From Thermoproteota archaeon (lineage in GTDB: Archaea > Thermoproteota > EX4484-205 > JAAOZP01): a DNA stretch of 21,790 nt. Positions 1 to 21,790 of the stretch are shown one piece after another (the first letter of the stretch is position 1; each line of letters opens with the position of its first letter). The stretch spans positions 1 to 21,790 of the forward strand of contig JBNAVT010000031.1 of the NCBI GenBank assembly GCA_049700215.1, written 5' to 3'. The translations under genes and the position numbers were made by a program. The notes beneath the pieces were generated by a model that had not been told where the DNA came from, did no database searches, and saw only the letters and a list, made by a program, of their open reading frames with translations.

Positions 1-276
1 AGGATAGGCATCCTGCTTAAACTTGCGCTAGATACTGCTGAAACCGATTTGAGCGGGGCAGAATCCTACGTGAGGCTCGCCTGGAGGATCGCTGAGAAGT
101 TCAACCTTAGGAACAAGACTGTTTTAAGAAGATATTTCAGGTGTAGCAGGTGTAAGAGCTTCCTTATACCGGGCCGCAGCCTCAGAATTAGGGTTTTAAA
201 AGGCAGGGGGATTGGGCTTATCTGCCTGAAATGCGACAGCGTCAAGCTTATCCCTGTTTTCGACGAAAAAAGATAA
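1..276 (+). CDS. rnp4: Ribonuclease P protein component 4 (Rpp21/Rpr2), 5'-truncated by the window
   Basis: Frame 1 is open from base 1 (RIGILLKLA...). It shows the YV-LA-RI helix, CxxC (CSRC) followed by FLIPG, RIRV and a second CxxC (CLKC), the Rpp21 Zn-ribbon pattern. Confidence 0.88.
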   Translation, partial: RIGILLKLALDTAETDLSGAESYVRLAWRIAEKFNLRNKTVLRRYFRCSRCKSFLIPGRSLRIRVLKGRGIGLICLKCDSVKLIPVFDEKR

Positions 277-285
277 GAACCCTGC

Positions 286-927
286 GTGTCAAAGCCTATT
301 CGATCAGGCTTGAGCCTAGAGCTCGCAGCTGAAGCGGAGCGTTTCACGAAAGCATTCATACTGTTATTCGTCATACTTGATTCCGTTGGAAACATTCCAG
401 TCTTCCACACTTTCCTAGAGTCTTTTTCAAGCGAGAAGAAGAGGAAAATAATCAGGGAGTCTGTTGTTGCTGCAACAGCTGTGCTAGTGTTCTTCGCCCT
501 GCTCGGATCCCTAATGTTCAGCTTCCTAGGAATAAGGCTGTTCGACTTCTACATTGCTTCAGGAATGGTTCTCGTAGCAATATCCTTAAAATACATACTC
601 GCAGGCGAGGAGAGCGAGCTGAGGAGAGAGAAGGCTGAGGAGATATCTGTCTTCCCCCTGGCGACGCCGCTTCTCGCAGGGCCGGGGAGTATTTCCACGG
701 TCATAATAATATCAAACCCCCCGTACAACATTCTAATGTGCATACTCGTGATACTGCTGAACGCGGTTTTAGCGTACGTGATTCTAGTTAACGGTGAGAG
801 GATTATGGCGAGCATAGGTAAAACGCCTTCAAAGCTTATTGCGAAAATATTCAACCTGATAATAGTGGCTTTCGGAATGGTTATGATCAGAAACGGTTTA
901 GAAGGGTTTCTGCATACAGCCGGCTGA
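286..927 (+). CDS. MarC family integral membrane protein (start may be TTG at 310)
   Basis: LFVILDSVGNIPVF and VFPLATPLLAGPGSIST are MarC/UPF0056 signatures. About 6 hydrophobic segments. Confidence 0.9.
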   Translation: MSKPIRSGLSLELAAEAERFTKAFILLFVILDSVGNIPVFHTFLESFSSEKKRKIIRESVVAATAVLVFFALLGSLMFSFLGIRLFDFYIASGMVLVAISLKYILAGEESELRREKAEEISVFPLATPLLAGPGSISTVIIISNPPYNILMCILVILLNAVLAYVILVNGERIMASIGKTPSKLIAKIFNLIIVAFGMVMIRNGLEGFLHTAG

Positions 928-932
928 GCTTA

Positions 933-946
933 GAAAAGTTAATATA
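933..946 (+). promoter_or_regulatory. BRE + TATA promoter of leuACD; predicted TSS about 968-969
   Basis: GAAAAG (933-938) directly followed by TTAATATA (939-946). The same TTAATATA occurs in the ilvB promoter. Confidence 0.75.
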
Positions 947-967
947 GTAGTTGGGTGGCCTCCGTTT

Positions 968-1047
968 AGGAGGTGTGTCGTGCACACATGATGCGTAACG
1001 CCCAAAGGGGGCGAGACTACCTGCGTTCCAGCGCAAGCAACACCTCT
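968..1047 (+). ncRNA. Candidate cis-regulatory structured leader RNA (BCAA leader motif, leuA copy)
   Basis: P1 GAGGUGU 970-976 / ACACCUC 1040-1046. Hairpin CGCCC 999-1003 / GGGCG 1009-1013. Hairpin UGCG 1022-1025 / CGCA 1032-1035. Homologous to 14695-14787 (-) upstream of ilvB. Confidence 0.7.
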
Positions 1048-1051
1048 ATCA

Positions 1052-1078
1052 GATACTGTTGAAAAACAGTGTTGTTTT
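1052..1078 (+). promoter_or_regulatory. GAAA-tetraloop hairpin with short U tract in the leuA leader (possible attenuator or expression platform)
   Basis: GAUACUGUU 1052-1060 / GAAA / AACAGUGUU 1065-1073 (9 bp including 2 G-U), then GUUUU. Confidence 0.45.
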
Positions 1079-1103
1079 AAACCTGTTTTAGGAGGGGTGC
1101 GTA

Positions 1104-2642
1104 ATGGTTTGGAGAGGATACCTTACTGAGACGAAAATACCTGACAAGGTGGTTCTTTTCGACACTACTCTGAGAGACGGCGAGCAGACCCCGGGAGTTG
1201 CGCTTACGCCCGAAGACAAGCTTAAGATAGCGAGACAGCTGGACTTGCTTGGAGTACCCGTATTAGAGGCAGGCTTCCCGGCGACATCGCACGGCGAGGA
1301 GGAGGCTATTAAGCTAATAGTCAGAGAAGGATTGAACGCGGAGATAGCCGCCCTATCCAGATGCGTGAAGCAGGATATTGAGAAAGCCGCTTCAACCGGT
1401 GCTGGAAGAATACATCTCTTCATAGCGACCTCGGATATTCATTTGAAGAAGAAGCTCCAGATAAGCAGGGATGAAGCTATACGCAGAGCAGTTGAATCCA
1501 TCGACCTAGCTAAATCCTATGGTGTTAAAATAGAGTTTTCAGCTGAGGATGCGACTAGGACAGGCATTGACTTCCTAGTGGAGTTCTACAGGGCGGTTGA
1601 AGAGGCAGGGGCAAGCATGGTTGATATTCCGGATACTGTAGGCGTCGCTACACCCTTAGCCATGAGAGAGATTGTTAAGAGGGTTTGCGAAGCCCTGAGG
1701 ATCCCGGTTGCTGTGCACTGCCACAACGACATGGGTCTAGCGGTTGCGAACACGCTGGCGGGCATCGAGGGGGGAGCGGTCGAGGCTCACGTAACCGTGA
1801 ACGGGCTTGGCGAGAGAGCAGGCAACGCGAGCCTGGAGGAGGTGGCGGTTTCCCTGAAAGTACTATACGGCGTGGAAACAGGCTTGAAGTTTAAAGAGAT
1901 ATACAACACCTGCAGGCTGGTTTCACTCATAACAGGCATAGCAATACCTGTGAATAAGCCGATAGTCGGGGAAAACGCTTTCTCCCATGAGAGCGGAATC
2001 CATACTCACGGCATAATAGCGTCTCCCGAGACATACGAGCCTATAAACCCTGAGTTCGTCGGGGCTAGGAGAAGACTGGTGGCTGGGAAACACGCAGGCG
2101 TCCACGGGATTTCAGCGCAGCTTGAGGAAATGGGTTACAGGCTGAGCGAGGAGGAGTTGAGACAGATCCTTAAAATAGTTAAGGATATTGGCGACAAGGG
2201 TAAGAAGATTACTGACGCTGAACTCGCCTCGATAGCTGAAAGCATCATAGGATACGGGGTTGGCGAGAATAACCGTATTGAGCTTGAAGAGCTTCTGGTA
2301 GTTACAGGCTTGAACACTACTCCCACTGCAGCGATAAAAGTAAAGTGGGGCGAGCAGGCTTGGAGGGGTGCTGAGTTCGGCGTTGGGCCGATAGATGCTT
2401 CGATGAAGGCCGTAAGCAGAATCCTCGGCGATCTGGTTAAGATAAAGCTTGAAAGCTTCCGGCTGGAGGCGATAACCGGAGGTACGGACGCGCTTGCGGA
2501 GGTAACTGTCAGGGTTTCAGACGAGGAAGGCCGGAGCGTTACTGCGAAAGGCTTCAGCGAGGACATCGTGCTGGCTGGGGTTTACGCGATACTGAACGGG
2601 GCGAACAGGCTTCTTCAAATCAGGAAGAGGGCTGGGAGATGA
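1104..2642 (+). CDS. leuA: 2-isopropylmalate synthase (LeuA/CimA family, with C-terminal regulatory domain)
   Basis: DTTLRDGEQ, EAGFP, HLFIATSDIH, HCHND, GLGERAGN, HESGIH and GVGPIDA motifs. SD AGGAGGGGTG at 1090-1099. Overlaps leuC by ATGA. Confidence 0.92.
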   Translation: MVWRGYLTETKIPDKVVLFDTTLRDGEQTPGVALTPEDKLKIARQLDLLGVPVLEAGFPATSHGEEEAIKLIVREGLNAEIAALSRCVKQDIEKAASTGAGRIHLFIATSDIHLKKKLQISRDEAIRRAVESIDLAKSYGVKIEFSAEDATRTGIDFLVEFYRAVEEAGASMVDIPDTVGVATPLAMREIVKRVCEALRIPVAVHCHNDMGLAVANTLAGIEGGAVEAHVTVNGLGERAGNASLEEVAVSLKVLYGVETGLKFKEIYNTCRLVSLITGIAIPVNKPIVGENAFSHESGIHTHGIIASPETYEPINPEFVGARRRLVAGKHAGVHGISAQLEEMGYRLSEEELRQILKIVKDIGDKGKKITDAELASIAESIIGYGVGENNRIELEELLVVTGLNTTPTAAIKVKWGEQAWRGAEFGVGPIDASMKAVSRILGDLVKIKLESFRLEAITGGTDALAEVTVRVSDEEGRSVTAKGFSEDIVLAGVYAILNGANRLLQIRKRAGR

Positions 2643-3904
2643 CTGGTTTAACAGCGATACAGAAAGTTATATCGAGGAAAACAGGTAGGCCTCGGGTGGA
2701 GGCGGGTGAAATAGTTGAGGCGAAAGTGGATTTCCTGATGCTGCACGAGGTTACTGGGCCGCTGGCTGTTGAAGAGTTTGAAAAGATCTCCGGGAGGATC
2801 TGGGACCCCAGCAGGGTTATTGTAGTTTTCGACCACGATACTCCCCCGAGCACGATAGACCTAGCCAGCCAGATGAAGAGGATGAGGAGCTTCGTTAAAA
2901 AACACGGGGTAAGCAACTTCTTCGAAATAGGTAGGGGAGGCATAGCGCACCAGGTTCTCTTTGAAGAAGGCTTCGACACGCCAGGCTCCCTGATAGTGGG
3001 CGCTGACAGCCATACTTGCACCGCTGGAGCAACCGGCGCAGTTGGAATAGGAGTCGGCTCCACAGATGCTGCCGTAGTCCTAGCCACTGGGGAAATATGG
3101 CTAAGAGTCCCTGAAACACTTCTCGTCGAGGTTAAGGGGAGGCTTGGGAAAGGTGTTTTCGCGAAGGATGTTGCTTTAAGCATCGTCGGGACGATCGGCA
3201 GCAGTGGCGCAACATACAAGGCGCTGGAGTACTCCGGCGAAACAGTAAGCCTGATGACACTGTCTGAGCGGCTTACCCTGGCGAACCTCTCGGTGGAGAC
3301 TGGTGCTAAAACCGGGATTGTTCAAACAGACTCTAAAAGCATCGAGTATGCTGAGCTCTACGGAAGAGGCAGCGGGTTCCTGGAAGTCAGGAGTGATGCT
3401 GACGCAGACCTGGAGAAGATCGAGGTGGATGCTTCGCGCCTTGAGCCTGTTGTAAGCGTGCCGCACAGCGTGGACAACGTTAAGCCCGTCACGGAGGTTG
3501 AAGGACTGGAGATAGACCAGGCTTTCCTAGGCTCCTGCACAAACGGGAGGGTGGACGACCTACTAGTAGCCTTCAGAATCCTGAGGAACAGGAGGGTCGC
3601 GCCGGGTGTGAGGCTTGTAGTGAGCCCAGCCTCAGTCAAGGTGTATGAGGAGGCTTTGAGAAAAGGCGTTATCGAGGAGATTGTGAAAGCGGGCGGAATC
3701 GTGACCAGCCCTACGTGCGGCGCATGCCTAGGAATGTCTAGAGGTGTTCTCGCTGAGGGCGAGGTTGCGATTTCAAGCAGCAACAGGAACTTCATAGGCA
3801 GGATGGGTGATAAGAGGAGCAGGGTGTTCCTGGCTTCTCCAGCTACTGTCGCCGCGTCGGCGGTGGAGGGTAAAATAACCGACCCGAGGAGGGTGCTGGC
3901 TTGA
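2639..3904 (+). CDS. leuC: 3-isopropylmalate dehydratase large subunit
   Basis: DH, GADSHTCT, FLGSCTNGR, CGACLG and SNRNFIGRMG aconitase-family motifs. Operon context. Confidence 0.93.
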   Translation: MTGLTAIQKVISRKTGRPRVEAGEIVEAKVDFLMLHEVTGPLAVEEFEKISGRIWDPSRVIVVFDHDTPPSTIDLASQMKRMRSFVKKHGVSNFFEIGRGGIAHQVLFEEGFDTPGSLIVGADSHTCTAGATGAVGIGVGSTDAAVVLATGEIWLRVPETLLVEVKGRLGKGVFAKDVALSIVGTIGSSGATYKALEYSGETVSLMTLSERLTLANLSVETGAKTGIVQTDSKSIEYAELYGRGSGFLEVRSDADADLEKIEVDASRLEPVVSVPHSVDNVKPVTEVEGLEIDQAFLGSCTNGRVDDLLVAFRILRNRRVAPGVRLVVSPASVKVYEEALRKGVIEEIVKAGGIVTSPTCGACLGMSRGVLAEGEVAISSSNRNFIGRMGDKRSRVFLASPATVAASAVEGKITDPRRVLA

Positions 3905-4398
3905 AAATAAGCGGCAGGATTATTAGGCTTGGAGACAACGTTGACACCGACGTGATAATACCTGCAAGGTACTTGGTGACTCATGATGCCGACGTTCTCG
4001 CTAAGCATGTTTTCGAAGACTATTATCCTGAGTTCAGGGTGAAGGCTGCTGGCGGAGCCATAGTGGTTGCCGGGGAGAATTTTGGACTGGGGAGCTCCAG
4101 GGAGCATGCGGTAATAGCGTTGAAACACTCAGGTGTGAAAGCGATAGTCGCCAAGTCTTTCGCAAGAATCTTCTATAGAAACTCTATCAACCTTGGTCTC
4201 CCAGTCCTTATCCTCAGGAGTAAAGAGGGTTTCGACAGGCTTAAGGATTGGGAGGAGGCTGAGCTTGACGTTGCCAACGGGGTTTTAACGATTATTAAAA
4301 CCGGGGAGAAGTTTTCCTGCGATAAAATGCCTGAATTCATGCTGAAAATAATAGAGGCGGGAGGTTTAATAAACTATTTTTTGAAGAAGCGTGAGTGA
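3901..4398 (+). CDS. leuD: 3-isopropylmalate dehydratase small subunit
   Basis: DNVDTDVIIPARYLVT (IPMI-like YLV, not homoaconitase YLRT), NFGLGSSREHA and SFARIFYRN motifs. Confidence 0.93.
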   Translation: MKISGRIIRLGDNVDTDVIIPARYLVTHDADVLAKHVFEDYYPEFRVKAAGGAIVVAGENFGLGSSREHAVIALKHSGVKAIVAKSFARIFYRNSINLGLPVLILRSKEGFDRLKDWEEAELDVANGVLTIIKTGEKFSCDKMPEFMLKIIEAGGLINYFLKKRE

Positions 4399-4429
4399 AA
4401 AACCCAGTGGAAAATGGGGCCGATAACTA

Positions 4430-4437
4430 TTTATAAA
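4430..4437 (+). promoter_or_regulatory. TATA box of the KaiC-like gene (near-leaderless transcript)
   Basis: Consensus TTTATAAA, 25 nt before the TTG at 4463. Confidence 0.6.
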
Positions 4438-4462
4438 CCGGCTCCTCATAAAACTACTACTG

Positions 4463-5311
4463 TTGCTGCGTCGGAGAGAGGCGGTTAGGAGGGAGGCAGT
4501 TGGCAGTTACTCGTGTGAACAGTGTGGACACCAACTCAGCCCTGAATACAAGTTCTGCCCAGTCTGTGGAGCGCCGCGGAAAGGAGTCTCTTATGTGAAG
4601 AGGGTTTCAACAGGCAACCCGGCTATAGATGAGATCCTGGAGGGCGGTTTCGAATCCGGTAAAACATACCTGCTCGCCGGCGAGGCTGGAACCGGGAAGA
4701 CGATTTTCAGCCTACAGTACCTCATATACGGGGCTAAGAGCAATGAGCCCGGTATCTATGTGACGATAGACGAGAGGCCGGAGATGCTTGTGAGAGACGT
4801 GAGGAACTTCGGCTGGGATCTGCAGCCACTCATAGAGACTAGGAAGCTCGCAATCCTCCCGGTTAGAAGATACTTCACCTCTAAAATGTGGGGCAGGGAA
4901 ATGGACGCTATAGTTAACAACATAATAGAGGAGCTTGACAAGAGGAGGAGGGAAATAGGAGCCAGGAGGCTCGTCATAGATCCGATAGCCCCGTTGGTGA
5001 CTACCTACTCGAACGAGGTTGCCTGGGTTAGAGAGTACATCAGGAGCCTCATATTCTCAATCGAGGAGAAGCTCGGCGTGACCACCGTGATAACCTCAGA
5101 GGTTCCCACTGGGGAGAACATGATGAGCAGGTATGGTGTTGAAGAATTTCTGGCGAGCGGCGTCATAATACTCTCACTATCCAGAATCGGCAACTCCATC
5201 ATAAGGACAATGTTCATAAGGAAGATGCGCTGGACCGCGGTGAACCCGACGATCTACAGGTTTGAAATAGAGAGGGGCCGTGGAATAGTTCTTAAAGAAC
5301 CATTAAGCTAG
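4463..5311 (+). CDS. Single-domain KaiC/RAD55-family ATPase with N-terminal zinc ribbon
   Basis: CEQC-x10-CPVC ribbon, RVSTG-x3-D, Walker A GEAGTGKT, Walker B RLVID, YGVEEFLASGVI and KMR arginine finger. Confidence 0.9.
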   Translation: MLRRREAVRREAVGSYSCEQCGHQLSPEYKFCPVCGAPRKGVSYVKRVSTGNPAIDEILEGGFESGKTYLLAGEAGTGKTIFSLQYLIYGAKSNEPGIYVTIDERPEMLVRDVRNFGWDLQPLIETRKLAILPVRRYFTSKMWGREMDAIVNNIIEELDKRRREIGARRLVIDPIAPLVTTYSNEVAWVREYIRSLIFSIEEKLGVTTVITSEVPTGENMMSRYGVEEFLASGVIILSLSRIGNSIIRTMFIRKMRWTAVNPTIYRFEIERGRGIVLKEPLS

Positions 5312-5877
5312 GTAGGCAGCCTGGTTCCGCATCTGAAGCAGAATTTGTAGCGCGCATTGTTTATAGCTCCACACTTAGGACAGGTTTTAGTAGCTCCTGC
5401 ACCGCCAGCCGCCTCCTCGGTGGCAGGCCGCTGCGTAGCAGCCACGGTTTCAACCTGCTCTGGTTCCGCCTCCTCGTATTCAACAGGCTCCTTGAAAGAA
5501 GGCTGCGCCTCAGGAACAGTGGCTGCGCCACTAGTTGGAGCAGCCTGAGCCTCCGGCTCCCTCGGCGCATAGACAGGCGGCTTCGCTGAAACCTGCTCCC
5601 TAACCTGGGCCTTCGGCTCCTCACGGGTTTCGACAGCAGGCTTAGCCGGCACAGGGGGCGCGGCTGGAACAGTAACTTCCTTCTTGAGTATGACGATGTC
5701 TTCAGCAGCGTCAACCTCGCTCCAGATGAACTCCATCTCCCTATTGTCTCTACCGACAACAACTATTCCAACCAGGTTCTCGCCCAGGACGAACCCTATG
5801 TCTTTCACAGTGCCGACATACCTGCCTCTCTTATCGTAAACCTGGAGGCCTATTATCTTGTCTTTTCTAATTAGCAA
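5308..5877 (-). CDS. PRC-barrel domain protein with Pro/Ala/Glu-rich linker and C-terminal zinc ribbon
   Basis: IIGLQVYDKRGRYVGTVKDI...WSEVDAAEDIVIL is a PRC barrel. About 95-aa low-complexity linker, then CPKC-x10-CFRC. Confidence 0.85.
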   Translation of the reverse strand: MLIRKDKIIGLQVYDKRGRYVGTVKDIGFVLGENLVGIVVVGRDNREMEFIWSEVDAAEDIVILKKEVTVPAAPPVPAKPAVETREEPKAQVREQVSAKPPVYAPREPEAQAAPTSGAATVPEAQPSFKEPVEYEEAEPEQVETVAATQRPATEEAAGGAGATKTCPKCGAINNARYKFCFRCGTRLPT

Positions 5878-5999
5878 CCCGTAGAGGAATCCTTCCGAGG
5901 TGACTTTTATTCTTTATCTCCACATTAGTATACAATGCTAACGGCTGACACATGGTGTTTAGCTGGCAGTGAAGCGGTTTTCCAAGCTCTAGGAGTCGC

Positions 6000-7532
6000 T
6001 TAAAGTCGTTTTTCCACGGCGGGGGAGAAAAAGCCCTTCACAAGGCTGTTGACGGAATCCTCGAGAAGCATCCTAGCCTCCCTGTCCCTCTGAACCATCA
6101 GGCCCAGCCTAGAGAAACACTCCTGCAAAACTTTCTCCCTGGCTGCAAGCATCATCGCATCAGCCTCAGGCGAGCCCGCGCCCAGTGAAACGCGCTTCGA
6201 AACGAGAACACTAGTGTCAGCTTCCCTCAGGATCTTCACGAGTAGACTGCTAATGTCCCTACTCAACACGCGCAGGGAAACCTCCCTTAGATCATCCCCG
6301 GTAAGACTAGTCATCCTCCTACCCGTCTTGACGCTGAGCTTCACAATCTCCCCGACAAGCCTGTGGGCAAGCCTGAAAGGAACCCTAGCCTCCTCAACTA
6401 TTCTTTCAGCAACGTCCAAGGCGATGATGCTTGGCTCAGTTAAAGACCTTATTCTCTCACGGTTCTCCTCAAGGTTTTCGAGAACAATCCTGACGATTCT
6501 AATAGCCTCCCTGGTTGTTTCAACCGCCTCGATCAACGGGGGCTTAGTCTCCTGAAGATCCCTCACGTAGCCGCTGGGAACTGCTTTACAGACCATTGAA
6601 AGCTGGGCTAGGCTTGAGAAAACCCTGCCCGTTCTAGCACGGGTCAGCTCAAGTATGCAGGGGTTCTTCTTGTTAGGCATCGCGCTCGACGGGAAAGCCA
6701 GCTCATCGGGAAGCGTGAAGAAACCATACTCGGAGGAAAGCCAGATTACGAGGTCCTCCATAATCCTGCTCAGGTTAAGCATTAGAATGTTAAGGTTTGA
6801 AACGACTTCCAGCGCGAAGTCCCTGGAGGAGACAGCGTCGAAAGAGTTCTCCACAATCCCGTCGAACCCTAGGAGTTTCGTAGTGAGGCTCCTGTCTATT
6901 TTAAGCGAGGAGCCGACTATCGCAACGCTCCCCAGAGGATTCTGGTTAACCCTTTTCAACGATTCGGAGAGGCGGTTGAAGTCCCTCAGAAACATGTCGA
7001 AATAGCCTAGGAAGTAGTGTGAGAGGGGAGCGGCCTGAGCCTGCTGCAGATGAGTGTAGAACGGGAAAACTACGTCGAGAGTCTCCCTCGCCTTCCTCAC
7101 GAGAGCCGCCTCAAGCTCGAGAAGCTCCCTCATGATGCTTAAAACCTCCCTCCTCGTCTTAAGCCTCACCGCCGTAACAACCTGGTCGTTCCTTGAGCGA
7201 GCCGTGTGAACAAGGCCGCCGACTTCCAGACCAGCCTGCTTCACCACGAACGACTCTATCAGCTCGTGAACATCCTCATACTTTTCGAGGTCGAGCTGGC
7301 TTAAACCCTCGTCACGCAGCCTTCTAAGAGCCTCAAGAATCTGTTTAAGCTGCTCCTCAGTAATGTAGCCCTGCTTCATAAGCATGAAGTCGTGCGCAAC
7401 CGTGCACTCAATATCCTCTTCGAATATCCAGATGTCCTCCCTGATGCTGGACACGTACCTCGTGGCCTCTGAGGAAACTGGCCCAAGCCTGCTCCGGTAT
7501 ATGCTTCCACCAGCATCCTGCTCCCCGGACAA
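6000..7532 (-). CDS. argH: Argininosuccinate lyase
   Basis: EDVH, HTARSRNDQV, YTHLQQAQ, NPLGS, DAVSSRD, SSAMPNKKNP signature, RDLQETK and PFRLAH. Confidence 0.93.
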   Translation of the reverse strand: MSGEQDAGGSIYRSRLGPVSSEATRYVSSIREDIWIFEEDIECTVAHDFMLMKQGYITEEQLKQILEALRRLRDEGLSQLDLEKYEDVHELIESFVVKQAGLEVGGLVHTARSRNDQVVTAVRLKTRREVLSIMRELLELEAALVRKARETLDVVFPFYTHLQQAQAAPLSHYFLGYFDMFLRDFNRLSESLKRVNQNPLGSVAIVGSSLKIDRSLTTKLLGFDGIVENSFDAVSSRDFALEVVSNLNILMLNLSRIMEDLVIWLSSEYGFFTLPDELAFPSSAMPNKKNPCILELTRARTGRVFSSLAQLSMVCKAVPSGYVRDLQETKPPLIEAVETTREAIRIVRIVLENLEENRERIRSLTEPSIIALDVAERIVEEARVPFRLAHRLVGEIVKLSVKTGRRMTSLTGDDLREVSLRVLSRDISSLLVKILREADTSVLVSKRVSLGAGSPEADAMMLAAREKVLQECFSRLGLMVQRDREARMLLEDSVNSLVKGFFSPAVEKRL

Positions 7533-7657
7533 CCCTAAACCAGAACTAGCGTCCAGAAACCGGCTAATAAGGGTTACAATCTCCTGGCGAAACCCGCTGA
7601 AAACTTAAAAATGGCTTTGAACAAGTGTTTCAGCAAAGGGTTAAAGGAACCTAGGTC

Positions 7658-8782
7658 ATGATGGTTGAGGAGAGGCTGGAACTCGGGAGGCTTGTAACCT
7701 TCACGCCTAACAAGAGCATTCCAATACACAACTGGTTCCACTATAAGGAAGGCTTCTCCCGCGACTTCGTAGCCCTAGTGAGCAGGCAGCTCGGGCTTGG
7801 GGAAGGCTCGTGGGTGCTGGACCCGTTCTGCGGCGTCGGTACAACCCAGCTGACTGGGAAGGAGCTTGGAATAAACACTGTCGGTGTCGACGTTGCTGAG
7901 CTCCCTGTTTTCGTCTCCAGGGTTAAGACTGCGGACTACGATGTTGAACAGCTTAGGAAGGTTTCCGAAAGGGTTTTCTCAGAAAAGTTCCGTAGGCCCA
8001 GCCTCAGCGGCTTGAGCAGGCTTGCTAGAAGAGCCTTCCCCAGGCATGTTCTGGAGGACGTGGTGTTCTTCAGAGAGATTGTTGAAAACATTGAGGATGA
8101 AACAGCAAAGGGGTTTTTTAAACTCGGCTTAATGAGCGCCGCTATGAAGGCATCCTACGTTGTGAAGGACGGTGGCATTCTCAGAATAGTCAGGGAGAGA
8201 AACGTACCGCCCTTCAGAAAATTCTACAGGAGCAGGATTAAGAGGATGATTAAGGATGTTAAGGCCTACAGGATGCTCAACCCCATAGTGGCCACTTTCA
8301 AGGCTGACTCGAGGAGCCTAGGGTTCCTGGAGGATGAGGCGTTCGACGCGGTCATCACCTCCCCGCCCTACTTGAACAAGATAGAGTACACCAGGGTTTA
8401 CAGCGTTGAAAACGAGCTTTTCTTCAAGGGCTCCGAGCCCATGTTAAGGTCGTACATTGGCGACAACGTTAGGCGAGAGGAGGGTTTTGAAAACGCCGGG
8501 GGCATGCCTGCGGTAGTTGAAGCCTACTTCCAGGATCTGCGGAGAGTCCTCTCAGAGATCCACCGTGTCCTCAAGAGGAAAGGGATGGGCGTGTTCGTCA
8601 TAGCTCAAGGAGTCTTCCCTACTGGCGTTGTGGAAGCAGAGAAAATATTCGTTGAAATGGCTGAGGAAACCGGTTTTGAAACCGAGAAGCTCTGGCTTGT
8701 TAACAGGAGGGTTGCGACGAGGAACCGGGTTGTCAAGATCGGTTATGCCGACGAGTATGTTGTTTTCACCCGTAAACCGTAA
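7658..8782 (+). CDS. Amino-methyltransferase, N4-cytosine-type (alpha order), no adjacent restriction enzyme
   Basis: Motif I VLDPFCGVGTT precedes motif IV VITSPPY. N-terminal HNWFHYKEGFS. Confidence 0.82.
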   Translation: MMVEERLELGRLVTFTPNKSIPIHNWFHYKEGFSRDFVALVSRQLGLGEGSWVLDPFCGVGTTQLTGKELGINTVGVDVAELPVFVSRVKTADYDVEQLRKVSERVFSEKFRRPSLSGLSRLARRAFPRHVLEDVVFFREIVENIEDETAKGFFKLGLMSAAMKASYVVKDGGILRIVRERNVPPFRKFYRSRIKRMIKDVKAYRMLNPIVATFKADSRSLGFLEDEAFDAVITSPPYLNKIEYTRVYSVENELFFKGSEPMLRSYIGDNVRREEGFENAGGMPAVVEAYFQDLRRVLSEIHRVLKRKGMGVFVIAQGVFPTGVVEAEKIFVEMAEETGFETEKLWLVNRRVATRNRVVKIGYADEYVVFTRKP

Positions 8783-8788
8783 AAAGCT

Positions 8789-9802
8789 CTAAATCCTTAG
8801 ACTGTTTTCCACGCTTGGACGTACGGGGTGGGAATCGTAGCCGAGCCTCTTAAGCTCCCTGGAGAACTCCTCTGGGAAACCGTGGACTGTGAAAACCTTC
8901 TCCGGACTGGTTTCCCTCACGATTTCGATCAAGCCTTCGAAATCAGCGTGATCGCTAAGGGGGAAAGCCTTGTCTACGCCAAGCGTCTCACAATACCAGT
9001 TGAAAAGCGACCTGCCTGAGAAGCTTATGAAGACGGCGTCATACTTCCTCTTGATCAGCTGCATGAAAGCATTCCTGCCTGAGACATTAGGATAGTAGAG
9101 AGCCCAGGAGCCGTTGGGCAGCTCTGAGGACTGGGGCGTGAAAACCTTCTTCCCCCCTATTCCTATTGAGAAGAGCCTGTACACGTTGTTATACTCCGCT
9201 ATTGACGGGGAAACGTATGTTTCGACAACGCCTTGGAGAACAGGATCCAGGATCATTTGAAGATGTTGAGACTTCCCCAGTGGATAACCCATGAGAACCA
9301 TTGGCCTGCCCCTCCGGACTGTTTCACTCACGTAGTCAACAATCTCCCTGATCAGCTGCCTCCTAGGGGGGAAGACAAGGCTGGGACGCCCATAGTTCGA
9401 CTCTATTATCAGGGTGTGGACCCTTGGGAAGCATTGCCTAAGTATGCCTTCAACAGGGGAAGTGTTAACGTCCCCCGTGTACAGTACCACACCCCTATCG
9501 GTTTCAACGAGGAGCGCTTTAGACCCTAGAATGTGGCCTGAGTCGAGGAGAGTGAAAGGGTCGGGTTCAACACGTTTAACCTCAAGCCCCCTGAGCGTTG
9601 AAAGCAGCAGGGTTTCCTCTGAGCATACTGCTAAAGCCCTCCTCGCGTCCGACTTACCAAGATGGTCGAAGTGAGCGTGAGATATGAAAAGATAGTCCAT
9701 CGGCTCGAAGCCCGTTTTCAGAAACGCCTCTCCTTCTCTGAAGCATAGGGTTGCGAAACGGTCCAGCTTAATCGAAAAACTCCTCGGGCATGCTGCAGAC
9801 AT
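8789..9802 (-). CDS. Metallo-beta-lactamase/beta-CASP nuclease (COG1236-like)
   Basis: SHAHFDH, GHILGS, YTGD, LIIESNYG, GYPLGKSQ, LSDHADF and VHG motifs. Confidence 0.85.
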   Translation of the reverse strand: MSAACPRSFSIKLDRFATLCFREGEAFLKTGFEPMDYLFISHAHFDHLGKSDARRALAVCSEETLLLSTLRGLEVKRVEPDPFTLLDSGHILGSKALLVETDRGVVLYTGDVNTSPVEGILRQCFPRVHTLIIESNYGRPSLVFPPRRQLIREIVDYVSETVRRGRPMVLMGYPLGKSQHLQMILDPVLQGVVETYVSPSIAEYNNVYRLFSIGIGGKKVFTPQSSELPNGSWALYYPNVSGRNAFMQLIKRKYDAVFISFSGRSLFNWYCETLGVDKAFPLSDHADFEGLIEIVRETSPEKVFTVHGFPEEFSRELKRLGYDSHPVRPSVENSLRI

Positions 9803-9805
9803 TTT

Positions 9806-11440
9806 CTAGGTGAAAAACCTGTTTTCCCTGAGCTTAGTCAGGAACCTGCTTTCAAGCCTCCTAGCCGGAGGAGCCCATTTCCTCCTCCTCTCTTCAAGCT
9901 CATCCCTGTCGACAAGCAGGTCCAGCCTCCTGCCCGGCACGTCTATAAGAATCTCGTCACCGTCCTCCACTAGCGCTATGGGTCCTCCTGCATAAGCCTC
10001 TGGAGAAACATGGCCTATCGCGATGCCCTTCGTGCCGCCTGAGAACCTTCCGTCAGTAACCAGAGCAACCGTTTCAACAAGGTTCCTGCCAACTATGAGC
10101 GAGGTGGGCATTAGCATTTCCCGCATGCCGGGGCCGCCTAGAAGCCCCTCGTAGCGGACAACAACCACAGTGTTCACGTTGAAAACCCCCTTCCTAATGG
10201 CGTCTACAGCCTCCTCCTCAGAGTTGAAAACCCTAGCCTCGCCCCTGAAAGCCCTCAGCTGAACAGGCGTACCGGCGAGCTTGATCACAGCGCCCTCCGG
10301 CGCTAGGGAGCCCCAGAGCACCGCTATCCCTCCTTCACCCCTGTACGGGTTACTCGGAGAACGTATGAGCGTGCCCTTCGGATCAGGGAACGCTTCGACA
10401 AGCTCCCTGAGGCGCCTACCAGTGACAGTCAGAACATCCAGGTTAAGATAGTCCCTAAGAATCCTCATCAGCGAGGGGACTCCGCCAGCGTTGTAAAAAT
10501 CAACCATGAAGCTCTCTCCGGAAGGCCTTATCAGAACAAGCGTAGGTATCCTCCTGCTTATCTCGTCGAAAGCCTTCAGCGGCAAGTCGTAGCCAGCCTC
10601 CTTAGCGAGGGCGTTCAGGTGTAGAACAGTGTTGGTTGAGCCTCCGAGAGCATTGTCGACCACTATAGCGTTAGTCAGGCTTTCAGGCTTAACAATATCC
10701 TTGAACCTTAAGCCCTCCTTCCAGAGCCCAACTATCCTCCTCCCGGACTCGTAGGCAAGGGTCTTCTTACCCTCGTCCTCAGCGTGGGTAGCAGCCATCC
10801 CCGGGAGCGACATACCCATTGCCTCAACCAGGCACGCCATAGTGTTCGCGGTGAATAGGCCGGCGCAACTCCCAGCACCCGGGCAGGCAACCCGTTCAAA
10901 CCCCCTAAGCTCCTCAAGCGTAATCTTCTCCTCACTATACTCTCCGAGAGCCTCGAATACTGAAACCAGGTCCACCCTCCTCCCCTTGAAAACCCCGGGG
11001 TACATGGGCCCGCCGGTAACGAATATCGACGGAAGGTTCAGCCTGGCGGCTGCCAGCAGGTGGCCGGGAACAATCTTGTCGCACGAGGAGACGAAGACCA
11101 GGGCGTCGAACATGTGTGCTGAAACCATTATCTCAACCGAGTCCGCAATAACCTCCCTGCTGGGGAGGGAGAACTTCATCCCCTCATGGTTCATCGCAAT
11201 ACCGTCGCAGACAGCGATCGTATTGAAGACGAAGGGAACCCCGCCCCCATCCCTAACGCCTTCGGAAACCTTCTCAGCAATCGCGTCGAGGTGAACATGC
11301 CCCGGGACAACGTTAGTGTAGGAGTTAACTATGCCTATGAAAGGCTTGTCGAAGTCCTCGCTCCTCAAACCTACGGCGTGGAGCAGAGCCCTGTGCGGAG
11401 CCCTGTCCACACCCTTCTTTACAGCGTCGCTCCTCATCAA
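9806..11440 (-). CDS. ilvD: Dihydroxy-acid dehydratase (start TTG 11440 or ATG 11437)
   Basis: PGHVHL, VCDGIAM, SREVIADS, CDKIVPG, GSCAGLFTANTM, GGSTN, GGPGMREM and TDGRFSGGT motifs. Confidence 0.95.
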   Translation of the reverse strand: MMRSDAVKKGVDRAPHRALLHAVGLRSEDFDKPFIGIVNSYTNVVPGHVHLDAIAEKVSEGVRDGGGVPFVFNTIAVCDGIAMNHEGMKFSLPSREVIADSVEIMVSAHMFDALVFVSSCDKIVPGHLLAAARLNLPSIFVTGGPMYPGVFKGRRVDLVSVFEALGEYSEEKITLEELRGFERVACPGAGSCAGLFTANTMACLVEAMGMSLPGMAATHAEDEGKKTLAYESGRRIVGLWKEGLRFKDIVKPESLTNAIVVDNALGGSTNTVLHLNALAKEAGYDLPLKAFDEISRRIPTLVLIRPSGESFMVDFYNAGGVPSLMRILRDYLNLDVLTVTGRRLRELVEAFPDPKGTLIRSPSNPYRGEGGIAVLWGSLAPEGAVIKLAGTPVQLRAFRGEARVFNSEEEAVDAIRKGVFNVNTVVVVRYEGLLGGPGMREMLMPTSLIVGRNLVETVALVTDGRFSGGTKGIAIGHVSPEAYAGGPIALVEDGDEILIDVPGRRLDLLVDRDELEERRRKWAPPARRLESRFLTKLRENRFFT

Positions 11441-11447
11441 GCCTTTC

Positions 11448-12431
11448 TCAACCGTATATCATCGACCTTATTTTCCTACCAACGTTCTCTATCAAGTGGC
11501 TCCTCTCCCTTTCGACAAGAGTCTTCAGAACAACCTGGTTTGAACTGTTCTCCAGTATCCACTCTCTTGCAAACACTCCTGTCTGAACGTCTTCAAGCAG
11601 CTTCCTCATTTTCCTCTTAACCTCCTCGTCTATAAGGTAGGGGCCGCGCGTAAGCCCCCCGTACTTAGCCGTGTCGCTCACAGCCTGCCACATTCCGGAT
11701 AAGCCTTTAGACCATATCAGGTCGACTATAAGCTTCAGCTCGTTTAAAACCTCGAAGTACGCCACCTCAGGCTGGTACCCTGCTTCAACAAGGATTTCGA
11801 AGCCGCTTTTAATGAGTGACGAGACTCCTCCGCACAGCACAGCCTGCTCCCCGAAGAGGTCTGTCTCAACCTCCTCCTTGAAAGAGGTCTCTATCAAACC
11901 GATTCTACTCAGCCCGACGGCTTTCGCAAGCTCCCTTACGATTCTCGAAGCGTTCCCAGTGTAATCCTGGTGGACGGCTATCAAGCCCGGAACTCCGGTT
12001 CCGCGAACATACGCATCCCTTAAAGCAGGGCCCGGCGCCTTAGGAGCCACGAGAACAACGTCGAGCCAGGGAGACGGAACTATCTGCCTGTAGTGAATGT
12101 TGAAAGCATGCGCGAAAACAAGCGTCGAACCCTTTGAAACATTAGGCTCAACATGATCCCTGTAGACAGCTGGCTGAGCAGGGTCAGGAATAAGCATAAG
12201 TATGATGCTGCTCTTTTTAACGGCCTCACCTATCTCGTAGACTTCGAAACCATCTTCGGAAGCCTTTCTCCACGACGCTCCCCCGCTTCTTAAGCCTATT
12301 ATAGTCTTGACGCCGCTGTCCCTAATATTCTTAGCCTGAGCCTCACCCTGGGAGCCGTAGCCTATGACTGCGACAGTCTTATTCTTAATCAGCTCAATAC
12401 TTATCTCGTCGTCTCTTATTATCCTAGCCAT
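11448..12431 (-). CDS. ilvC: Ketol-acid reductoisomerase
   Basis: IGYGSQG, VAPKAPG, ETDLFGEQAVLCGG and SDTAKYG motifs. Confidence 0.96.
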   Translation of the reverse strand: MARIIRDDEISIELIKNKTVAVIGYGSQGEAQAKNIRDSGVKTIIGLRSGGASWRKASEDGFEVYEIGEAVKKSSIILMLIPDPAQPAVYRDHVEPNVSKGSTLVFAHAFNIHYRQIVPSPWLDVVLVAPKAPGPALRDAYVRGTGVPGLIAVHQDYTGNASRIVRELAKAVGLSRIGLIETSFKEEVETDLFGEQAVLCGGVSSLIKSGFEILVEAGYQPEVAYFEVLNELKLIVDLIWSKGLSGMWQAVSDTAKYGGLTRGPYLIDEEVKRKMRKLLEDVQTGVFAREWILENSSNQVVLKTLVERERSHLIENVGRKIRSMIYG

Positions 12432-12475
12432 CCTCAGTCACCCCTACTCCTCAGCGGTGATTTCTTTTAAGCTTT

Positions 12476-12964
12476 TTACTTTCTGAAACGGTTTAGAGTG
12501 TGAATCATCACGCCGCTCCTTGAGAAGCTTTCAATACGGTCTTTAAACTCCTCCTTGAAATCGTCAACCATCCTGGGGTCGGCCAGGAGCTCGACGAGAA
12601 GCCTGGAGCCGCTTAACAGGGTTGTCCTAGCCCTGTACCTAACCCTGATGTAGTCGCTCACGCTCGTGTCGCAATCCTTCAGCACGGCTATGAAAGCCTC
12701 CCTTATCACGTCGTACTCTAGAGAACCTATCTTAACCTCGGAGACGCAGGGGTTTTTCTCAAGAATCTTAACTATGTTTTCAAACTTCTCCTGGGGCAGG
12801 CTGAAGGTCAGCGATATCTCGGATGTCTTCCCGTTCACCATGCCAACAGTAATCGTGTCAATGTTTATCGCCCTCCTCGCGAATATCGACGAGATTCTCT
12901 CCATCACCCCCGGCATGTTGACAACCCTGAGCACGATGAACCTCTTATTCTCGTCAGAAGCCAT
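12476..12964 (-). CDS. ilvN: Acetolactate synthase small (ACT regulatory) subunit
   Basis: NMPGVMERISSIFARRAINIDTITVG ACT motif and C-terminal RSG. Directly downstream of ilvB. Confidence 0.85.
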   Translation of the reverse strand: MASDENKRFIVLRVVNMPGVMERISSIFARRAINIDTITVGMVNGKTSEISLTFSLPQEKFENIVKILEKNPCVSEVKIGSLEYDVIREAFIAVLKDCDTSVSDYIRVRYRARTTLLSGSRLLVELLADPRMVDDFKEEFKDRIESFSRSGVMIHTLNRFRK

Positions 12965-12970
12965 TCCACT

Positions 12971-14644
12971 CTACCTCCCCACGATAACGCTGTCGAGCGG
13001 GGAAGCTGGAGGAACCATTGGGAAAACATTATCCTCCCGCTCAACAATCACGTCGATCACAGTTGCCTCATCCTGCTCCAGAGCAGTCTCGAGAGCATCT
13101 TTAAGCTCGCTTATCCTCGTCACCTTAAAACCCCTGGCGCCGAAGCCCTCTGAAACCCTAGCTATGTCAGCCCTACCCTTCAGGTCCACGGCGATATACC
13201 TCCTGCCGTAGAAGAGCTCCTGCCACTGCCTAACCATACCCAGGAAATAATTGTTGAGAACCACGACTATGATCGGCAGGTTATAGTCGACTGAGACAGG
13301 AAGCTGGTTGCAAGTCATGAAGAAGCTGCCGTCCCCAGCAATGTCGAAAACACGGCTCCCGGGGAAAGCCGCCTTAACCCCGATTGCAGCCGGAAGCCCG
13401 AAGCCCATTGTCCCCAGGCCACCGGAGGATATGAACTGTCTTGGGCGCCTAACTGTGAAGTGGAGTGAAGCATACATCTGGCACTGGCCCACCTCGGTCG
13501 TAACGAAATCCTCAACCCTAACGTAGTCGCTAAGAACCCTGACGGCAGCACTAGGATCCACGGGGACAGCATCATAGTCGTAAAAGAACTCTGACTCCCT
13601 CCTGAGCTGCTTCACCCTCTCACCCCATGCGCCAGCCTTACCCTTCTGGAGAAGCCTGAGAACCGCCTCGCGAACCCTGTTTAGAACCTGCTTAGCGTCA
13701 CCGGCGATGCCTAGGTCTGGCTTAAGCAGCTTCCCGATCTCAGACCTATCTATGTCCACGTGTATCTTCCTCGCCCTCGGGGCGAAGCCGTTCAGCTTGC
13801 CCGTAGTCCTGTCGCTGAACCTCATGCCTACTGCGAGAACCAGGTCGCTCTCCTGAACAGCCTTGATCGCGCCAAGCCTCCCGTGCATCCCGAGCGTCCC
13901 CAGGGACAACGGGTGGTTCTCAGGAATGCTCCCCTTACCCATGAGCGTCGTCGCCACAGGAGCGTTCAGAAGCTCAGCCAAGGCGATGAGCTCGCTGGAC
14001 GCGCCTGATATTATTACTCCTCCCCCGGCGATGATCACAGGCCTCTCAGCCTCAACCAGCATCCTGGCGGCGGAGAGAATCTCCTCGTCAGAGGGCGTGG
14101 GCGGCTCATACGAGTAAACGTAGAAATCATCATCAGGTTCACCCTCCATGAGCTGAACATCCCTGGGAACATCTATGTGAACAGGCCCAGGCCTTCCGGA
14201 CAAGGCTATTTTAAAAGCGTTCTCGAGAGCAGAGTTAAGCTCATTCAAATCCCTGGGCAGAAAGTTCATCTTAGTCAACCCTATCATCATCGAGAAAATA
14301 TTAGCCTCCTGGAAACCGTCGTAGCCTATGAGCGGCGTCGCAACCTGGCCGGCTATGCTTAAAACCGGCGAGGAATCCAAGTAGGCGTTAGCAATTCCCG
14401 TGGCAAGGTTGGTGGCGCCAGGGCCTGATGTCGCGACGACGACGCCCATCCTGCCGGTTGCCCTAGCATAGCCGTCAGCCATGTGGGCAGCACCCTGCTC
14501 GTGCCTAGTCAGAATGAACTCGATGCTACTCTCCTTATACAGCTCGTCTAGGAACGGGAGCACAGCGCCACCAGGCACTCCGAAGATGGTTTTAACCCCG
14601 TTCTCCCTCAGCTTCTCCACTAGCAGTCTAGACCCTGAAACCAT
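12971..14644 (-). CDS. ilvB: Acetolactate synthase large subunit, biosynthetic type
   Basis: FGVPGG, RHEQGAAHMADGYAR, TSGPGATN, GMHG, RFSDR, SGGLGTMGFG, GDG..NN TPP motif and LGMVRQWQ. SD GAGGTG at 14656-14651. Confidence 0.96.
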   Translation of the reverse strand: MVSGSRLLVEKLRENGVKTIFGVPGGAVLPFLDELYKESSIEFILTRHEQGAAHMADGYARATGRMGVVVATSGPGATNLATGIANAYLDSSPVLSIAGQVATPLIGYDGFQEANIFSMMIGLTKMNFLPRDLNELNSALENAFKIALSGRPGPVHIDVPRDVQLMEGEPDDDFYVYSYEPPTPSDEEILSAARMLVEAERPVIIAGGGVIISGASSELIALAELLNAPVATTLMGKGSIPENHPLSLGTLGMHGRLGAIKAVQESDLVLAVGMRFSDRTTGKLNGFAPRARKIHVDIDRSEIGKLLKPDLGIAGDAKQVLNRVREAVLRLLQKGKAGAWGERVKQLRRESEFFYDYDAVPVDPSAAVRVLSDYVRVEDFVTTEVGQCQMYASLHFTVRRPRQFISSGGLGTMGFGLPAAIGVKAAFPGSRVFDIAGDGSFFMTCNQLPVSVDYNLPIIVVVLNNYFLGMVRQWQELFYGRRYIAVDLKGRADIARVSEGFGARGFKVTRISELKDALETALEQDEATVIDVIVEREDNVFPMVPPASPLDSVIVGR

Positions 14645-14694
14645 TTAAAACACCTCTCGCAAACAGCCTTTTGAAAACTCTTTCTTCCCCTATT

Positions 14695-14787
14695 GGAGGT
14701 TGAGCTTGCAGCGGGGCCTCTGCAGTTGGTGGACGGTGTCCCGCCCCCTTGGAGCGTGAATACTATGGTACACTCAGCGCACCTCCT
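14695..14787 (-). ncRNA. Candidate cis-regulatory structured leader RNA (BCAA leader motif, ilvB copy)
   Basis: P1 GGAGGU 14786-14781 / ACCUCC 14700-14695. CGCUCC-AAG-GGGGCG 14756-14742. GGAC-ACC-GUCC 14741-14731. UGCAG/CUGCA 14724-14707. Homologous to 968-1047 (+). Confidence 0.7.
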
Positions 14788-14811
14788 AAGCAGTGGGCCC
14801 CCCACGAGGCA

Positions 14812-14826
14812 TATATTAATCTTTCC
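14812..14826 (-). promoter_or_regulatory. BRE + TATA promoter of ilvBNCD; predicted TSS about 14789-14787
   Basis: Minus strand GGAAAGA followed by TTAATATA (14819-14812). Confidence 0.72.
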
Positions 14827-14837
14827 CCCTAAGCCGG

Positions 14838-15539
14838 CTAAATATCGTCGATACGAATATTCCTAACCACCAGAGAGCACACGAATAAGGCTGAAAAGTA
14901 GAGCGCCACGGAAATAATTAGAACGGCCACGATCAGTATGAATGAATAGCCAGACTTAAACATGTCGAGGAAGAAAGATGGAGACGACTGGCTTTGCTGC
15001 TGAGTATCAGGCGCAACCGTCGCGCTGAAAACAAGAGTCGTCAAGCTGAAAACAATCATGCAGAGGAAGACTGCCTTTGAGCTAGCGAGCTTTCTAAAAA
15101 CCTCTTCGGAGAAAACAGATCCAAAGGATAATGAGAAGAGCCAGTTGCCGTGCGTCACTAAAAGAAAATACATCAGGCTCGCAACTGTTTCACTATCTAA
15201 AACCCGGATTGAAGGCGTTAAAACTATTAGTGTCTTAAGCTCCAAGAGAATAAAGGAAACCAAGGAGTGTGCCAGCAACGGCTTGTACTCAGAAGTGTTA
15301 ATGTAAAGCCCTAGTTTAAACCCCCTGTTTAAAAACTCTCTGCGCCATATCTCAAGCTCGAAAAACGTTGAGAAGAGAACTATCACTATCCATGTTGCTG
15401 GAAGCAAATGAATAATGGGTTTAAAGGAACCTGAATGCAGTATAACGTAAGCGACCAACGCGGCTGGAGCAAGCTCTAAGACTATTAAGAGCGGTGAGGT
15501 GAAGAAGAACTTCAGCTCCCGGTCTATCAAGTTGGCCAA
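14838..15539 (-). CDS. Divergent ABC-2-type permease-like membrane protein
   Basis: About 6 hydrophobic segments, N-terminal RELKFF typical of ABC-2 permeases, and 6 nt downstream of the ABC ATPase-like gene. Confidence 0.6.
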   Translation of the reverse strand: MANLIDRELKFFFTSPLLIVLELAPAALVAYVILHSGSFKPIIHLLPATWIVIVLFSTFFELEIWRREFLNRGFKLGLYINTSEYKPLLAHSLVSFILLELKTLIVLTPSIRVLDSETVASLMYFLLVTHGNWLFSLSFGSVFSEEVFRKLASSKAVFLCMIVFSLTTLVFSATVAPDTQQQSQSSPSFFLDMFKSGYSFILIVAVLIISVALYFSALFVCSLVVRNIRIDDI

Positions 15540-15545
15540 GACGCG

Positions 15546-16493
15546 TCACTCCTCCATGAACCTGCTGGCAGACTCAAGCAGGTGCTGCCTGCTGCTAACT
15601 ATCTTGTTCACCGTAGCGTTGTTCTTAACGAGGAACTCCAGCATGCTCTGGATTTTCTCCGGAGTATTGTCCAGCTCGATTATTGCTTCACTCTCGCCTG
15701 TTGCGTACCAGCTTACACCCATTTTCTCAAGATTTTCAATATTGTTTTCAACGTTGAAGCTCGAGACGTGTATTGAAAGCGTCCCGGGGCCGCTTACCCC
15801 GGTGACGAAGCTCTCAGTATGGTCCAGAACAGCCTGCTGCCCGTTGTGAAAGATGAGTATCCTGTCGCAAATATCGTCGAGGAGAAGAGGCACTGTTGAG
15901 AACACTAGCACAGACTTACCTAGGTCAGTCGAGGTCTTTAAAAAGTTCCGCATGAAGGAGGCGACGTCGAACGTCGCTCCCCTGAAAGGGTCGTAGAGAA
16001 GCATCACGCCCGGGTCGTGGACGAATGCTGAGGCGAAGCAGAGCTTCCTCTTGAGGGAGAGGGAAAGCCTGGACCATTTAACCCTTGAAAAGCCGGCTGC
16101 TTCCAATAGGGAGAGCAGCTCCCCAATTCTTTTAACAGCCTTCTCCCTGGGCATTCCGTGCAGGGAAGCGGCTAGGAGGAAGTTCTCCATGACCGTTAGG
16201 TCTTCAATAAGGTTCATGGTGCACGAGTAGAACCCAACCCTCCTGCTGAAATCCCTCCTGCTGAACCTCGGGTTGTTGAAGTATAGTATGCTGCCTGAGG
16301 AAGGCCTCTCCAGGAGAAGCAGGAGTTTGAAAAGGCATTCGACGGGCTCAGTCCTGTTTGAAACAATCCCGAGTATTTCAGCACTGTCAAGGACGAAGCT
16401 CGCCTTCGAAAGCAGCGCGTGCTCACCCTTTTTGAACGAGACGTCTGAAACCTTCAGCGGCGCGCCAACGGGTTCAGCGAGGCTCAATCTCAA
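15546..16493 (-). CDS. ABC transporter ATP-binding-like protein with degenerate motifs (probably inactive)
   Basis: ABC scaffold (LKVSDVSF, PSSGSI, LTVMENF, HDP, LDDICDRILIFHNG), but Walker A, signature, Walker B and H-loop are all altered. SD GGAGG at 16502-16498. Confidence 0.75.
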   Translation of the reverse strand: MRLSLAEPVGAPLKVSDVSFKKGEHALLSKASFVLDSAEILGIVSNRTEPVECLFKLLLLLERPSSGSILYFNNPRFSRRDFSRRVGFYSCTMNLIEDLTVMENFLLAASLHGMPREKAVKRIGELLSLLEAAGFSRVKWSRLSLSLKRKLCFASAFVHDPGVMLLYDPFRGATFDVASFMRNFLKTSTDLGKSVLVFSTVPLLLDDICDRILIFHNGQQAVLDHTESFVTGVSGPGTLSIHVSSFNVENNIENLEKMGVSWYATGESEAIIELDNTPEKIQSMLEFLVKNNATVNKIVSSRQHLLESASRFMEE

Positions 16494-16507
16494 ACATCCT
16501 CCTTAGA

Positions 16508-16579
16508 ACGGTGGAAGCTCATAACTCAAGATCACGAGCACACGGCTCAAAGGCCAGAGAATTCATCGTCTTCCACCGC
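16508..16579 (-). ncRNA. Candidate C/D-box-like sRNA or K-turn leader
   Basis: 9-bp perfect terminal stem (16578-16570 / 16517-16509) enclosing C-like ACGAUGA, a 12-nt spacer, D'-like UUGA, a C'-like segment and D-like AUGA. Starts about 25 nt after a TATA box. Confidence 0.45.
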
Positions 16580-16603
16580 GTTAAGAGTATTCGAAAACAG
16601 GGG

Positions 16604-16616
16604 CTTTTAAGCTTTC
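16604..16616 (-). promoter_or_regulatory. BRE + TATA for the sRNA-like leader / ABC unit
   Basis: Minus strand GAAAG-CTTAAAAG. Confidence 0.55.
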
Positions 16617-16745
16617 CCATGCGGGAATAGAGCCAGGGGCGTAAAGATAAGTCTTATCCAGAATAGGCTTCTACCCGCATCGCCCGATTAAAACTGTCTA
16701 ATGAAACGCTGATACTCTCCCGGCAGCGTTAACACTAGAGGGGAT

Positions 16746-16758
16746 AAAACTTTTAACC
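16746..16758 (+). promoter_or_regulatory. tRNA promoter
   Basis: AAAAC-TTTTAACC ending 26 nt upstream of the mature tRNA 5' end. Confidence 0.55.
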
Positions 16759-16784
16759 GTCCATCCTGTTTCACTCCAGTGTCT

Positions 16785-16858
16785 GCGGCGCTGGTCTAGC
16801 CTGGTATGACACCAGCCCCCCAAGCTGGGAATCCCGGGTTCAAATCCCGGGCGCCGCA
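16785..16858 (+). tRNA. tRNA-Gly(CCC), intronless, CCA not encoded, atypical C33
   Basis: Acceptor GCGGCGC/GCGCCGC + A73. D arm GTCT-AGCCTGGTA-TGAC. Anticodon stem CCAGC/GCTGG with loop CCCCCAA (anticodon 16819-16821). T arm CCGGG-TTCAAAT-CCCGG. Confidence 0.95.
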
Positions 16859-17077
16859 TTCCCCACTCTTGTAAGCCGCTTAAGGGCCTCTAGGCAGCTC
16901 CAACGCTCGCCACCGGAAAACCTGGCGTCAAGATTGTTTTCACACGGTTAAAAAAAGAATATATGCGGGCAGCGGACACCGTTAGCATGCTGAAGAACCT
17001 GAAAAGGCTCTGCAACTCCAGTAATACGGTCAAGCCTGCTAAGGGCTTTCGAAACACCCGCCTAGGATGAGTCTGAG

Positions 17078-17380
17078 ATGGCGAGGAAGCCCGGTGACAG
17101 GGTTCTAACATGCGTCGACAAGGGTTTAAGCCGGCTTGGAGAAACCATTAAAAACGTGATATACTGGTATATTGAGAACGAGTATGGTTTGAAGAGGGAG
17201 GAGATACCTGAAAAGCCCGAGGAGTTTCTGAAGGGCCTTGAGAAAATGTACGGTCCAGGAGCCAGGGTTATAGAGAGAAACATACTTAACGAGATGAGCC
17301 AAGAATTTGGAATAGCTAGTGAAAGCCTTACAGAGGCTTTTAGGATAATCCAAGGGCTTAACTGTAAGGCAGACTGGTGA
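17078..17380 (+). CDS. Small helical protein, NitrOD5/DUF3227-like
   Basis: LGE...VIYWYIE..YGL.REEIPEKPEEF..GLEK.YG.GA.VIE pattern, recognised from Nitrososphaerota/Bathyarchaeia proteins (from memory, not searched). Confidence 0.7.
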   Translation: MARKPGDRVLTCVDKGLSRLGETIKNVIYWYIENEYGLKREEIPEKPEEFLKGLEKMYGPGARVIERNILNEMSQEFGIASESLTEAFRIIQGLNCKADW

Positions 17381-17386
17381 AGCCGG

Positions 17387-17420
17387 GGAAAGATTGGGAA
17401 AAAAGTTTGAAAAAGATTAA
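17387..17420 (-). terminator. Oligo-U terminator region of the thermosome gene
   Basis: Minus strand TTTAATCTTTTTCAAACTTTTTTCCCAATCTTTC shortly after the stop codon. Confidence 0.6.
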
Positions 17421-17427
17421 AGGGGTT

Positions 17428-19086
17428 TTAGTCTAGTTCTCCAGCGCCGCCTTCCTCAGACGGTGGCTTAGGAGCCTTCTCCTTCTCCTTAAGCTTGCCT
17501 GCGGCAATCACGTCGTCAATCCTCAGGATCATGCTTGCAGCCTCGCTTGCAGACTTCACTATCTGCTCCTTCACGAGCAGCGGCTCAACAACCTTGGCAG
17601 CCCAGCTGTCGGAAGTCTTCTTGGAGACGATGTCGATGCCGTACCACTTGTTCCCAGCCTCATGCTGCTTCCTAAGCTCAGCGATTATGTCTATCGGATC
17701 CATGCCGGCGTTTTCAGCGAGCGCTGAAGGAATAGACTCCAACGCGTCTGCGAACCTTAGCACTGCAAGCTGCTCCTTCCCAGATATTGTCTCAGCCTTC
17801 TTCCTTATTCTCATCGCAACCTCTATCTCAGGAGCCCCAGCGCCGGCGACGATATACGGGTATGTGACAACGTCCCTCACGACGCAGAGAGCATCGTGGA
17901 GAGCCCTGTCAGCCTCGTCAACCATCTTCTCAGTCCCACCCCTTATCAGGATTGTTACAGACCTAGGGTCCTTGCACTGCTCGATGAAGACCCACTTGTC
18001 CTCACCGACCTTCCTCTCTTCCACAAGCCCAGCGTAACCAAGGTCGTCCTTAGAAAGCTCGTTCACGCTGGTAACGATCCTGGCGCCGGTTGCCTTAGAG
18101 GCTTTCTCAATGTCAGACTCCTTAACTCTTCTAACTGCGATCACCCCAGCCTTGGCGAGATAGTGTTGAGCAATATCGTCAATACCCTTCTGGCAGAGAA
18201 CCACGTTAGCGCCAGCCTCAACAATCTTGTCAACCATCTCCTTCAGGATCTTCTGCTCCTCGTCGAGGAACGCTTTAATCTGTTCAGGCCTCTCAATGCT
18301 TATCTTAGCGTCGAACTCAGTCTTCTCGATTTCAAGCGGGCTGTTGAGAATAGCTATCTTAGCGTTAACGATCTTCCTAGGCATTCCTGAGTGGACGATC
18401 TCCTTGTCCAGCACGATGCCGTTTATCAGCTTGGTCTCCATCACTGAGCCGCCGGCCTTCTTCTCAACCTTAACGTCGTCAATCCTAACGTTGAACTTCC
18501 CGTTCTCCTCCCTCGCCACCTTCAGAATAGCTTCGACAGCAATCTCCGCAAGCTGGTCGCTGAACTCCCTGATAACCTTGCTCCTGAGGGCAGTCATAGC
18601 TATCAGCTTAAGAGTCTCCCTGTCCGTCGGCTTAACCTCCTGAGCAATCTCCTTCAGGAACTGGAGCGCCATGCTGGTGGCCCTCCTGTAGCCGTCGACT
18701 ATGATCGTCGGGTGGACATCCATGTCTAAAAGCTCCTCAGCCTTCTTCAAAAGCTCCCCTGCCAGGACTACCGCCGAGGTTGTTCCGTCACCAGCCTCAA
18801 CGTCAGTACTCTTAGCGACTTCAACCATCATCTTGGCAGCCGGGTGCTCAATCTCCATCTCCTTCAGAATCGTTGCACCATCGTTGGTTATCGTAACGTC
18901 CCCGAGCGAGTCGACGAGCATCTTGTCCATTCCCCTTGGGCCGAGGGACGAGCGGACTATTTCTGAAAGGGTTATTGCAGCGTTAAGATTGTTCCTCTGG
19001 GCTTCCCTGCCCCTTGTCCTAGTGCTTCCCTCTTTAAGTATTAGTACGGGTGTTCCTCCCACTGTTGCAGGTATAGCTGTAGCCAT
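17428..19086 (-). CDS. ths: Thermosome subunit (group II chaperonin)
   Basis: [32 protein letters not shown] and QKGIDD motifs. SD GAGGTGA at 19100-19094. Confidence 0.97.
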
Positions 19087-19124
19087 TTCAATCTCACCTC
19101 AAAACCCCCCATTAATAAAAGGGG

Positions 19125-19136
19125 TATAAAAACTTT
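19125..19136 (-). promoter_or_regulatory. Thermosome promoter (BRE + TATA)
   Basis: Minus strand AAAG-TTTTTATA, back-to-back with the + strand AAAAA-CTTAAGT (19157-19168) of the divergent gene. Confidence 0.6.
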
Positions 19137-19193
19137 ATTTCAAGGGTTGAAAAGTGAAAAACTTAAGTCTAACCTCCTCCTGAAGAAATAGAA

Positions 19194-19520
19194 ATGAGCC
19201 CAGCGTTAATCTGCCCCTGCGGCAGGAGTATCGAGGACGCTTCAGAGTTTAAACTCCTCTACCTTAAGAAGGAGCTTAACGAGATAGATATCCTGTGTCC
19301 CAACGACAACTGCTACCTGAGGGAAGTAGGATACATAAAGTTTGAAATAGTCGACGGGAAACCGAGGTTCAAGGAGGCGAGCTTCTACCCCCCCTTCGTA
19401 ACCTGGAACGCCAGCCAGATGGGTAGGGAGGCTGCGCTCGCGGAGTTGAAGGCTACTCTTAAAAAGCTTGTTGAAAGAATAGACTGGAGCATGATAAAAC
19501 CGGTTGAAGCAAAATCCTAG
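19194..19520 (+). CDS. Conserved archaeal hypothetical protein, putative Zn-binding
   Basis: CPCG...CPNDNC Cys pairs, native codon usage and its own TATA-like box upstream. Confidence 0.75.
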   Translation: MSPALICPCGRSIEDASEFKLLYLKKELNEIDILCPNDNCYLREVGYIKFEIVDGKPRFKEASFYPPFVTWNASQMGREAALAELKATLKKLVERIDWSMIKPVEAKS

Positions 19521-19539
19521 TTAACCAGGCTGTCTAAGG

Positions 19540-21726
19540 CTACTCCACCAGGTCTTCGACTTTAGGAATCTCAGCCGGAAGACCCTTCCTCTTCCTTATT
19601 TCAGCGATAACGTTGGCTAGAAGCTGGCTTGGAACAGGCTCCCATCTGGCGAAGCTAGTGTCCCAGAAAACCCTGCCCCCGGTTGCGCTCCTCAAAACCT
19701 CTGAAAGGTCAAAGCTCTCAGCAGCAGGAATCTCCCCGACGATGTAGGTCATCAAGCCCTTCTGCTCAATACTCAGAACCTTGCCCCTTGCACGGCTAAT
19801 AACCCTGGTCACGTTCCCAACCTGATCCATACCCGTCCTAGCGTCCAGCCTGAGAATAGGCTCGAGAATCACAGGGTCAGCCAGGAGTATTGAAGCATGT
19901 GTAGCCCTCCTCACAGCCGGGATAATCTGCGCCGGACCATGGTGAGCAGGATCCTCGTGGATAGTCGCGTCGAGAAGCTTAACCTTCACACCCCTAACCG
20001 GCTCCCTGGCTAGAATACCCTCGTTCATCGCCTCGATGAAGCCCATCCTAATGCTTCCGGAAACCTGTTCAAGCCTCTGAACACCCTTCGTAGCGTCAAC
20101 CAGAAGGCTGAAGCTCTCGCTAACCGCTTCAACACCCCTAGCCTCGTCAGCAGGCCAGCCGCACTCCCTCAGCATCCTAGCAACCTCCCTCCTGTCAGTG
20201 AACTCCCCTATCTTACCGGTGGCGATAAGCTCTATAACCCTAGGCTCAAGAGGCTCAACCTCGATCAGAACCTTATTATGACCGTTTGGAGACCTCACCA
20301 TCACCGGCCCACCCTTCCTACGAATACTCTCACGATAGATCACGATTGGACGCGAGGTAACGATTTGAATACCAGCCTCCTGAATAAACGTCGTGGCAAC
20401 CTCAAGATGAAGCTGACCCATCCCCGAGAGAAGATACTCGCCAGTCTGCTCGTTAATAGTCACCTTAAGATTAGGATCCTCAATGCTAAGCTTATGCATC
20501 GCGCCGATAAGCTCGGGAAGCTGAGCAGGATTCCGGGGCTCAACAGCAATCGTCATAACAGGCTCAGAAACATACCTGATGCTTTCAAACGGGACGAGAT
20601 CCTGAACACTAGTAATAGTCTCGCCAGCCCTCGCAGCCTCCAAGCCGAGCAGAGCAGGAATATTGCCCGCAGACATAGCGCCAACAACCTCCCTGTGCGG
20701 ACCCATGTAGATGCAAACCTGCTGAACCCGGCCCCTAGTCCTAGAGTTAACAAGATAAACCTCCTGACCCTCGTAAACAGTGCCTGAGAAAAGCCTACCC
20801 GTAGCAACAACACCAGCCTGAGGATCAACACGAATATGCGAAGCAGCCATCACAATAGGCCCATTCGGATCACACTTCAACATCGCCCTCCCAACCTCAC
20901 TATCCAAATCACCCTTCCAAATCCTCGGAATCCTATAGGCCTGCGCAACAACAGGAGGAGGATGAAACCTGACAACCATGCTTAAAACAGCCTCGTGCAA
21001 AGGCAAAACCTTAGAAAGCTCAGCCTGCCCACCCCTCTCGTAAGCGGAAACAATATCGCTAAACTTCAACCCAGCCTTCTGCATCATGGGAATAGTGAAG
21101 CCCCACCGGTCCCTAGCACTCCCGAAAGCAACCATACCCCTCAAAGCGTCAACACGCCACTCAGACCTAAACTCCTCAGGACCATAAAGCTCAATAAGCC
21201 TGTTGAAATCAACAATAATGCGAAGCAACGTCTTCTCAACCTCCTGCGGAGAAAGCCTAAGCTCACGAATCAAACGATCAACCTTATTAATAAACAACAC
21301 AGGACGAACATACTCCTCCAAAGCCTGACGAGTAACAGTCTCAGTCTGAACCAAAACACCCTCAACACTATCAACCACAACAACAGCACCATCAATAGCA
21401 CGCAAACTACGAGTGACGTTTCCCGTGAAGTCTATGTGACCTGGCGTATCGATTAAATTAACTATATATGATTTTCCATCGATTTCATGATATAATGAAA
21501 CATTTGCAGCCTTATACGTGAACTGTCTCTCCTGCTCTATCTTCAAGTAGTCTAGTGCTAACGCTTCTCCCGCGACTGTTGGTGATAATAATCCTGAAGC
21601 TGCGAGCAGAGAGTCTGAAAGAGTGGTCTTCCCATGATCTACATGAGCAATGATTGAAATATTTCTAATGTTCTCTAGATTCCTCGAGAGACGCAATACT
21701 TCCTCCGTTGTCTTGTATCTTGGCAA
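19540..21726 (-). CDS. fusA: Translation elongation factor aEF-2
   Basis: AHVDHGKTT, DTPGHIDF, NKVD, GMGQLHLE, HEDPAH and LRSATGGR motifs. SD AGGTG at 21741-21737. Confidence 0.96.
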   Translation of the reverse strand: MPRYKTTEEVLRLSRNLENIRNISIIAHVDHGKTTLSDSLLAASGLLSPTVAGEALALDYLKIEQERQFTYKAANVSLYHEIDGKSYIVNLIDTPGHIDFTGNVTRSLRAIDGAVVVVDSVEGVLVQTETVTRQALEEYVRPVLFINKVDRLIRELRLSPQEVEKTLLRIIVDFNRLIELYGPEEFRSEWRVDALRGMVAFGSARDRWGFTIPMMQKAGLKFSDIVSAYERGGQAELSKVLPLHEAVLSMVVRFHPPPVVAQAYRIPRIWKGDLDSEVGRAMLKCDPNGPIVMAASHIRVDPQAGVVATGRLFSGTVYEGQEVYLVNSRTRGRVQQVCIYMGPHREVVGAMSAGNIPALLGLEAARAGETITSVQDLVPFESIRYVSEPVMTIAVEPRNPAQLPELIGAMHKLSIEDPNLKVTINEQTGEYLLSGMGQLHLEVATTFIQEAGIQIVTSRPIVIYRESIRRKGGPVMVRSPNGHNKVLIEVEPLEPRVIELIATGKIGEFTDRREVARMLRECGWPADEARGVEAVSESFSLLVDATKGVQRLEQVSGSIRMGFIEAMNEGILAREPVRGVKVKLLDATIHEDPAHHGPAQIIPAVRRATHASILLADPVILEPILRLDARTGMDQVGNVTRVISRARGKVLSIEQKGLMTYIVGEIPAAESFDLSEVLRSATGGRVFWDTSFARWEPVPSQLLANVIAEIRKRKGLPAEIPKVEDLVE

Positions 21727-21773
21727 GGCTGTTTAACACCTTTGGCTTAACCAGGGTTTCTCTTAAAAAAGGG

Positions 21774-21787
21774 TTATTAAGCCTTTC
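21774..21787 (-). promoter_or_regulatory. Probable EF-2 promoter
   Basis: Minus strand GAAAGG-CTTAATAA. Confidence 0.5.
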
Positions 21788-21790
21788 CTT

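Follow-up and report, generated by a model that had tools for sequence, protein, structure and literature searches.

Locus and promoters

The window, by which we mean the whole 21,790-nucleotide stretch of DNA analysed here, carries two operons for branched-chain amino acid (BCAA) biosynthesis on opposite strands, each headed by a related leader. Its source is an uncultured hot-spring archaeon. The genes, assigned by Pfam, the leaders and the promoter elements are as follows.

966-1047, forward strand: leuA leader, which heads the leuACD operon
1104-2642, 2639-3904 and 3901-4398, forward strand: leuA, leuC and leuD
14789-14695, reverse strand: ilvB leader, which heads the ilvBNCD operon
14644-12971, 12964-12476, 12431-11448 and 11440-9806, reverse strand: ilvB, ilvN, ilvC and ilvD
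939-946, forward strand: TATA-like box TTAATATA of the leuA operon, with a purine-rich, BRE-like AAAAG just 5' of it
14812-14819, reverse strand: TATA-like box TTAATATA of the ilvB operon

In both window copies the TATA-like box lies 29-32 nt 5' of AGGAGG, and it is invariant across all congeneric leaders, where it stands 29-34 nt 5' of GGAGGTG. Archaeal promoter geometry is the basis for placing a transcription start site (TSS) downstream of the TATA box; by this geometry the leuA TSS would fall at approximately 968-970 and the ilvB TSS at approximately 14789-14787. Short inverted repeats are found between the TATA box and the first Shine-Dalgarno sequence (SD1, below), with a mean minimum free energy (MFE) of -10.0 as against -6.8 for shuffled sequence, and both their sequence and their register vary among species.

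Shared blocks and their distribution

A preliminary description of the window had recognised four blocks common to the two leaders and proposed that they formed a cis-regulatory RNA specific to the BCAA operons. Three of these blocks are as described: an identical 10-mer, TTAGGAGGTG (966-975, forward; 14789-14780, reverse); a 20-nt core (998-1017 and 14757-14738) that is 17/20 identical and whose first base lies 32 nt beyond that of the 10-mer in each leader; and ACCTC (1042-1046, forward; 14700-14696, reverse). The remaining block, CTGC...GCAAGC with its hairpin, is present in both window copies but does not hold in the congeners, where 35.7% of cells are paired, no better than in slid or shuffled controls.

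Nowhere else in the window does the motif occur: a degenerate core pattern allowing up to three mismatches matched only the leuA and ilvB sites, and none of 100 shuffles of the window contained two or more matches. The genome-wide search that had been suggested was run on the organism's own genome (2,089,643 bases, E <= 10) with a covariance model of 30 congeneric leaders, and it returned two matches only, the leuA and ilvB leaders. Related genomes yielded 32 strong copies, spread over 17/17 genomes of the genus and always located 5' of leuA or ilvB. The proposed pathway specificity was borne out, with two BCAA operons headed by the element in 17/17 genus genomes. A dispersed repeat or MITE is out, given two copies in the organism's own genome and nothing else meaningful from blastn of either leader.

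In nine genomes of the order's other families, the covariance model found nothing convincing (one match, E = 0.13). A 19-nt core pattern with at most one mismatch was found in 20 of 401 genomes of the phylum, comprising 16 of the 17 genomes of the genus, one genome of a sister family (G017) and three one-mismatch cases elsewhere; the last three are regarded as background because a reversed control pattern matches 11 genomes. When metagenomes were scanned with the 19-nt pattern, at least 117 stretches matched and at least nine were flagged by context, of which at least six are true leaders (L190, L223, L229, L247, L264 and L282) and the rest chance matches. These metagenome leaders added little new diversity.

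The element had been presented as possibly new, and comparison with Rfam agrees: cmscan of the window against all 4227 families of Rfam 15, with T-box, TPP and the BCAA-associated motifs among them, gave only a tRNA (16785-16858) at gathering score. At E <= 10, both leaders produced chance matches only (sR1, E = 5.7; Six3os1_2, E = 9.4).

The leader ORF

The leaders had been taken for untranslated structured RNA, with the 10-mer marking the TSS. What this picture overlooks is that the 10-mer is a perfect Shine-Dalgarno sequence, and that a start codon opening a conserved short ORF (uORF) comes after it.

968-975, forward strand: SD1 AGGAGGTG of the leuA leader, predicted to recruit ribosomes to the leader ORF and doubling as 5' arm of the outer stem
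14780-14787, reverse strand: SD1 AGGAGGTG of the ilvB leader, identified by 16S complementarity
988-1062, forward strand: leuA leader ORF of 24 codons, translating to MMRNAQRGRDYLRSSASNTSIRYC and a stop
14690-14773, reverse strand: ilvB leader ORF of 27 codons, translating to (M)YHSIHAPRGRDTVHQLQRPRCKLNLQ and a stop, with a GTG start 6 nt after SD1
998-1017, forward strand: 20-nt core of the leuA leader, codons (AA)C GCC CAA AGG GGG CGA GAC, with the hairpin CGCCC (999-1003)/GGGCG (1009-1013)
14738-14757, reverse strand: 20-nt core of the ilvB leader, with the hairpin CGCTC (14756-14752)/GGGCG (14746-14742), the G-run alternatively pairing with a downstream CCGTCC
1021-1023, forward strand: invariant Leu codon CTG, in frame in 30/30 aligned leaders

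Over 8 nt, SD1 is perfectly complementary to the 3' end of the 16S rRNA of this genome, GGATCACCTCCT (16S gene on G000:C73), and GGAGGTG is invariant in 30/30 aligned leaders. Genome-wide, GGAGGTG occurs at 297 sites; at 110 of them a start codon follows after 3-10 nt, and 37 of these 110 open ORFs of at least 100 aa.

The leader ORF is 20-29 codons long and open in every leader examined. Its frame is free of stops in 30/30 aligned leaders, with stops in the other two frames in 12/30 and 29/30, and it is also open in two further congeneric, five metagenome and two sister-family leaders. Columns of the uORF account for at least 131 substitution events; with 3-4% of the substitutions that could occur leading to a stop codon, the rough P of seeing none is ~0.007. 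A GTG stands 6 nt after SD1 in 22/30 leaders of the alignment (A3), plus the congeneric L085 and L076. The eight leaders without it belong to leuA clade 1 and have an in-frame ATG at +10 to +12 instead, across a short hairpin, so that the spacing from SD1 is long (10-12 nt after GGAGGTG). Three independent start-codon rearrangements have kept the frame. Indels within the uORF are multiples of three (+9, -6 and -3 nt), and the sole -2 nt indel (L011) sits 5' of that leader's ATG.

At the peptide level, Tyr codon 2 is kept despite a TAC to TAT change (L264), and Ser codon 3 reads AGC in the leuA-type and TCT or TCG in the ilvB-type leaders; the C-terminal residues before the stop are unconserved. 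BCAA codons are present without runs, as one Leu and one Ile in the 24 residues of the leuA uORF and as I, V and three L in the 27 of the ilvB uORF. The pN/pS ratio in the uORF frame is ~1 (1.19 for leuA, 0.87 for ilvB) and not below that of the other frames, and the variable columns favour no codon position (9/9/9 and 6/7/7), so that a coding-type substitution signature is lacking outside the invariant core. Comparison of the two peptides with NCBIfam, including its leader-peptide families, returned no family for either at E <= 10. A genome-wide search for other SD-led leader ORFs 5' of long ORFs gave 30 crude candidates, none of them convincing except ilvB, which was also the only one with the promoter-plus-leader layout.

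The 20-nt core encodes A-x-R-G-R-D. R-G-R is in frame in 38/39 leaders examined, sister family included, the exception being RRR in G001 (Gly to Arg). Silent sites of xxA, AGG and GGG show a diversity of 0.00 against 0.35 expected; the third positions of CGR and GAY, at 0.45-0.51, are as free as main-gene silent sites (0.35-0.36). CGR and GAY changes are synonymous except for GAA (Glu) in L025, and for the second Arg only the rarest codons occur (CGA, 2%; CGG, 6%). Around the core, 24/27 nt are identical across families by eye. On the evidence of the sequences, conservation of the core goes beyond what peptide or translation constraints alone would explain, and the core hairpin and the invariant AAGGGGGCGRGA appear to be extra features at the RNA level.

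The anti-Shine-Dalgarno segment and the main start

Towards its 3' end, each leader carries a short segment complementary to Shine-Dalgarno sequences (anti-SD), followed by the Shine-Dalgarno sequence of the main gene (SD2).

1040-1047, forward strand: anti-SD ACACCTCT of the leuA leader, a copy of the 16S tail that pairs with SD1 (the outer stem) or SD2 in RNAalifold predictions
14695-14700, reverse strand: anti-SD ACCTCC of the ilvB leader, in codons AAC CTC C, the Leu CTC lying three codons before the stop
1090-1106, forward strand: SD2 AGGAGGGGTG and the leuA start ATG (1104-1106)
14642-14656, reverse strand: SD2 GAGGTG (14656-14651) and the ilvB start ATG (14644-14642)
1055-1089, forward strand: MFE hairpin ACTGTT-GAAA-AACAGT, its loop at the uORF stop TGA (1060-1062), then TTGTTTT and TTTT

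For the leuA leader of the window, duplex energies are -13.4 kcal/mol for anti-SD:SD1 and -10.9 kcal/mol for anti-SD:SD2; across the 30 leaders they range from -7.2 to -14.8 and from -7.5 to -13.4 kcal/mol, respectively, values that express pairing potential only. The anti-SD is paired with SD2 both in the MFE structure of 1030-1110 alone, the 3' half of the leuA leader, and in the RNAalifold consensus of full ilvB leaders. Because the anti-SD is kept whatever the frame in which it is read (ACC UCU in leuA, xAC CUC C in ilvB) and lies 3' of the uORF stop in ilvB clade 3, it is considered an RNA-level signal. The uORF stop is never more than 17 nt away from it (+17, +7 or -11). CCUCC is read as a Leu CUC codon in 11/15 ilvB-type leaders and not in leuA-type leaders, two of which (L025 and L076) have a degenerate anti-SD. 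Changes in the SD/anti-SD pairs are one-sided only (G-C/G-U, U-A/U-G), with no compensatory double change.

The hairpin and T-tracts at 1055-1089 are plausibly terminator-like. Hairpin and U-tract together are conserved in leuA clade 1 only, and T-tracts 5' of SD2 are seen by eye in most but not all leaders; to our knowledge, archaeal termination needs no hairpin. Beyond the shared blocks, the two paralogous leaders of a genome have drifted apart, while both keep SD1, start codon, core, CTG, anti-SD and SD2.

Fold, covariation and the sister family

Both leaders had been said to fold in the same way. The outer stem does form in both MFE structures, and in the leuA copy (z = -2.55) it is joined by the core hairpin and the UGCG/CGCA hairpin. 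In the ilvB copy (z = -2.18), the G-run is paired with the downstream CCGUCC rather than with CGCUC. Neither did the three-helix fold gain support from covariation, as 0/11 pairs had changed on both sides and shuffles equalled the observed value. In 98.5% of cells the outer stem and core hairpin can still pair, compared with 41-65% with slid partners; the third helix of the proposed fold does not extend to the congeners, its pairing there being at the control level given above.

In G017, whose IlvB is 55-58% identical, the ilvB leader has lost CGCYC to a 17-nt deletion and carries neither SD1 nor ACCUCC. The outer stem is gone on both sides and the core hairpin on its 5' side, in a leader that retains the core and its reading frame. 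The frame is kept by upstream ATGs, giving MVMSMVRCTRGRYPVYQILCVL and a stop (RGR.PV.Q[IL]L), with ATT CTT where the congeners have the invariant CTG. No such leader precedes leuA of G017. In G018 and G020, ilvB lies behind another gene and has no leader, and in six genomes of family f4 no IlvB was found with the query used.

Discussion

The cis-regulatory BCAA element of the preliminary description is real, conserved and pathway-specific, but its interpretation as an untranslated riboswitch fold is not borne out as it stood, in view of the conserved short ORF, the lack of covariation, the unconserved third helix and the G017 leader. Given the observed conservation, open frame, Shine-Dalgarno complementarity and alternative pairing potential, we put at about even the chance that it is a lineage-specific 5' leader common to the leuACD and ilvBNCD operons that acts through translation. 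The best reading, which we would expect to be right about half the time, is an SD/anti-SD switch that depends on the ribosome, resembles erm leaders or the LEU element, and would be new for archaea. The transcript would probably begin at or just before the perfect Shine-Dalgarno sequence SD1, AGGAGGUG, which would drive the leader ORF of 20-29 codons. Near the end of this ORF, the anti-SD (CACCUCY), a copy of the 16S rRNA tail, could pair either with SD1, forming what had been called the outer stem, or with SD2 of the main gene. Ribosome traffic on the leader ORF would pick the partner of the anti-SD and so decide whether leuA or ilvB is translated. The position of the ribosome would be set by pausing at the invariant Leu codon (CUG) and at Val, Ile or Leu codons beside or within the anti-SD, with the rare CGA/CGG codon a possible further pause site, and read-through of the T-tracts 5' of SD2 may likewise be affected. 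The whole would be an erm/cat-type or LEU-element-type translational attenuator reporting BCAA-tRNA supply. What is inferred is where transcription starts, that the ORF is translated, which signal is sensed and in which direction regulation works.

Much of the core's conservation could also be accommodated by a factor acting in trans, a BCAA-responsive regulator that binds the invariant AAGGGGGCGRGAY, with its flanks, on the RNA or on promoter-proximal DNA, in analogy to TRAP/PyrR-type proteins or to a proposal made for the LEU element of actinobacteria. A block of 12-19 nt is extremely conserved in two families beyond coding needs, the restriction to exactly two operons per genome is regulon-like, and there are also the short inverted repeats between the TATA box and SD1. 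We nevertheless hold this to be unlikely: no candidate protein was identified, the block is non-palindromic as DNA (its left arm has T where the right arm has G), the variation of the promoter-side repeats in sequence and register argues against one sequence-specific operator, and the conserved frame, start and stop are left unexplained. A ligand-binding riboswitch, in which the outer stem, core hairpin and junction or loop nucleotides form an aptamer for a BCAA or an intermediate and the ORF is incidental, would be a new class since there is no Rfam match. It would account for invariant nucleotides that coding does not explain (the AAGG loop, GGGGGCG, the frozen silent sites of AGG and GGG, the rare CGA/CGG), for the retained pairing of the outer stem and core hairpin, for 5'-strand changes that are C/U opposite G, and for the folding z-scores of both copies. 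That this is what the leaders are seems quite unlikely, however, when no pair changes on both sides, the third helix is unconserved, the ilvB MFE and the full ilvB consensus pair the G-run and anti-SD otherwise, and G017 keeps core and frame without the outer stem arms and the 5' core-hairpin arm. Moreover, the outer stem consists of a Shine-Dalgarno sequence and an rRNA-tail copy, each explicable alone, and a non-coding model leaves the start-codon replacements and 3n indels unexplained. A true BCAA-binding aptamer may alternatively overlap the leader ORF.

Translation is retained in a third explanation, by which the nascent peptide N-A-x-R-G-R-D(-x-V/L), alone or with a BCAA bound, would arrest the ribosome from within the exit tunnel and thereby set SD/anti-SD pairing. 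The near-universal R-G-R, sister family included, the retention of Tyr codon 2 and of Ser codon 3 across codon families, and the almost exclusively synonymous changes of CGR and GAY are in its favour, but a pN/pS of ~1 is not, nor are the Gly to Arg change within the motif of G001, the unconserved C-terminal residues and the lack of similarity to any NCBIfam leader-peptide family. Because the conserved codons are conserved at their silent sites too, the peptide is inseparable from RNA constraint. We give nascent-peptide sensing little chance, and it is very unlikely that the leader ORF encodes a metabolite-sensing arrest peptide with a BCAA or keto acid in the tunnel causing the stall and the SD/anti-SD/SD flip. 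Least probable of the readings considered is that the leader regulates nothing, being a plain conserved 5' UTR or promoter-proximal stretch that both operons carry through duplication and that happens to contain a short ORF. The genus is young, with much conserved by descent and a main-gene silent-site diversity of only ~0.35; yet the paralogous leaders hold on to these common elements although the sequence beyond the shared blocks has diverged, the core survives in another family despite the divergence of IlvB, and the three start-codon rearrangements keep the frame. Two further ideas were rejected. An 8-bp complement of the core (one G-U) in the anticodon stem and variable arm of tRNA-Leu(CAG) and tRNA-Leu(UAG), which might have suggested tRNA mimicry or T-box-like pairing, is judged a coincidence because it involves G+C-rich sequence in a folded region. 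Frameshifting (-1/+1) at the G-run, a C/D-box and a K-turn were unsupported across homologues by eye.

Control of amino-acid operons by a leader ORF and Shine-Dalgarno sequestration is textbook knowledge in bacteria. Among the papers listed by our literature searches there was no archaeal leader-peptide or uORF regulator of amino-acid biosynthesis; no paper was found for the term 'leuA-Halobacteria', and among the matches listed for Brockarchaeota none concerned RNA regulation. The available text of a Ribo-seq study of M. mazei places ~10% of its new small ORFs in 5' UTRs, 'potentially representing uORFs' (PMC11456600). If the SD/anti-SD switch is confirmed, coupled, translation-based sensing of amino-acid supply would exist in TACK archaea, and the locus would provide a worked example of an apparent 'structured RNA motif' that is a translated leader. 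If the arrest-peptide reading is true, no small-molecule sensor of the TnaC/SpeFL type would have preceded it in Archaea, nor any for BCAAs. As SD/anti-SD chemistry is universal, the compact system should be directly testable with reporters and in vitro translation.

Comparison with known systems

Several Rfam motifs are tied to BCAA genes (leuA-Halobacteria, ilvB-OMG, ilvH, livK and T-box), one of them archaeal. They share with the present leaders a position 5' of BCAA genes, and differ in that the leaders match none of their covariance models. The aptamer fold with covariation that is generic to riboswitches was not seen among the leaders examined or in G017. TnaC, SpeFL and the fungal arginine attenuator peptide are metabolite-sensing arrest peptides that resemble the present case in having a short conserved leader peptide before a metabolic operon; here, by contrast, arrest is only putative and peptide conservation is inseparable from RNA constraint.

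The enterobacterial and corynebacterial ilv/leu leader-peptide transcription attenuators (IvbL, IlvL and LeuL) likewise place a short leader ORF before BCAA operons, and in leuA clade 1 a hairpin and U-tract come after that ORF. As in these classical attenuators, the leader ORF has its own predicted ribosome-binding site (start 6 or 10-12 nt 3'). Unlike in them, codons for the regulating amino acid are neither enriched nor arranged in runs, with one invariant CTG only, and there is no NCBIfam match; no conserved terminator/antiterminator pair was recognised in the leaders examined.

In erm/cat-type bacterial leaders, antibiotic-dependent nascent-chain arrest is the inducer. They too combine an SD1 and a short leader ORF with a main Shine-Dalgarno sequence that can be sequestered by an upstream complement; here that complement, the anti-SD, has an alternative partner in terms of pairing potential, and the proposed choice between pairings by ribosome position is the same. 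The present system differs from them in being archaeal, in that its signal is presumably BCAA-tRNA supply, and in that the anti-anti-SD would be SD1 itself.

The actinobacterial LEU element 5' of leuA, as set out in the available text of Seliverstov et al. (2005; PMC1262725), comprises a uORF and a base stem involving a Shine-Dalgarno sequence; its run of Leu codons pairs with the leuA Shine-Dalgarno sequence, there is a conserved pseudoknot, and riboswitch, attenuation and protein-binding models are left open. No similarity to it, in sequence or by covariance model, emerged from the Rfam scans of the window and leaders, neither window leader has a uORF with a Leu-codon run, and no pseudoknot was noticed in the present leaders. 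As far as that text describes the LEU element, the two are alike in being compact leuA leaders with a uORF and an SD-containing stem for which several models are open, and the pairing of its Leu codons with the leuA Shine-Dalgarno sequence has a parallel in the anti-SD that doubles as a Leu CUC codon in most ilvB-type leaders. By the same description, the present leader differs in being archaeal, in dispensing with a Leu run, in heading ilvB as well as leuA, and in possessing an anti-SD that can pair with the uORF's own Shine-Dalgarno sequence.

Leaders, promoters and gene setting

The leaders of the leuA and ilvB operons share their sequence blocks in a fixed register, as the preliminary description had reported: a 20-nt core begins exactly 32 nt after the start of a common 10-mer in both, and is identical at 17 of 20 positions. 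Pfam matches agree that they head both branched-chain amino acid (BCAA) operons, with leuA-leuC-leuD after the first and ilvB-ilvN-ilvC-ilvD after the second; the other genes of the window include argH, a thermosome subunit and aEF-2.

Features of the two leaders, read from the sequence or, for the leader ORFs (uORFs), by translation
966-975 (+): TTAGGAGGTG, leuA leader
14789-14780 (-): TTAGGAGGTG, ilvB leader
998-1017 (+) and 14757-14738 (-): 20-nt core
1042-1046 (+) and 14700-14696 (-): ACCTC block
988-1062 (+): leuA uORF, MMRNAQRGRDYLRSSASNTSIRYC, then stop
14773-14690 (-): ilvB uORF, (M)YHSIHAPRGRDTVHQLQRPRCKLNLQ, then stop

Upstream of both leaders, 29-32 nt ahead of AGGAGG, a purine-rich stretch and TTAATATA fit an archaeal BRE/TATA promoter which, on the usual promoter geometry, would place the transcription start at or just before the Shine-Dalgarno (SD)-like sequence. 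Short inverted repeats lie between the TATA box and the Shine-Dalgarno of the uORF (SD1) in many leaders (947-975 and 14811-14780 (-) in the window, and relatives' loci). They differ in sequence and register between species (e.g., CCTCC-GTTTA-GGAGG, 961-975), and the region has a mean MFE of -10.0 vs -6.8 kcal/mol for shuffled sequence. Each repeat is for the most part upstream of the predicted start, and its 3' arm is SD1 itself in several leaders, including this example; either the repeats act at the DNA level, or SD1 can be masked in a transcript that starts further upstream.

Distribution and novelty

The novelty suggested earlier stands against Rfam, as neither leader matched a family in cmscan searches (best E = 5.7) and, across the window, tRNA alone among all 4227 families of Rfam 15 reached its gathering score. 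The degenerate core matches the window twice at ≤3 mismatches, and two matches occurred in 0 of 100 shuffles. Congeneric genomes carry both leaders, typically ∼13.7 kb apart on one contig (blastn). A covariance model (R1) based on an alignment of 30 distinct congeneric leaders, 15 leuA-type and 15 ilvB-type, matched exactly two sites at E ≤ 10 in the window's genome (2.09 Mb, 85 contigs, 94.6% complete). In the genus, all 17 genomes gave strong matches (E ≤ 5.8e-9), 32 in total: two in each save for one apiece in G001 (70% complete) and G016 (82% complete). Nine genomes from the order's three remaining families gave nothing convincing. The proposed BCAA association is thereby borne out. Two sites in the whole genome rule out a dispersed repeat, and since they stand ahead of the two BCAA operons in genome after genome, the 'regulon' consists of the leuA and ilvB operons. 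All genomes used are MAGs; close relatives are recorded as Candidatus Brockarchaeota, Thermoproteota or 'Nitrososphaerota', and the DNA sources of the locus are mostly labelled hot-spring metagenomes.

A leader ORF behind a Shine-Dalgarno sequence

The preliminary description treated the leader as an untranslated structured RNA, and missed SD1 and a translated-looking ORF. All 8 nt of AGGAGGTG are complementary to the 3' end of the genome's 16S rRNA (GGATCACCTCCT, contig C73). GGAGGTG is followed 6 nt later by a GTG in 22 of 30 leaders, starting a frame of 20-27 codons; in leuA clade 1 (8 of 30, the window copy included) the GTG is lost, an in-frame ATG lies 10-12 nt past GGAGGTG, and a short GUGUGU/ACACAC-type hairpin sits between SD1 and AUG. 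This frame is open in all 30 leaders, with stops in the other two in 12 and 29 of them. The uORF columns record ≥131 substitution events, and a stop would result from 3-4% of the possible substitutions; the chance of meeting no stop is then ∼0.007, a rough estimate since the first stop itself defines the ORF end. Indels within the uORF are +9 nt (ilvB relative to leuA, in the GAC-CTG interval), -6 nt (leader L018) and -3 nt (ilvB clade 3); the sole indel that is not a multiple of three, -2 in leader L011, lies upstream of its ATG. Beyond these 30, the uORF also occurs in L085 and L076, two more leaders of the genus, and in five from metagenomes. Read as codons, the core is GCY NNA AGG GGG CGR GAY (A-x-R-G-R-D). 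A tRNA-Gly(CCC) gene at 16785-16858 (+) decodes the invariant GGG of both uORFs; its position ∼2 kb from the ilvB leader is probably coincidence.

The frame extends to G017, a genome from another family of the order (IlvB 55-58% identical). Its ilvB is preceded by a TATA box and a leader whose core region matches the genus ilvB-type leaders at 24 of 27 nt; its leuA has no such leader. In the core hairpin the CGCYC arm is lost to a 17-nt deletion, and the leader lacks a 5' SD1 and ACCUCC. New upstream ATGs preserve the frame, the first ∼4-6 nt from the predicted start (MVMSMVRCTRGRYPVYQILCVL, then stop), and the old GTG TAC frame is stopless to beyond the ilvB start codon. As R-G-R-x-P-V-x-Q-[I/L]-L is thus kept without hairpin arm, SD1 or ACCUCC, the reading frame outlives the proposed fold. 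Metagenome record L229 holds a near-identical copy (4 differences in 220 nt), and in both the uORF (L155:1375-1443 in G017) is probably nearly leaderless, starting a few nt from the predicted transcription start. Its last codons, AUU CUU UGC GUU CUC UGA, have weak pairing potential with the SD2 region GCAGAGG (SD2 being the main gene's Shine-Dalgarno), in a fold no more stable than shuffles.

Constraint on peptide and RNA

Coding does not account for all of the leader conservation. In the uORF frame pN/pS is ∼1 (1.19 for leuA, 0.87 for ilvB), the other frames are no higher, and variable columns are evenly distributed over codon positions. At the third positions of the core, diversity is 0.00 in xxA, AGG and GGG and 0.00-0.13 in GCY. 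GAY has 0.45-0.51 in both leader types; CGR is within this range in ilvB-type leaders and 0.00 in leuA-type ones. Silent sites within codons 1-60 of leuA and ilvB, from the same genomes, give 0.35-0.36. The second Arg is always encoded by one of the two least-used Arg codons here, CGA (2%) or CGG (6%); AGG accounts for 56%. The ACCUCY block (anti-SD), a copy of the 16S tail, differs in reading frame between leader types and lies past the stop codon in ilvB clade 3, and must therefore act as RNA.

Of the three helices proposed earlier, RNAalifold on the 30 elements retained the outer stem (GGAGGU/ACCUCY) and core hairpin (CGCYC/GGGCG) alone; in leuA leaders the third hairpin lacks conservation, its 35.7% pairing falling inside the control range. 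The 11 retained pairs form in 98.5% of cells, vs 41-65% with partners slid. None changed on both sides, and covariation equalled that of shuffles because each helix has an invariant strand, in a test that, like the codon tests, has low power given a shallow genus and a single sister-family species. At full length, SD1 and the anti-SD still form an 8-bp stem in the leuA consensus. In the ilvB consensus the 3' half of SD1 pairs with GUGUAC (start codon region), the G-run with downstream CGUCC, and the anti-SD with SD2. The anti-SD can pair with either partner in 30/30 leaders (SD1, -7.2 to -14.8; SD2, -7.5 to -13.4 kcal/mol), SD1 being the stronger in 27; folded alone, the 3' half of the window leuA leader pairs CACCUCU with SD2. 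Core GGGGCGAG can pair over 8 bp (one of them G-U) with the anticodon-stem/variable-arm region of the genome's tRNA-Leu(CAG) and tRNA-Leu(UAG) (aragorn genes); this is the second-best duplex among 20 tRNAs, and we judged it to be chance.

Proposed mechanism and alternatives

The feature first described is real and specific. The best reading available, to which we give an even chance, is that the leader is translated and carries an SD/anti-SD switch. Translational attenuation is the most economical account of the three-part layout, in which SD1 at the predicted 5' end, anti-SD and SD2 follow one another and the ORF spans SD1 to anti-SD. Depending on the ribosomes on the uORF, the anti-SD would be masked, or would pair with SD1 and leave SD2 free, or would pair with SD2 and turn the main gene off. 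The distance from CCUC to the uORF stop is +17, +7 or -11 nt, so that a terminating ribosome, with a footprint of typical size, would sit on or against the anti-SD. The sensed variable would most plausibly be BCAA-tRNA supply, as suggested by the invariant in-frame CTG, by the invariant GTC (Val) of the ilvB type together with an anti-SD read as Leu CUC in 11 of 15, and by the I-L-C-V-L end of the G017 uORF; BCAA codons are not enriched across the uORFs overall, so we infer this step. In leuA clade 1 the uORF stop lies in the loop of a hairpin followed by a U-tract, which, with T-tracts ahead of SD2, would leave room for a transcriptional component.

Translational attenuation does not explain the invariant AAGGGGGCGRGA. 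Its rare codon and SD-like G-run may make it a pause site, or it may belong to an arrest peptide or be bound by a protein or ligand. A protein binding site and a nascent-peptide sensor are live rivals. So is the riboswitch originally proposed, to which the two retained helices belong; no covariation-supported fold emerged for it.

Neighbouring genes

The ORF at 8789-9802 (-), 3 nt after ilvD, matches the metallo-beta-lactamase fold and RMMBL (RNA-specificity domain), and may encode a ribonuclease-like protein co-transcribed with ilvBNCD. Directly downstream of leuD, a KaiC-like ATPase whose N terminus carries a zinc ribbon adjoins a PRC-barrel and zinc-ribbon protein (4463-5311 (+), 5308-5877 (-)). 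In a pattern-limited contig scan (L111-L144), LeuA has its closest matches beyond the lineage in Methanomassiliicoccales-type records (42-47% identity), not in other Thermoproteota, which may reflect the search method or transfer.

Comparison with known systems

The closest mechanistic analogues are the erm and cat leaders. Classical attenuators carry a codon run, unlike the present leaders, and the leader peptides match no NCBIfam leader-peptide family. The literature searched gave no archaeal precedent for such a leader; small ORFs in 5' UTRs from M. mazei Ribo-seq are given as no more than potential uORFs (PMC11456600). The nearest described analogue is the actinobacterial LEU element, which combines a uORF with a compact structure; in the base stem of that structure the leuA SD is paired with Leu codons, and its mechanism is debated (PMC1262725).

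What the first reader, a model, noticed from the sequence alone, without database searches (positions are those of the whole stretch)
1040..1103. Built-in expression platform: the anti-SD strand can swap between a 5' decoy SD and the true SD
Seen: the 5' arm of the outer stem is itself a perfect SD (AGGAGGUG), so the 3' arm is an anti-SD. In leuA, CACCUCU (1041-1047) pairs with 969-975 or, mutually exclusively, with the real SD AGGGGUG (1093-1099; 7 bp with one G-U). TTTAGGAGG is duplicated at 965-973 and 1087-1095. The intervening GAAA hairpin (1052-1073) shortens the distance and has its own alternative pairing, AAAACAG (1063-1069) with CUGUUUU (1083-1089). In ilvB, ACCUC (14700-14696) can likewise pair with the true SD GAGGU (14656-14652). 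Inference: motif folded leaves the true SD free (ON), and P1 opened, for example by a ribosome or factor on the 5' SD, sequesters the true SD (OFF). This would be translational attenuation in an archaeon.
Basis: partly seen in the sequence, partly recalled or inferred. Interest (0 to 1): 0.78.

Follow-up and report, generated by a model that had tools for sequence, protein, structure and literature searches.

The report
Archaeal leucine/valine leader with upstream mini-gene
Two amino-acid biosynthesis operons of an uncultured hot-spring archaeon carry related leaders with a short upstream reading frame and a ribosome-site look-alike pair, which looks like bacterial-style attenuation, a control not yet shown in archaea.

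Summary
CACCUCU (1041-1047) can pair with the 5' AGGAGGUG or with the leuA SD.

The stretch is the 3' half of a ~135-nt leader. A paralogous leader precedes ilvBNCD. Both occur in 16 of 16 other genomes of one Brockarchaeota-type genus, once per operon where assembled. No Rfam family matches.

By promoter geometry the transcript starts at about AGGAGGUG. That element is the SD of a 20-27-codon upstream ORF, open with an in-frame start in 47 of 47 distinct leaders. The other two frames carry stops in 18 alignment columns.

The ORF has an invariant Leu CUG in leu leaders, and Val GUC plus Leu CUG in ilv leaders. A sister-family ilvB leader keeps the frame and ends I-L-C-V-L.

The anti-SD lies at the end of this ORF. 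In the window's leuA leader P1 is the minimum-energy fold and the swap costs +3.1 kcal/mol. In ilvB P1 is weak. No pairing shows informative covariation, and the swap is predicted in only some homologs.

Best reading (about 0.4): leader-peptide translational attenuation. The direction of the logic is unresolved and no expression data exist.

The parts
933..946 (+). leuA-leader promoter: purine-rich BRE-like GAAAAG followed by the TATA box TTAATATA (939-946)
   Evidence: The box is present in all 47 distinct leaders, which were selected for having it. In this genome, starts without an SD lie 28-35 nt from such a box in 14 of 33 cases, and SD-led starts lie 41-50 nt away in 11 of 23. This puts the transcript start at about 968. 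That position is inferred; no RNA data exist.
968..975 (+). 5' SD AGGAGGUG at the inferred 5' end of the transcript. [quoted passage not shown]
   Evidence: It is an 8-nt perfect complement of the 16S 3' end. GGAGGTG is invariant in the alignments, but it was part of the search patterns.
973..987 (+). Hairpin H1 (973-977 paired with 983-987). It overlaps the last 3 nt of the 5' SD and, in most homologs, the GUG start of the upstream ORF. It competes with the inner half of P1.
   Evidence: 99.2% of cells are paired and 2 of 5 pairs have changes on both sides. Only 1 of 500 shuffles reached the observed values.
988..1062 (+). Upstream ORF (leader peptide) of 24 codons plus UGA, giving MMRNAQRGRDYLRSSASNTSIRYC. 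The UGA at 1060-1062 sits at the loop of the 1052-1073 hairpin.
   Evidence: The frame is open with an in-frame start in 47 of 47 leaders. Stop-containing alignment columns number 0 in this frame against 4 and 14 in the other two. The indels I could place inside the ORF are 6 and 9 nt (my reading).
1005..1016 (+). Invariant G-rich core AAGGGGGCGAGA, read as R-G-R-D in the upstream ORF. It is SD-like (AGGGGG) and forms the 3' arm and loop of hairpin H2 (999-1003 with 1009-1013).
   Evidence: It is shared by both paralogs and, with one change, by the sister-family leader. Most of it was part of the search patterns. H2 is 96.2% paired, with one-sided changes only.
1021..1023 (+). Invariant Leu codon CUG of the upstream ORF, the candidate regulatory codon. 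It is also the 5' side of a small CUG...CAG hairpin.
   Evidence: CUG occupies the same position in 22 of 22 leu leaders. Val GUC occupies the equivalent position in 25 of 25 ilv leaders.
1040..1047 (+). Anti-SD ACACCUCU, a mimic of the 16S 3' end. It is the 3' arm of P1 and the alternative partner of the leuA SD. It lies inside the upstream ORF, 13 nt before its stop.
1052..1089 (+). GAAA-loop hairpin (1052-1073), then an A-tract and two U4 tracts (1075-1078 and 1086-1089) that abut the SD.
   Evidence: U-runs between the upstream-ORF stop and the main start are mostly U4: leu 18 with U4, 1 with U5, 3 with U6; in ilv, 4 of 25 have no run of 3 or more.
1090..1106 (+). True leuA SD AGGAGGGGUG (1090-1099) and start codon (1104-1106)
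   Evidence: ORF 1104-2642 is 2-isopropylmalate synthase, E 2e-199.
14642..14819 (-). Paralogous ilvB leader on the minus strand.
- TATA box: 14819-14812
- 5' SD: 14787-14780
- Upstream ORF: GUG at 14773 to UAG at 14692-14690, 27 codons
- G-rich core: 14750-14739
- Val GUC: 14734-14732
- Leu CUG: 14725-14723
- Anti-SD CCUCC: 14699-14695, containing the in-frame Leu codon CUC
- True SD GAGAGGUG: 14658-14651
- ATG: 14644-14642
   Evidence: ORF 12971-14644 is the acetolactate synthase large subunit.

Best explanation
The flagged stretch is the expression-platform half of a leader-peptide translational attenuator that precedes both leuACD and ilvBNCD.

**Anatomy, shown by sequence and comparison**
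- The promoter is followed at the usual distance by AGGAGGUG.
- A 20-27-codon upstream ORF starts 4-12 nt after that element.
- The ORF carries an invariant SD-like G-rich core, then operon-specific invariant codons: Leu CUG before leuA; Val GUC and Leu CUG before ilvB.
- A 16S-tail mimic (the anti-SD) lies at the end of the ORF.
- An A/U-rich spacer and the main gene's SD follow.

**Mechanism, inferred and not shown**
- The anti-SD has two partners: the upstream ORF's own SD (helix P1, the stronger duplex) and the main gene's SD.
- Ribosomes decide which partner is free. Initiation on the 5' SD opens P1 and lets the anti-SD close the main SD.
- A ribosome at the end of the upstream ORF covers the anti-SD.
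- Slow decoding at the Leu or Val codon changes how often each state occurs. This would tie leuA and ilvB translation to the supply of Leu- and Val-tRNA.

Which state is ON under starvation cannot be derived from sequence. Two readings remain open. In the classical reading, a hungry-codon stall lets P1 form, so the main SD is free. In the other, the conserved R-G-R-D peptide causes an arrest induced by the amino acid itself.
For: **Distribution and homology**
- The two leaders in the window are paralogs, with 77% mean column identity.
- In the order search, 16 of 16 other genomes of the genus have the pattern and 0 of 9 other genomes do. Fourteen of those 16 have two copies and two have one.
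- A covariance model found it in 13 of 13 genus genomes among 151 phylum genomes. The 4 weak outside hits lie inside long open frames.

**Upstream ORF**
- It is open with an in-frame start in 47 of 47 distinct leaders.
- Stop-containing alignment columns number 0 in its frame, against 4 and 14 in the other frames. This covers 20 leu and 25 ilv rows; two leu rows with indels were left out.
- Where GUG at +6 is lost, in the clade of the window's leuA leader, an in-frame AUG sits 6 nt further on. The former GUGUAC hexamer, otherwise nearly invariant, then becomes variable.
- The stop position is fixed at the same position in 21 of 22 leu leaders, although the stop codon and its context differ.
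- The TATA-to-start distance of 43-48 nt matches SD-led genes of this genome.

**Codons and the sister family**
- CUG is invariant in 22 of 22 leu leaders. GUC and a second CUG are invariant in 25 of 25 ilv leaders.
- By my reading of the pairwise alignment, the ilv leader differs from the leu leader by an in-frame block of about 9 nt that carries the Val codon.
- The sister-family ilvB leader keeps the frame over R-G-R..P-V.Q and ends in I-L-C-V-L-stop.

**Anti-SD**
- It is the best binder of the 5' SD in 46 of 47 leaders. Mean duplex energies are -12.6 and -11.8 kcal/mol with the 5' SD, against -8.8 and -9.8 with the true SD.
- A ribosome placed at the upstream-ORF stop removes anti-SD:SD pairing. 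In ilv it raises SD accessibility from 0.33 to 0.45.
Against: - There are no RNA, 5'-end or ribosome data. No RNA run was listed, so the transcript start and translation of the upstream ORF are inferred.
- Synonymous changes are not in excess in the ORF frame: fraction 0.22-0.28, against 0.20-0.32 in the other frames.
- Third codon positions are not more variable than the others: 9/9/9 and 5/4/5.
- Each operon has only single regulatory codons, not runs. CUG and GUC are ordinary codons, at 22% and 21% usage.
- A ribosome stalled at the Leu or Val codon would cover about 38-65 nt from the 5' end. It would not reach the anti-SD at 72-79 or 85-92. In the models that state does not change SD accessibility: 0.37 to 0.36 in leu, and 0.33 to 0.33 in ilv.
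- For P1 to form in that state it would have to enclose the stalled ribosome, which may be sterically awkward.
- The swap is predicted in only part of the homologs. The anti-SD is the best binder of the true SD in only 22 of 47.
- No pairing shows informative covariation.
- In the sister-family leader the SD is predicted open (0.75) in every state.
- The 12-nt core is invariant at the nucleotide level, which a plain leader peptide does not explain.
- A scan of this genome for a TATA box, a strong SD, a short ORF and then an SD-led long ORF returned only the ilv leader. Its 3-10-nt spacing window excluded even the leuA leader, so the scan is narrow.
Confidence: 0.4

Rival explanations
1. The leader is a structured RNA sensor. 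P1 closes a four-way junction (H1, H2 and a CUG...CAG hairpin), and the invariant core binds a protein or a small ligand such as a branched-chain amino acid or a regulator loaded with one. Binding stabilises P1 and keeps the anti-SD away from the main SD. The upstream ORF is incidental or secondary.
For: - The window's leuA leader folds into a P1-closed junction as its minimum-energy structure.
- H1 shows real covariation.
- The 12-nt core is invariant at the nucleotide level in both paralogs, including third codon positions of AGG and GGG. It is nearly so in the sister family.
- Synonymous changes are not in excess.
Against: - P1 is weak in ilv: forcing it costs +6.6 kcal/mol in the window's ilvB leader, and its 7th pair forms in only 13 of 24 rows.
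- H2 shows only one-sided changes and 5 unpaired cells.
- The 5' arm of H2 is deleted in the sister-family leader, which still keeps the core.
- No Rfam family matches.
- This reading does not explain the open frame, the in-frame start shift or the operon-specific Leu and Val codons.
Confidence: 0.2
2. The leader is a transcription-level attenuator. Translation of the upstream ORF controls premature termination at the U-tracts just before the main SD, either intrinsically at oligo-U or through the archaeal termination factor acting on ribosome-free RNA. The anti-SD pairings are secondary.
For: - U4-U6 runs abut the SD in leu leaders: 18 with U4, 1 with U5 and 3 with U6.
- A U6 run sits 3 nt before the SD in the sister-family leader.
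- In the window, a hairpin plus a U-rich tail follows the upstream-ORF stop.
- From my own knowledge, not from any call: archaeal RNA polymerase terminates at oligo-U.
Against: - Most runs are only U4. Of 25 ilv leaders, 4 have no U-run of 3 or more, and some of the counted runs lie after the SD.
- The 1052-1073 hairpin is not conserved as drawn.
- No conserved terminator/antiterminator alternative was found.
- This reading does not explain the conservation of the anti-SD.
Confidence: 0.15
3. There is no switch. The upstream ORF and its strong SD act constitutively, for example by loading ribosomes, stabilising the 5' end, or coupling translation by unmasking. The anti-SD complementarity to the main SD follows automatically from its pairing with an SD-like 5' arm.
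For: - Any anti-SD pairs with any SD. Shuffle controls equal the observed values.
- Modelled SD accessibility changes little between states, with means of 0.25-0.45.
- AGGAGGTG occurs 110 times in the genome, and only 24 of these precede an ORF of 60 aa or more.
Against: - This architecture was found at the two branched-chain amino-acid operons and at nothing else (the genome scan found no third case).
- The cognate codons are invariant.
- The sister-family peptide ends in a cluster of branched-chain residues.
Confidence: 0.2

Closest known systems
Cysteine-responsive leaderless short-ORF attenuators of mycobacteria (Canestrari et al., bioRxiv 10.1101/834739; abstract and outline read)
   Same: A short ORF is the first cistron of a biosynthetic operon. 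It carries codons cognate to the end product. [quoted passage not shown]
   Different: - The mycobacterial ORFs have a run of Cys codons, and the stalled ribosome sits on the sequestering strand. Here each operon has single invariant Leu or Val codons 19-35 nt upstream of the anti-SD.
- Only in 17 of 25 ilv leaders does an in-frame Leu codon (CUC) lie inside the anti-SD.
- Here the anti-SD has a second partner, the short ORF's own SD.
- This system is archaeal, is not homologous and is untested.
LEU element upstream of leuA in Actinobacteria (Seliverstov et al. 2005, PMC1262725; passages read)
   Same: It lies upstream of leuA. It has an upstream ORF, a compact fold with a base stem that involves the leuA SD, and pyrimidine-rich Leu-type codons as the SD partner. 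Its mechanism is also unresolved; that paper weighed attenuation against protein binding.
   Different: - The LEU element is a pseudoknot whose base stem is formed by a run of Leu codons and the SD. Here the base stem (P1) joins the upstream ORF's own SD to an anti-SD that is not read as Leu in leu leaders.
- No sequence similarity was seen.
- The domain of life differs.
Enterobacterial leu and ilvB leader-peptide transcription attenuators (recalled from general knowledge; not read here)
   Same: A leader peptide precedes leucine and ilvB operons. The regulatory codons match the pathway's end products: Leu for leu, and Val plus Leu for ilvB.
   Different: Those have runs of regulatory codons and a terminator/antiterminator pair followed by a U-run. 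Here no conserved terminator alternative was found, and the conserved partner elements are SDs.
ermC/cat-type translational attenuation (recalled; not read here)
   Same: A ribosome on a leader ORF re-partitions alternative helices, one of which hides the main SD.
   Different: Those are induced by a drug through nascent-peptide arrest and use four segments. Here there are three SD-type segments and an amino-acid context.
Translational T-box (ileS of Actinobacteria; mentioned in PMC1262725)
   Same: A leader of an amino-acid-related gene controls SD sequestration, and a cognate codon sits at a fixed place.
   Different: No Rfam model matched at E up to 10. The CUG lies in a stem, not a specifier loop. 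No conserved UGGN bulge was identified. Not a member.

Membership tests
Leader-peptide (ribosome-mediated) attenuator | A short ORF with its own ribosome-binding site in the leader of a biosynthetic operon | tested here: met
   There is an 8-nt SD and a start 4-12 nt downstream. The frame is open in 47 of 47 leaders, and the other frames are interrupted. Translation itself is not shown.
Leader-peptide (ribosome-mediated) attenuator | Regulatory codons cognate to the end product, usually in tandem | tested here: inconclusive
   The genus has single invariant CUG (leu) or GUC plus CUG (ilv) codons. CUG-CUU tandems occur in some clades. Only the sister-family peptide ends in an I-L-C-V-L cluster.
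Leader-peptide (ribosome-mediated) attenuator | Mutually exclusive terminator and antiterminator hairpins followed by a U-run (transcriptional type) | tested here: not met
   No conserved terminator alternative was found. U-runs are mostly U4 and are absent in 4 of 25 ilv leaders.
Translational attenuator with SD sequestration | A leader segment complementary to the main gene's SD, conserved across homologs | tested here: met
   The 5-bp core pairing is possible in 97.3% of leu cells and 97.5% of ilv cells. It carries no covariation information.
Translational attenuator with SD sequestration | The stalled ribosome overlaps or displaces the sequestering strand | tested here: inconclusive
   A stall at CUG or GUC does not reach the anti-SD and does not change modelled accessibility. 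A ribosome at the upstream-ORF stop does cover the anti-SD.
Translational attenuator with SD sequestration | Expression responds to the amino acid and depends on translation of the leader ORF | not testable with these tools
   The organism is uncultured and no RNA run was listed.
T-box riboswitch | Match to the T-box covariance model, with a specifier loop and a tRNA 3'-end binding bulge | tested here: not met
   No Rfam match at E up to 10 in the leu leader. The ilv leader gave only two chance lncRNA hits, at E 4.4 and 7.7. That Rfam holds a T-box model is recalled, not checked.
Any curated RNA family (Rfam 15) | A score at or above the gathering threshold | tested here: not met
   The only hit in the window is tRNA-Gly at 16785-16858.

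The most novel reading that the evidence does not exclude
This would be the first ribosome-mediated attenuator in Archaea.

A 5'-terminal upstream ORF would sense Leu and Val supply, through hungry codons or through an amino-acid-dependent arrest peptide built on the invariant R-G-R-D core. That core, as AGGGGG, may also act as an internal SD-like pause site 7-9 nt ahead of the sensed codon. The output would be a three-way SD / anti-SD / SD switch, in which a mimic of the 16S rRNA tail toggles between the leader ORF's own ribosome-binding site and that of the biosynthetic gene.
Probability: 0.3. Interest if true: 0.8.

Novelty: new variant of a known kind. Interest (0 to 1): 0.6.

Why it matters
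To my knowledge, amino-acid control by leader peptides is textbook in bacteria but has not been demonstrated in any archaeon. My five literature searches found no archaeal case.

Archaea couple transcription and translation and use SD pairing, so the mechanism is possible in principle. Here there is a concrete, compact and testable candidate.
- The two paralogous leaders differ exactly where the sensed codon should differ.
- The switch uses only SD-type elements.
- The conserved 12-nt core is not explained by known attenuators.

If confirmed, it would show that attenuation arose or persisted in Archaea. It would also give a small portable regulatory part for thermophilic archaeal hosts.

Tried and rejected
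**Known RNA families.** Rfam found nothing at gathering or permissive thresholds.

**tRNA-like fold.** P1 plus three hairpins is about 79 nt. ARAGORN finds only tRNA-Gly in the window and Rfam tRNA does not hit the leaders, so this was rejected.

**T-box-like tRNA sensing.** There is no model match and the CUG lies in a stem. The G-rich core's best duplex among the 20 tRNAs that ARAGORN found in the genome is with tRNA-Leu(CAG/UAG), at -16.5 kcal/mol. The next tRNAs score -15.3 to -14.7, so this is not an outlier. Treated as chance.

**K-turn or L7Ae site.** Checked by eye only. The bases flanking H2 are not conserved as G-A pairs, so this was dropped.

**Coding selection on the peptide.** Synonymous changes are not in excess and third positions show no bias. 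The claim 'the peptide sequence is under selection' is therefore not made.

**A general mechanism for other operons.** A scan of this genome returned only the ilv leader. The scan was narrow: it needed a TATA box, a strong SD, a start 3-10 nt on, a short ORF and then an SD-led long ORF. That spacing window excluded even the leuA leader.

**Spread outside the genus.** blastn, pattern and covariance-model searches found nothing beyond the genus. The exception is one diverged ilvB leader in the single genome of a sister family, found by reading upstream of its ilvB. Four weak covariance-model hits lie in coding frames. Seven bacterial hits of the collection scan fit the few chance matches expected.

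**The regulatory-codon region as SD sequestrator.** The idea was that, as in the mycobacterial logic, the region around the regulatory codon hides the main SD. It is the best duplex partner in some leaders, but whole-leader models show no change when that region is masked. Not adopted.

**SD sequestration in the sister-family leader.** It is not predicted; accessibility is 0.75 in all states.

**Expression data.** Supplementary files of papers were not consulted.
Full report
**What is there**

The window is a contig of an archaeal metagenome-assembled genome of 2.09 Mb in 85 contigs. Public records that carry the same element are titled Candidatus Brockarchaeota or Thermoproteota MAGs.

ORF 1104-2642 is 2-isopropylmalate synthase, followed by the two subunits of isopropylmalate isomerase. 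On the minus strand, 14644-12971 is the acetolactate synthase large subunit, followed by its small subunit, ketol-acid reductoisomerase and dihydroxy-acid dehydratase.

Both operons are preceded by paralogous leaders with 77% mean column identity. Each leader starts with the same BRE/TATA block.

**Check of the observation**

- CACCUCU at 1041-1047 forms 7 bp with one G-U with GGAGGUG at 969-975.
- It also forms 7 bp with one G-U with AGGGGUG at 1093-1099.
- TTTAGGAGG is duplicated as stated.
- The 1052-1073 hairpin, the 1063-1069/1083-1089 alternative and the ilvB ACCUC/GAGGU pair all exist.
- The genome's 16S gene ends ...GGAUCACCUCCU. So the 5' element is a perfect 8-nt SD and the internal CACCUCU mimics the rRNA tail.

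**Distribution**

| Search | Result |
|---|---|
| Specific pattern, own genome | exactly two hits |
| Same pattern, order (26 genomes) | 16 of 16 other genus genomes (two copies in 14, one in 2); 0 of 9 others |
| blastn, leu leader | 12 of 16 genus genomes; 0 of 24 outside |
| blastn, ilv leader | 15 of 16 genus genomes; 0 of 24 outside |
| Covariance model of the 5' 50 nt, 151 phylum genomes | 13 of 13 genus genomes; 4 weak hits (E 0.015-0.1) inside long open frames |
| Scan of about 185,000 species genomes | 36 stretches: 29 archaeal MAG records and 7 bacterial chance hits |
| Metagenome scan | 38 stretches |

After removing duplicates there are 47 distinct leaders, 22 leu and 25 ilv. No Rfam family matches.

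**Where the RNA starts (inferred)**

In this genome, starts without an SD cluster 28-35 nt downstream of the first T of a TATA-like box (14 of 33 cases). SD-led starts cluster at 41-50 nt (11 of 23 cases).

In the leaders, the A of AGGAGG lies 29-34 nt from the box and the first in-frame start lies 43-48 nt from it. The transcript therefore most likely begins at or just before AGGAGGUG. That makes AGGAGGUG an ordinary ribosome-binding site of a first cistron, not a decoy. No RNA run could be listed to test this.

**The upstream ORF**

- In 37 of the 47 leaders a GUG lies 6 nt after GGAGGUG. In the clade of the window's leuA leader the start is an in-frame AUG 6 nt further on, and one leader has both types.
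- Where the GUG is kept, the hexamer GUGUAC is almost invariant. Where the AUG has taken over, the same six positions vary, while the small hairpin they belong to is maintained.
- The frame is open for 20-27 codons in 47 of 47 leaders. Over the comparable region it has no stop-containing alignment column, against 4 and 14 in the other two frames (20 leu and 25 ilv rows, two indel-bearing rows left out).
- By my reading of the alignments, the indels inside the ORF are 6 nt and about 9 nt, whereas 1-nt length differences are common after its stop.
- The stop position is constant in 21 of 22 leu leaders even though the stop codon and its context differ.
- Against peptide-level selection, synonymous changes are not enriched in this frame and third positions are not more variable. 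What seems to be kept is translation and a few codons, not the peptide as a whole.

**Operon-specific codons**

After the shared core, read as A-x-R-G-R-D, all 22 leu leaders have x-Leu(CUG). All 25 ilv leaders have x-Val(GUC)-x-Gln-Leu(CUG). The extra ilv block is in frame.

This is the pattern expected for end-product sensing: Leu for the leucine branch, Val plus Leu for the common pathway. CUG and GUC are ordinary codons here, at 22% and 21% usage.

The single genome of a sister family has a diverged but clearly homologous ilvB leader.
- It shares the TATA block, the GUGUAC hexamer fused directly to the G-rich core, and the following Val-codon region.
- It lacks the 5' AGGAGGUG and the CCUCC, and it appears to start leaderless.
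- It keeps an ORF in the same frame over R-G-R..P-V.Q, and that ORF ends I-L-C-V-L-stop.

I regard this as the strongest single argument that these are leader peptides. The same genome's leuA has no such leader, and another family has leuA-ilvB inside a larger operon without a leader.

**RNA structure**

- Hairpin H1, which overlaps the SD's last 3 nt and the GUG start, is 99.2% paired with two doubly compensated pairs.
- H2, which holds the G-rich core, shows only one-sided changes. Its 5' arm is deleted in the sister family.
- P1 in leu leaders is possible in 97.7% of cells, but shuffled controls give 97.5%, and only one sequence shows a double change.
- P1 in ilv leaders is 5-6 bp.
The 5-bp core holds in 97.3% of leu cells and 97.5% of ilv cells, again equal to the shuffled controls.
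- Covariation therefore cannot decide between partners. Two SDs and one anti-SD are complementary by construction.

**Energetics**

Window leaders folded from the inferred 5' end:

| Leader | Free MFE, 37 C (kcal/mol) | P1 forced | Anti-SD:SD forced | At 70 C |
|---|---|---|---|---|
| leuA | -53.2 (contains P1) | -53.2 (same as free) | -50.1 (+3.1) | forced swap costs +1.7 |
| ilvB | -54.8 (has neither pairing) | -48.2 (+6.6) | -52.2 (+2.6) | the alternative is the MFE |

- Duplex energies favour the 5' SD as partner: -12.6 and -11.8 kcal/mol, against -8.8 and -9.8 with the true SD. The anti-SD is the best binder of the 5' SD in 46 of 47 leaders but of the main SD in only 22 of 47.
- In partition-function models of all 47 leaders, masking the 5' SD as an initiating subunit would raises anti-SD:main-SD pairing from 0.12 to 0.25 (leu) and from 0.44 to 0.55 (ilv). 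It lowers SD accessibility from 0.37 to 0.25 and from 0.33 to 0.28.
- A ribosome at the upstream-ORF stop abolishes that pairing and raises ilv SD accessibility to 0.45.
- A ribosome stalled at the Leu or Val codon changes nothing on average.
- The effect is strong in the window's leuA leader (accessibility 0.30 to 0.07) and absent in its ilvB leader.

**How it most likely works**

The following are shown by sequence and comparison:
- a genus-wide, operon-specific pair of leaders;
- a maintained upstream ORF behind a perfect SD;
- fixed cognate codons;
- a conserved rRNA-tail mimic placed so that a terminating ribosome covers it;
- thermodynamically plausible alternative pairing of that mimic with either SD in the leuA leader.

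The following are inferred:
- the upstream ORF is translated;
- ribosome occupancy of the 5' SD, the sensed codon and the ORF end decides whether the anti-SD holds the leader's own SD (main SD free) or the main SD (closed).

The sign of the response is not determined. The classical starvation-stall reading needs P1 to form around a stalled ribosome. The geometry fits better with a model in which ribosomes that reach the ORF end unmask the main SD, and stalling upstream prevents that. For a biosynthetic operon, that model would call for an arrest induced by the amino acid itself. The invariant core is SD-like and lies 7-9 nt before the sensed codon, and it remains unexplained.

I put the leader-peptide translational attenuator at about 0.4. 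The rivals are a ligand- or protein-binding RNA (0.2), a U-tract transcription attenuator (0.15) and a constitutive leader (0.2).

**Comparison with known systems**

- It works most like the mycobacterial Cys-responsive short-ORF attenuators (abstract read).
- It also resembles the unresolved actinobacterial LEU element upstream of leuA (passages read).
- Its codon logic matches the enterobacterial leu and ilvB leaders (recalled, not read here).
- It is not a member of any curated RNA family.
- Five full-text searches found no archaeal leader-peptide or branched-chain amino-acid leader element. Papers outside that library and all supplementary files were not seen.

**Verdict**

The finding is a new variant of a known kind of control, a candidate archaeal attenuator, with interest 0.6.

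Noticed in passing
window 14811-14788 (minus strand), and the same place in other ilv leaders: Between the TATA box and the 5' SD, upstream of the inferred transcript start, ilv promoters carry a GC-rich palindrome of the form GCCC...GGGC with a variable centre. Its hairpin energy is -4 kcal/mol or lower in 22 of 25 ilv leaders (mean z -1.64) but in only 12 of 22 leu leaders, and it is absent in the window's leuA promoter. It could be an operator for a dimeric regulator.
   Followed up: partly
window 1104-1110 and 14644-14638 (minus strand): Both main genes begin with the same 7 nt, ATGGTTT (Met-Val). The start regex ATGG[TC]TT matched in all 47 leaders. The reason for this shared start context is unknown.
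   Followed up: no
window 1084-1133: In the minimum-energy fold of the window's leuA leader, the SD region pairs with leuA codons about 15-30 nt into the gene rather than being free. This may be chance.
   Followed up: no
window 8789-9802 (minus strand): A 337-aa metallo-beta-lactamase/beta-CASP nuclease-like ORF starts 4 nt after the end of the dihydroxy-acid dehydratase gene on the same strand, so it may be co-transcribed with ilvBNCD. Its best family hit is below the cut-off.
   Followed up: no
window 16784-16859: A tRNA-Gly(CCC) gene is the only Rfam or ARAGORN hit in the window.
   Followed up: yes
G017:C76:25575-26968 (L167/L168): The sister-family acetolactate synthase match is split in two pieces with one in-frame TAG. 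This could be a frameshift, an assembly error or a broken gene.
   Followed up: no
genomes G019, G021, G023 (a third family of the order): No match to the window's LeuA or IlvB at E 1e-40 or better in three genomes that are 88-93% complete. They may lack the pathway.
   Followed up: no
window 1005-1017 versus tRNA-Leu genes of the genome: The G-rich core can form 8 bp (-16.5 kcal/mol) with the 3' side of the anticodon stem plus the start of the variable arm of tRNA-Leu(CAG) and tRNA-Leu(UAG). This is the best score among the 20 tRNAs found, but it is not an outlier.
   Followed up: partly

Follow-up and report, generated by a model that had tools for sequence, protein, structure and literature searches.

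A conserved leader with a short reading frame before two branched-chain amino-acid operons of an archaeal genus: a candidate for ribosome-mediated control

The window, the whole stretch of 21,790 nucleotides of archaeal DNA analysed here, carries two similar leaders, one upstream of ilvB and one upstream of leuA, which raises the question of what kind of element precedes both branched-chain amino-acid operons. A first-pass annotation had taken them for two copies of a structured leader RNA, the ilvB copy with an extra inserted hairpin. For bacteria, it is textbook knowledge that the translating ribosome can control amino-acid operons. We consider it somewhat more probable than not that the leader is a translated open reading frame (ORF) coupled to a Shine-Dalgarno (SD)/anti-SD switch, which would place branched-chain amino-acid genes under ribosome-mediated control in an archaeon.

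Two leader copies and their distribution

The ilvB copy lies exactly where it had been annotated, and the 95-nt string quoted for it matches the window without a difference; its 3′ edge is 50 nt from the ilvB start (14644). The second copy precedes leuA (start 1104). Positions of all features are collected in Table 1. Aligned together with their promoters, the ilvB and leuA leaders span 196 columns with a mean column identity of 76%. A covariance model of the leader matched exactly these two sites in the window's genome. A 12-mer is present at six sites in this genome (BLAST and 12-mer pattern), with leader context at two only. Within the window, no regulator gene adjoins the ilvB or the leuA operon. 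Compared with Rfam (4227 models) at gathering thresholds, the whole window matched tRNA alone; at E-values up to 10, the ilvB leader gave two chance lncRNA rows (E 2.5 and 3.5) and the leuA leader none.

Table 1 Features of the two leaders and of the genes that follow them. Positions refer to the window.
Feature	Leader or operon	Position	Strand	Remark
Leader copy	ilvB	14789→14695	−	
Leader copy	leuA	966–1050	+	
TATA box TTAATATA	ilvB	14812–14819	−	AAAG (BRE-like) before it
TATA box	leuA	939–946	+	
SD1 GGAGGTG	ilvB	14780–14786	−	also 5′ strand of the long-range helix P1
SD1 GGAGGTG	leuA	969–975	+	
Hairpin H1, 5 bp, GUGNN/NNYAC	ilvB	14768–14782	−	overlaps 3′ half of SD1 and GTG start codon
Leader ORF	ilvB	14690–14773	−	GTG + 26 codons + TAG; predicted peptide M/V-YHSIHAPRGRDTVHQLQRPRCKLNLQ
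Leader ORF	leuA	988–1062	+	ATG + 23 codons + TGA; predicted peptide MMRNAQRGRDYLRSSASNTSIRYC
Invariant block AAGGGGGCGGGA	ilvB	14739–14750	−	codons 8–12 (xRGRD); internal SD-like word
Invariant block AAGGGGGCGAGA	leuA	1005–1016	+	in leader ORF
Codon 14, GTC (Val)	ilvB	14732–14734	−	9 nt past G run
Leu codon CTG	leuA	1021–1023	+	
Codon 17, CTG (Leu)	ilvB	14723–14725	−	invariant CAA before it
Anti-SD AACCTCC	ilvB	14695–14701	−	16S rRNA tail copy; 3′ strand of P1
Anti-SD ACACCTCT	leuA	1040–1047	+	in leader ORF
SD2 GAGAGGTG	ilvB	14651–14658	−	SD of ilvB (ATG 14642–14644); read from sequence
SD2 AGGAGGGG	leuA	1090–1106	+	includes leuA ATG
ilvB	ilvB	12971–14644	−	acetolactate synthase large subunit; TPP-enzyme domains (Pfam E 1e-42 to 1e-129)
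ilvN, ilvC, ilvD	ilvB	9806–12964		after ilvB
leuC, leuD	leuA	to 4398		after leuA

The covariance model detected the leader in all 13 sampled genomes of the same genus, with two copies in 11 and one copy in two incomplete genomes. Both copies are retained in every adequately assembled species of this single, Brockarchaeota-type genus. The hosts are uncultured archaea of hot springs. Among 137 genomes of 76 other genera in the phylum, the model found no match. In another genus of the class (G017), leuA has a plain promoter without a leader, and in two further genera (G018 and G020) it directly follows ilvD; G018 gave no match to the covariance model, and G017 and G020, which lay outside its sample, were searched by BLAST only (best E 1.9).

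We collected 47 distinct leaders, 25 from ilvB and 22 from leuA. In the leader tree the ilv/leu split has a support of 0.999, and matching sub-clades are seen within each of its two sides. As the first-pass annotation had proposed, this supports two old paralogs under selection and not a recent neutral duplication; the orthologous ilvB leaders, in which an absence of the conserved blocks would have spoken against this reading, do carry them.

Promoter, reading frame and invariant blocks

The TATA box is invariant in the 32 aligned leaders, which include both paralogs, and lies 22–27 nt from GGAGGTG, a spacing at which the transcript is predicted to start at or just before this word. GGAGGTG (SD1) is itself invariant in all 47 leaders and, together with the A before it, is exactly complementary to CACCUCCU, the 16S rRNA 3′ end in five of six rRNA loci of the genus. 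In leuA leaders with a 22-nt spacer, transcripts may begin inside SD1. The arrangement of TATA box, 22–27 nt, GGAGGTG, 6 nt and start codon is that of small-protein genes in the same genome, and that of the thermosome gene is similar (TTTTTATA, 24 nt, GAGGTGA, 7 nt, ATG). A genome-wide scan for this promoter-SD-start layout with a short frame followed by a long gene returned the ilvB leader as its sole result; the leuA leader was missed because of its 12-nt spacing between SD1 and start. Two hot-spring runs labelled metatranscriptomic, compared with positions 800–15200 of the window, contained contigs of relatives that were mostly less than 95% alike; these runs are probably DNA, are kept as contigs (share 0.06) without starts or ends of molecules and are uninformative either way.

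In all 47 distinct leaders, SD1 is followed by an in-frame start (GTG or ATG) and a frame that stays open for 20–27 codons and crosses the invariant AAGGGGGCGAGA. The first-pass annotation had missed this frame, together with its Shine-Dalgarno sequence and start. It is open in 25 of 25 ilvB leaders, where GTG always follows SD1 by 6 nt and the stop (TAG, TGA or TAA) has a fixed position, apart from an earlier TAA in eight. Each of the 22 leuA leaders likewise has an open frame, and their starts all belong to one frame: GTG at 6 nt from SD1 (12 leaders), GTG at 4 nt (one) and ATG at 12 nt (nine), so that in the subgroup without GTG an in-frame ATG 6 nt downstream replaces it. Counted from the invariant block, the leuA frame has 18 codons in 21 of 22 leaders and is two codons (6 nt) shorter in the exception; a 2-nt deletion in another leader sits upstream of that leader's ATG. 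In every case the frames lie 32–54 nt before ilvB or leuA.

When alignment columns were shuffled, the frame remained open in all rows in only 118–185 of 20,000 trials for leuA and in 1261 of 20,000 for ilvB. The ilvB shuffle tests alone are not significant (0.063 and 0.14), and in the same leaders the +1 frame is nearly open too, stops being present in 1 of 25 rows and in 0 of 17. Among codon differences of a single base, the synonymous share gave no coding signal (0.17–0.23 in the proposed frame versus 0.22–0.44 in shifted frames), and third-position changes are not in excess in the leader frame. There is no sign that the leader peptide itself is under selection. Eight of 25 ilvB leaders lack part of its hypervariable C-terminal half, and conservation of the blocks is seen at the nucleotide level. 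The frame uses CGA, which accounts for 2 of 438 Arg codons across 15 genes of the window, and CAA, which accounts for 10% of Gln codons; this usage fits non-coding sequence as well as a programmed pause. Judged by its start signals and open frame, the leader is probably translated.

The segment AAGG-GGCG-GA shows no variation among the 47 leaders, and the sole change in the G run gives AGGAGG. Codon 8 always has A as its third base, with variable first and second bases. The distance from GGAGGTG to GC-NNN-AAGGGGGCG is equal in 46 of the 47 distinct leaders and differs by a 2-nt deletion in one, which extends the equal block spacing noted earlier for the two copies of the window to the whole set. 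Codon 14 is GTC (Val) in all 25 ilvB leaders versus CTG (Leu) in all 22 leuA leaders, and is a candidate for the sensor. The remaining invariant codons past the block are CAA and, in 25 of 25 ilvB leaders, CTG. Pathway codons thus occur singly and not as a run (one in leuA; one Val and one or two Leu in ilvB), and neither is rare, CTG making up 25% of Leu and GTC 19% of Val codons.

The supposed extra hairpin of the ilvB copy, GGAC-ACC-GUCC at 14741–14731, is correctly placed, with three pairs that are always formed and an outer pair in 11 of 24 distinct ilvB leaders; it consists of ilvB-specific codons, among them the invariant Val codon. The suggestion that the parts differing between the copies tune specificity (Leu versus Val/Ile) was therefore right in that they match Leu versus Val, and specificity would sit in a single codon. 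A CAU triplet that had been described in or near the loop of both copies is formed in one leuA subgroup by C before ATG and in one ilvB subgroup by a His codon; the other leaders lack it.

Pairing potential of the leader RNA

Each of the five core pairs of hairpin H1 holds in 45–46 of 46 distinct rows, and 87% of cells over its seven pairs are paired. Two pairs vary on both sides (CG/UG/UA and AU/GU/GC), and 31 cells are changed on both sides, compared to 12.2 ± 2.7 in shuffles, none of 500 of which equalled the observed value. H1 is the sole well-paired helix with covariation. The long-range helix P1 (GGAGGU/ACCUCY), which shares bases with H1, keeps its core pairs in 44–46 of 46 rows; none of these seven pairs is altered on both sides, and C/U and A/G changes stand opposite an invariant strand. 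Changes in helices H2 and H3 are one-sided or lacking. H4 has some pairs changed on both sides and 52% of cells paired, and the "last hairpin" of the first-pass annotation, is paired in only 52% of cells. RNAalifold predicted 14 pairs, one with a compensatory change, and a covariation term of −1.71 kcal/mol. Minimum free energy (MFE) folds of the 85–95-nt cores have z-scores of −2.2 and −2.8. Several covarying helices in a conserved aptamer, as expected of a riboswitch, were not found in the collected leaders. Of the structured RNA with an inserted hairpin, the covariation of H1 is thus borne out; given the single compensatory pair, the one-sided changes in P1, the incompletely paired last hairpin and the lack of an Rfam match, a riboswitch-like fold with an inserted hairpin is not supported as first described.

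A copy of the 16S rRNA tail (CACCUCC) near the end of the frame, the anti-SD, could pair with SD1 or with SD2, the gene's Shine-Dalgarno sequence, and its partner in MFE folds is SD1 in some leaders and SD2 in others. In all 17 long ilvB leaders this copy is separated from the following leader stop by 2 nt, and across leaders by 2–12 nt. Since it is read in differing frames in the two paralogs (CTC-C versus ACC-TCT), it is a feature of the RNA and not of the peptide.

Modelled at 65 °C, SD2 of ilvB has a mean unpaired probability over 25 leaders of 0.30 in free RNA, of 0.42 when a ribosome occupies the leader stop and of 0.25–0.27 when one occupies the leader start or codon 14. At the same temperature, a ribosome at codon 14 lowered the modelled accessibility of SD2 in 18 of 22 leuA leaders, and one at the stop raised it in 12 of 22 leuA and 15 of 25 ilvB leaders. 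In this equilibrium model a ribosome at codon 14 closes SD2, which is the wrong sign for induction by starvation.

A transcriptional attenuator was considered and rejected: the ACUGUU/AACAGU hairpin at the leuA leader stop has uncompensated mismatches in several orthologs, and T runs behind the frame are inconsistent, with T4–T6 in most leaders and no run of three or more in eight short ilvB leaders. Because a conserved hairpin with a U tract is lacking, an attenuator of the translational type was considered. Comparison by eye gave no K-turn, box C/D, T-box specifier or tRNA-end mimicry, as the GA/AG, C/D and UGGN elements are not conserved among orthologs.

A possible ribosome-mediated switch and its alternatives

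In the proposed mechanism, the leader would be a short transcript segment beginning at or just before SD1 and translated into a peptide of 20–27 residues whose sequence is mostly free to vary. Four features would be kept: SD1 with its in-frame start, the internal SD-like AAGGGGGCG, a pathway codon nine bases past it (Val for ilvBNCD, Leu for leuACD) and, close to where the frame ends, the copy of the 16S tail. As the anti-SD can pair with either SD1 or SD2, the position of the ribosome on the leader frame would determine the accessibility of SD2. When placed over the frame's end, a ribosome would cover the anti-SD and open SD2; one held at the start or at codon 14 would leave the anti-SD free and SD2 closed. 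The leader may in this way tie the translation, and perhaps the transcription, of ilvB or leuA to the speed at which the Val or Leu codon is read. The sign of the response to the amino acid is suggested by modelling and to be taken with the caution given above. We put forward more tentatively, as a possibility that we would not call probable, an archaeal sensor of its own kind, in which the internal SD-like word grips the elongating ribosome by its 16S tail, the single pathway codon lies in the decoding centre, and the 16S-tail copy within the ORF relays the ribosome's position to the SD of the gene. That H1 covers the start codon counts against the sensor reading.

Several features would also suit a riboswitch-like RNA responding to a ligand or tRNA, in which P1, built from SD1 and the anti-SD, closes an aptamer with the core AAGGGGGCGAGA, the ligand moves the anti-SD between SD1 and SD2, and the frame is a by-product. 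The blocks are kept as nucleotides without synonymous drift, the P1 core pairs are well preserved (44–46 of 46 rows), H1 covaries, the core z-scores are negative (−2.2 and −2.8), and anti-anti-SD, anti-SD and SD stand in the order usual for the expression platform of translational riboswitches. We nevertheless regard this reading as unlikely: only one short helix covaries, none of the seven P1 core pairs changes on both sides, H4 is paired in 52% of cells, the covariation term of RNAalifold is only −1.71 kcal/mol, no Rfam family matches at E-values up to 10, and the element is restricted to one genus. It would moreover leave the start codon, its in-frame replacement, the pattern of stops and the Val or Leu codon at a fixed distance unexplained. 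The last of these also weighs on a constitutive translational coupler or 5′-UTR device without amino-acid sensing, setting an expression level or a dependence on temperature or translation capacity. Such a device would fit an SD2 that is mostly paired in the model and opened by a ribosome at the leader stop, as well as an anti-SD 2–12 nt ahead of that stop, and the sign problem of the sensor model would vanish. Yet the element occurs only before the genome's two branched-chain amino-acid operons, and neither the strict division of codon 14 into Val (all ilvB) and Leu (all leuA) nor the invariant internal SD-like block would be accounted for, which makes the coupler quite unlikely.

The blocks might instead be DNA sites for a transcription factor, for instance an Lrp-type regulator, around or downstream of the transcript start. 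They do begin at the predicted start, the spacer between TATA box and SD1 is partly complementary to SD1 (longest match on average 3.9 nt versus 2.7 nt in shuffles), and the TATA-to-SD1 segment (spacer and SD1) has a mean folding z-score of −1.29. However, conservation extends to about +100, the features (SD, start, frame, rRNA-tail copy) are strand-specific, and neither operon has a regulator gene beside it in the window; C/U and A/G changes that preserve G-U pairing and the covariation of H1 via G-U intermediates are properties of RNA and not of DNA. We therefore hold DNA sites to be very unlikely. Finally, the promoter-SD-start layout shared with small-protein genes could mean that the frames encode trans-acting peptides unrelated to downstream control. 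This seems extremely improbable given the peptide's lack of purifying selection beyond the nucleotide blocks, its hypervariable and, in 8 of 25 ilvB leaders, truncated C-terminal half, and the constant position of the frames 32–54 nt before ilvB or leuA.

Read as a ribosome-mediated switch, the leader resembles the bacterial leader-peptide attenuators (E. coli leuL, ivbL and ilvL; Corynebacterium ilvBNC; PMC11857589) in having a short frame, here one predicted to be translated, in the 5′ leader of leuA or ilvB. Mutually exclusive RNA pairings overlapping the frame, predicted for the archaeal leaders, would be a further likeness. So would the regulatory use of the pathway's own codons, which in the archaeal leaders are Leu for leu and Val with Leu for ilvB. 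Val and Leu are also the pair governing E. coli ilvBN. In contrast to the bacterial systems, the host is an archaeon, one fixed putative sensor codon takes the place of a run and is preceded at 9 nt by an internal SD-like word, a hairpin-plus-U-tract terminator is lacking, and no Rfam leader family matches. As the alternative pairings involve SD1, the rRNA-tail copy and SD2, the output would be translation initiation.

In this respect the leader is closer to the translational attenuation of resistance genes (ermC, cat, cmlA; PMC5499644, PMC5118997), in which the position of the ribosome on a leader ORF remodels a helix hiding a downstream SD; there, an antibiotic in the exit tunnel acts as the signal, in combination with a specific nascent peptide. 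For the archaeal leaders, which precede biosynthetic genes, no drug plays a part, and peptide conservation is confined to RGRD.

Arrest peptides such as TnaC, the fungal arginine attenuator peptide and SpeFL share a short conserved peptide motif just before a fixed codon, here A-x-R-G-R-D. A modelled arrest at codon 14 would lower downstream expression, which agrees in sign with feedback by an excess of Leu or Val. Unlike in arrest peptides, conservation of the archaeal motif is at the level of nucleotides: no synonymous change occurs in AGG GGG, and its single change, G to R, makes a better SD, which argues for a role of the RNA over one of the peptide. We know of no archaeal arrest peptide. 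With translational riboswitches and T-box leaders, the archaeal leaders share the order of SD-like 5′ strand, anti-SD and gene SD and a place upstream of amino-acid genes, but they lack a covarying multi-helix aptamer, a specifier loop, a T-box sequence and an Rfam match.

Full-text literature searches did not find ribosome-mediated control of branched-chain amino-acid genes in Archaea. The only archaeal upstream ORFs that we found reported are unexplained ones from ribosome profiling of Haloferax (PMC7261190). Ribosome-mediated control could in principle operate in Archaea, where transcription is coupled to translation. If true, the leader would be the first leader-peptide attenuator in Archaea, with a one-codon design unlike the codon runs of bacteria and with unusual SD-like and rRNA-tail-like words within its reading frame. 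Two paralogs that differ in the putative sensor codon make the proposal directly testable, in that the swap of one codon should swap specificity. Small leader frames of this kind are missed by gene callers in metagenome-assembled genomes.

The ilvB and leuA leaders and their distribution

The first-pass annotation had reported a 95-nt leader upstream of ilvB and a second copy upstream of leuA, and both were located in the window. Aligned from the AAAG-TTAATATA promoter element through the start codon, the two intergenic regions show 76% mean column identity. At gathering thresholds, the sole Rfam match in the whole window was a tRNA, with none for either leader region; with E-values up to 10, the leader regions returned only two chance lncRNA rows (E 2.5 and 3.5).

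Features of the window, with positions on the forward strand
Feature	Position	Strand	Remarks
ilvB leader, 95 nt	14789 to 14695	-	exact match to the first-pass sequence
TATA-to-SD1 spacer, ilvB leader	14787-14811	-	
Membrane-protein-like ORF	14838-15539	-	upstream side of ilvB leader, same strand; no Pfam match
ilvB	12971-14644	-	downstream of leader; then ilvN, ilvC, ilvD
leuA leader, second copy	966-1050	+	between MarC-family gene and leuA-leuC-leuD
TATA-to-SD1 spacer, leuA leader	947-968	+	
KaiC-like ATPase, N-terminal zinc ribbon	4463-5311	+	convergent with PRC-barrel/zinc-ribbon gene
PRC-barrel/zinc-ribbon protein	5308-5877	-	convergent with KaiC-like gene
tRNA-Gly(CCC)	16785-16858	+	Rfam 58.2 bits; aragorn
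Thermosome gene	17428-19086		
Thermosome promoter	19087-19140	-	TTTTTATA, 24-nt spacer with palindrome CCCC-N-GGGG, GAGGTGA, 7 nt, ATG

Of the 16 other species in the genus, 15 have an ilvB-leader orthologue recovered by BLAST (72-93% identity) and 14 have the leuA leader; in 24 genomes outside the genus, no match to the ilvB leader was better than E 0.009. When one genome per prokaryote species was scanned with a degenerate pattern covering both invariant blocks, 34 stretches emerged. Of these, 30 lie in archaeal hot-spring MAGs (titled Brockarchaeota, Thermoproteota, Crenarchaeota, Thaumarchaeota/Nitrososphaerota or uncultured archaeon), almost always two per genome, and four in unrelated bacteria and a Thermoplasmata MAG. 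A like scan of metagenome contigs gave 40 stretches. Upstream TATA box and downstream ilvB- or leuA-type start accompany 55 of the pooled 74, while the 19 without this context all have other spacings (45-49 nt). The resulting leader set comprises 47 distinct sequences (25 ilvB type, 22 leuA type). A covariance model made from them and searched in 151 genomes from 77 genera of the phylum found matches in 13 of 13 genomes sampled from the window's genus and in the window's own, and in no other genus. Matches came in pairs, apart from two incomplete genomes that gave a single one each. For three further genera of the class, the upstream regions examined showed leuA without such a leader. The leader tree splits ilv from leu with a support of 0.999 and repeats the same sub-clades on both sides. 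Together with the genus-only distribution, this split places the duplication of a promoter-plus-leader cassette before the radiation of the genus, with both copies retained since. The conserved leader element is functional.

Leader frame and pathway-specific codons

In all 47 leaders, an in-frame start lies after GGAGGTG (SD1, the Shine-Dalgarno sequence of the leader ORF): GTG with a spacing of 6 nt in 37 and of 4 nt in 1, and ATG with a spacing of 12 nt in 9. From this start a frame of 20-27 codons stays open across the invariant block, which reads x-R-G-R-D. Ten leuA leaders have lost the GTG at its usual place, and all of them have an in-frame ATG two codons downstream. Counted from the block, the leuA frame has 18 codons in 21 of 22 leaders, with 2 codons (6 nt) missing from the remaining one; a further leader lacks 2 nt at a site upstream of its ATG. 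Long ilvB leaders keep the stop position while the codon varies (TAG, TGA or TAA), and eight ilvB leaders have an earlier TAA stop. Of 20000 shuffles of the variable columns, 118-185 kept the frame free of stops in every leuA row; the corresponding numbers, also out of 20000, are 1261 over codons 1-20 of ilvB and 2864 when just the long ilvB leaders are taken.

No purifying selection on the peptide was detected: among codons that differ by a single base, the synonymous fraction is 0.17-0.23 in frame and higher, 0.22-0.44, in shifted frames, and changes are evenly distributed across the three codon positions. The blocks are kept at the nucleotide level. AGG GGG shows no synonymous replacement, codon 8 varies (CCA, CAA, CGA, AAA, CTA, ATA) with its third base always A, and the sole change in the G run, to AGGAGG, replaces Gly by Arg yet yields a better Shine-Dalgarno core. 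The frame also contains CGA (2 of 438 Arg codons in 15 window genes) and CAA (10% of Gln codons). The pattern is that of regulatory leader frames, in which translating matters and the product does not; a non-coding RNA would look alike.

Among codons invariant within a paralogue and 3' of the block, the leuA leaders have only codon 14, CTG (Leu) in 22 of 22. The ilvB leaders have GTC (Val) at codon 14 and CTG (Leu) at codon 17, each in 25 of 25, and an invariant CAA at codon 16. In both paralogues codon 14 starts 9 nt past the G run, about the distance from Shine-Dalgarno core to start in the window's genome. The leaders therefore differ as Leu and Val(+Leu) sensors would, and the earlier suggestion that their variable parts might tune specificity fits the Leu or Val at codon 14.

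RNA structure and modelled output

RNAalifold predicted just 14 pairs for 32 leaders, one with a compensatory change. The named helices were tested on the 47-sequence alignment (46 distinct rows), in which 81.5% of the cells of the whole structure are paired, versus 28-60% with partners slid. H1, a 5-bp hairpin joining the GUG of GGAGGUG to YAC, has its bases paired in 45-46 of the 46 rows, with two pairs altered on both sides; such double-side changes fill 31 cells versus 12.2 ± 2.7 in shuffles, and 0 of 500 shuffles reached 31. H2 (CGCYC/GGGCG) shows no double-side change in the 46 rows. The extra hairpin GGAC-ACC-GUCC described for the ilvB copy is present, but its role as a structural insert is unsupported, as it has no double-side changes. 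It equals ilvB codons 12-14, its 3' arm being the Val codon. Nor did the last hairpin (H4) hold as a conserved structure, with pairing in just 52% of cells. Judged by these alignments, the leader is under RNA-level constraint, but without the multi-helix covariation of an aptamer.

Near the frame end the leaders carry ACCUCC or ACCUCU, an anti-SD copy of the 16S tail; in some ilvB leaders its identity to the rRNA tail extends over 9 nt. Between the end of this copy and the stop lie 2 nt in 17 of 17 long ilvB leaders and 11-12 nt in the leuA leaders. Its reading frame differs between the two paralogues. In P1, the long-range helix of GGAGGU with ACCUCY, six core pairs hold in 44-46 of 46 rows; the 5' strand is invariant, and variation in the 3' strand is confined to C/U facing G and A/G facing U. 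H1 and P1 are mutually exclusive because they share bases. In MFE folds the partner of the anti-SD varies among leaders between SD1 and the gene's own Shine-Dalgarno sequence (SD2).

Output was modelled by partition function at 65 °C as the mean unpaired probability of SD2, with a 30-nt stretch kept single-stranded as the ribosome. For leuA and ilvB, respectively, it was 0.53 and 0.30 in free RNA, 0.64 and 0.42 with the ribosome at the leader stop, 0.37 and 0.27 at codon 14, and 0.35 and 0.25 at the leader start. The model gave the codon-14 fall in 18 of 22 leuA and 9 of 25 ilvB leaders, and the leader-stop rise in 12 of 22 and 15 of 25. On this modelled accessibility, SD2 would be opened by ribosomes that complete the leader frame and closed by those halted before its end.

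This sign would be compatible with feedback via excess-triggered arrest or with plain coupling, and would not fit hungry-codon induction unless kinetics or transcription invert it. No consistent terminator was found behind the leader frame across the leaders. The best-supported reading, which we hold to be somewhat more probable than all others combined, takes the leader ORF to be translated, with a codon matched to its pathway and a switch built from Shine-Dalgarno sequence and rRNA-tail mimic. Of its main rivals, a pure riboswitch-like RNA would suit the double-side changes in H1 and the unconstrained peptide but not the scarce covariation elsewhere, and we consider it unlikely; a coupler without sensing, which would share the modelled sign and leave the pathway-matched codons without a role, seems a little less likely still. 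The literature searched, with most subscription journals outside its coverage, yielded no archaeal leader-peptide control of branched-chain amino-acid genes.

Promoter layout and further observations

The 16S rRNA 3' end of the genus is GAUCACCUCCU in five of six loci read, so that AGGAGGUG is a perfect complement of the tail. Small-protein genes of the same genome are likewise laid out as TATA, 22-27 nt, GGAGGTG(A), 5-7 nt, start. The thermosome gene is arranged similarly, with TTTTTATA and GAGGTGA, and palindromic spacers like the one it carries may be common to strong promoters of the organism. An apparently leaderless gene in the window places the transcript start about 25-27 nt past the TATA box; by this distance, transcription of the leaders would be expected to begin at SD1 or just upstream of it. 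Scanning the whole genome for the layout, with first a short frame and then a long gene behind it, returned only the ilvB leader, the leuA leader escaping because of its 12-nt spacing.

The TATA-to-SD1 spacer (22-27 nt across all 47 leaders) is variable in sequence and frequently includes either a short palindrome or a word of CUCC type that is complementary to SD1. The longest complementary stretch averages 3.9 nt versus 2.7 nt in shuffles, and the segment from TATA box through SD1 has a mean folding z-score of -1.29. The spacer would mask SD1 if the transcript starts earlier than assumed; otherwise it would be a DNA-level feature at the start site.

The KaiC-like gene appears leaderless, with TTG about 27 nt past a TATA box. 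Two paralogous 38-codon genes (MALRK...IDWEEIAKDLRAD...VCFK) on contigs C23 (about 5938, minus strand) and C50 (about 4330, plus strand) of the window's genome have in common a conserved upstream region and the layout TATA-24 nt-GGAGGTGA-7 nt-ATG; the same TATA/SD/start layout precedes a third small gene, on C3, whose product is a zinc-ribbon-like peptide of 34 residues. The tRNA-Gly(CCC) decodes GGG, as used for the invariant Gly of the leader frames, which is probably a coincidence.

The 16S matches are fragmented in the window's genome (contig C49, 9255-10029: model positions 4-496 and 509-826, 12 nt apart, remainder missing), with similar breaks in four relatives (G002, G004, G005, G006), a pattern pointing to an rRNA gene with insertions or introns, or to broken assemblies. 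A further genome, G011, carries two full-length 16S genes on contigs C36 and C16 (L174) with 3' ends ...CACCUCCA and ...CACCUCCU, one of which may be MAG contamination.
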